Positions 1-64,000 of a stretch of 64,000 bases of DNA are shown piece after piece. Where the stretch lies: the NCBI GenBank assembly GCA_964016885.1, contig OZ024744.1, positions 107,136,001 to 107,200,000 of the forward strand, read 5' to 3'. Every line of letters begins with the position of its first letter. Within the stretch, counting starts at the first letter, position 1. The stretch comes from Eledone cirrhosa (taxonomy: Eukaryota). Below the pieces are notes generated by a model. The model had not been told where the DNA came from. It searched no databases and saw only the letters and a list, made by a program, of their open reading frames with translations. The position numbers and the translations under genes were made by a program.

Positions 1-100
1 AAAGTCAACCTCGGCGGGATTTGAACTCAGATCGTAAAGGGACGTAACTATGCTGGAAAGCATGGCGTCCGACCCTCTACCGATACTGCCACGGCATGTT
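1..100 (-). mobile_element. tRNA-derived SINE, 5' portion
   Basis: B-box GAGTTCAAATCC on the minus strand; similar to the copy at 3555-3765. Confidence 0.65.
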
Positions 101-116
101 ATTGAACAAGTGTTTT

Positions 117-1800
117 TCATTCAAGCGTTATTTCTTCTATAGATAGATTATAAGACAATGCAATATTAAAGGCCATTAATGTTTTTCCCTGTTGATTATA
201 AACGTCTGACAACCAAGTTTTTAATGGTTTAGTGTTTCTCTTTTTTCTCGTTTTGTGGGAGGCTAAGAATGTGGACGTAGCTTTGTGGAGGCAACTAGAG
301 AATAATTCACTTTTTTTGTTAATTAGGGTTTCATAGTTATTAATAATCAACAGGGTCTCCATTGTACAGAGTGCGCAGTTATTTGATATACTGGAGTTGC
401 GGTAAATTCCACAGTTCCGAAGTTTAGTCCAAAGAATGGAGTATTTTAAATTCCTCTCTTTTAATGACCATATGAGCTGTGATAAAGATGTGGATGATTT
501 CCTCTTGGAGTTCGAGAAAGAGCATTTATGGTTCCCAAATCTGGCTTTAAATGTAGAAGACGTCGATCCTATGTAGTTGTATGTGTTGTGATCAGTTTTT
601 ACGGTGCATTTATAAACCAAGTTACTATCTAGACAATATTTTGCAAAGGGCAATCAGATTTATTTCTACAATTACATTTTGGTTTAGTATCATTTATGTT
701 AACTCTATTATTAAGATCATTATGCTGATTTTGTTTTAGGATTTTAGTGTTTAATTTGGCAATGTTTTGGGTCATGTTCATCGTTGTCGAATATGAGAAT
801 TTATGGTATGTCTATTTAAAATGGAATGGTATTTATGTTGAGTAGGGAAAGAGGTGTCCAAAGCGTTAAAGAATAATTTTGTAATTGGTGTTTTGACTGC
901 GACCGAGCGGGAGGGGGGGGGGGAGCATATGACTGATTTAGTTCTAGTTCTTATCCTAGATTTATTTGGTGTATGGGTGTTTAAATTATAATTATTAGAG
1001 TTTATCTTATATATGTTATTATTTTTATTAAGATGGATTATTATTATCTACATATTCTATATTATTCATATATCCTGCTCTTTTTAATGCGTTGTTGTAG
1101 TATTCAGCGTTTTCATTGAATATAGCTTTATTGGCTGATATTTTATTGATTTGTTTTTGCACACTATACTATATCCTTTGTTTACAGATTTAGGGTGATT
1201 GGAATAGTTACTAACATAGTTTAAGTTTTCATTGGGCTTATGAAAAGGGTAATAGAAGCCAGTGTTTAAGTTAAAAGTAACGTCAAGGAAATTAACTATT
1301 TTGGTACCATTTTCTACTTATAATTTAAGGTCGTACTTTTTAAAGAATTCTATTATACTTTTCTTTACTTTATTTAATTCTATATTGTTGTGTTTGACCA
1401 CGGTAAATAAAATGTCATCCCTATATAAACCACCTGTAATCACCGGCAGTTTTCTATTTATCATATTTAATATGAAAATTCCCAGAAGATCTGTGATTTG
1501 CACAGAATCGGATGCCCCCATAGTGATATCAAAGTTTCTATCTGAGCGGGTCCAATATTCGTTGTTGAAGTTAAGAGTTCTTCTAGCTGTTAGTATTATA
1601 TCTATTTTATCCGTGGTTATATCAGTATGCTTATAAGCATATGAAAGAACCTTATTTAGAAGGTTAGGTGTTATGGAAGAATAGTAGCTAGTAATGTCCA
1701 TCTGGATGAATTTATGGTTTTTCTTATCTTCTATATTCTTGTACCATTCTATGACTGTTTGTATCTTTCCATAAGCTCAAATTAGATCTCAATTTAAGAG
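117..1800 (-). mobile_element. Degenerate Penelope-like element (RT plus C-terminal GIY-YIG; Naiad-like motifs)
   Basis: RT motifs MDITSYYSSI, FDITMGA, GLYRDD (1318-1701); CNCRNKSDCPL linker, then a frameshift to LVY...YIGST...FKARFGNH...CALC..E endonuclease (117-653). Confidence 0.85.
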
Positions 1801-2020
1801 TGGGTAATATTCTATCTTTCCCTGATAAATTGTAGTATCATACATTTTAAAATCTCTATAACTGTTACATGAAGCAACGTTTTTCTTACTCACATTCTCT
1901 ATTGAATTTATTACGTTTTCACATTTTCTCATTATTAGGGTATAAATGTTAAACTTTCTCTTAGGTTAATCACTACCTTGATTAAATCTTAACTATTTAA
2001 CATCTCAGGGTATGTCATGT

Positions 2021-2090
2021 ATCATTATATTTTGTCTGATGAGGATGTACTGTTGTACATCTGAAATATGTATAATAAAATGTAATTGAT
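2021..2090 (+). ncRNA. Type I minimal hammerhead ribozyme motif
   Basis: Stem I attatattttgt/ataaaatgtaat; CTGATGA at 2036-2042; stem II ggatgtac-tgtt-gtacatct; GAAA at 2063-2066; short stem III t-atgt-a; AUA cleavage triplet. Lies next to a Penelope-like element. Confidence 0.75.
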
Positions 2091-2547
2091 AAAAAGAACA
2101 TCTATTTTATTAATATTTGTATTTTAATATATATATATATATATATATATAATCATTATCATCATCATTGTTTTTACATCTGCTTTTCCACTGTTATATA
2201 TATATAAATATAAATTCAATACACTATATATATAGTGTATTGAATTTCATAAAAAAGTTTATACCCAAAGTTGGCCGAGCACACAATCCAAGGGACAAGT
2301 TGTAATATACATAATTTGGTCAAGTTCACAACATTTATGGACAGATGATAGTGTGTGTGCGTGTGTGTGCAATTAACAATATTGTAGCCCAGTGTAACAA
2401 GTATCCATTTAAGGCAAGAGAAACAACCAACATTTAGTTCCAACCTTTCTCTACATTTTCTTTTATTTCTGTGTTACATCTGTTTAAATAAAAACTGAAA
2501 AAAGTGAAGAAAATGTTATTATAAAAGTTATTTTAAATTAATTACAG

Positions 2548-2598
2548 ACGATGGAGGATGAAAGACGTTTCAAAGAAGTAATGAATGCTGTGTTTTTG
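2548..2598 (+). CDS. Candidate exon of an unidentified convergent plus-strand gene
   Basis: ttacag acceptor, gttagt donor, 51 bp, open only in phase 0 (TMEDERRFKEVMNAVFL). A possible last exon lies at 2648-2716 (LILQTDPFPHHSDPQDFGGLES*) after a short 49-nt intron. Confidence 0.35.
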
Positions 2599-2863
2599 GT
2601 TAGTTTGGGATTTAATTATTTAATTATTATAATTTATTATTTTTCAGTTAATATTACAAACTGATCCCTTTCCCCATCACTCTGACCCACAAGATTTTGG
2701 GGGCCTAGAGTCATGAGTTCATCTTGGCACAAGATAATGTACTTGTGACTCTACACATCTCTCTCACACACACACATATACATATATAAATACATACGTA
2801 TACAGGCACACATATGCACACACACATTCTGTCTTTATATTATGTTCTGTTGCTGTTGCTTCA

Positions 2864-3291
2864 TTGATTGGTTGGTATGTTGGTTTGTTGGTTGGTTGGT
2901 ATGATGGTTGGTTGGTATGTTGGTTGGTAGGTTGGATGGTATGTTGGTTGATTGGTTGGTTGGTTGGTTGGTATGTTGGTAGGTTGGTTGGTAGATTGGA
3001 AGGTTGGTTGGTATGTTGGATGTTGGTTGGTAAGTTGGTTGGTTGTTTGGTAGATTGGTTGGTTGATTGCTTGGTATGTTGGTAGGTTGGTTGGTTGCTA
3101 TGTTGGTTGGTTGCTATGTTGGTATGTAGGTTGGTTGGTTGGTAAGTTGGTATGTTGGTAGGTTGCTATGTTTGTATGTAGGTTGGATGGTAGGTTGGTT
3201 GGTTGGTAAGTTGGTAGGTTGATTGCTTGGTATGTTGGTATGTTGGTTGGTTGCTATGATGGTATGTAGGTTGGAGAGTAGGTTGGTTGGT
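2864..3291. repeat. Degenerate (TTGG)n microsatellite
   Basis: ttgg/tatg tetramer run. Confidence 0.95.
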
Positions 3292-3554
3292 ACAAAACAA
3301 AAATTGCCAGGTGTGACACCGTCTTAATATATACAGGTTATTATCAACAGGATGCTCAAGTACTAAATCAATTTTTTTCTTTAAATTAATCAATTAATAG
3401 AAATTTTTTACAAGAGAAATTTGAAAAAAAAAAAGCAAAAAGAAATTGATTTTAACAGTTTTGTAAAATATTCCAAAATGTTACAAAAATAATGGTGAAT
3501 TAAGAAAATATTTGGAGGATTAAAAAAAAAAAACATTTTCAAATAATAATAATA

Positions 3555-3765
3555 ATGGTTTCTGATTTAGGCACAAGCCAACAATTTTTTGGGGAGGGGA
3601 CAATCGATTAAATCGACCCCAGTGTATTACTGGTACTTTATTTTATCGACCCCGTAAGGATAAAAGGCAAAGCTAACCTCAGCGGGATTTGAACTCAGAA
3701 CGTAAAAGGCCGATACTCTATGCTGCAAAGCATGGTGTCCGACACTCTACCGATTAGTGCCAATT
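3555..3765 (-). mobile_element. tRNA-derived SINE
   Basis: B-box on the minus strand (ggatttgaactc on plus) and an atcgaccccagt...ctggtactttattttatcgaccc body; fragments recur near 45180 and 63360. Confidence 0.7.
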
Positions 3766-3870
3766 AAAAAGGTTAAAGATCAGGCTGATATTTCTGTAAT
3801 TATAAATTATGTGAAGTGAAATTGTGAGATTAGTGTATAAAGTGTGAGACTAGAAATCTTAGCTTAGTGA

Positions 3871-4118
3871 AATTATAGACAAAGGTTACGACTATCTTAA
3901 ATTATAGACAAAGGTTATGACTATCTTAAATTATAGACAAAGGTTATGACTATCTTAAATTATAGACAAAGGTTATGACTATCTTAAATTATAGACAAAG
4001 GTTATGACTATCTTAAATTATAGACAAAGGTTTTGACTATCTTAAATTATAGACAAAAGTTATGACTATCTTAAATCAAGGACAAAGATTATGACTATTT
4101 TAAATTATAGAGAAAGAT
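3871..4118. repeat. 29-bp minisatellite, about 8 copies
   Basis: Unit aattatagacaaaggttatgactatctta. Confidence 0.95.
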
Positions 4119-4937
4119 TATTTTAAATGTAAGATTTCTTTATTGTTGTTGGCTTGCTAATTGAGGAGTGTCATTAACTCAGATTAAAGCTGGCATGTTT
4201 ATCAGCTGAAATATTTTTTGACTGAACAAAAAGTTGGTGAGATATTAGAATGAGATGTGTAGTCAATAACTGTTAGACCCTCCAACTGATATATTAGTTA
4301 GACATTTCTAATTTTCTAAGATATTAGTGTTAGAATTAATAATATATATATATATTGGCTGATGGCTAGCCCTGTTTTACTAATATGATATAATATAATA
4401 TATCTATAAAATATCTCTGTATGGGGCCACAACTCCTAGCAGTTTCGAAGAACCATTGTGATCCATGATGGGAATTCTAATCTGGCAGAGGAAATTAAAT
4501 AATTAATTTTAAAACATCTTTCTATCTTCCTGACTTATAACACTTACACACACATATATATATGTGTGTACGTGTACACATACAAACACACACATATATA
4601 TATATATATAATTGAACCTCTAGGATTTTACTAAAAATTATCTTAAATTATTTTATATTTAAAGCAAAATTTGTTGGAATTTATTTGTATAATTCACCTC
4701 TAATTATTCTCTAATTGGACTCATCGTTACTCTCTAATTAGACTCCTCGTTACTCTCTAATTAGACTCCTCGTTACTCCCTTATTTACATAAATATAAAT
4801 ATTTGGCAACTGCAAACTTTTTATGATTTGATTTTTAAATTTTGATTATTCCTGAGTTGAAAAAATAATAGGATGAGTTAAGGGTCATTCAGTGCTTAAT
4901 TATGAAGTACTGAAGTACTTGTTAATGATTGTTTGGT

Positions 4938-7190
4938 GGAAGCTGGTATAACAACTGTTAACTACCATACTACAGGGGGAGGCTGGTATAACACAACTGT
5001 TACCTCAACTACAGGGGGAAGCTGGTATAACAACTGTTGACTACCATACTACAGGGGGAAGCTGGTATAACACAACTGTTACCTCTACTACAGGGGGAAG
5101 CTGGTATAAGACAACTGTTGACTACCATACTACAGGGGGAAGCTGGTATAACAACTGTTACCTCAACTACAGGGGGACGCTGGTATAACAACTGTTGACT
5201 ACCATACTACAGGGGGGAAGCTGGTATAACACAACTGTTACCTCTACTACAGGGGGGAAGCTGGTATAGCACAACTGTTACCTCTACTACAGGAGGAAGC
5301 TGGTATAACACAACTGTTACCTCTACTACAGGGGGAAGCTGGTATAACAACTGTTACCTCAACTACAGGGGGAAGCTGGTATAACACAACTGTTACCTCT
5401 ACTACAGGGGGGAAGCTGGTATAACAACTGTTACCTCAACTACAGGGGGAAGCTGGTATAACAACTGTTGACTACCATACTACAGGGGGAAGCTGGTATA
5501 ACACAACTGTTACCTCAATAACAGGGGGAGCTGGTATAACACAACTGTTACCTCCACTACAGGGGGAAGCTGGTATAACAACTGTTGACTACCATACTAC
5601 AGAGGGGAAGCTGGTATAACACAACTGTTACCTCTACTACAGGGGGAAGCTGGTATAACAACTGTTGACTACCATACTACAGGGGGAAGCTGGTATAACA
5701 GAACTGTTACCTCTACTACAGGGGGAAGCTGGTATAACACAACTGTTGACTACCATACTACAGGGGGAAGCTGGTATAACACAACTGTTACCTCAACTAC
5801 AGGGGGGAAGCTGGTATAACACAACTGTTACCTCCACTACAGGGGGGAAGCTGGTATAACACAACTGTTACCTCCACTACAGGGGGGAAGCTGGTATAAG
5901 ACAACTGTTGACTACCATACTACAGGGGGAAGCTGGTATAACAGAACTGTTACCTCTACTACAGGGGGAAGCTGGTATAACACAACTGTTGACTACCATA
6001 CTACAGGGGGAAGCTGGTATAACACAACTGTTACCTCAACTACAGGGGGGAAGCTGGTATAACACAACTGTTACCTCAACTACAGGGGGAAGCAGGTATA
6101 ACACAACTGTTACCTCTACTACAGGGGGAAGCTGGTATAACACAACTGTTACCTCAACTACAGGGGGAAGCAGGTATAACACAACTGTTACCTCTACTAC
6201 AGGGGGGAAGCTGGTATAACAGAACTGTTACCTCTACTACAGGGGGAAGCTGGTATAACACAACTGTTACCTCAACTACAGGGGGAAGCTGGTATAACAA
6301 CTGTTACCTCCACTATAGGGGGGAAGCTGGTATAACAACTGTTGACTACCATACTACAGGGGGAAGCTGGTATAACAGAACTGTTACCTCTACTACAGGG
6401 GGGAAGCTGGTATAACACAAATGTTACCTCCACTACAGGGGGAAGCTGGTATAACACAAATGTTACCTCCACTACAGGGGGAAGCTGGTATAACAACTGT
6501 TACCTCCACTATAGGGGGGAAGCTGGTATAACAACTGTTGACTACCATACTACAGGGGGAAGCTGGTATAACAGAACTGTTACCTCTACTACAGGGGGGA
6601 AGCTGGTATAACACAAATGTTACCTCCACTACAGGGGGAAGCTGGTATAACACAAATGTTACCTCCACTACAGGGGGAAGCTGGTATAACACAAATGTTA
6701 CCTCCACTACAGGGGGGAAGCTGGTATAACAACTGTTGACTACCATACTACAGGGGGAAGCTGGTATAACACAACTGTTACCTCTACTACAGGGGGAAGC
6801 TGGTATAACAACTGTTGACTACCATACTACAGGGGGAAGCTGGTATAACACAAATGTTACCTCTACTACAGGGGGGAAGCTGGTATAACACAAATGTTAC
6901 CTCCACTACAGGGGGGAAGCTGGTATAACAACTGTTGACTACCATACTACAGGGGGAAGCTGGTATAACACAACTGTTACCTCTACTACAGGGGGGAAGC
7001 TGGTATAACACAACTGTTACCTCCACTACAGGGGGAAGCTGGTATAACACAACTGTTACCTCCACTACAGGGGGAAGCTGGTATAACACAACTGTTACCT
7101 CCACTACAGGGGGAAGCTGGTATAACACAACTGTTACCTCCACTACAGGGGGAAGCTGGTATAACACAACTGTTACCTCCACCATACTAC
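4938..7190. repeat. Minisatellite with 37-43 bp unit variants
   Basis: ggaagctggtataacacaactgttacctc(t/c/a)actacagggg and a ...gttgactaccatactacag variant, interspersed. Confidence 0.95.
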
Positions 7191-7446
7191 ATTTCTTTTG
7201 TTTTCTAAAAAAAAGATCCTTACCCCAGATATCACAAAATATGAAATATAAAGTTAAAGTATAAACTTTAAAAAAAAATGTATGAGTTTTCTTTATATAT
7301 GTATGTGTGGGTGTGTGTGTGTATATTTGTATGTATGTATGTGTATGTATATATATATATATGTGTATGTATGTAAGTATATATATATATATATATATGT
7401 AAGTAAGTACATATTTAATTTCATTTTACGTCAACTTTTCCCTGCT

Positions 7447-7493
<47 letters not shown>

Positions 7494-7495
<2 letters not shown>

Positions 7496-7813
7496 AGGCA
7501 CATGGCTTAGTGGTTAGAGCATTGGCCTTGCAATCGAAAGGTGAGTTCAATTCTCAGACCGAGTGATGTGTTGTTTCCTTGAGCAAGACACTTTATTTCA
7601 CATTGCCCCAGTTTACTCAGCTGTAGAAATGAGATGATAGGGACTGGGGTCCTTATCATTCCACTGTAAAGTGGCCGTGGAGGTACCACGGCAAAAAAAG
7701 CACCCAGCACTCACTGTAAATGAGGTTGGTGTTAGGAAGGGCATCCAGCTGTAGAAATCAAGCCAGAATCAGTTCCCGTCCCACCCTTGCAAGCAGGGAA
7801 AATGATGATGATG
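7494..7813 (+). mobile_element. tRNA-headed SINE with RTE-derived body and 3' tail
   Basis: A-box tggcttagtgg and B-box gagttcaattc; tail cccgtcccacccttgcaagcagggaaaa(tga)n matches the LINE 3' end at 34215; inserted in a (TA)n tract. Confidence 0.85.
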
Positions 7814-7814
7814 A

Positions 7815-7852
7815 TATATGTATGTATGTATGTGTGTTTATGTATGTAAGTG

Positions 7853-7883
<31 letters not shown>

Positions 7884-7968
7884 GTCTGTGTATGTAAGTG
7901 TATATATATATATATGTATGTATGTCTGTATATGTATGTAAGTGTATATATATATATATATGTATGTA

Positions 7969-8013
<45 letters not shown>

Positions 8014-8028
8014 ATATGTATGTAAGTG

Positions 8029-8061
<33 letters not shown>

Positions 8062-8199
8062 GTATGTGTGTATATGTATGTAAGTGTATATATATGTATG
8101 TAAGTGTATGTATATATATATATATGTATGTATATATGTATGTGTGTATATGTATGTAAGTGTATATATATATATATATATGTATGTATATGTATGTAA

Positions 8200-8255
<56 letters not shown>

Positions 8256-8272
8256 GTATGTATGTATGTATA
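7815..8272. repeat. (TA)n/(TATG)n microsatellite
   Basis: Simple repeat. Confidence 0.95.
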
Positions 8273-8552
8273 CGGAAATAAATGAAATCAACATGCCACT
8301 ACCATAATTGAAACTAAAGTGTAAACTATTGTTCTGTTTGTCTTACTCTAGTTTTCACTGACATTTCTAACTCACATTGTGGTTGTCTTCTCCAAAACAA
8401 TAATTATTATTGAAAGTGTTGTTGTGTTGTACAAAGGGAGGCTTGAGGTAGTCAGCATTGATAGCATCAAGATACGCTGACAAGGCATAGAGTGAGGCTG
8501 GTGGTGGTGGTGGTGAGGAGGAGGAGCAGGAGGAGGGATAACCCTCCCTCCT

Positions 8553-9795
8553 GCTCATCGAAGACAAACCTGGGGTCTGGAATATCCCCCCCCCCTCTCT
8601 ATCTAAGGACAAACCTTGCCTAGAATATCACCTCCCCCCCACTCTCATCTAAGGACAAACCTTGCCTAGAATATCACCTCCCCCCCTCTCTCATCTAAGG
8701 ACAAACTTTGCCTAGAATATCTCCTCCACCCCTCTCTCATCTAAGGACAAACCTTGCCTAGAATATCACCTCCCCCCCACTCTCATCTAAGGACAAACCT
8801 TGCCTAGAATATCACCTCCCCCCCTCTTCTCATCTAAGGACAAACTTTGCCTAGAATATCTCCTCCACCCCTCTCTCATCTAAGGACAAACCTTGCCTAG
8901 AATATCACCTCCCCCCCACTCTCATCTAAGGACAAACCTTGCCTAGAATATCACCTCCCCCCCTCTCTCATCTAAGGACAAACTTTGCCTAGAATATCTC
9001 CTCCACCCCTCTCTCATCTAAGGACAAACCTTGCCTAGAATATCACCTCCCCCCCACTCTCATCTAAGGACAAACCTTGCCTAGAATATCTCCTCCCCCC
9101 CTCTCTCATCTAAGGACAAACTTTGCCTAGAATATCTCCTCCACCCCTCTCTCATCTAAGGACAAACCTTGCCTAGAATATCTCCCCCCCCCCCACTCTC
9201 ATCTAAGGACAAACCTTGCCTAGAATATCTCCTCTACCCCTCTCTCATCTAAGGACAAACCTTGCCTAGAATATCTCCTCCACCCCTCTCTCATCTAAGG
9301 ACAAACCTTGCCTAGAATATCTCCCCCCTCCCCTCTCTCATCTAAGGACAAACCTTGCCTAGAATATCTCCTCCACCCCTCTCTCATCTAAGGACAAACC
9401 TTGCCTAGAATATCTCCTCCACCCCTCTCTCATCTAAGGACAAACCTTGCCTAGAATATCTCCTCCACCCCTCTCTCATCTAAGGACAAACCTTGCCTAG
9501 AATATCTCCCCCCCCCACTCTCATCTAAGGACAAACCTAGCCTAGAATATCTCCCCCCCCTCTCTCTCTCTCATGAAAGATGCCCCTAGCCTAAAATATC
9601 TCCCCCCTCTCATGAAAGATGCCCCTAGCCTAAAATATCTCCCCCCTCTCATGAAAGATGCCCCTAGCCTAAAATATCTCCCCCCTCTCATGAAAGATGC
9701 CCCTAGCCTAAAATATCTCCCCCCCTCTCATGAAAGTTGTCCCTAGCCGAAAATATCCCCCCCCCCCTCTCATCTAAGGACAAATCTAGCTAGAA
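8553..9795. repeat. ~44-bp minisatellite grading into a ~39-bp variant
   Basis: tctcatctaaggacaaaccttgcctagaatatc(C-run), then ctctcatgaaagatgcccctagcctaaaatatctcccc. Confidence 0.93.
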
Positions 9796-10088
9796 GTACG
9801 AGACATCTCCTCCTCACCACAGTACATCAAAGTACCTCATGTTTTGGCTGTTGGATGAAAATTAAGTTTTATTCCATTCCAATTCCTAGGAAATTATTAT
9901 TCGTCAAAATTAAAACCTTAAAAAAAAAACGTTTTTATATAAAAAAAATGGCAGGGTTTCTTTCCAAACATTATTTTTCATTTTTTTTTGTTTTCTATCA
10001 CAAACAAACTTTGAAAGGGAAGAAACTGGTAAGTTATTAAACATTTTCTATACAAAACACTTTGTTCAAATAAATAAAATGTTATCAC

Positions 10089-10119
<31 letters not shown>

Positions 10120-10560
10120 TAGTGTTGTCACATTGCAATCAGAACAATTATTTATATTTTTTGAGAATATAATCATAATAATTACAAATTCAACTCATAA
10201 TAAATTTTTAGCTTTCACTTCTTTTTTTAGGCAAAAAAAAAAGAAGAAAATAAATAAACAGGGAAGAAAATGATAAAAAAAAAAAGGTCCAACCATATTA
10301 AGAAAATATCTCTATTTCCATGTCCAACAAAATATATTTTTAGACCAGAAAATCCTGTGTCACTGGGATATACAACAAAAAAGTGAACATTTTAGCAGTA
10401 GAAAGTCTTGTATGAGACTTAAGGCATCAGCTATTAGTAGCTTGGTTGAAAGATTCTACTGCAGAATGGTTCCTTGAGGGAGAAACATCCTAATGGATGT
10501 CTCAGAAAGATAACTTGACAGGAATCCAGTTTAATTAAGAACTCTTTGAAGATAGGACTC

Positions 10561-10580
10561 TTAGTACACAGCTCTTTGGC
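10561..10580 (-). CDS. PPP4R4: PPP4R4-like terminal coding exon (GQRAVY*), followed by an A/U-rich putative 3' UTR
   Basis: Long pyrimidine tract plus ctccag acceptor; phase 1 gives GQRAVY-TAA. Confidence 0.62.
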
Positions 10581-10745
10581 CTGGAGATAAGTAGAAACAA
10601 AGAATATATAAATATACTTTTGCTCATAGCTTCGTATTTACGAGCACACACATACACACTTTTACTTACATATATACACACACATAAACTCTTAGCTTCA
10701 TACGGACGTATAACACACATACACGCTTACATACAAATATATATA

Positions 10746-10776
<31 letters not shown>

Positions 10777-10813
10777 GTATGTATTTATATAATCGGCAGA
10801 TTGTTAGAAATGT

Positions 10814-10985
<172 letters not shown>

Positions 10986-11062
10986 TTGTGATAAGTCTCT
11001 GAAAAGATCAGTTGTTGATATGTTTGTATGTGTAGCAGAGAGAAGGGATCCAGTGTCCTTAC

Positions 11063-11235
11063 CTTGATTATGTGAAATATTAGATGTAGAATATTTGTTA
11101 GAGGTGGTGGTGCTGGCAGCACTAGTTGTTGTTGCTATGGCTGTCATGGTTGTAGTAGAAGTAGTGGCGGTGGTAGTAGTAGTTGTTGTGGCGGTGGTGG
11201 TGATAGTTGAGCTTCTTCCACAAATTTTGCGAATA
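11063..11235 (-). CDS. PPP4R4: PPP4R4-like exon (173 bp, Thr-rich)
   Basis: tttcag acceptor, gtaagg donor, phase 2-1; the only open frame reads IRKICGRSSTITTTATTTTTTTATTSTTTMTAIATTTSAASTTTSNKYSTSNISHNQ. Confidence 0.68.
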
Positions 11236-12069
11236 CTGAAAATAATATTTACAGATAATAAATTTACTGGAAATAATTGTTTTAAACTCTTTAAACATCC
11301 TCTAATAAAAATAAGCTTGTTAATTCAAATGTTTATAGTATCTTTACTAGTGAACAGATTGTATGAAAGACCTCAATGTTTAATGTGATACAGTCATAGT
11401 ACTATTTTGTACTTTTCAACAATGTCTTGTTAATGTGGTTTCATGTGGTACAGGATGTTAAGAGTTAATGTGATACAGTCACACACTTGTTTTGTACTTT
11501 TCAACAGGATGTTAAAAGTTAAAATGGTATTTGGAATTCCTAACCCATGTCAAGAGTATGTTTACAAAAAAGGTCAGATTTTGACATATTTTGTATATTT
11601 CTGTTCAGTTAATTTTTTTTATAATAAAAGTTAGGACTTAATTAAATTTAATATTTAGTAAGAATATTGTTAAAATTACAAGTTATGGAGAAAAAAAATA
11701 CATGAAAATATTCATTAAAATATGTAAAAGAAACAACAAAAAACAGCAATTATTAACCTTCATTACCATATTTCTAATGAAAACTATTTCCTGTGATTTT
11801 CAAATGATTTTCAAGGATTTAGTAATATAACTAGTTTTCTCATTATTTAGTTGGTGTTTGGAACAATTTAAAAGTTTTTACATAAAATTTTGACAGATTT
11901 TTAGATAAATATAAACACTTTCAAAGAACCAAGGGTGGTTTTAGGCAGTTTCATATGAAAAGGGTTAATAATTTTGCTATAGAAACGAAATACAGAAATA
12001 TAAATATAAAAACAGAATAAATTCTCCCAGCAAAGACTCATTGAAATAATGTTCCAAAATTGAACTTAC

Positions 12070-12124
12070 TTATTTGAATTGGGTTTAATTCCTGATTTGG
12101 TTTGTTTCTGAATTCCAGCTGAAA
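12070..12124 (-). CDS. PPP4R4: PPP4R4-like exon (55 bp)
   Basis: Strong pyrimidine tract plus tttcag, gtaagt donor, phase 1-2; ISAGIQKQTKSGIKPNSN. It supplies exactly the phase change needed for the next exon. Confidence 0.7.
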
Positions 12125-12799
12125 CTGAAAAGTAAAGAATAGAGAAATAATGGTAAAAATATATTAATTTTGGGAAAATAATATATATATAATTTACATT
12201 ACTCTAAATATAGTATTGTATTTTTCCAGTAAAAGCTTTACCTCACAATTATTTCACATTATTTCAAATCTATGAGATCTTCATATTTATTTTGAGAACA
12301 ATATGTTAATATCAGTATGAGTGGCTGGTTCCAGCCAGTTTGAACAGAAAGAGGTGAGGAAGTTATGGCCAGATACGGCCGGTTTAAATTCTAAAGGGTT
12401 AATAAGTGAAAATGACATATCAGTGGTGGGTGTCAGGGGGGGTGGCTCTTTATTCACAGGGTGTATCATGATGATCATGATGACCATCACGACGACGACG
12501 ACACTGGGGATGATTGTAGTGGAAGGTGATGATGATGGAGGTCAAATTATTTACTCCTTGATAAAAAGATATAAATCAGAGCTGTTCTGCTAGAGAATGG
12601 GTTGCAGATGCTGGATAGCGACATGGCCACCAGATATAATGGTTAGTTGCAATATAAGTGGATCTGAGAAACGTACTGATTGGTGTGAATAAGACCAAAC
12701 ATCACTGCAACATATGAGGACTTTGAGGTTAAGCTCATATCTGACTTCAAATCAACAAATAATATTTTTCTCCACACCTGCTTTCAGAATGTGTCTATG

Positions 12800-15700
12800 A
12801 TTTACCTAACTTTAGAGAGGTGAATCCTTGCGATCTGGAGAGAATACTTTGCTGATCTCTTAAACCTGATCACAACAACATCTCATGCACACACACACAC
12901 GGTACATTTGAGAACAATGACATACCTCTTGGAGGCTGAGATCACAAGCATTTAAAGAGCTCACATGTGGCAAGGTCACTGGGAGGATGAAATTCGGCCC
13001 GAGAATAGAGAATGTATTCTCTGGCTGACTTGCGTGTGCTGGGTGGCCTGGGTCTCTGGAAGGGCACCTAAGCAATGGCAATCAGGAGTGATATTCTCAA
13101 TTTTCAAAATGGGAGACAAGAGAGATTGTTCTAATTACAAAGGGATCTCCTTGTTAAGCCTCTCCTGTAAAGTCTATGCTAAGTGTCTAGTGAAGAGATA
13201 CAGGGAGATTGTCGAGCCCAAGTTAGCTGATGAAGAGTGTGGATTTCGCCTCAGACACAGGATACACGACCAAATATTCACTCTGTGGCAGGTATTCAAG
13301 AAATTGTGGAAGTATTGCCAAGAGGTGTATTCTTCTTTTGTCAACCTTGAGGAGGCATATGACTGCTTTCCACGGGACCTGGTGTAGATCAAAGACAGTT
13401 TCTGCCCGAGTGTTTGTGTTCGGATAAATGGTGCTAAATCATTCAATGTGGGAGTCGGACTCCACCAAGGGTGTGTACTGCCACCTCTCCTGTTCATTAT
13501 TTACATGAACAGGATTGACATGCACAGCCAGGTTGGAAGTGGTATCACAACTGGCGGGTGTAAGATTAGTCGGATGGTACTTTCAGATGACATGGAGGAC
13601 CTTCTGTTAAGTAACACCGACTTGCAGTTGATCGGTTTGATGCCAGGAGCTGCATGGTTGGAATGAAAATCAGTACTGAGAAAACTTAGACATTCGTCCT
13701 CTCAAGGAACATGTAAATGGAGACCCATTGAAGTATTTAGAGAAGTTCAAGTATCTCACGGTTGTGTTCATGAGTGATGGAAGGCAGGAAGCTGAATTAA
13801 GTGCAAGAATTGCTGAAGCTGGTGTAGTAATGCACCAGCTGCAGCATTCAGTAATCAGAAGGGAGGTAGGTGTAAAAAGCCAAACTTGCTATCTTCAATT
13901 TGGTATCGTGCCAACCTTTACCTATGGTCATGAATCTTGGGTAATGACTTAAAGCATACAATTGGGAATACAATTAGGTCTTGGGAGTAATGTTACTTGA
14001 TAGCGTGTGTAACTTGAAGATCAGAGAGTCACTTCAGGTAGAGCCGCTGCCTCTCTGAATTGAGAGATCACATTTCCGGTACTATGGACATGTGGTTAGA
14101 ATGTCTCAGGAAATAATCACTGAATTGAGAGATCACAGCTCTGATACTAGGGACATGTGGTTAGAATGTCTCAGGAAATAATCACTGAATTGAGAGATCA
14201 CAGCTCTGATACTATGGACATGTGGTTAGAATGTCTCAGGAAATAATCACTGAATTGAGAGATCACAGCTCTGATACTAGGGACATGTGGTTAGAATGTC
14301 TCAGGAAAGAATCTCTGAATTGAGAGATCACAGCTCTGATACTATGGGCATGTGGTTAGAATGTCTCAGGAAATAATCACTGAATTGAGAGATCACAGCT
14401 CTGATACTATGGACATGTGGTTAGAATGTCTCAGGAAAGAATCACTGAATTGAGAGATCACAGCTCTGATACTATGGGCATGTGGTTAGAATGTATCAGG
14501 AAAGAATCACTGAATTGAGAGGTCACAGTTCTGATACTATGGACATGTGGTTAGAATGTATCAGGAAAGAATCACTGAATTGAGAGATCACAGCTCTGAT
14601 ACTATGGGCATGTGGTTAGAATGTATCAGGAAAGAATCACTGAATTGAGAGGTCACAGTTCTGATACTATGGACATGTGGTTAGAATGTCTCAGGAAAGA
14701 ATCTCTGAATTGAGAGATCACAGCTCTGATACTATGACATGTGGTTAGAATGTCTCAGGAAAGAATCTCTGAATTGAGAGGTCACAGTTCTGATACTATG
14801 GACATGTGGTTAGAATGTCTCAGGAAAGAATCACTGAATTGAGAGATCACAGCTCTGATACTATGGACATGTGGTTAGAATGTCTCAGGAAAGAATCACT
14901 GAATTGAGAGATCACAGCTCCGGTACTATGGGCATGTGGTTAGAATGTCTCAGGAAATAATCACTGAATTGAGAGATCACAGCTCTGATACTAGGGGCAT
15001 GTGGTTAGAATGTCTCAGGAAATAATCACTGAATTGAGAGATCACAGCTCCGGTACTATGGACATGTGGTTAGAATGTCTCAGGAAAGAATCACTGAATT
15101 GAGAGATCACAGCTCTGATACTATGGACATGTGGTTAGAATGTCTCAGGAAAGAATCACTGAATTGAGAGATCACAGCTCCGGTACTATGGGCATGTGGT
15201 TAGAATGTCTCAGGAAATAATCACTGAATTGAGAGATCACAGCTCTGATACTAGGGGCATGTGGTTAGAATGTCTCAGGAAATAATCACTGAATTGAGAG
15301 ATCACAGCTCTGATACTATGGGCATGTGGTTAGAATGTCTCAGGAAATAATCACTGAATTGAGAGATCACATTTCCGGTACTATGGACATGTGGTTAGAA
15401 TGTCTCAGGAAATAATCACTGAATTGAGAGATCACAGCTCTGATACTAGGGGCATGTGGTTAGAATGTATCAGGAAATAATCACTGAATTGAGAGATCAC
15501 AGCTCTGATACTATGGGCATGTGGTTAGAATGTCTCAGGAAATAATCACTGAATTGAGAGATCACATTTCCGGTACTACAGACATGTGGTTAGAATGTCT
15601 CAGGAAATAATCACTGAATTGAGAGATCACAGCTCTGATACTAGGGGCATGTGGTTAGAATGTCTCAGGAAATAATCACTGAATTGAGAGATCACAGCTC

Positions 15701-15950
15701 TGATACTATGGGCATGTGGTTAGAATGTCTCAGGAAAGAATCACTGGACAGATTTTACAAGCAAAACCAACCAGTGGGAGACCCAGGGGTAGACTCTAAG
15801 CAAGATGATTGGATAACATCCATGAGCTTGACTGGTCACGCTTGGGATCCAGCCAGATAAACTGGAGATGGTTGCTTCTGACAGGACTTGCTGTAGGGAG
15901 TGTTTGAGGACTCTGCCCCCACTACCCTCGCAGGAATAAGTGGGCTAAGA
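12800..15950 (+). mobile_element. Decayed 5'-truncated RTE-clade LINE with an internal satellite expansion
   Basis: RT motifs KMGDKRDCSNYKGISLLS, CGFR, FVNLEEAYD, GLHQGCVLPPLLF, LSDD, FKYL, TYGHESW; stops and frameshifts throughout. Confidence 0.88.
14055..15746 (+). repeat. 65-bp tandem array (about 26 copies) derived from the RTE ORF
   Basis: tgaatt recurs at 14121, 14186 and 14251 (period 65); the unit corresponds to the IERSQLRYYGHVVRMSQE coding region. Confidence 0.93.
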
Positions 15951-15985
15951 ATTTTAAATATCAAAGATTGAAGCAAAGTACTTAC

Positions 15986-16201
15986 TTGGTATTTGTGATG
16001 CTGTGATGGGTGAGGGTGGTCGAACTGGGATGGATACTCGGGGAATACGGGTATTGTTACACAGACGAGATTCTGATGATTTACCCTCTGCAAATAAATT
16101 AATATTGCTCGATATATTTGACTCAAACATATATTCTGACATGTCAAAACTGTCAAAGTCCAACTCAACAGCTGAAGACCTTCCAGTTTTGTCTTGTTTG
16201 T
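15986..16201 (-). CDS. PPP4R4: PPP4R4-like exon (216 bp, or 102 bp from an internal acceptor at 16087)
   Basis: gtaagt donor; two in-frame phase-1 acceptors; ...ELDFDSFDMSEYMF...EGKSSESRLCNNTRIPRVSIPVRPPSPITASQIP. Confidence 0.7.
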
Positions 16202-16580
16202 CTTTTATTTGCAAAAAAAAACATTTTTTTGTTCTGCTTTGTTTTGTTCTTTGTCTTCTCTTTGTTAATTATCCTAATTTTATTATATATTTATATATAT
16301 ATATACAGACACATATATGTATATACACACACATGTATGTATACTCACACACACACACATGTATGTATACTCACACACACACACATATATGTGTGTGTAC
16401 ACATGTATATATAGAAAATAAAATTAGAATTTTATTTCTCGCTTTAGCACAGCTAATATAAAAATGTAAGTATGCATTCATACACACATACATATACATA
16501 TGTACGTATGTTTTATATCAAACATTAATAATACTACAAATTGAATATTATTATTATTGTTTGGTATAACTCATACATAT

Positions 16581-16969
16581 CATCATCATCATTCAGCATT
16601 TTACGTCCGCTTTTCCCTGCTTGCAAGGGTGGGACGGGAACTGATTCTGGCTCGATTTCTACAGCTGGATGCCCTTCTTAACACCAACCTCATTTACAGC
16701 GAGTGCTGGGTGATTTTTTTTCATGGCGCCTACACGTCCACTTTACAGTGTGGGCTGGGTGCTTTTTTGCCGTGACACCTCCACGACCACTCTATATTGG
16801 AATGATATGGAGCCCAGTCCTATCATCTCATTTCTACAGCTGAGTAAACTGGAGTAATGTGAAATAAAGTGTCTTGCTCAAGGAAACAACACATCACCCG
16901 GTCTGAGAATTAAACTCACGACTTTTCGATTTTAAGGCAAATGCTCTAACCACTAAGCCATGTGCCTCC
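16581..16969 (-). mobile_element. tRNA/RTE-tailed SINE (same family as 7494-7813)
   Basis: Reverse complement of the same head, body and tail, with gcggacgtaaaa and (tga)n. Confidence 0.85.
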
Positions 16970-17003
<34 letters not shown>

Positions 17004-17024
17004 ATATATATATATATATATATA

Positions 17025-17700
17025 TATAGTGCTGCCTATGTAAAATAGATTGCACTTGTTGCATTTTAGCCTGTATACTACATAGATACGTAGGCAACAA
17101 TTAGTGTTGCAGATAGGGCAATTGGCTAGGGTGCGTCCGTTATCCTCATTATGGAGTTGCCTTGTAGAGAGGCATCTTCGCAGGGAAGGTCCAGAGTGAG
17201 CTAGTTTGATATTGAGGCCCTCTCTTCTGATGGCTTTGCATATAGCATTGGTGGTTTCCTTGCTGAGATGTGGGATCTTGCAGAAGCAACTGTTGTTTGT
17301 GTTGGTCCGGCCTCTGGGTCTGGGGTTTTGTTGTGGGGTGGAGAAGGAATCTGGGTAGCCGTTAATCTCTAGTACCTTGTGGAATCGTCTGATATGGGTG
17401 GCTCTATTAGTTGCATATGCAAGCCATTTCGTTACATCTCCGTATTAAAGAGCATGTAAACAGCAACTCCTCTTCCTTCTGCAAACACATCATCAAATGT
17501 GGAAACCGGGACAACATTACCACCACAATCTTAGTTACCAAACACAGCAGAGGCACACTGAGAATTAAGGAAGCCCTCTTAATCAAGCAATTAAAACCTA
17601 GGATCAATAATCGAATGGAAAGAAGTGCACCAGAATGGCTAATTTAAAAGCCAGTATTCCAACATCCCAGAGGCCAGTTTCATTCTTTCTTTCAAATTAA
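17025..17700 (+). mobile_element. Penelope-like 3' fragment with an inverted 5' part
   Basis: Minus strand 17410 to 17025 encodes ...NGYP...CPICNTNCCLRIYVVYRLKCNKCNLFYIGSTI; plus strand from about 17426 continues ISLHLRIKEH...IKEALLIKQLKPRIN (GIY-YIG C-terminal half). Confidence 0.82.
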
Positions 17701-18039
17701 ATCTATGTCCTCACTAGGCAAACACACTTAGACTCACACACACACATACATATCTAATCTAATCTAATTTGGTCGAGTTTACACTCACAAATAAGAAGAA
17801 CTAGGGCCGCTCCTAGGAGCATTGGATTTGGTGTACTTCATATTTGTTTCAGTTGCTGAATACAATCAGGGGTCGCTGCTTCTCCTGAAGGTCAATAGTT
17901 CTCTTCTAACTCGAGCGGGAGCGCCTTTCCATTGTCAATTTGCATTGATCATCTGCAAAGCCACATTGTTCTCAGAACCACTACACCAGTCATTCGATGC
18001 GTGCAGTTGGAACTACTGCCACCCATTGATTTGGCAGGA

Positions 18040-18160
18040 TCACAGCTGAGTAAACTGGAGCAACATGAAATAAAGTGTCTTGCTCAAGGATACAACACAT
18101 CACCCAGTCCGAGAAGTGAACTCGATTGCATGCCCAATGCTCTAACCACTAAGCCTTCAC
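18040..18160 (-). mobile_element. SINE 5' fragment
   Basis: cagctgagtaaactggag...gtgtcttgctcaagga...ctctaaccactaagcc, as in 16840-16965. Confidence 0.75.
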
Positions 18161-18717
18161 CAACATGCATATATCGCACACATATTTTCCCCGTTTTATT
18201 ATATACATATTCGTACACATCTTTCACTACATAAACATGCACACACATACAAACATCCCACTAAGCACACTTACATATATCATACATTTCACAACGCGCA
18301 CGTTTGAAATTTTAATGTCTTTTCATTTCATTTAACTTAAATCTGCTCTCCAAACAAGCAAGTCAACACCTATTGATTTTTGAAGTGCCTCATACTTCCT
18401 TGATAATGGGTTTTTAAACCTGAAAATATTTGGGATCGTTAAATTTGCTAAGGTAAGATTCTTTTGTTATCTTAGCAATTTAATGTTCTTACTAACGCAT
18501 TGTTTGGTTTTCAAAATTATTTAAATTTGTTTTATATATATATATATATATACAATATATAGAGAAAGACACAGATACATGCGGACACATACATATACAT
18601 GAATATATCCACATCTATCCTTGAGTTAATGGTGCCAACCTTAACCGATGTTGCTCTATGAATAACTGGGACAAACCAATCCAAATGGATTAGACTGAAC
18701 CAGTATCAGAGCTATAA

Positions 18718-19117
18718 AGTACATTATGAAGAGAGAAGAAACATTAGATATAATTAGTAATAAGATATATCATACCTAAACTGCTTCTAAATTCCTCGAC
18801 TACGTAGTTTCGTGGCATATGCAAAAACACTACATCACAGAGATATAGAACTTTTGTGAGGTCTGCCAACTTATCAAGAGGATACCTCATTAAGGGTTTC
18901 AAAACACGTCTGTAAGATGCGAGATAGAATCCCGAAAGGCGGAGGGGGAGTCAATCACGTGATACAGCGGTCAAGAAACAGAGCTAAGCCTCTTATAACC
19001 CTGAAAAAAATACCACGGAGGTGGAAACTACGTAGTCGAGGAATTTAGAAGCAGTTTAGGTATGATATATCTTATTACTAATTATATCTAATGTTTCTTC
19101 TCTCTTCATAATGTACT
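18718..19117. repeat. 94-bp perfect inverted repeat with hammerhead-like half-motifs
   Basis: Arms 18718-18811 and 19024-19117 are reverse complements; each includes GAAACTACGTAGTC. Confidence 0.9.
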
Positions 19118-19299
19118 ATATATATATATATATATAGACACCCACAGATAGGCAGGCAAACATATCTGCACACAAATAAGTTTATATATGTGTACAGATA
19201 ATAGAATTATTAAATATACATAAAATTGAGAGTTTTACTAATAGTTTCAATTTTAGCAATATTTCAAATCTGGGAAATTGGGAGGACAAACTAACAAGT

Positions 19300-19890
19300 A
19301 AGTTACACAGTGGTGTGTAGTGAAGTTACACAGTGTTGTGTAGGACACAGTGGTGTCTGGTAAAGTTAGTGGTGTGTAGGACACAGTGGTGTGTAGGATA
19401 CAGTGGTGTGTAGGACACAGTGTTGTGTAGGACACAGTGGTGTGTGCTAGAGTTACACAGTGTTGTGTGGTGAAGTTACACAGTGGTGTGTGGTAGAGTT
19501 ACACAGTGTTGTGTGGTAAAGTTACACAGTGGTGTGTGGTAGAGTTACAGTGGTGTGTGGTAGAGTTACACAGTGGTGTGTGGTAGAGTTACAGTGGTGT
19601 GTGGTAGAGTTACACAGTGGTGTGTGGTAGAGTTACACAGTGGTGTGTGGTAAAGTTACACAGTGGTGTGTGGTAAAGTTACACAGTGGTGTGTGGTAAA
19701 GTTACACAGTGGTGTGTGGTAGAGTTACACAGTGGTGTGTGGTAAAGTTACACAGTGGTGTGTGGTAAAGTTACACAGTGTTGTGTGGTAAAGTTACACA
19801 GTGGTGTGTTGTAGAGTTACACAGTGGTGTGTGGTAGAGTTACACAGTGTTGTGTGGTAAAGTTACACAGTGGTGTGTGGTAAAGTTACT
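19300..19890. repeat. ~25-bp minisatellite (19-bp variant at the left end)
   Basis: agttacacagtggtgtgtggtaa/g units. Confidence 0.92.
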
Positions 19891-20325
19891 GGTATACATG
19901 GGGAACTGCTGGTCTCCCACAGAAAACACCTTGCCCAGGCTTGTGCTCCGGAGAGTTTTTTTTATAAATATACATTTCCATAAATGAATACTAACTACAA
20001 TACTATAATAATAAATAATGATGAAATTATTGTGTACAGTGCTCAAGTGCACTACAACTCATCAAAGGTGCATGTATAGTATATAGAATAATATACAAAT
20101 GTCAGGAAAGTGTACAGTGTATGTGTCATGATATTCATGTGTGCGAATTAGATAACATACATTAGTACATTATTTCTGAAAATAAGATGGGATGGTCACA
20201 GCTGGAACATCTTTGATGACAGGTCTGTCATATCATCACTGACCTGGGGCTAAACAATAACAACTTTAATTTTTAGGACTATTCACAATGAAATTTCCAT
20301 AAAATGAAAGAATAAATAACTTTAC

Positions 20326-20406
20326 CTTTTGATGTCGGAAGAGAAGAGGTACCAATGATAGGTATTTTTGTGTCTCTTTTGCTAGCAGAGTCCACAAGCT
20401 TGGTAT
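20326..20406 (-). CDS. PPP4R4: PPP4R4-like exon (81 bp; NAGNAG alternative 84 bp)
   Basis: gaagcag tandem acceptor, gtaaag donor, phase 1-1; DTKLVDSASKRDTKIPIIGTSSLPTSK. Confidence 0.72.
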
Positions 20407-20582
20407 CTGCTTCAGAGAATTAAATAATAGAAAAAAACAAAAAAGTTAAAAAAACAAAAACAAACAAAACATCACAATTGAAATATATAAATCAAAATAA
20501 AATTGTTTCTAAAAAAAGCACAAAACCAGAAATCTTGAGGAAATTTGTTTTGTAACATTAGAAGGGGAAGATTTGACAACTC

Positions 20583-21073
20583 CTATTGGTGAGAAGAGAG
20601 TGTACTTGAGATGAAAAACTACACAACAGAACTATTGGTGTGGAGAAGGTGTACTTGAAATGAAAAACTATACAACAAAATTATTGGTGTGGAAAAGGTG
20701 TACTTGAAATGAAAAACTATACAACAAAACTATTGGTGTGGAGAAGGTGTACTTGAGATGAAAAACTATACAACAGAACTATTGGTGTAGAGAAGGTGTA
20801 CTTGAGATGAAAAACTATACAACAGAACTATTGGTGTGGAGAAGGTGTACTTGAAATGAAAAACTATACAACAGAACTATTGGTGTGGAGAAGGTGTACT
20901 TGAGATGAAAAACTATACAACAAAACTAGTGGTGTGGAGAAGGTGTACTTGGGATGAAAAACTATACAACAAAACTATTGGTGTAGAGAAGGTGTACTTG
21001 AGATGAAAAACTATACAACAGAACTATTGGTGTGGAGAAGGTGTACTTGAGATGAAAAACTATACAACAGAAC
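20583..21073. repeat. 49-bp minisatellite, about 10 copies
   Basis: tattggtgtggagaaggtgtacttgagatgaaaaactatacaacagaac; starts at 20633, 20682, 20731. Confidence 0.95.
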
Positions 21074-21727
21074 ATGAAGAAATTTATCAAAAGTGAAAAT
21101 TGAAAAAAGGGAATTTATCAAATGTAAAAACTGAATTGAGGAAAATCTGTTCTATATTTTGTACCAATTTATATATCCCATATTTTGATGAAAATATAAA
21201 ATAGTCTATTAAGCTGTAATAGCATCGTAACTGGTGGAAATCCTGCTTCCATGCCCTCATCCCACTTTTGACCCCCCCACGTAATGACCCTTTTGGCTCC
21301 TTGTATTTGAGATCCCTGTACTATCCCTTCCCAATCAATACAATTATTTTTTATTTAACATTAACTGTATTTTTTTTTTTTATATTTTGTTTTATATTTC
21401 TGGCTATTGTTTCACTGGTTAACAATTACTCCCCCCACCAACACATTACAACCTCTACTCCACTAACTACACTGTCTCCTCACTAACTATTATACCACTA
21501 CTACTACTACATCCTCTGAACTAGTCAGTTATGAATCACACTACTAATTAACAAACACTCACTAACTCACTCTATTATACCACTACTACTGCATTGCATG
21601 GGTAATACAATCACACATTACACTATAAACAAACACACACACAACACTATAAACACACACATTTTGAATAGACAGAAAATATTTTACAAGTTGGTAGATT
21701 GTTTTATTAAAAATTGTTCCGCCTTAC

Positions 21728-21820
21728 CTGGTTTAGGAATTTGTGAAGCAGTACATATTGATGAAGTGGATCGGGATTTAACAAGTCGACAGTTTGGTAT
21801 TGAGGAACCTTTGGTTTTCA
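21728..21820 (-). CDS. PPP4R4: PPP4R4-like exon (93 bp)
   Basis: tttcag acceptor, gtaagg donor, phase 1-1; VKTKGSSIPNCRLVKSRSTSSICTASQIPKP. Confidence 0.75.
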
Positions 21821-22401
21821 CTGAAAATTTAATTATAAATCAAGACAAAATCATTAAGAATTCTCATCAGCTCTCAACCTGGCTTGCAGTTTCGCACAAA
21901 ATGAGAGAACTCCAATTTTTATGCCAGCTAGTGCAACACAAAATAGACGAAGCAGAGAATGAGAGAAAGTGTGACTGGACTGTAATGTGTTGCTAGCTAA
22001 AAGGAAAGGGACGGCCCTAGGACAGAAGTGGCAGTAAATAGAAGCAACAGCTGGAGCAGCAAGCATGAGAAGGAACAAGTGATAAGTAGAGGGAGGAGAG
22101 GAAGAAACGAGAGAGAAAAGGAGAAGAAAGGGAAAAGAAAAAAAAGAATGTTGTATGTGGTTTTGTATCATCTTGTTAGGTTTGTAACTTTAATCCTGGC
22201 TCTTATTGTAACCTTTTGTCTTCCTTTCTTTCTTCTTTATCACTTCTAAGTATCAACATACTCCTCTCTATCTCTCCCACCTCACAACTTTACCTCTCTC
22301 CATAGCAATCATTTGCCAATGTTTCCTCTTCTTAGGGTTTTTTATCTGACTTACAAGTAATTGTCAATGATAGCACTTGGCTGTTTTAACATCTCTTCCT
22401 T

Positions 22402-22650
22402 ATCATCATCATCGTTTTACGTCCGTTCTTCCACGCTAGCATGGGTTAGATGGGTTGTCCTGTTGTGGGCAGTGTCTGGTCGGCTGACCTTGTCTTGCTC
22501 ATACGGGAACTGATTCTGGCCTGATTTCTACAGCTGGATGCCCTTCCTAACACCAACCTCATTTACAGTAGGTGCTGGGTGCTTTTTTTTCCATGGCGCC
22601 TACACAACCACTTTACAGTGTGGACTGGGTGCTTTTTGTCATGACACTTC
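22402..22650 (-). mobile_element. Non-autonomous RTE-derived bipartite element
   Basis: (gat)n tail, gcatggaagaacggacgtaaaa-like end and the ggtgttaggaagggcatccagc motif; a similar plus-strand copy lies at about 24040-24217. Confidence 0.65.
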
Positions 22651-22850
22651 CCCAACCATTTTGCAGTGGGAGGGGGTGGAGACATATTGTCTATATGCTT
22701 CAGCTTTGGCTTGTACCTGTGGGAACTCGGGTCTTCTGTATTATTGTGTAATGCCAGAGGTCATGGTCCTGGTTCTCCACCTTTGACAGGTGCAATTGGG
22801 CAAGGTCTGCTTTTATCACCTCATCCCAGGTCTTCTTGGGTCTCCCCACT

Positions 22851-22887
<37 letters not shown>

Positions 22888-23386
22888 AAAGGTAGACAGA
22901 AATAACAAGACAAATGGTACAGTATATGGAAGGAATATATTAGTTTAATGCTTGAAATAAAGGTGATAATATTTCGGACACTAGTCATTCATCAGAAGAA
23001 AGAATGAGAAATTAGAAAGATTGAAGGGATGAGCAGGGCGGAATCAGAAATAAATTTTTTTAGAGAAAAATAACAGGTCCATTCATGTTGCTATCGCTTG
23101 GAAAACTGTTGATGCTGGTATATAAAATTGATATATCACCATATTTGCAGGCTGTCCCTGAATCAAATTTTCTATCTACTATTTTTTTCTCTATCTCTTG
23201 TCTATTCTATCTTTAGGTTCAACGTAATCCTGTTACATAATTCTGCAAACAACACCTGATGAAATCACCTTGTCTTGCACCATAATCGGATGATAGAGTT
23301 GGGTCATCCAAATATGTATAGTGCTTTCACAGAATTAAAATTCTGAAGTAAATTTTCCAGCCCGGCCTCCTGTTGTTTTAATGAGT

Positions 23387-23436
<50 letters not shown>

Positions 23437-23805
23437 TATAGTTCAGATAATCTGCTACAAAATTCCATTTCCCTCTTCTAAGGCAAAGATTTCCGTTCCT
23501 TGTCTTTTCTCTGCCATACAATTTCTCTATGACCACAGGCTATTTGTGCTATGGACATATGTATGCATATATATTTGTGTGTACGTATTTATATGAATGT
23601 GTATATATCTATATGTGTGTGTATATAGTTACAATGTATGTATGCACATATATATATATATATATATTTATAATGTATGTATGCATATATATATATATAT
23701 TTATATATGTGTGTGTTTGAAGTATGTAACAGGAAAATTATATTATATATTTCTCTATAAAAAGTCTACTGTATTAACAAATAATATCTAAATTTTCCAA
23801 CCATG

Positions 23806-23851
<46 letters not shown>

Positions 23852-24228
23852 TCTATAAATATAAAAAGAGATTGACAGAAACACAGAAAGATATACAGAG
23901 ATAGATAGATAGAAAGGGAGTGTAGAGAAAGTAGTTGTTTACACTTCTTCTAGAAGAGTCTTCTCTCGTTCACATAAATACTGTTGCAAAAGCTTTCTCC
24001 CCATTTTCACACTATAAAGTGTTTGTTTTGGTGCCCTGATAAAAAGCACCCAATCTACATAGTAATGAGGTTGGCATTAGGGAGGGCATCCAGCCGTAGA
24101 AACCAAGCCAGTAACGGTTCTGAGCAAGACATGGTCACTTGATCTGTCTTGTCTCATAACAGGACAACTTGTCTAACCCATGCTAGCATGGAAGAAAGGA
24201 TGTTAAGCTGTGATGATATATTCCTTAC

Positions 24229-24336
24229 CTTTTGGAGGACATACTGGCATTGAACTGGATGAACAATTGCTTAAGGATTTTTTGGTTTCTTTTAATGGAG
24301 TTGGACTTGACCGTTTCTCTGAAGTGGATTTTTGAG
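24229..24336 (-). CDS. PPP4R4: PPP4R4-like exon (108 bp)
   Basis: Pyrimidine tract plus aag acceptor, gtaagg donor, phase 1-1; AQKSTSEKRSSPTPLKETKKSLSNCSSSSMPVCPPK. Confidence 0.75.
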
Positions 24337-24414
24337 CTTTAAACATAAAAGAGAAAAAGAATAATACTTATTCATTAATATCTCTATTACAAAATAGACA
24401 GTGAATACCAGCCA

Positions 24415-24630
24415 CAGTTAACACTAGACACTAGACACTACCACATTGACCACCAGACACTACCACAGTGACCACTACACACTACCACAGTGACCACTAG
24501 ACACTACCACATTGACCACCAGACACTACCACAGTGACCACCAGACACTACCACATTGACCACCAGACACTACCACAGTGACCACTACAGACTACCACAG
24601 TGACCACTACACACTACCACAGTGACCACT
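24415..24630. repeat. ~22-bp minisatellite
   Basis: gacactaccacagtgaccacca units. Confidence 0.9.
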
Positions 24631-24682
24631 ATTTCTATGAACAGAATCCCAGCACCCACGAACATGGTGAACACTGGTGTTA

Positions 24683-27064
24683 CCCCTATATCTTCCAGCT
24701 GAACTGTGAATCAGTGATTCCCATAAGTCAAGTTAATCCCTATATCTTCCAGCTGAACTGTGAATCAGTGATTCCCATAAGTCAAGTTAATCCCTATATC
24801 TTCCAGCTGAATTATGAATCAGTGATTCCCATAAGTCAAGTTAATCCCTATATCTTCCAGCTGAATTATGAATCAGTGATTCCCATAAGTCAAGTTAATC
24901 CCTATATCTTCCAGCTGAATTATGAATCAGTGATTCCCATAAGCCAAGTTACTCCCTATATCTTCCAGCTGAATTATGAATCAGTGATTCCCATAAGTCA
25001 AGTTAATCCCTATATCTTCCAGCTGAATTATGAATCAGTGATTCCCATAAGTCAAGTTAATCCCTATATCTTCCAGCTGAATTATGAATCAGTGATTCCC
25101 ATAAGCCAAGTTACTCCCTATATCTTCCAGCTGAATTATGAATCAGTGATTCCCATAAGTCAAGTTAATCCCTATATCTTCCAGCTGAATTATGAATCAG
25201 TGATTCCCATAAGTCAAGTTACTCCCTATATCTTCCAGCTGAATTATGAATCAGTGATTCCCATAAGTCAAGTTAATCCCTATATCTTCCAGCTGAACTG
25301 TGAATCAGTGATTCCCATAAGCCAAGTTACTCCCTATATCTTCCAGCTGAACTGTGAATCAGTGATTCCCATAAGTCAAGTTACTCCCTATATCTTCCAG
25401 CTGAACTGTGAATCAGTGATTCCCATAAGTCAAGTTACTCCCTATATCTTCCAGCTGAACTGTGAATAAGTGATTCCCATAAGTCAAGTTACTCCCTATA
25501 TCTTCCAGCTGAACTGTGAATCAGTGATTCCCATAAGTCAAGTTACTCCCTATATCTTCCAGCTGAACTGTGAATCAGTGATTCCCATAAGTCAAGTTAC
25601 CCCCTATATCTTCCAGCTGAACTGTGAATCAGTGATTCCCATAAGTCAAGTTACTCCCTATATCTTCCAGCTGAACTGTGAATCAGTGATTCCCATAAGT
25701 CAAGTTACCCCCTATATCTTCCAGCTGAACTGTGAATCAGTGATTCCCATAAGTCAAGTTACTCCCTATATCTTCCAGCTGAACTGTGAATAAGTGATTC
25801 CCATAAGTCAAGTTACTCCCTATATCTTCCAGCTGAACTGTGAATAAGTGATTCCCATAAGTCAAGTTACTCCCTATATCTTCCAGCTGAACTGTGAATC
25901 AGTGATTCCCATAAGTCAAGTTACTCCCTATATCTTCCAGCTGAACTGTGAATAAGTGATTCCCATAAGTCAAGTGACTCCCTATATCTTCCAGCTGAAC
26001 TGTGAATCAGTGATTCCCATAAGCCAAGTTACTCCCTATATCTTCCAGCTGAATTATGAATCAGTGATTCCCATAAGTCAAGTTACTCCCTATATCTTCC
26101 AGCTGAACTGTGAATCAGTGATTCCCATAAGTCAAGTTACCCCCTATATCTTCCAGCTGAACTGTGAATCAGTGATTCCCATAAGTCAAGTTACTCCCTA
26201 TATCTTCCAGCTGAACTGTGAATCAGTGATTCCCATAAGTCAAGTTACCCCCTATATCTTCCAGCTGAACTGTGAATCAGTGATTCCCATAAGTCAAGTT
26301 ACTCCCTATATCTTCCAGCTGAACTGTGAATCAGTGATTCCCATAAGTCAAGTTACTCCCTATATCTTCCAGCTGAACTGTGAATCAGTGATTCCCATAA
26401 GCCAAGTTACTCCCTATATCTTCCAGCTGAATTATGAATCAGTGATTCCCATAAGTCAAGTTAATCCCTATATCTTCCAGCTGAATTATGAATCAGTGAT
26501 TCCCATAAGTCAAGTTAATCCCTATATCTTCCAGCTGAACTGTGAATCAGTGATTCCCATAAGCCAAGTTACTCCCTATATCTTCCAGCTGAACTGTGAA
26601 TCAGTGATTCCCATAAGTCAAGTTACTCCCTATATCTTCCAGCTGAACTGTGAATCAGTGATTCCCATAAGTCAAGTTACCCCCTATATCTTCCAGCTGA
26701 ACTGTGAATCAGTGATTCCCATAAGTCAAGTTACTCCTTATATCTTCCAGCTGAACTGTGAATCAGTGATTCCCATAAGTCAAGTTACTCCCTATATCTT
26801 CCAGCTGAACTGTGAATCAGTGATTCCCATAAGCCAAGTTACTCCCTATATCTTCCAGCTGAATTATGAATCAGTGATTCCCATAAGTCAAGTTAATCCC
26901 TATATCTTCCAGCTGAATTATGAATCAGTGATTCCCATAAGTCAAGTTAATCCCTATATCTTCCAGCTGAACTGTGAATCAGTGATTCCCATAAGTCAAG
27001 TTACTCCCTATATCTTCCAGCTGAACTGTCAATAAGTGATTCCCATAAGTCAAGTTACCCCCTA
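24683..27064. repeat. 54-bp satellite, about 44 copies
   Basis: ccctatatcttccagctgaactgtgaatcagtgattcccataagtcaagttact; highly homogeneous. Confidence 0.97.
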
Positions 27065-27095
27065 AATAACCACAACAATAAGAACCTACATTTAC

Positions 27096-27174
27096 CCAAG
27101 ACCTTTCTTGCAGACGGTATCTTAGAAAATGGTACATCTTTCTTTAGCTTGGACTTTTCTTCATTTTTTTCATC
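27096..27174 (-). CDS. PPP4R4: PPP4R4-like exon (79 bp)
   Basis: Polypyrimidine tract plus aag acceptor, gtaaat donor, phase 0-1; DEKNEEKSKLKKDVPFSKIPSARKVL. Confidence 0.75.
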
Positions 27175-27499
27175 CTTTGAAATACAAGAAAATAACAACT
27201 GACGTTAAGTTTGAAATAATTAAATTGTTTAACTGATGGTGATGATGATGGTAATGATGATGATGGTAATGTTGATGATTGTGATGATGATGATGGTGGT
27301 GGTGATGATGGCGATGATATAATAAAAATAAAATTGAAAAAATAGACTATAGGTGTGTTTTACACAACAGAGTATAGGTGTGTTTACACAATATTGTGGG
27401 CTGTTATTTTGTCACCTGTCTCAACATTTAACAACTCATTTAAAGTCAATATTCTTCATTTTTATGTGTTAAGTTTCATATTTTATTCCTATTTCACGG

Positions 27500-27665
27500 A
27501 CACACTGGAAGAGGAAGACCAAGGTTAACATATGTTGATGCCCTAAGGACATACACTGGTCTGTTGGAGACGCAGGACATGGCAGCGATAATAAGGGACA
27601 GAGACCGCTGGAGAGAACTCGTCCATGGATCTCGGGAATTTTACTCGCCCTAGATAGATAGATAA
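27500..27665 (+). mobile_element. Short LINE (RTE-like) 3' end
   Basis: GRGRPRLTYVDALRTYTGL...DRDRWRE-like coding remnant with a (gata)n tail. Confidence 0.55.
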
Positions 27666-27859
27666 CTTTCCAGGATAACACCTCTGCACCTCAGACCCCC
27701 CAACCCAATACATGCTGACATGACCTTGCACCCACCTCCCTTTCCTGCCTGTTGTTCTTCATACCACCACATGGTCCCATCTTACATCACTTACTCCCGC
27801 CTCCCTGAGATAATTAAGGATTAACGTAGGTTATGATTCATAGAACAGATTTAAAATGA

Positions 27860-28620
27860 TCGCTCGGGGTAGACATGGGCCTCGTAAGCCATAGTGAAAG
27901 CAACCGGTCTAGGAAGGCAGTAACTCTGATTATAGACTACTGCACGGGGTAGAGATGGGTCCTGTAAGCTGTAGTGAGGGCAACCCATCTAGGAGAGTAG
28001 ACACTCCAAACAAAAACTAACACAGTGTGGCGAGGACCCTTGAGTCCAGTAAGACAACTTCTCTAGTGATGGTGGCACAAATAATACACTCAGTCCACAC
28101 TGTAAGATGTTTGGTGATAGGAAGGGCATCCAGGCAGAAAACCCTGCCACCCCGATTAAATATAAGTTTAGAAAGACCCTATGGGATGCATTTGATGAGA
28201 AGGATGACAAGCTAGATACCTATGGTGTAGAGGACAACTGGAAATTCTTACACAACAACCTTTTGTGAACTACTAGTGAGACTTACACCTGGAGTAAAGC
28301 ATCACACAGGCAGAGGGTGACACCTGGTGGTGGAACAGCTCAGTAGAGGCAGCCACTAAAGCTAAGAGACAGACATGGAAAGACTGGAAAAATTGGGGTA
28401 GCAGAGACTGATACCAAGTAGCTAAGAAAGAAACTAGATGACAGGCATACCCAGCTTGGAGAGAGGGTGAAGAAAGAAAGTTTGCCAACGTCCTGAGGGG
28501 TGAGGATCAGAGATGTGAAGTGTTCTGCATATCAAGTCAGTGTGTCAGTGTAAATCGAGATGTGGAAAAGTTTATTACAAATGACACTGGTGCTCAAAAG
28601 AAAGAGGCCTGGAAATTCAA
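27860..28620 (+). mobile_element. Older, internally deleted relative of the RTE at 31108
   Basis: 5' UTR motif cccttgagtccagtaagaca...ggtggcacaaataa...aggaagggcatcc and ORF remnants (NWKFL, VTWWWNSSV, KKEAWK) collinear with 31140-32600. Confidence 0.8.
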
Positions 28621-31077
28621 AACGGCAACACACTCACATACACGTAATCATATACATACAAACATACCCATACATACACATACATATCAGCCACTTCCAA
28701 AAGCCAGTTTCATCCAAAAGTCTGACCACCATTCTTTATATATTTGCACACAAATACACACATTCAGCTTTTCGCTTTTATTCATTGTTTTTTTTTCTTT
28801 TAGCAGTCTGTCACCATTCATCTATTTTTTTGTTTTTGTATTTGTTTTGGGTTTTTTACTTTAGTGACACCAGTTACACATGGTGCTAGGAATTCGCTTG
28901 GTGTTGCCAAAGTAGAAAAAAGTGTTTTTTTTAATTTTTGAAAATTTGAAAGAAAAAAAAAGGGATAAATGCCCACTGCCCACCTGAGTATATTCACCCC
29001 CCCCCCCAATGAAATGAAAACTCCCAACGTCCCCTTTCAACACTACAGTGCCCACAAGGGGGCGCTAACACCCATGTTGGGAAACACTGCGTTAAATGGG
29101 TGATGATGATGATCATCACCTAAAAGGATTAATTGTATCCTCTGCTGTTTCCATTCAACCCTTTACCATCTACATTACTCTATATATACTATTGTATTTT
29201 CACAGTAAAGGTTTTATCTCACATATCTACATTACTCTATATATACTATTGTATTTTCACAGTAAAGGTTTTATCTCACATAATATCTACATTACTCTAT
29301 ATTTACTATTGTATTTTCACAGTAAAGGTTTTATCTCACATAATATCTACATTACTCTATATTTACTGTTGTATTTTCACAGTAAAGGTTTTATCTCACA
29401 TAATATCTACATTACTCTATATTTACTATTGTATTTTCACAGTAAAGGTTTTACCTCACATAATATCTACATTACTCTATATTTACTATTGTATTTTCAC
29501 AGTAAAGGTTTTATCTCACATAATATCTACATTACTCTATATTTACTATTGTATTTTCACAGTAAAGGTTTTACCTCACATAATATCTACATTACTCTAT
29601 ATTTACTATTGTATTTTCACAGTAAAGGTTTTATCTCACATAATAACTACATTACTCTATATTTACTATTGTATTTTCACAGTAAAGGTTTTATCTCACA
29701 TAATATCTACATTATTCTATATTTACTATTGTATTTTCACAGTAAAGGTTTTATCTCACATAATATTTACATTACTCTATATTTACTATTGTATTTTTAC
29801 AGTAAAGGTTTTATCTCACATAATAACTACATTACTCTATATTTACTATTGTATTTTCACAGTAAAGGTTTTATCTCACATAATATATGTGTTGTATATG
29901 TGTTGTTATTTCTGCTTGCATTTTGCATATATACATATATATATATATATATATGCTTGCGTGGACCCCTCTCAAAATTCGTTGGATTTTCTAATTGGAT
30001 ACCCCAACACTGGATACCAACACTGAATACACCTGAACTTCTACCAGGAAATCTTTCGTTGTCATTTCTGCTTGCATTTTACATATATAGATATATATAT
30101 CAATGGTTGCGTGGACCCCTCTTAAAGATTCGTTGGATTTTCTAATTGGATACCCCGAAACTGGATACCAATCACTGAATACACCTGAACTTCTACCAGG
30201 AAATCTTTCATATCAGTGAAAATTTTCTTTTCTTTGCTTCATATATATTATATATACTTGGCCGCCATTGCAAAAGGCCATAAATTCAAAATTTTGAAGA
30301 GAGAGGAAAAGAGAGAAGTGATCTATGAACTTGTAACATCTCACTGACCCCCCCCCCCGTCACCACAATAACAATAACGCCTACACTCGCTCCCCACCAT
30401 CACCACATTACTCTAAGGTCGCTGTCCTGTCCCCTGTTGACATACTGCTGACTATCTTTTGATGTATGTATGTGTATATACATATGTGTATGTGTGTGTA
30501 TATGTGTATATCTCTGTGGATGCGACCAGATTTCAACACAGCAACAACTACAACAACAACAGCAGCAACACCAACAACAACAACAACAGCAACAACACCA
30601 TCGTCTGTGTTGAATGTGTGTGTATGTATTTGTATATATGCGACAGCAATAACAGCATCAACACCATTGTCTGCAGCAACAGCAGCAGTGAAATGAAGGA
30701 CAACAACAACAGTAACAACTACAGCACCAACAACTGTCACCACCATCACTGACCATCCACCACCACCACGCTGATACCATCCACCACCACCACACTGACA
30801 CCATCCACCACCGCCATTACCAGCGTAAACAAACAATTATTATTGTTATTGTTATTATATACAAGCCGAACTGGACTGGGAAAGGTCAACAGTTGACATG
30901 ATAGTGATTTTGACGATTTTGACTTTGATTTTGATTTTGTATCAGAACTGTCGGTAATATATGTATATATATATATGTGTTTGTGAGTTGTGTGTGTGAT
31001 TGTATGCATGAATGAGTGTTGGTATGTGTGGTTGTGGTTTGTATGCATGAGTATTAGTGTGTGAGTCGTGTCAATAA

Positions 31078-31107
<30 letters not shown>

Positions 31108-31110
<3 letters not shown>

Positions 31111-34100
31111 GACCATGCTGTAAAATGGAGGGGTAGAGAGGGCCCTTGAGTCTAGTAAGACATCCTCTCTAGTGCTGGTGGCACAAATAAAAGCACCCAG
31201 TCCATGCTGTAAAGTGGCGCTGGTGTTAGGAAGGGCATCCAACCAGTGTATCAATGCCAAAAAGCTTATCAGCACAGCAACAAAACAGCATAGAAAAAAA
31301 TATGAAGACGTCGCATCTCAGAGTTGCAACACTTAATGTTGGCACTCTCAGAGGTAGATCTGGTGAAATAGCGGAGATGCTGGAGAGAAGGCAGGTGGAT
31401 GTGTGCTGCGTGCAAGAGGTGAGATGGAGAGGTGCCTCTGCGAGACTAGTCGTAGGCAAGCGTCTTAGCTATAAGCTATTCTGGGTAGGTAAGGATGATG
31501 GGTTAGGGGGAGTAGGCATTTTCCTGGCTGAGAAATGGATCAATAAGACAATAGAGGTAGTTCGAGTTAGTAATCGAATAATTAAGCTTAGATTAGTTGT
31601 AGGTAGGAGACTACTGACAATCATCTCGGTCTATGCTCCCCAAGCAGGCCTAGGCAAAGATGAGAAAGACTGCTTTTATGAGCAACTTTTGCAAACAACC
31701 ACAATGACAGAGGACGGAGACATCGTTATGCTAGCAGGAGACTTCAATGGTCATGTTGGACAGCTCCAGGATGGTTACACTGGGGTACATGGTGGGCATG
31801 GTTACGGTTCAAGAAATGAAGAAGGAGTGAGACTTCTTGAATTTTGTGATGCAAGTACATTGACTATTTGCAACACAAACTTCCAGAAACCTGCCAATCA
31901 CCTAATAACCTACAAATCTGGTGAGCACATAAGCCAGATTGACTTCCTGCTAGTTAGGCAGCGGGACAGGCAGATAGTGTCTAATACCAAGGCATACCCT
32001 GGGGAAGAATGTACCCCACAGCATAGGTTAGTTGTTAGTGATATCTCAGTAAGCAAGAGATGGAATGAGCCATATAGGAAGGTGTGGAGAAGAAAGGTCT
32101 GGAAGCTAAAAGACCTTTCACTAAAATTCAAATTTAGGAAAGCCCTTCAAGATGTATATGACGAAAAAGAAGACGATTTAGAGATGTATGACATAGATAA
32201 TAACTGGAAGTTCTTACGTGACAACTTGCTGAAGGCTACTGATGAAACTTGTGGCTGGAGCAGAGCCCCAACCAGACAGAGAGTGACCTGGTGGTGGAAC
32301 AGCAGTGTAGATAAGGCTATTAGAGACAAAAGACTAGCATGGAAGGCTTGGAATAAGGGTGGGAGTAGGGAAGAATATACAGCCACTAAGAGAGAAGCTA
32401 GACGTCAGGTGTACTTAGCACGCAGGGAGGCAGAGAGTAGGAGGTTTGCCAATGTTCTGCGACGGGAAGATCAGAGGCGTGCGGTGTTCCACATTGCAAG
32501 GCAGTGTGTCAATGCAAATCAGGATGTTGTTGGTGATAAATGTGTCCGGGATGATGCCGGTGTACTTAGTGTCACGAATGACCAGAAAAAGGAGGCCTGG
32601 AAATGCCATTATGAGAGACTGATGAATGTGGAGAACGAATGGGAGAGAGAGAAATTACCCTTGGTAGATCCGACAGAGGGACCAGCTATTGAGATTGACG
32701 AATATAGGGTCCAAGAGGCGATTAGGGAAATGAAAAATGGTAAGGCGGCCGGACCATCGGGAATAGTTGCTGCAAAGGTAAAGGGGATGCTTTGGAGAGG
32801 AGCAATTATAGGGGTATAAAACTGATAGATCAGGTTATGAAAGTGGCAGAAAGGATTTTAGCACAACTAATTAGAGAAAGGGTCAAACTAGATGAGATGC
32901 AGTTTGGTTTTGTGCCTGGGAAGAGTACAACAGATGCCCTCTTCTTGGTGAGACAAATGCAAGAGAGGTTCTTAGAGAAGAATAAGCCACTATACTTGGC
33001 CTTTGTTGACCTAGAGAAGGCCTTTGATAGGGTACCCCGATCTGTCATCTGGTGGTCCCTAAGGAAGCTGGGTGTTGAGGAATGGCTTGTAAGGACAGTG
33101 CAAACTTTGTACAGAGGTACTCTCAGTAAAGTCAGGGTAGGAATGGAGTTTAGTGAGGAATTCCAGATACAAGTAGGAGTACATCAGGGTTCGGTCCTCA
33201 GCCCGCTCTTGTTCATTATAGTCCTCCAAGCCATAACAGAGGAGTTTAAGACTGGCTGTCCATGGGAACTTCTCTATGCTGACGATCTGGCTCTTATGGC
33301 AGAATCAGTAGAGGAGCTAGAGAATAAATTCCGGCTATGGAAACAGCAGTTGGAAGCAAGAGGACTGAGAGTAAATCTAGCTAAGACAAAAGTGTTGATG
33401 AGTAGAAAAGAGGACAAAACCCTGATTCCGTCAGGGAAATGGCCATGTTCGATATGCAGAAAAGGAACTGGCATAAATTCTATAAAATGCACACAATGTA
33501 GGTCCTGGGTACACAAGAGATGTAGCGGGATAGCAGGCAAACTAACAGGTAGGGAGAAATATGTATGCAGTAGATGTACAGGGAAATTAGACAGTAGAAG
33601 TCGCACTGATAGACACATTTTTCAAATGCGAGAGGGCGCTATAGAAGTGGTGGATAGCTTCCGGTACCTAGGAGATCAGATTAGCATGGGAGGAGGGTGT
33701 TCCGAGGCCATAGTATCTAGAATAAGGACGGGTTGGAAGAAGTTTAGGGAGCTGCTTCCTCTGTTGACGAAGAAGGGTTTCTCCCTGCGTACGAAAGGCC
33801 GGTTGTATGATGCCTGTGTGAGGAGCGCGATGCTGCATGGTAGTGAGACATGGGCAGCTACCGCAGAAGATATGCGACGGCTGGAGAGAAATGAGGCAAG
33901 CATGCTCCGTTGGATGTGCAGTGTAAATGTGCGTGAACGACCCAGCATAAATGTGTTGAGAGAGAAACTGTGTCTGAGAGGGATAGAATGTAGTGTACGG
34001 GAGAGGAGACTGAGGTGGTATGGACATGTGATGCGCATGGAGGATGACCGATGGGTGAAGAAGTGCCAGGAAATGCCAGTTGAAGGAAGACGTAGTAGAG

Positions 34101-34278
34101 GTAGACCATTAAAAACATGGGCGGAGGTGGTGAGAACAGACCTCAGATCATTGAAGCTCACGGTGGAGATGACGAGGGACCGTGACGAGTGGAGAGATGC
34201 TGTGCTGAATAAGACCCGTCCCACCCTTGCAAGCAGGGAAAAGCGGACGTAAAATGATGATGATGATGATGATGATGA
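31108..34278 (+). mobile_element. Near full-length RTE-clade LINE (APE + RT + PHD-type finger) with a (TGA)n tail
   Basis: APE motifs TLNVGTL, VQEVRW, SVYAPQ, AGDFNGHVG, SQIDFLL, QHRLVV; RT motifs QFGF, FVDLEKAFDRV, HQGSVLSPLLF, YADD (33275), FRYLG, LRWYGHV; one frameshifting deletion at about 32772. Confidence 0.95.
31254..34252 (+). pseudogene. RTE ORF (endonuclease/reverse transcriptase) split by one deletion-frameshift
   Basis: ORFs 31254-32819 and 32792-34252; GPSGIVA is joined directly to KGKGDALERSNYRGI, so the usual intervening segment is missing. Confidence 0.88.
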
Positions 34279-34595
34279 ATATCTACATTATTCTATATTT
34301 ACTATTATATTTTCACAGTAAAGGTTTTATCTCACATACTATCTACATTATTCTATATTTACTATTGTATTTTCACAGTAAAGGTTTTATCTCACATACT
34401 ATCTACATTACTCTATATTTACTATTGTATTTTCACAGTAAAGGTTTTATCTCACATAATATCTACATCATTCTATATTTACTATTATATTTTCACAGTA
34501 AAGGTTTTATCTCACATACTATCTACATTACTCTATATTTACTATTGTATTTTCACAGTAAAGGTTTTATCTCACATACTATCTACATTATTCTA

Positions 34596-35048
34596 TGGCG
34601 AAAGAGGTTGTATGGTGGACAAGGTTGAAAGGGCTGAGGTCAGACACCTTTCTCTCCGGCCAACAACTGATTCTTTTTTTCAAATACCACTTTGGAAGAA
34701 GAATCAGGATGGAGAGAGAGGTGCTGTACCCCAGCAAGTTTTATGAAAGGTGGGTGAAAGTGGCGAGAATGGCCCGAGTGAATAGGCCTTCTCTCTATAT
34801 CAGCCTGTAGGTTGAGGAAAAGGAGGAGGAGAGGAAAGGAGTACAAGCTCTTCGTACTCCTGGAGATGAGGGTTGCACATTTTTTCGGGGGTATGTGTTA
34901 CCCATATAAACTGTCTCCCTCTATTGGGGAAAATCGACTAACTTTTAAATTCCATCTGTGATAACATTTTACACGTTTTTATTGTATGTAAACTTCCCCC
35001 TTTGTATTTGTCCCCTTCTTTTGTGCCCCTGTGGCTAATAAAGAAATA
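34596..35048 (+). mobile_element. 5'-truncated L1/Tx1-like 3' end inserted in the 60-bp satellite
   Basis: AKEVVWWTRLKGL... resembles the L1/Tx1 ORF2 C-terminal K..IW..R motif; followed by a 3' UTR and AATAAA at about 35037. Confidence 0.6.
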
Positions 35049-38000
35049 TATCTACATTATTCTATATTTACTATTATATTTTCACAGTAAAGGTTTTATC
35101 TCATAACATTTTACATTACTCTATATTTACTATTGTATTTTCACAGTAAAGGTTTTATCTCACATATCTACATTATTCTATATATACTATTGTATTTTCA
35201 CAGTAAAGGTTTTATCTCACATAACATTTACATTACTCTATATCTACTATTATATTTTCACAGTAAAGGTTTTATCTCATAACATTTTACATTACTCTAT
35301 ATTTACTATTGTATTTTCACAGTAAAGGTTTTATCTCACATAATATCTACATTATTCTATATATACTATTGTATTTTCACAGTAAAGGTTTTATCTCACA
35401 TATCTACATTACTCTATATTTACTATTATATTTTCACAGTAAAGGTTTTATCTTACATAACATTTACATTACTCTATATTTACTATTGTATTTTCACAGT
35501 AACGGTTTTATCTCACATAACATTTACATTACTCTATATTTACTATTATATTTTCACAGTAAAGGTTTTATCTTACATGTATTTTCACAGTAAAGGTTTT
35601 ATCTCACACAATATCTACATTACTCTATATATACTATTATATTTTCACAGTAAAGGTTTTATCTCACATAACATTTACATTACTCTATATTTACTATTAT
35701 ATTTTCACAGTAAAGGTTTTATCTTACATAACATTTACATTACTCTATATTTACTATTGTATTTTCACAGTAAAGGTTTTATCTCACATAATATTTACAT
35801 TACTCTATATTTACTGTTGTATTTTCACAGTAAAGGTTTTATCTTACATAACATTTACATTATTCTATATTTACTATTGTATTTTCACAGTAAAGGTTTT
35901 ATCTCACATAATATCTACATTACTCTATATATACTATTGTATTTTCACAGTAAAGGTTTTATCTCACATAACATTTACATTACTCTATATTTACTATTAT
36001 ATTTTCACAGTAAAGGTTTTATCTCACATAACTACATTACTCTATATTTACTATTGTATTTTCACAGTAAAGGTTTTATCTCACATAATATCTACATTAT
36101 TCTATATTTACTGTTGTATTTTCACAGTAAAGGTTTTATCTCACATAATATCTACATTACTCTATATATACTATTATATTTTCACAGTAAAGGTTTTATC
36201 TCACATAACATTTACATTACTCTATATTTACTATTGTATTTTCACAGTAAAGGTTTTATCTCACATAATATCTACATTATTCTATATTTACTATTGAATT
36301 TTCACAGTAAAGGTTTTATCTCACATAATATCTACATTACTCTATATTTACTGTTGTATTTTCACAGTAAAGGTTTTATCTCACATAATATCTACATTAT
36401 TCTATATTTACTGTTGTATTTTCACAGTAAAGGTTTTATCTCACATAATATCTACATTATTCTATATTTACTGTTGTATTTTCACAGTAAAGGTTTTACC
36501 TAACATAATATCTACATTACTCTATATTTACTATTGTATTTTCACAGTAAAGGTTTTATCTCACACAATATCTACATTATTCTATATTTACTGTTATATT
36601 TTCACAGTAAAGGTTTTATCTCACATAACATTTTACATTACTCTATATATACTATTGTATTTTCACAGTAAAGGTTTTATCTCACATAATAACTACATTA
36701 TTCTATATTTACTGTTGTATTTTCACAGTAAAGGTTTTACCTCACATAATATCTACATTATTCTATATTTACTATTGTATTTTCACAGTAAAGGTTTTAT
36801 CTCACATAACATTTACATTATTCTATATTTACTATTGTATTTTCACAGTAAAGGTTTTACCTCACATAATATCTACATTACTCTATATTTACTATTGTAT
36901 TTTCACAGTAAAGGTTTTATCTCACATAATAACTACATTACTCTATATTTACTATTGTATTTTCACAGTAAAGGTTTTATCTTACATAATAACTACATTA
37001 CTCTATATTTACTATTGTATTTTCACAGTAAAGGTTTTATCTCACATAATAACTACATTACTCTATATTTACTATTATATTTTCACAGTAAAGGTTTTAT
37101 CTCACATAATATCTACATTATTCTATATTTACTATTGTATTTTCACAGTAAAGGTTTTATCTCACATAATATCTACATTATTCTATATTTACTATTGTAT
37201 TTTCACAGTAAAGGTTTTACCTCACATAATATCTACATTACTCTATATTTACTATTGTATTTTCACAGTAAAGGTTTTATCTCACGTAATATCTACATTA
37301 TTCTATATTTACTATTGTATTTTCACAGTAAAGGTTTTATCTCACATAATATCTACATTACTCTATATTTACTATTATATTTTCACAGTAAAGGTTTTAT
37401 CTCACGTAATATCTATATTATTCTATATTTACTATTGTATTTTCACGGTAAAGGTTTTATCTCACATAATAACTACATTATTCTATATATACTATTGTAT
37501 TTTCACAGTAAAGGTTTTATCTCACATAACATTTACATTACTCTATATTTACTATTGTATTTTCACAGTAAAGGTTTTATCTCACATAACATTTACATTA
37601 CTCTATATTTACTGTTGTATTTTCACAGTAAAGGTTTTATCTCACATAATATCTACATTACTCTATATTTACTATTGTATTTTCACAGTAAAGGTTTTAT
37701 CTCACATAATATCTACATTACTCTATATATACTATTATATTTTCACAGTAAAGGTTTTATCACATAATATCTACATTATTCTATATTTACTATTGTATTT
37801 TCACAGTAAAGGTTTTATCTCACATAATATCTACATTACTCTATATTTACTATTATATTTTCACAGTAAAGGTTTTACCTCACATAATATCTACATTACT
37901 CTATATTTACTATTGTATTTTCACAGTAAAGGTTTTATCTCACATAACATTTTACATTACTCTATATATACTATTGTATTTTCACAGTAAAGGTTTTATC

Positions 38001-39699
38001 TCACATAACATTTACATTACTCTATATTTACTATTGTATTTTCACAGTAAAGGTTTTATCTCACATAATATCTACATTATTCTATATTTACTATTGTATT
38101 TTCACAGTAAAGGTTTTATCTCACATAATATCTACATTATTCTATATTTACTATTGTATTTTCACAGTAAAGGTTTTACCTCACATAATATCTACATTAT
38201 TCTATATTTACAGTTGTATTTTCACAGTAAAGGTTTTACCTCACATAATATCTACATTATTCTATATTTACTATTCTATTTTCACAGTAAAGGTTTTATC
38301 TCACATAACATTTACATTATTCTATATTTACTATTGTATTTTCACAGTAAAGGTTTTACCTCACATAATATCTACATTATTCTATATTTACTATTGTATT
38401 TTCACAGTAAAGGTTTTATCTCACACAATAACTACATTATTCTATATTTACTATTATATTTTCACAGTAAAGGTTTTATCTCACATAATATCTACATTAC
38501 TCTATATTTACTGTTGTATTTTCACAGTAAAGGTTTTATCTCACACAATATCTACATTACTCTATATTTACTGTTGTATTTTCACAGTAAAGGTTTTATC
38601 TCACACAATATCTACATTACTCTATATTTACTATTATATTTTCACAGTAAAGGTTTTATCTCACATAATATCTACATTACTCTATATTTACTGTTGTATT
38701 TTCACAGTAAAGGTTTTATCTCACATAACATCTACATTACTCTATATTTACTGTTGTATTTTCACAGTAAAGGTTTTATCTCACATAACATTTACATTAT
38801 TCTATATTTACTATTGTATTTTCACAGTAAAGGTTTTATCTCACATAACATTTACATTACTCTATATTTACTATTATATTTTCACAGTAAAGGTTTTATC
38901 TCACATAATATCTACATTACTCTATATTTACTGTTGTATTTTCACAGTAAAGGTTTTATCTCACATAACATTTACATTATTCTATATTTACTATTGTATT
39001 TTCACAGTAAAGGCTTTATCTCACATAATATCTACATTACTCTATATTTACTGTTGTATTTTCACAGTAAAGGTTTTATCTCACATAATATCTACATTAC
39101 TCTATATATACTATTGTATTTTCACAGTAAAGGTTTTATCTCACATAATAACTACATTATTCTATATTTACTGTTGTATTTTCACAGTAAAGGTTTTATC
39201 TCACATAACATTTACATTATTCTATATATACTATTGTATTTTCACAGTAAAGGTTTTATCTCACATAACATCTACATTACTCTATATATACTATTGTATT
39301 TTCACAGTAAAGGTTTTATCTTACATAACATTTACATTACTCTATATTTACTATTATATTTTCACAGTAAAGGTTTTATCTCACATAATATCTACATTAC
39401 TCTATATTTACTATTGTATTTTCACAGTAAAGGTTTTATCTCACATAACTACATTATTCTATATATACTATTGTATTTTCACAGTAAAGGTTTTATCTCA
39501 CATAATAACTACATTATTCTATATTTACTATTATATTTCCACAGTAAAGGTTTTCTCTCACATAATATCTACATTACTCTATATTTACTGTTGTATTTTC
39601 ACAGTAAAGGTTTTATCTCACATAATATCTACATTACTCTATATTTACTATTATATTTTCACAGTAAAGGTTTTATCTCACATAACATTTACATTATTC

Positions 39700-41078
39700 G
39701 GCGATATCCAATTTTAGTGGCCTAAATGCTGCTTACGTGCTGTAGTTGCTGTTTACTTCAATGTATGAGGCTATTCCAACAAATTTACATTCCCTTTTTT
39801 TTAGCCGTTAAAAGAAATATATATTTATTTATTGGGGGTTTTTTTTTGCGATTTGTTTGCCACTGGGGCATAGATTTCTTTATTTGCCTAGTTTTTTTTT
39901 TTTTTTTCGACCATCTGTGGGGATATGTCGCCGGCCAACAAATGGTCCTCTTCTTCCGATACCACTTCGAAAGAAGGATCAAGGTGGAGAGAAAGGCACT
40001 CAGTCCCAGCCAATTCCATGAAAGATGGGTGAAAGTAGCAATAATGGCCCATCTCTCTATATCGGCTTGTACAGGTAAGAGAAGAAGGGAGCACCCCACT
40101 CTCTCTGTGCTCCCTGGCAGAAAGGTCGCACACTTTCTACGGGGGGGGTGTGTGACCCCAAAAGGCTGCCTCTCTATTGAGGACTTAATTTTTTATATTC
40201 CTTTTGGCGATATCCAATTTTAGCTGTCTAAATGCCGCTTACTTGCTGCAGTTGCTGCTTACTTCAATGTATGAGGCTATTCCAACAAATTTACATTCCC
40301 CCTTTTTTTAGCCGTTAAAAGAAATATAAATTTATTTATTATTTTTTTTTGCGATTTATTTGCCACTGGGGCATAGATTTCTTTATTTGCCACGTTTTTG
40401 TTTGTTTGTTTTTTTTGCGATTTATTAGCCTTTTGGGGTCACACACACCCCCGTAGAAAGTGTGCGACCTTTCTGCCAGGGAGCACAGAGAGAGGCGGGT
40501 GCTCTCTTCTTCTCTTACCTGTACAAGCCGATATAGAGAGATGGCCCACTTACACGGGCCATTATTGCTACTTTCACCCGAAAAAGGCACTCAGTCAGTC
40601 CCAGCCAATTCCATGAAAGATGGGTGAAAGTAGCAATAATGGCCCGTGTAAGTGGGCCATCTCTCTATATCGGCTTGTACAGGTAAGAGAAGAAGGGAGC
40701 ACCCCCCTCTCTCTGTGCTCCCTGGCAGAAAGGTCGCACACTTTCTACGGGGGTGTGTGTGACCCCAAAAGGCTGCCTCTCTATTGAGGACTTAATTTTT
40801 TATATTCCTTTTTAATCACTCGTTAAATGTTTGTACTTGATTTTTGTAAAAACTCCCCCCACCTAATGCTCTAGTGGCAAATAAATCGCAAAAAAACAAA
40901 CAAACAAACAAACACGAGGGAAATAAATCACAAAAAAAAAACCCAATAAATAAATCTATATTTCTTTTAACGGCTAAAAAAAAGGGAATGTAAATTTGTT
41001 GGAATAGCCTCATACATTGAAGTAAACAGCAACTACAGCACGTAAGCAGCATTTAGTCCACTAAAATTGGATATCGCC
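39700..41078. mobile_element. Non-autonomous TIR DNA transposon, Merlin-like (GG termini, 8-bp TSD)
   Basis: TIRs of more than 130 bp start GGCGATATCCAATTTTAGTGG and end CCACTAAAATTGGATATCGCC; cattattc is duplicated at 39692-39699 and 41079-41086. Confidence 0.8.
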
Positions 41079-41566
41079 CATTATTCTATATTTACTATTG
41101 TATTTTCACAGTAAAGGTTTTATCTCACATAATATCTACATTATTCTATATTTACTATTGTATTTTCACAGTAAAGGTTTTATCTCACATAATAACTACA
41201 TTATTCTATATTTACTATTGTATTTTCACAGTAAAGGTTTTATCTCACATAATATCTACATTACTCTATATTTACTATTGTATTTTCACAGTAAAGGTTT
41301 TATCTCACATAATATCTACATTATTCTATATTTACTATTGTATTTTCACAGTAAAGGTTTTATCATACACTAGCAGAAGTGCCCGGCGTTGCTCGGGCTC
41401 GTCCTCTTCATTTTCCACCAATGGCAGCGTGCATGTACCGTGGCCCCCCTGTATATGTTGAGGGTAGAATGCACATTTTGCCGATGTTGAGGGTAGAATG
41501 CACATTTTGCCGATGTTTCGGGGGTCAGTGTCATTCCTGATGCCGTCACGCAAATGGATGTAGGAG

Positions 41567-43113
41567 TCAGCGCAGCTGCTTCTGATTCAATTTTATGAAG
41601 CACAGTCTCTCCGACTCCATCTTTGCAGCCATGTCAACGGCAAACTGGTGAAACAGTTCCCGTGATCTGTGCAGGGGGCTAAAATCATTAGGCCTCGTCA
41701 TGAAGCGGTATGAGTACAAAGCCATACATGAAACAGTTTTAGATGTCGCAGCAGTGGGCTCGTTTGGTTTGCACTGAGGAATGCCGAAATGGTAGCCGTC
41801 TTCTCCGTATGCAAAAAGAAGGGGATACTGCAGGGCGTCGTAGGAACGATGTGTCTCATTAATACGCTGAAGACCACTGTCACGGCTTTGAAGAACTATG
41901 TCTCGCTTATTGTGCTGTTCACCATGGAGAACTACAGCCACTTCATTGCACGAAGGAGCGTTATAACGGCGTGCGTGCTCTCCAGAAGGTCTTTTGTCAG
42001 CATCGATGACAATGGTGAAGATTGGTGAAGGAGCTGTTTCCAAGGCGTATTTAAAACTGCGAATATAGCTGTTGTGCTCATGAAGCATGTTTTGCAGACT
42101 GAGCAGCACGTCCCTGTCAAAGTTGTCAGCGTCAGTGTTTGCAGGTGGTGGAATAACGCCAAACCGCACACCAACTTGCCTAATGTAGTTCGAAATAAAG
42201 TAAATTTGAAGGAACGAAGGCTTGCAATTTTGTAGTGGCTGGAGCGACCCAATAAGATGGTACACCTGCCCCTGGACCTTGAAAGTAGGCATCCAACCAC
42301 TTTCTCTGACAACGTTAGCCCCGAAAGAAGTCATCTGAAACGCACAATTGTATTTCCTGATGATCTGAAGGAATTTGGATGACCTTGAGGTATAACCAGT
42401 CAGTAGTTCCTTCAAAGGCTCTGGCGGTTCCGGAAGAGAGAGCAAGGCAAGGTGACCTTACCGTTTAAACAGCACATTGCAGGTGGCTCCCCAGCCCACT
42501 TTGTAGCATTGCAGAATTGGCAATTGAAGCGCATCTCGCTTATATTTATGTCAGAGCGCATCTAGTAATTAACGTTTTGCTCATACTTGAAAGCCTGTAG
42601 GTGCCAGTAAGGGCTGTTGGGGCTCGTCACACCGCGTGCAGCTTCTCGCCGTCGACTGTTACGCTTGAACGTAGAACATTGGTCGTGTGGTTGGTGGGAA
42701 GGTCTGGCAGCAATAGCAGAAGCAATATTTGCAATGCTAATGGACCGCCCGTCTGCATCTTCAGAAGCCATGGAAGTAGTCATAGCCGCAGCGTTCGTAG
42801 GAAGGCGAGCCGTCCGTTGTTTTAAACGTTCCAAAGACCCGGAAGCAGCATTAGTCGCAGCGTTTCTAGCCAGGCGCTTCGAGCTTTGTTCACGGATCTC
42901 TGAAGCCCTGGAAGAAGCCTGGTATGAAGCCATTTTGGCTAGGCGTGCGGTGCGCTGTTGGAAACTTTCAGCGGCTCGACATTCTGCTGAACGTAAGGCT
43001 GTCTGTGAAAGTCTTGAAGCATTTTCCTCAGAGGACTCGTTTGCTATAGTAGCCTTTTGCGCCACTGCTGACGCGGTATGTCGACTGAGGCGACTTCTCT
43101 TTTTAGGTGGCAT
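41567..43113 (-). pseudogene. Truncated Helitron RepHel coding sequence
   Basis: Two collinear ORFs separated by a stop and frameshift; ends at NQKQLR, before the Rep motifs. Confidence 0.85.
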
Positions 43114-43245
43114 TTTATGTCCAAAAGAAAGGGTGAAATTTAGTTCTACAGAAAAATTTACTTTGAAAGTCTACTGTTTGTTTATGAATATTGTTATTGT
43201 TGTTGTGATACAAATGTTATTAAGTAAATGGGTATCGAAAAATAA

Positions 43246-43668
43246 ATGGCCCATCTCTCTATATCGGCTTGTACAGGTAAGAGAAGAAAGGAGCACCCCC
43301 CTCTCTCTGTGCTCCCTGACAGAAAGGGCGCACACTTTCTACGGGGGTGTGTGTGACCCCAAAAGGCTGCCTCTCTATTGAGGACTTAATTTTTTATATT
43401 CCTTTTTAATCACTCGTTAAATGTTTGTACTTGATTTTTGTAAAAACTCCCCCCGCCTAATGCTCTAGTGGCAAATAAATCGCAAAAAAACAAACAAACA
43501 AAAAACGTGGCAAATAAATCGCAAAAAAAACCCCAATAAATAAATATATATTTCTTTTAACGGCTAAAAAAAAGGGAATGTAAATTTGTTGGAATAGCCT
43601 CATACATTGAAGTAAACAGCAACTACAGCACGTAAGCAGCATTTAGGCCACTAAAATTGGATATCGCC
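43246..43668. mobile_element. Partial copy (right half with TIR) of the 39700-41078 element inside the Helitron 5' region
   Basis: Near-identical to 40655-41078 and ends ggatatcgcc. Confidence 0.8.
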
Positions 43669-44361
43669 CCAAAAATGTACAGGTATTTGTATGTATGTGT
43701 GTATTTTTATGTCGAAAAGAAAGGGTTAAAGTTACTTCTACAGAAAAATATAGTATGAAAGTGTAAGGCCGATATGTGTGTAAATTAAGTGACAGGTATT
43801 TGTATGTATGTGTGTATGAAAGTGTAAGGCCGATGTGTGTGTAAATTAAGTGACAGGTATTTGTATGTATGTGTATATATGTATGTATTAAAGGTTGAAA
43901 GTTACTTCAACATAAAAATTGACTTTGAAAGTATAATGCTGATAATTGAATGTAAAAATATTGATAAGAAAGGCCCAAAATAAAAATTTACAGGTATTTG
44001 TATGTATGTGTGTATTTTTATGTCGAAAATAAAGGGTTAAAGTTACTTATACAGAAAAATTTATTTTGAAAGTGTAAGGCCGATATGTGTGTAAATTAAG
44101 TGACAGATATGTATGTGTGTATATGTATATATGTGTGTATATGTACTGCATGTCTATGTATATTGTTATTGTTGTATTGACACAAATGTGTTTAGAAAAA
44201 TATTTGCAACTGAAAAACTTACAGTTTAGTAATTGAAAGTCTGAGTTTAGTAAATGAAAGTCAGCTTCAATATGGAGTTTGAACGCGCTAATACAAACAC
44301 ACACACATATATCCGTATTTTAGTGTGTCTGTTTGTATCTCTCTCCTTCTTTATCATTATA

Positions 44362-44967
44362 CTAGCAGGGGTCGCTCAGTAGCTGTGTTAAAGTTACAAT
44401 GTTAAGTTTCTTTTTTGGCTTAAACGGACAGACGTCTGCACGACTGTCTGTCTGCACGCCTAACGAAATTTACAGATACATATATTTTAAATAAACATAT
44501 AATTTTTGCTTTTTTTTACGAAATATTTGCTTGTTTTACGTAGTCTTTAAATAGACTTGTTTTCAAGTAAAAATATTGTTTTAAAAGGCTTTTAAATGGA
44601 AATGAAGCAAAACGAAAGCTTAGTGTTCGAACTGATGAATTTTGCAGGTCAATATTTTGCTGGCTCGACAACTGTTAATGTCATTTTAAACGCTGAGAAA
44701 GCCAGCGTAATTTTTTTAATTTTTGCACGCAGAAAATGTAAACAGAACAAAGGGAAATAACTCGTCACTTACGCTCAAAAATCGATACGTTAGATTCGAG
44801 TTCATCACATAGGGTGGGTCAATTTGAAATATTTTTTTCCCGATGTCTTCGCTAGGGCTCAATGTACAAGTATAGCAATTTCGGTGCAATTCCGTGAGAG
44901 ATTCTAAGAGGAGATGTGTGCCAAAAATCGATAGACAGACAGACAACCACAGTTTTATATATATAGA
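44362..44967 (-). mobile_element. Short non-autonomous Helitron
   Basis: The minus strand begins A|TCTATATATATAAAACTGTGGTTGTCTGTCTG and ends CTGCTAG|T. Confidence 0.72.
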
Positions 44968-45176
44968 TTAGTCTGTTGGTATTGTAGACTTACTGTGTAT
45001 TATATTAATCTGTTGGTATTGTAGACTTACTGTGTATTATATTAGTCTGTTGGTATTGTAGACTTACTGTGTATTATATTAGTCTGTTGGTATTGTAGAC
45101 TTACTGTATATTATATTAGTCTGTTGGTATTGTAGACTTACTGTATATTATATTAGTCTGTTGGTATTGTAGACTT
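44968..45176. repeat. 37-bp minisatellite, about 5.6 copies
   Basis: ttagtctgttggtattgtagacttactgtgtattata. Confidence 0.93.
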
Positions 45177-45249
45177 CGATAAAATAAAGTACCAGTAATG
45201 CACTGAGTAGGTATTTGCTGGCACTGTGCCTAACGTAGAAACAATTATA

Positions 45250-45549
45250 TTATATGCTATTGTTATTTCTAAATCAAACTGTGTATGCGTTGATTGATTG
45301 AAATTCCCGCGTTCCTGTTTCTATGACGTCAATCGTAACCATACCAACATATATGTGTGTGTATGCACCCACATATATGTGTGTATATGTTTTTTTTCAT
45401 ATATGCTATTGTTATTTCTAAATCAAACTGTGTATGCGTTGATTGATTAAAATTCCCACGTTCCTGTTTCTATGAGACGTCAATCGTAACCATGCCAACA
45501 TATGTGTGTGTGTAGGCACCCACATATATGTGTGTATATGTTTTTTTTC
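45250..45549. repeat. ~150-bp tandem duplication
   Basis: tatatgctattgttatttctaaatcaaactgtgtatgcgttgattgatt... occurs twice. Confidence 0.85.
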
Positions 45550-45709
45550 AATGTTTCTCTTTTTCACAAACACTTATAAGAGAAGGTAGCAATTTTAAGG
45601 GGAGGTGATAAATGGGAGTAGATATAGGAAACGTATATCGTGTGAGAGAGGAGAAATCATCGATTGTTGAAATAAATCGATTTTTCCGTAATTGTTGCAT
45701 TTTTTAGCC

Positions 45710-46160
45710 TGAATAATACACGAATGTCAGGGAAGTACATGTGTGTATGTGTTAGCTGTAGTGTTGGCGGATCTCGGAGAGCATGGAGGCCTTAAAGGAT
45801 GCAGTGTCTCGACAGTTAACAACTGATGCAGGTAGTTTGTTCCATGCTTCAGCAACTCTGAGCGTGAAAAAATGTTTCCGAAAGTCATGGGAACTGTGCT
45901 GTTTTCTTACTTTGTAGGCATGTCCACGTGTGTTAGACACATGGAAATCGAAAAGGTACTCAGGGTTGTTGTTGGCAACATGGCTAACAATTTTGTGGGT
46001 GTTTACCAAGTCAGTTGCCAGGCGTCGGAGCTTGAATGAATCCATGCCCAGGGAAGCAAGGCGCTCAGAGTATGGTAGATGCCTGATGGAGGGTATTCGC
46101 TTGGTTGCACATCTCTGAACAGTTTCCAGGCGGTCAATGTCCAGACTGGTGATGCAAATT
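45710..46160 (-). mobile_element. CR1-clade LINE 3' fragment
   Basis: ETVQRCATKRIP..LPYSERLASLG...LRRL...TRGHAYK...RKHFFTLRV..WNKLP; a related 3' UTR piece lies at about 20020-20125. Confidence 0.85.
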
Positions 46161-46194
46161 CTAAGTGTGGTCGCACCATAGCCTTAAATAGATA

Positions 46195-46225
<31 letters not shown>

Positions 46226-46265
46226 AGGATTTTACATTTAAGTTGGAAGAAAAAATAGAACTTAC

Positions 46266-46352
46266 ATTTAGTAAACTTATTTCCTCAGCCTCTCGATGCA
46301 CATCAATTAAATCTTCTGCTGCCTGTAATGACTCCTGAGTTTTGGATCCAAG
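46266..46352 (-). CDS. PPP4R4: PPP4R4-like exon (87 bp, coiled-coil start)
   Basis: cttcag acceptor, gtaag donor, phase 0-0; LGSKTQESLQAAEDLIDVHREAEEISLLN resembles the recalled PPP4R4 motif DLLDQEKEREELLLL. Confidence 0.82.
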
Positions 46353-46496
46353 CTGAAGATTTGAGAAAATATTCAATGTTAAATGTTACTAAAATGTAAA
46401 ATTGTCAGAAACTGAATTAATCTTCCATTACTCCCATCTCCCACCACTACCACTCTCTAAATATCAGTACATACATATCTTCAGACAACACATTTC

Positions 46497-49400
46497 TCTA
46501 AATAGTAAGGTACTATATAGTTCTGTAAATAGTAAGGTACTATTTGGTTCTGTAAATAGTAAGGTACTATATAGTTCTGTAAATAGTAAGGTACTATATA
46601 GTTCTGTAAATAGTAAGGTACTATATAGTTCTGTAAATAGTAAGATACTATATAGTACTGTAAATAGTAAGGTTCTATATAGTACTGTAAATAGTAAGGT
46701 ACTATATAGTTATGTAAATAGTAGAGTTTTATATAGTTCTGTAAATAGTAAGGTACTATATAGTTCTGTAAATAGTAAGGTACTATATAGTTATGTAAAT
46801 AGTAAGATACTATATAGTTCTGTAAATAGTAAGGTACGTTGACTTACGTCTCCGAACCTTCGTGTATTTATTTGTAGGTATGTGTGTGCGCTTGTTATAT
46901 ACGTATTTATTTACTTATATACGTTTATATAATTATTTATTTATTTGTACACAAGCATACACACATACACATATTTATATGTGCGTGGTTTTGTATACCT
47001 ATGGTAAGGTTTTACGTATGCTTGTGTATGTACATATCTGTTTGCGCGTATGTATTTATTTGTTTCTATTACTTCAGTATTGTATTTATTTACTTTGTTC
47101 TTAACTCTGTAGCGGAGATTCATTCGGTCTCCTAGTTAGAATTTTAGTCTACAACTTCTGCTATACCATTTACGTGGTTTTGTCTTTGCGTGCTATTGTT
47201 CTCCACGCTCCACACAAACGTGGTTCTGTCTTTGCGCGTAATTGTTTTTCACCGCTCCTATTAATGACGTATTATATTCGTTTTTTCCCGTTCTTTGCCA
47301 GCGAACGTCACCACGAACCAAAGTATCGTCTTCCTGTCTTCCTACGGTTGCAACGTTTTTTGAAATATCCAGTACTGCGTTTACAGATTGACTTTGTTAG
47401 TTTCAGAAGATCCCGTTAAGGGTGAAAGCAGCGATTCTTTGCTTAAACTTTAATCTGTTATTTTAATAAATATTTGCTCTTCGGTTCTTATATATTTGAT
47501 ATATATTTTCCTTATCGAGCCCTCTTTGGATTTTAGTTTTCAATTTTATTATTATTACTAGTAAGGTACTATATAGTTCTGTAAATAGTAAAGTACTATA
47601 TAGTTCTGTAAATAGTAGAGTATTATATAGTTCTGTAAATAGTAAGGTACTATATAGTTCTGTAAATAGTAAGATACTATAAAGTTCTGTAAATAGTAAA
47701 GTACTATATAGTTATATAAATAGTAAGATATATATAGTTATGTAAATAGTAAGATACTATATAGTTCTGTAAATAGTAAGATACTATATAGTTCTGTAAA
47801 TACTAAGGTACTATATAGTTATATAAATAGTAAGGTACTATATAATTCCGTAAATACAAAGGTACTATATAGTTATATAAATAGTAAGGTACTATATAGT
47901 TCTGTAAATAGTAAGATACTATATAGTTCTGTAAATAGTAAAGTACTATATAGTTATGTAAATAGTAAAGTACTATATAGTTATATAAATAGTAAGGTAC
48001 TATATAGTTATGTAAATAGTAGAGTACTATATAGTTCTGTAAATAGTAGAGTACTATATAGTACTGTAAATAGTAAGGTACTATATAGTTCTGTAAATAG
48101 TAAGGTACTATATAGTTCTGTAAATAGTAAAGTACTATATAGTTATATAAATAGTAAAGTACTATATAGTTATGTAAATAGTAAGATACTATATAGTTCT
48201 GTAAATAGTAAGATACTATATAGTTCTGTAAATAGCAGAGTACTATATAGTTCTGTAAATAGTAAGGTACTATATAGTTCTGTAAATAGTAAGGTACTAT
48301 ATAGTTCTGTAAATAGTAAAGTACTATATAGTTATGTAAATAGAGTACTATATAGTTATGCAAATAGTAAGGTACTATATTGTTCTGTAAATACTAAGAT
48401 ACTATATAGTTATGTAAATAGTAGAGTACTATATAGTTACGTAAATAGTAAGGTACTATATAGTTCTGTAAATAGTAAAGTACTATATAGTTATGAAAAT
48501 AGTAAGGTACTATATAGTTCTGTAAATAGTAAGGTACTATATAGTTATGTAAATAGTAAAGTACTATATAGTTCTGTAAATAGTAAAGTACTATATAGTT
48601 CTGTAAATAGTAAGATACTATATAGTTCTGTAAATAGCAGAGTACTATATAGTTCTGTAAATAGCAGAGTACTATATAGTTCTGTAAATAGTAAAGTACT
48701 ATATAGTTATGTAAATAGTAAGGTACTATATAGTTATGTAAATAGTAAGGTACTATATAGTTCTGTAAATAGTAAGGTACTATATAGTTCTGTAAATACT
48801 AAGGTACTATATAGTTCTGTAAATAGTAAAGTACTATATAGTTATGTAAATAGTAAAGTACTATATAGTTATGTAAATAGTAAAGTACTATATAGTTATG
48901 TATATAGTAAGATACTATATAGTTCTGTAAATAGTAAGATACTATATAGTTCTGTAAATAGCAGAGTACTATATAGTTCTGTAAATAGTAAGGTACTATA
49001 TAGTTCTGTAAATAGTAAGATACTATACAGTTCTGTAAATAGCAGAGTACTATATAGTTCTGTAAATAGTAAAGTACTATATAGTTCTGTAAATAGTAAG
49101 GTACTATATAGTTCTGTAAATAGTAAAGTACTATATAGTTCTGTAAATAGTAAAGTACTATATAGTTCTGTAAATAGTAAGATACTATATAGTTCTGTAA
49201 ATAGTAAGATACTATATAGTTCTGTAAATAGTAAGATACTATATAGTTCTGTAAATAGTAAGATACTATATAGTTCTGTAAATAGTAAGATACTATATAG
49301 TTCTGTAAATAGCAGAGTACTATATAGTTCTGTAAATAGCAGAGTACTATATAGTTCTGTAAATAGCAGAGTACTATATAGTTCTGTAAATAGTAAAGTA

Positions 49401-52400
49401 CTATATAGTTCTGTAAATAGTAAGGTACTATATAGTTATGTAAATAGTAAGGTACTATATAGTTATGTAAATAGTAAGGTACTATATAGTTATGTAAATA
49501 GTAAGATACTATATAGTTCTGTAAATAGTAAGATACTATATAGTTCTGTAAATAGCAGAGTACTATATAGTTCTGTAAATAGTAAGGTACTATATAGTTC
49601 TGTAAATAGTAAAGTACTATATAGTTCTGTAAATAGAGTACTATATAGTTATGCAAATAGTAAGGTACTATATTGTTCTGTAAATACTAAGATACTATAT
49701 AGTTATGTAAATAGTAGAGTACTATATAGTTACGTAAATAGTAAGGTACTATATAGTTATGTAAATAGTAAAGTACTATATAGTTATGAAAATAGTAAGG
49801 TACTATATAGTTCTGTAAATAGTAAGGTACTATATAGTTATGTAAATAGTAAAGTACTATATAGTTCTGTAAATAGTAAAGTACTATATAGTTCTGTAAA
49901 TAGTAAGATACTATATAGTTCTGTAAATAGCAGAGTACTATATAGTTCTGTAAATAGCAGAGTACTATATAGTTCTGTAAATAGTAAAGTACTATATAGT
50001 TATGTAAATAGTAAGGTACTATATAGTTCTGTAAATAGTAAGGTACTATATAGTTCTGTAAATACTAAGGTACTATATAGTTCTGTAAATAGTAAAGTAC
50101 TATATAGTTATGTAAATAGTAAAGTACTATATAGTTATGTAAATAGTAAAGTACTATATAGTTATGTAAATAGTAAGATACTATATAGTTCTGTAAATAG
50201 TAAGATACTATATAGTTCTGTAAATAGTAAGATACTATATAGTTCTGTAAATAGTAAGGTACTATATAGTTCTGTAAATAGTAAGATACTATACAGTTCT
50301 GTAAATAGCAGAGTACTATATAGTTCTGTAAATAGTAAAGTACTATATAGTTCTGTAAATAGTAAAGTACTATATAGTTCTGTAAATAGTAAAGTACTAT
50401 ATAGTTCTGTAAATAGTAAAGTACTATATAGTTCTGTAAATAGTAAAGTACTATATAGTTCTGTAAATAGTAAGATACTATATAGTTCTGTAAATAGCAG
50501 AGTACTATATAGTTCTGTAAATAGTAAAGTACTATATAGTTATGTAAATAGTAAGGTACTATATAGTTATGTAAATAGTAAGGTACTATATAGTTCTGTA
50601 AATAGTAAGGTACTATATAGTTCTGTAAATAGTAAGATACTATAAAGTTCTGTAAATAGTAAAGTACTATATAGTTATATAAATAGTAAGATATATATAG
50701 TTATGTAAATAGTAAGATACTATATAGTTCTGTAAATAGTAAGATACTATATAGTTCTGTAAATAGTAAGATACTATATAGTTCTGTAAATACTAAGGTA
50801 CTATATAGTTATATAAATAGTAAGGTACTATATAATTCCGTAAATACAAAGGTACTATATAGTTATATAAATAGTAAGGTACTATATAGTTCTGTAAATA
50901 GTAAGATACTATATAGTTCTGTAAATAGTAAAGTACTATATAGTTATGTAAATAGTAAAGTACTATATAGTTATATAAATAGTAAGGTACTATATAGTTA
51001 TGTAAATAGTAGAGTACTATATAGTTCTGTAAATAGTAGAGTACTATATAGTACTGTAAATAGTAAGGTACTATATAGTTCTGTAAATAGTAAGGTACTA
51101 TATAGTTCTGTAAATAGTAAAGTACTATATAGTTATATAAATAGTAAAGTACTATATAGTTATGTAAATAGTAAGATACTATATAGTTCTGTAAATAGTA
51201 AGATACTATATAGTTCTGTAAATAGCAGAGTACTATATAGTTCTGTAAATAGTAAGGTACTATATAGTTCTGTAAATAGTAAAGTACTATATAGTTATGT
51301 AAATAGAGTACTATATAGTTATGCAAATAGTAAGGTACTATATTGTTCTGTAAATACTAAGATACTATATAGTTATGTAAATAGTAGAGTACTATATAGT
51401 TACGTAAATAGTAAGGTACTATATAGTTATGTAAATAGTAAAGTACTATATAGTTATGAAAATAGTAAGGTACTATATAGTTCTGTAAATAGTAAGGTAC
51501 TATATAGTTATGTAAATAGTAAAGTACTATATAGTTCTGTAAATAGTAAAGTACTATATAGTTCTGTAAATAGCAGAGTACTATATAGTTCTGTAAATAG
51601 CAGAGTACTATATAGTTCTGTAAATAGTAAAGTACTATATAGTTATGTAAATAGTAAGGTACTATATAGTTATGTAAATAGTAAGGTACTATATAGTTCT
51701 GTAAATAGTAAGGTACTATATAGTTCTGTAAATACTAAGGTACTATATAGTTCTGTAAATAGTAAAGTACTATATAGTTATGTAAATAGTAAAGTACTAT
51801 ATAGTTATGTAAATAGTAAAGTACTATATAGTTATGTATATAGTAAGATACTATATAGTTCTGTAAATAGTAAGATACTATATAGTTCTGTAAATAGCAG
51901 AGTACTATATAGTTCTGTAAATAGTAAGGTACTATATAGTTCTGTAAATAGTAAGGTACTATATAGTTCTGTAAATAGTAAGATACTATACAGTTCTGTA
52001 AATAGCAGAGTACTATATAGTTCTGTAAATAGTAACATACTATATAGTTCTGTAAATAGCAGAGTACTATATAGTTCTGTAAATAGTAAGGTACTATATA
52101 GTTCTGTAAATAGTAAAGTACTATATAGTTATGTAAATAGAGTACTATATAGTTATGCAAATAGTAAGGTACTATATTGTTCTGTAAATACTAAGATACT
52201 ATATAGTTATGTAAATAGTAGAGTACTATATAGTTACGTAAATAGTAAGGTACTATATAGTTATGTAAATAGTAAAGTACTATATAGTTATGAAAATAGT
52301 AAGGTACTATATAGTTCTGTAAATAGTAAGGTACTATATAGTTATGTAAATAGTAAGATACTATAAAGTTCTGTAAATAGTAAAGTACTATATAGTTATA

Positions 52401-55400
52401 TAAATAGTAAGATATATATAGTTATGTAAATAGTAAGGTACTATATAATTCCGTAAATACAAAGGTACTATATAGTTATATAAATAGTAAGGTACTATAT
52501 AGTTCTGTAAATAGTAAGATACTATATAGTTCTGTAAATAGTAAAGTACTATATAGTTATGTAAATAGTAAGATACTATATAGTTCTGTAAATAGTAAGA
52601 TACTATATAGTTCTGTAAATAGCAGAGTACTATATAGTTCTGTAAATAGTAAGGTACTATATAGTTCTGTAAATAGTAAAGTACTATATAGTTATGTAAA
52701 TAGAGTACTATATAGTTATGCAAATAGTAAGGTACTATATTGTTCTGTAAATACTAAGATACTATATAGTTATGTAAATAGTAGAGTACTATATAGTTAC
52801 GTAAATAGTAAGGTACTATATAGTTATGTAAATAGTAAAGTACTATATAGTTATATAAATAGTAAAGTACTATATAGTTATGTAAATAGTAAGATACTAT
52901 ATAGTTCTGTAAATAGTAAGATACTATATAGTTCTGTAAATAGCAGAGTACTATATAGTTCTGTAAATAGTAAGGTACTATATAGTTCTGTAAATAGTAA
53001 GGTACTATATAGTTCTGTAAATAGTAAAGTACTATATAGTTATGTAAATAGAGTACTATATAGTTATGCAAATAGTAAGGTACTATATTGTTCTGTAAAT
53101 ACTAAGATACTATATAGTTATGTAAATAGTAGAGTACTATATAGTTACGTAAATAGTAAGGTACTATATAGTTCTGTAAATAGTAAAGTACTATATAGTT
53201 ATGAAAATAGTAAGGTACTATATAGTTCTGTAAATAGTAAGGTACTATATAGTTATGTAAATAGTAAAGTACTATATAGTTCTGTAAATAGTAAAGTACT
53301 ATATAGTTCTGTAAATAGTAAGATACTATATAGTTCTGTAAATAGCAGAGTACTATATAGTTCTGTAAATAGCAGAGTACTATATAGTTCTGTAAATAGT
53401 AAAGTACTATATAGTTATGTAAATAGTAAGGTACTATATAGTTATGTAAATAGTAAGGTACTATATAGTTCTGTAAATAGTAAGGTACTATATAGTTCTG
53501 TAAATACTAAGGTACTATATAGTTCTGTAAATAGTAAAGTACTATATAGTTATGTAAATAGTAAAGTACTATATAGTTATGTAAATAGTAAAGTACTATA
53601 TAGTTATGTATATAGTAAGATACTATATAGTTCTGTAAATAGTAAGATACTATATAGTTCTGTAAATAGCAGAGTACTATATAGTTCTGTAAATAGTAAG
53701 GTACTATATAGTTCTGTAAATAGTAAGATACTATACAGTTCTGTAAATAGCAGAGTACTATATAGTTCTGTAAATAGTAAAGTACTATATAGTTCTGTAA
53801 ATAGTAAGGTACTATATAGTTCTGTAAATAGTAAAGTACTATATAGTTCTGTAAATAGTAAGATACTATATAGTTCTGTAAATAGTAAGATACTATATAG
53901 TTCTGTAAATAGTAAGATACTATATAGTTCTGTAAATAGTAAGATACTATATAGTTCTGTAAATAGTAAGATACTATATAGTTCTGTAAATAGCAGAGTA
54001 CTATATAGTTCTGTAAATAGCAGAGTACTATATAGTTCTGTAAATAGCAGAGTACTATATAGTTCTGTAAATAGTAAAGTACTATATAGTTCTGTAAATA
54101 GTAAGGTACTATATAGTTATGTAAATAGTAAGGTACTATATAGTTATGTAAATAGTAAGGTACTATATAGTTATGTAAATAGTAAGATACTATATAGTTC
54201 TGTAAATAGTAAGATACTATATAGTTCTGTAAATAGCAGAGTACTATATAGTTCTGTAAATAGTAAGGTACTATATAGTTCTGTAAATAGTAAAGTACTA
54301 TATAGTTCTGTAAATAGAGTACTATATAGTTATGCAAATAGTAAGGTACTATATTGTTCTGTAAATACTAAGATACTATATAGTTATGTAAATAGTAGAG
54401 TACTATATAGTTACGTAAATAGTAAGGTACTATATAGTTATGTAAATAGTAAAGTACTATATAGTTATGAAAATAGTAAGGTACTATATAGTTCTGTAAA
54501 TAGTAAGGTACTATATAGTTATGTAAATAGTAAAGTACTATATAGTTCTGTAAATAGTAAAGTACTATATAGTTCTGTAAATAGTAAGATACTATATAGT
54601 TCTGTAAATAGCAGAGTACTATATAGTTCTGTAAATAGCAGAGTACTATATAGTTCTGTAAATAGTAAAGTACTATATAGTTATGTAAATAGTAAGGTAC
54701 TATATAGTTCTGTAAATAGTAAGGTACTATATAGTTCTGTAAATACTAAGGTACTATATAGTTCTGTAAATAGTAAAGTACTATATAGTTATGTAAATAG
54801 TAAAGTACTATATAGTTATGTAAATAGTAAAGTACTATATAGTTATGTAAATAGTAAGATACTATATAGTTCTGTAAATAGTAAGATACTATATAGTTCT
54901 GTAAATAGTAAGATACTATATAGTTCTGTAAATAGTAAGGTACTATATAGTTCTGTAAATAGTAAGATACTATACAGTTCTGTAAATAGCAGAGTACTAT
55001 ATAGTTCTGTAAATAGTAAAGTACTATATAGTTCTGTAAATAGTAAAGTACTATATAGTTCTGTAAATAGTAAAGTACTATATAGTTCTGTAAATAGTAA
55101 AGTACTATATAGTTCTGTAAATAGTAAAGTACTATATAGTTCTGTAAATAGTAAGATACTATATAGTTCTGTAAATAGCAGAGTACTATATAGTTCTGTA
55201 AATAGTAAAGTACTATATAGTTATGTAAATAGTAAGGTACTATATAGTTATGTAAATAGTAAGGTACTATATAGTTCTGTAAATAGTAAGGTACTATATA
55301 GTTCTGTAAATAGTAAGATACTATAAAGTTCTGTAAATAGTAAAGTACTATATAGTTATATAAATAGTAAGATATATATAGTTATGTAAATAGTAAGATA

Positions 55401-58400
55401 CTATATAGTTCTGTAAATAGTAAGATACTATATAGTTCTGTAAATAGTAAGATACTATATAGTTCTGTAAATACTAAGGTACTATATAGTTATATAAATA
55501 GTAAGGTACTATATAATTCCGTAAATACAAAGGTACTATATAGTTATATAAATAGTAAGGTACTATATAGTTCTGTAAATAGTAAGATACTATATAGTTC
55601 TGTAAATAGTAAAGTACTATATAGTTATGTAAATAGTAAAGTACTATATAGTTATATAAATAGTAAGGTACTATATAGTTATGTAAATAGTAGAGTACTA
55701 TATAGTTCTGTAAATAGTAGAGTACTATATAGTACTGTAAATAGTAAGGTACTATATAGTTCTGTAAATAGTAAGGTACTATATAGTTCTGTAAATAGTA
55801 AAGTACTATATAGTTATATAAATAGTAAAGTACTATATAGTTATGTAAATAGTAAGATACTATATAGTTCTGTAAATAGTAAGATACTATATAGTTCTGT
55901 AAATAGCAGAGTACTATATAGTTCTGTAAATAGTAAGGTACTATATAGTTCTGTAAATAGTAAAGTACTATATAGTTATGTAAATAGAGTACTATATAGT
56001 TATGCAAATAGTAAGGTACTATATTGTTCTGTAAATACTAAGATACTATATAGTTATGTAAATAGTAGAGTACTATATAGTTACGTAAATAGTAAGGTAC
56101 TATATAGTTATGTAAATAGTAAAGTACTATATAGTTATGAAAATAGTAAGGTACTATATAGTTCTGTAAATAGTAAGGTACTATATAGTTATGTAAATAG
56201 TAAAGTACTATATAGTTCTGTAAATAGTAAAGTACTATATAGTTCTGTAAATAGCAGAGTACTATATAGTTCTGTAAATAGCAGAGTACTATATAGTTCT
56301 GTAAATAGTAAAGTACTATATAGTTATGTAAATAGTAAGGTACTATATAGTTATGTAAATAGTAAGGTACTATATAGTTCTGTAAATAGTAAGGTACTAT
56401 ATAGTTCTGTAAATACTAAGGTACTATATAGTTCTGTAAATAGTAAAGTACTATATAGTTATGTAAATAGTAAAGTACTATATAGTTATGTAAATAGTAA
56501 AGTACTATATAGTTATGTATATAGTAAGATACTATATAGTTCTGTAAATAGTAAGATACTATATAGTTCTGTAAATAGCAGAGTACTATATAGTTCTGTA
56601 AATAGTAAGGTACTATATAGTTCTGTAAATAGTAAGGTACTATATAGTTCTGTAAATAGTAAGATACTATACAGTTCTGTAAATAGCAGAGTACTATATA
56701 GTTCTGTAAATAGTAACATACTATATAGTTCTGTAAATAGCAGAGTACTATATAGTTCTGTAAATAGTAAGGTACTATATAGTTCTGTAAATAGTAAAGT
56801 ACTATATAGTTATGTAAATAGAGTACTATATAGTTATGCAAATAGTAAGGTACTATATTGTTCTGTAAATACTAAGATACTATATAGTTATGTAAATAGT
56901 AGAGTACTATATAGTTACGTAAATAGTAAGGTACTATATAGTTATGTAAATAGTAAAGTACTATATAGTTATGAAAATAGTAAGGTACTATATAGTTCTG
57001 TAAATAGTAAGGTACTATATAGTTATGTAAATAGTAAGATACTATAAAGTTCTGTAAATAGTAAAGTACTATATAGTTATATAAATAGTAAGATATATAT
57101 AGTTATGTAAATAGTAAGGTACTATATAATTCCGTAAATACAAAGGTACTATATAGTTATATAAATAGTAAGGTACTATATAGTTCTGTAAATAGTAAGA
57201 TACTATATAGTTCTGTAAATAGTAAAGTACTATATAGTTATGTAAATAGTAAGATACTATATAGTTCTGTAAATAGTAAGATACTATATAGTTCTGTAAA
57301 TAGCAGAGTACTATATAGTTCTGTAAATAGTAAGGTACTATATAGTTCTGTAAATAGTAAAGTACTATATAGTTATGTAAATAGAGTACTATATAGTTAT
57401 GCAAATAGTAAGGTACTATATTGTTCTGTAAATACTAAGATACTATATAGTTATGTAAATAGTAGAGTACTATATAGTTACGTAAATAGTAAGGTACTAT
57501 ATAGTTATGTAAATAGTAAAGTACTATATAGTTATGAAAATAGTAAGGTACTATATAGTTCTGTAAATAGTAAGGTACTATATAGTTATGTAAATAGTAA
57601 AGTACTATATAGTTCTGTAAATAGTAAAGTACTATATAGTTCTGTAAATAGTAAGATACTATATAGTTCTGTAAATAGCAGAGTACTATATAGTTCTGTA
57701 AATAGCAGAGTACTATATAGTTCTGTAAATAGTAAAGTACTATATAGTTCTGTAAATAGTAAGGTACTATATAGTTATGTAAATAGTAAGGTACTATATA
57801 GTTCTGTAAATAGTAAGGTACTATATAGTTCTGTAAATACTAAGGTACTATATAGTTCTGTAAATAGTAAAGTACTATATAGTTATGTAAATAGTAAAGT
57901 ACTATATAGTTATGTAAATAGTAAAGTACTATATAGTTATGTATATAGTAAGATACTATATAGTTCTGTAAATAGTAAGATACTATATAGTTCTGTAAAT
58001 AGCAGAGTACTATATAGTTCTGTAAATAGTAAGGTACTATATAGTTCTGTAAATAGTAAGATACTATACAGTTCTGTAAATAGCAGAGTACTATATAGTT
58101 CTGTAAATAGTAAAGTACTATATAGTTCTGTAAATAGTAAGGTACTATATAGTTCTGTAAATAGTAAAGTACTATATAGTTCTGTAAATAGTAAAGTACT
58201 ATATAGTTCTGTAAATAGTAAGATACTATATAGTTCTGTAAATAGTAAGATACTATATAGTTCTGTAAATAGTAAGATACTATATAGTTCTGTAAATAGT
58301 AAGATACTATATAGTTCTGTAAATAGCAGAGTACTATATAGTTCTGTAAATAGCAGAGTACTATATAGTTCTGTAAATAGTAAAGTACTATATAGTTCTG

Positions 58401-61400
58401 TAAATAGTAAGGTACTATATAGTTATGTAAATAGTAAGGTACTATATAGTTATGTAAATAGTAAGGTACTATATAGTTATGTAAATAGTAAGATACTATA
58501 TAGTTCTGTAAATAGTAAGATACTATATAGTTCTGTAAATAGCAGAGTACTATATAGTTCTGTAAATAGTAAGGTACTATATAGTTCTGTAAATAGTAAA
58601 GTACTATATAGTTATGTAAATAGAGTACTATATAGTTATGCAAATAGTAAGGTACTATATTGTTCTGTAAATACTAAGATACTATATAGTTATGTAAATA
58701 GTAGAGTACTATATAGTTACGTAAATAGTAAGGTACTATATAGTTATGTAAATAGTAAAGTACTATATAGTTATGAAAATAGTAAGGTACTATATAGTCC
58801 TGTAAATAGTAAGGTACTATATAGTTATGTAAATAGTAAAGTACTATATAGTTCTGTAAATAGTAAAGTACTATATAGTTCTGTAAATAGTAAGATACTA
58901 TATAGTTCTGTAAATAGCAGAGTACTATATAGTTCTGTAAATAGCAGAGTACTATATAGTTCTGTAAATAGTAAAGTACTATATAGTTATGTAAATAGTA
59001 AGGTACTATATAGTTCTGTAAATAGTAAGGTACTATATAGTTCTGTAAATACTAAGGTACTATATAGTTCTGTAAATAGTAAAGTACTATATAGTTATGT
59101 AAATAGTAAAGTACTATATAGTTATGTAAATAGTAAAGTACTATATAGTTATGTAAATAGTAAGATACTATATAGTTCTGTAAATAGTAAGATACTATAT
59201 AGTTCTGTAAATAGTAAGATACTATATAGTTCTGTAAATAGTAAGGTACTATATAGTTCTGTAAATAGTAAGATACTATACAGTTCTGTAAATAGCAGAG
59301 TACTATATAGTTCTGTAAATAGTAAAGTACTATATAGTTCTGTAAATAGTAAAGTACTATATAGTTCTGTAAATAGTAAAGTACTATATAGTTATGTAAA
59401 TAGTAAGGTACTATATAGTTATGTAAATAGTAAGGTACTATATAGTTCTGTAAATAGTAAGGTACTATATAGTTCTGTAAATAGTAAGATACTATAAAGT
59501 TCTGTAAATAGTAAAGTACTATATAGTTATATAAATAGTAAGATATATATAGTTATGTAAATAGTAAGATACTATATAGTTCTGTAAATAGTAAGATACT
59601 ATATAGTTCTGTAAATAGTAAGATACTATATAGTTCTGTAAATACTAAGGTACTATATAGTTATATAAATAGTAAGGTACTATATAATTCCGTAAATACA
59701 AAGGTACTATATAGTTATATAAATAGTAAGGTACTATATAGTTCTGTAAATAGTAAGATACTATATAGTTCTGTAAATAGTAAAGTACTATATAGTTATG
59801 TAAATAGTAAAGTACTATATAGTTATATAAATAGTAAGGTACTATATAGTTCTGTAAATAGTAGAGTACTATATAGTACTGTAAATAGTAAGGTACTATA
59901 TAGTTCTGTAAATAGTAAGGTACTATATAGTTCTGTAAATAGTAAAGTACTATATAGTTATATAAATAGTAAAGTACTATATAGTTATGTAAATAGTAAG
60001 ATACTATATAGTTCTGTAAATAGTAAGATACTATATAGTTCTGTAAATAGCAGAGTATTATATAGTTCTGTAAATAGTAAGGTACTATATAGTTCTGTAA
60101 ATAGTAAAGTACTATATAGTTATGTAAATAGAGTACTATATAGTTATGCAAATAGTAAGGTACTATATTGTTCTGTAAATACTAAGATACTATATAGTTA
60201 TGTAAATAGTAGAGTACTATATAGTTACGTAAATAGTAAGGTACTATATAGTTATGTAAATAGTAAAGTACTATATAGTTATGAAAATAGTAAGGTACTA
60301 TATAGTTCTGTAAATAGTAAGGTACTATATAGTTATGTAAATAGTAAAGTACTATATAGTTCTGTAAATAGTAAAGTACTATATAGTTCTGTAAATAGTA
60401 AGATACTATATAGTTCTGTAAATAGCAGAGTACTATATAGTTCTGTAAATAGCAGAGTACTATATAGTTCTGTAAATAGTAAAGTACTATATAGTTATGT
60501 AAATAGTAAGGTACTATATAGTTATGTAAATAGTAAGGTACTATATAGTTCTGTAAATAGTAAGGTACTATATAGTTCTGTAAATACTAAGGTACTATAT
60601 AGTTCTGTAAATAGTAAAGTACTATATAGTTATGTAAATAGTAAAGTACTATATAGTTATGTAAATAGTAAAGTACTATATAGTTATGTATATAGTAAGA
60701 TACTATATAGTTCTGTAAATAGTAAGATACTATATAGTTCTGTAAATAGCAGAGTACTATATAGTTCTGTAAATAGTAAGGTACTATATAGTTCTGTAAA
60801 TAGTAAGATACTATACAGTTCTGTAAATAGCAGAGTACTATATAGTTCTGTAAATAGTAAAGTACTATATAGTTCTGTAAATAGTAAGGTACTATATAGT
60901 TCTGTAAATAGTAAAGTACTATATAGTTCTGTAAATAGCAGAGTACTATATAGTTCTGTAAATAGTAAGGTACTATATAGTTCTGTAAATAGTAAAGTAC
61001 TATATAGTTATGTAAATAGAGTACTATATAGTTATGCAAATAGTAAGGTACTATATTGTTCTGTAAATACTAAGATACTATATAGTTATGTAAATAGTAG
61101 AGTACTATATAGTTACATAAATAGTAAGGTACTATATAGTTATGTAAATAGTAAGGTACTATATAGTTATGTAAATAGTAAGGTACTATATAGTTATGTA
61201 AATAGTAAGATACTATATAGTTCTGTAAATAGTAAGATACTATATAGTTCTGTAAATAGCAGAGTACTATATAGTTCTGTAAATAGTAAGGTACTATATA
61301 GTTCTGTAAATAGTAAAGTACTATATCGTTATGTAAATAGAGTACTATATAGTTATGCAAATAGTAAGGTACTATATTGTTCTGTAAATACTAAGATACT

Positions 61401-62788
61401 ATATAGTTCTGTAAATAGCAGAGTACTATATAGTTCTGTAAATAGCAGAGTACTATATAGTTCTGTAAATAGTAAAGTACTATATAGTTATGTAAATAGT
61501 AAGGTACTATATAGTTCTGTAAATAGTAAGGTACTATATAGTTCTGTAAATACTAAGGTACTATATAGTTCTGTAAATAGTAAAGTACTATATAGTTATG
61601 TAAATAGTAAAGTACTATATAGTTATGTAAATAGTAAAGTACTATATAGTTATGTAAATAGTAAGATACTATATAGTTCTGTAAATAGTAAGATACTATA
61701 TAGTTCTGTAAATAGTAAGATACTATATAGTTCTGTAAATAGTAAGGTACTATATAGTTCTGTAAATAGTAAGATACTATACAGTTCTGTAAATAACAGA
61801 GTACTATATAGTTCTGTAAATAGTAAAGTACTATATAGTTCTGTAAATAGTAAAGTACTATATAGTTCTGTAAATAGTAAAGTACTATATAGTTCTGTAA
61901 ATAGTAAAGTACTATATAGTTCTGTAAATAGTAAAGTACTATATAGTTCTGTAAATAGTAAGATACTATATAGTTCTGTAAATAGCAGAGTACTATATAG
62001 TTCTGTAAATAGCAGAGTACTATATAGTTCTGTAAATAGTAAAGTACTATATAGTTATGTAAATAGTAAGGTACTATATAGTTATGTAAATAGTAAGGTA
62101 CTATATAGTTCTGTAAATAGTAAGGTACTATATAGTTCTGTAAATAGTAAGATACTATATAGTTATGTAAATAGTAAGATACTATATAGTTCTGTAAATA
62201 GTAAGATACTATATAGTTCTGTAAATAGTAAGATACTATATAGTTCTGTAAATAGTAAGATACTATATAGTTCTGTAAATAGTAAAGTACTATATAGTTC
62301 TGTAAATAGTAAGATACTATATAGTTCTGTAAATAGTAAGGTACTATATAGTTCTGTAAATAGTAAGATACTATATAGTTCTGTAAATAGTAAAGTACTA
62401 TATAGTTCTGTAAATAGTAAAGTACTATATAGTTCTGTAAATAGTAAAGTACTATATAGTTCTGTAAATAGTAAGATACTATATAGTTCTGTAAATAGTA
62501 AGATACTATATAGTTCTGTAAATAGCAGAGTACTATATAATTCTGTAAATAGCAGAGTACTATATAGTTCTGTAAATAGTAAGGTACTATATTGTTCTGT
62601 AAATAGTAAGGTACTATATAGTTCTGTAAATAGTAAGATACTATATAGTTCTGTAAATAGCAGAGTACTATATAGTTCTGTAAATAATAAGGTACTATAT
62701 AGTTATGTAAATAGTAAAGTACTATATTGTTCTGTAAATAGTAAGGTACTATATAGTTCTGTAAATAGTAAAGTACTATATAGTTCTG
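46497..62788. repeat. 27-bp satellite, about 15.5 kb, with higher-order structure
   Basis: Unit aatagtaaggtactatatagttctgta containing the palindrome ACTATATAGT; fills nearly the whole intron. Confidence 0.98.
46838..47558 (+). mobile_element. Non-coding 721-bp retro-insertion with a (TTA)n tail and 11-bp TSD
   Basis: tagtaaggtac is duplicated at 46827-46837 and 47559-47569; CpG-rich compared with its flanks; hammerhead-like CAGAAGA-tccc-gttaa-gggt-GAAA at about 47404-47427. Confidence 0.7.
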
Positions 62789-62854
62789 TGCCAGTATACC
62801 ACCAGCTTAATACCAAGATCAAATCAATATGTAAACAAATGAAGTTATACTTAC

Positions 62855-62896
62855 CAAATGAACAGGCACAACAATTTGTTCGAGATCCCAGAGTGC
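62855..62896 (-). CDS. PPP4R4: PPP4R4-like exon (42 bp)
   Basis: tctag acceptor, gtaag donor, phase 0-0; ALWDLEQIVVPVHL continues the frame of the previous exon. Confidence 0.82.
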
Positions 62897-63053
62897 CTAG
62901 ATTTAAATTTAAAAAAATATTTTATTTCATTAAACATAAACTTAACAGAAGTTTAAGATAAAATAATATTTTCAGAAAGGTTCAAGTAATATTGTTGAAA
63001 TAAGAATTAACAATGAAGAGAAAAAAAAAAGGGTTGGGGTAGAAGTGAGATAT

Positions 63054-63266
63054 CAACTAAGATGAGGACACTGGTCTGAAAATATCTGTGTTTAATAACA
63101 ATACCTCTGAAGATGGCCAGAGGGTAGAACATCTGAAATGTTGTGACTATAACAACTAAGAGAAGGACACTGGTCTGGATATACCAGTGTAAAATTACAA
63201 TACCTCTGAAGATGGCCAGAAGGTAGACCATCTGAGATATTGTGACTATAACAACCAAGAGAAGGA
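63054..63266 (+). repeat. Two tandem ~99-bp units with degenerate hammerhead-like cores
   Basis: caactaaga..aggacactggtctg...tacctCTGAAGAtggccaga..gtag..catctGA(A/G)A repeated. Confidence 0.6.
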
Positions 63267-63561
63267 TGTATTAATTTATAATATAAGTTGCGTGTGTGCT
63301 TGTTTGTGCATCCATACCTATGCGTTTTTCTCCTGCAACTTAGAGGTTCAACAAGAAGAAATTGATGAAATAAGTACCAGACTTGAAAAGAAAAAATGTT
63401 CTGGGGTTGATATGATCTACTGAATCCCTTCAAAGCATGGCTACTCTGAAGCCAGTAAAATAAACAAACGTAATAATAGATCCATAATAAGAAAAGAAAG
63501 ATATGTGTGATACTGCTTTGTTACCTCTTTAACAAAGGTGAGAACAATTTGGTCTTCTTAC

Positions 63562-63851
63562 CTGTTTAGCAAAGGTGAGAACATCTGGGTCTTTATCAGA
63601 TCTGAGTATTTTACCGGCAACCTTACAGAGATCAGATAATCGGGCATCATCTTCAGGTAGGCTTAGTGTTTGTTTCATGTACGGAATGAATCTAAATAGT
63701 TTTAATCGGATATTTGGAACTGGATCACAATAGAGGCTGAGAGCATTATCAAAAAACTTCTCCTTGAAAAATGACTTTGAATAGATATCTAAACTGATGC
63801 TGCAAACATCGAGGTACAAACTGCGGAAGTAGCAGTTACCCGCCGATAACT
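63562..63851 (-). CDS. PPP4R4: PPP4R4-like coding exon (last HEAT-repeat region)
   Basis: ttccag acceptor and gtaag donor; 290 bp, phase 1 to 0. It encodes ELSAGNCYFRSLYLDVCSISLDIYSKSFFKEKFFDNALSLYCDPVPNIRLKL...DKDPDVLTFAKQ, which resembles my recollection of vertebrate PPP4R4 (IFSKSFFCKYFF...HDPVANVRMKL...EKDKDVL). Confidence 0.88.
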
Positions 63852-63957
63852 CTGGAAACAAACAAACAAACAAAAAGCAATAAGAGAGACGTAAAAAGAA
63901 TATTTCTTATGAAACAAAAAAGGAAAATAAAAATTACAAATTTAAATTGAACACACA

Positions 63958-64000
63958 CATCATCATCATCAACGTTTAACGTCCGTGTTCCACGCTTGCA
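63958..64000 (-). mobile_element. RTE-type SINE/LINE 3' tail
   Basis: Reverse complement of tgcaagcgtggaacacggacgttaaa..(gat)n. Confidence 0.6.

Follow-up and report, generated by a model that had tools for sequence, protein, structure and literature searches.

Does a regulatory subunit of the PP4 phosphatase carry, in an octopod, an address for the growing ends of microtubules? The question is raised by a stretch of the Eledone cirrhosa genome (GCA_964016885.1, contig OZ024744.1, 107,136,001-107,200,000; 64,000 nt, hereafter the window), in which the tail of a PPP4R4-like gene had been noted to hold an array of SxIP motifs, which might make its product a microtubule plus-end tracking protein (+TIP). 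S/T-x-I/L-P is a textbook type of EB targeting signal; the novelty lies in its carrier, PPP4R4 (PP4R4), and in its distribution among animals.

The minus-strand gene in the window is the octopod orthologue of PPP4R4, matching the Octopus bimaculoides protein in a tblastn exon map. Its exons are collinear with Octopus PPP4R4 across the whole core, mostly at 70-100% identity, and octopod rows cluster with named PPP4R4 from other animals. For C. elegans, F46C5.6 is given as the orthologue in PMC7735605. The core includes, all on the minus strand, a HEAT-repeat exon at 63562..63851 (90% identity to O. bimaculoides PPP4R4, placed in the tblastn exon map, with splice sites), an exon at 62855..62896 (tblastn 93%; AG/GT) and, coding for its last helices, an exon at 46266..46352 (tblastn 90%; AG/GT), while the 5' exons lie outside the window, reaching about 107 kb past its end. 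Pfam HEAT matches and a predicted model of the O. vulgaris protein, whose best Foldseek matches are PP2A-A (TM 0.8 on target), describe this core as a PP2A-A-like HEAT solenoid, about 40% identical between octopus and fish. Residues 722-960 of the same O. vulgaris model have no secondary structure and a pLDDT below 50 almost throughout, and the tail of this orthologue is predicted to be disordered.

Splicing of the tail exons into the PPP4R4 mRNA, which the original prediction presupposed, is borne out by a single 508-nt spliced contig of one run (X3, depth 4.5; the kind of run is not on record, and no run is recorded as RNA), which joins all five exons without a gap along the path 27168-27090, 24336-24229, 21820-21728, 20406-20326 and 16087-15986. 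Each of these exons has AG/GT ends and a 77-97% match to O. bimaculoides PPP4R4; they were missed when exons were sought de novo under a strict filter on acceptors. The first tail exon (27090..27174, 85 nt) carries SKIP at 27126-27115, and its donor in the contig lies at 27090, 6 nt further, in frame, than the 27096 first proposed. It is followed, again on the minus strand, by an exon of 108 nt at 24229..24336 with SSMP at 24256-24245, one of 93 nt at 21728..21820 with SSIP at 21806-21795 and SQIP at 21746-21735, one of 81 nt at 20326..20406 with TKIP at 20371-20360 and SSLP at 20347-20336, and one of 102 nt at 15986..16087 with TRIP at 16052-16041 and SQIP at 15998-15987. Below 15986 the gene runs on through two motif-free minus-strand exons of tentative boundaries, at 12070..12124 and, rich in Thr, at 11063..11235, each with a tblastn match, AG/GT ends and an open frame.

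All eight named motifs are where they had been placed, on the minus strand, and the array extends over four of the five exons, the exon at 24229 having no true motif. SSMP had been offered as a near-motif; its place is taken by SLTP in both Octopus species, by SVLP in one cephalopod-like transcript and by no match in Argonauta, and it was rejected as not conserved across the cephalopods compared. TASQIP does occur in two exons as described, but this is particular to E. cirrhosa, the O. bimaculoides counterparts being SASQIP and TVSHIP, and the pair was rejected as a sign of exon duplication. Repeats reading SVIP between 24679 and 27064 were discarded, since they belong to a 54-bp minisatellite within an intron and lie on its opposite strand. 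What is left in the 156-residue tail is six SxIP and one SxLP, seven core [ST]-x-[IL]-P motifs on exons joined in one contig, within a basic, Ser/Pro-rich setting (K+R 32, D+E 12, S+T+P 62). Shuffling of this tail gives 0.36 SxIP on average, and none of 200,000 shuffles reaches six.

Residues downstream of SxIP matter for binding (PMC12695022). By the flank rule that PMC3649978 quotes from Jiang et al. (K/R nearby, no D/E), SKIP, SSIP and TRIP pass, and TRIP is followed directly by R, matching the EB1 aptamer consensus (PMC3967968). The other four fail, namely TKIP, SSLP, SQIP 15998-15987 and SQIP 21746-21735, the last having Asp three places past a motif whose column recurs in many molluscs. 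An ELM-style pattern is also passed by three of the seven, a partly different set. A gain in avidity from the many copies is not assured: three of the seven pass the flank rule, and in a two-hybrid assay binding was all but lost when the aptamer was repeated four or seven times in tandem (PMC3967968).

The motifs are conserved above their flanks. Among five related cephalopod sequences 18 of 21 motif positions are invariant, against 59 of 135 others (Fisher p 0.0003), and motif residues form the top columns in 26 spiralian tails, where the first motif reads P in 96%, K in 96%, I in 85% and S in 81% against a median of 31%. SKIP 27126-27115 is the most conserved of all and is retained in every isoform compared. 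Placement along the tail differs between molluscs and arthropods, which points to turnover under selection.

The trait had been attributed to "this lineage", which proves too narrow: in the sequences compared, the SxIP tail of PP4R4 is protostome-wide rather than octopus-specific. Protostome tails hold 119 SxIP against 9.6 expected, with at least one in 42 of 43 genera, and when the poorest isoform of each genus is taken, 114 against 9.3 in 41 of 43, although genera share ancestry and such pooled counts are not independent. The excess is present in each of 11 lineages; it recurs in an insect-anchored clade (44 against 6.6; 23 of 27 rows) and is weak in the nematode-anchored one (6 against 2.2; 4 of 10 rows), and two tail-bearing caenogastropod proteins have no SxIP. 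S.IP tops all a.bc patterns in protostome tails, reordered control patterns being unenriched (0.5-0.9-fold) apart from IPx[ST] at 2.2-fold. The x position is K or R in 67 of the 119, against a background of 18%, which is the preference of Drosophila EB1 (PMC3967968), and a site passing the flank rule is found in 39 of 43 genera. Deuterostome tails show no excess (2 against 1.6 in 21 non-mammalian genera), retaining no more than a single weak S-[LI]-[LI]-P, nor do the outer clades, flagellated algae and a chytrid included (1 against 4.0), or EB linkers taken as control segments (1 against 1.2). EB motifs of the LxxPTPh type, sought in the tails of the 43 genera, gave one match. On the tree the trait changes 11 times among 162 rows, a count that has no shuffled baseline and carries no weight here.

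The recurrence of SxIP in molluscs, worms and arthropods, and hardly in deuterostomes or outer lineages, suggests EB docking, a reading for which splicing, predicted disorder, conservation of motif residues above their flanks, the prevalence of K/R at x and the unenriched controls provide strong comparative support. The EB-binding part of the original prediction is supported to this extent, apart from its narrow scope, and the tail likely binds EB, an EB gene being present in the same genome. When an EB C-terminal dimer from O. vulgaris was paired in a complex prediction with the 33-residue peptide of the window's TRIP exon, the scores were 0.02 and 0.11 against a mark of 0.34; obtained with no controls folded and no alignment used, for a peptide and disordered chain outside the tested range of the program, they speak neither way. 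On the preferred reading, the HEAT core of octopod PPP4R4 is followed by a spliced, basic, Ser-rich segment whose six SxIP probably engage the EBH domain of EB proteins, and EB would carry the subunit, together with PP4 if bound, to growing plus ends. That PP4C is bound at the same time, and hence concentrated there, has about an even chance. The broadest version of this scheme falls a little short of that: an SxIP tail gained on the protostome stem as a plus-end address, kept through motif turnover, may place a PP4C-PP4R4 holoenzyme on EB comets, with valency tuned through the omission of cassette exons that keep the frame and leave the first SKIP in place.

A short motif in a Ser-rich tail might of course arise by chance and do nothing, and most SxIP-containing peptides fail to bind EB1, SxIP alone being insufficient (PMC3967968). 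This explanation is already disfavoured and highly implausible, given a 12-fold excess over composition in protostomes which is missing from the deuterostome tails of the same protein and from reordered patterns, and motif conservation that exceeds the flanks. A rather different proposal is that some other partner, or direct electrostatic contact with the microtubule lattice or axoneme, accounts for the conserved [ST/G]-[KR]-I-P word, EB not being the main ligand. The first residue is indeed not strict, as G-x-IP is enriched 10-fold in protostome tails (20 against 1.9), unforeseen by a strict SxIP reading, and [KR]IP 13-fold; ciliary links, including Chlamydomonas FAP14, putatively the PPP4R4 of this alga, would also fit. 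Mouse Ppp4r4 is a listed candidate cilia gene (PMC3069013), and FAP14 resembles a PP2A scaffold and belongs to the flagellum (PMC3784568). Yet in protostome tails 119 of the 162 IP pairs are preceded by S or T, single departures from SxIP leave weak EB1 binding (PMC3967968), and the outer clades, flagellated algae and a chytrid among them, lack the motif, so that this proposal seems very unlikely.

Another possibility is that the tail does bind EB, but that PP4R4 works at the cortex or at microtubule ends as a PP4C-free scaffold, or takes up PP4C as a sink, and delivers no active phosphatase. Precedent comes from iASPP, in which bound PP1 impedes the binding of EB1 and the spindle function does not require PP1 binding, the endogenous protein forming no comets (PMC8562848), and human PP4R4 can rise without greater incorporation into PP4 holoenzymes (PMC8630191). 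Against this stand the reported dimer of human PP4R4 with PP4C, the octopus-to-fish conservation of a core with a PP2A-A-like predicted fold, and the separation of core and tail, which may allow both partners to bind at once; we consider it unlikely.

If EB docking of the PP4R4 tail holds, the least understood PP4 subunit gains a location and a substrate class, phospho-regulated +TIPs, that are invisible to human-only work, and the +TIPs of molluscs, annelids and arthropods acquire a candidate regulatory phosphatase; one half of the bilaterians would have a targeting signal that the other almost wholly lacks. A conserved EB-docking tail would also offer a cheap, direct test of the role and location of PP4R4. 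Our literature search returned nothing on EB binding or plus-end tracking by PP4R4, the passages of the PP4 literature consulted assign it no targeting role, and PP4 terms are absent from two small supplementary files of an EB1 interactome (PMC4365484). A review links PP4 to microtubule organisation (PMC7196183).

Compared with known systems, octopod PPP4R4 shares with its human orthologue (PPP4R4/PP4R4/KIAA1622) a HEAT-repeat core of PP2A-A-like fold followed by a basic, Ser-rich tail, and differs from deuterostome PPP4R4 in the SxIP excess that their tails lack. The human complex is said, by the title of Chen 2008, to be cytosolic, which weighs against the plus-end reading. Like the SxIP +TIPs MACF, APC, CLASP, MCAK and STIM1 (PMC3649978, PMC12695022), the tail repeats S/T-x-I/L-P several times, with K/R at x, in a setting that is basic, rich in Ser and Pro and predicted to be disordered; four of its seven motifs fail the flank rule, and what it would carry is a subunit of PP4. 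iASPP, a PP1 partner that reaches EB1 via SRIP (PMC8562848), resembles it in joining a phosphatase partner to an SxIP in a disordered region, but is known from vertebrate data and has one motif, PP1 and an ankyrin/SH3 fold, whereas protostome PP4R4 combines several motifs, PP4 and a HEAT solenoid in a protostome-restricted arrangement.

The tail of PPP4R4 (PP4R4), a regulatory subunit of the PP4 phosphatase, carries a real and conserved set of SxIP and SxLP motifs (S/T-x-I/L-P), which are of the EB1-binding type. The gene lies on the minus strand in AT-rich, repeat-laden DNA of a 3.0-Gb genome, and its exon at 63562-63849 shows 89-90% identity with the PPP4R4-named proteins of Octopus bimaculoides and O. 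vulgaris. In tblastn searches of the window and 200 kb of adjoining sequence, exons collinear with both Octopus proteins begin about 107 kb past the end of the window and continue down to about position 11060; a candidate last exon at 10580-10540 (minus strand), of tentative frame and junction, resembles the C-terminus of PPP4R4 from O. bimaculoides. In the O. vulgaris model, residues 61-721 are helical, and residues 722-960 are without secondary structure, with pLDDT below 50 almost throughout. PP2A A subunits are the best sequence and fold matches of this protein among solved structures.

The motifs named in the original prediction were all located where it had placed them, and the tail exons are indeed spliced together. 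A single 508-nt contig of sequencing run X3 (n=1, depth 4.5; the kind of run is not on record) joins 27168-27090, 24336-24229, 21820-21728, 20406-20326 and 16087-15986 back to back, with the introns gone. The first tail exon has its donor at 27090 rather than at 27096; both donors are in frame, 6 nt apart, and the distal one used in the contig adds two residues relative to other octopods. In other cephalopods S-P-R-K, presumably a CDK-type site by its consensus, directly follows the SKIP of this exon (the first SKIP), and E. cirrhosa has S-A-R-K (27114-27100). The five exons encode 156 residues with six SxIP and one SxLP; shuffled tails averaged 0.36 SxIP, and none of 200,000 reached six. By the rule for flanking residues that PMC3649978 quotes from Jiang et al. 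(K/R near the motif, no D/E), SKIP, SSIP and TRIP pass and the other four motifs fail.

Tail exons 2-5 measure 108, 93, 81 and 102 nt, all multiples of three, so that the loss of any one of them would preserve the reading frame. No such skipping was observed in E. cirrhosa; it is in other molluscs that isoform models or transcripts differ by whole blocks, with four or one motifs in Mytilus, four or three in Ylistrum, and five, four or two in oyster-like contigs, the first SKIP being kept in all.

The introns hold a plus-strand LINE-type retrotransposon (31230-34252; an endonuclease ORF of 529 aa and an overlapping RT ORF of 502 aa, the latter also with a PHD finger) and, in the same intron, a minus-strand Helitron fragment (41567-43170) with Helitron_like_N and STPR matches. 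Arrays of 60-bp units (35048-39696, about 70-77 copies) and 27-bp units (47700-62800, about 15 kb, with open frames near 1000 codons) are also intronic. Between the first two tail exons lies a 54-bp minisatellite of 44 copies (24679-27064); the SVIP read from the plus strand of every unit was rejected as a coincidence on the non-coding strand.

For conservation, one named protein per genus was taken from the best 120 of 224 matches, with unnamed rows set aside, giving 43 protostome (Tegillarca was dropped, its tail being absent), 21 deuterostome and two cnidarian genera, with no mammals. Protostome tails contain 119 SxIP against 9.6 expected from composition, with at least one in 42 genera and at least two in 32; the deuterostome tails show no excess (2 against 1.6), and those of the two cnidarians have none (0.1 expected). 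Because isoforms had been picked with counts already known, the count was repeated on all 61 named protostome rows (165 against 12.4; 58 positive), on the poorest isoform per protostome genus (114 against 9.3; 41 of 43 positive) and on all 35 deuterostome rows (3 against 2.5). S.IP ranks first for enrichment among a.bc patterns in protostome tails and is absent from the 15 highest-ranking ones of deuterostomes; with IPx[ST] (2.2-fold) as the exception, patterns of the same residues in another order show no enrichment in protostome tails. The excess is present in all 11 lineages tested; four of these are classes of molluscs, and five contain a single genus each in this set. Relatives also keep the motifs above their flanks, a comparison proposed with the original prediction: in five cephalopod sequences the S/T, I/L and P residues of the motifs are identical throughout at 18 of 21 sites, against 59 of 135 other sites, and in 26 spiralian tails the first SKIP supplies four of the eight best-conserved columns.

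Many molluscs also share a K-S-[KR]-S-[TS] block upstream of the SQIP-type motif (21790-21735; compared proteins P0009, P0011, P0014, P0016 and P0093), and the word RRGS recurs later in mollusc tails; both are possible phospho-switches. In Babylonia, two different contigs each encode a PPP4R4-like protein, with six motifs in one of the proteins and none in the other, and a Nucella PPP4R4-like protein likewise has no SxIP.

A profile-free library search added 137 representatives, 98 with a usable tail, whose cores were placed by FastTree. An insect-anchored clade (27 rows, seven named insects) has 44 SxIP against 6.6 expected, in 23 rows; a nematode-anchored clade (10 rows, a single named nematode among them) has 6 where 2.2 are expected, in four rows; and 39 outer rows, whose seven named members are an acoel, a hydrozoan, a sponge, Pigoraptor, a chytrid, a glaucophyte and a green alga, have 1 against 4.0. 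The motifs often lie near the C-terminus in arthropods and directly after the core in spiralians; the word has therefore been retained through a turnover of positions. From the taxa without the motif we infer a gain on the protostome stem; the core tree has no root, and protostomes do not come out on it as a single clade. One S-[LI]-[LI]-P is retained in hemichordates, crinoids and teleosts, and the two anthozoans have SALP, so that a weak ancestral site is conceivable.

An EB gene is present in the E. cirrhosa genome. K or R occupies x in 67 of the 119 protostome sites, against a background of 18%, and EB linkers, taken as a disordered control, show no excess (1 SxIP against 1.2 expected). 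PMC3967968 describes selected Drosophila EB1 aptamers preferring R/K at x, with R/V next, shows that SxIP by itself is insufficient, and gives a two-hybrid signal nearly abolished by four or seven tandem repeats; PMC12695022 shows that affinity is set by residues C-terminal to the motif.

The literature search found no report of PPP4R4 together with SxIP, most subscription journals being outside its reach; two papers, on neutrophil and uterine transcriptomes, name both PPP4R4 and EB1, with one mention each. Among the matches listed, no paper combines terms for EB with a PP4R4 name or with 'protein phosphatase 4', and supplements might still list an interaction. C. elegans F46C5.6, which PMC7735605 names as the orthologue, appears in four papers. 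A known type of signal is found on a carrier for which no such report was found.

By analogy with human PP4R4, which is reported to bind PP4C (PMC7196183, PMC8630191 and PMC12909836), the HEAT-repeat core of the protostome protein would most likely bind PP4C, while the tail would most likely dock in the pocket of EBH, the EB domain that takes SxIP, concentrating the subunit at growing microtubule ends. We regard the predicted binding of the tail to EB as quite probable, and give the predicted delivery of PP4C to growing ends about an even chance. The nearest precedent, and also a warning, is iASPP, for which PMC8562848 describes phosphatase binding that hinders EB1 binding, and an endogenous protein that forms no comets.
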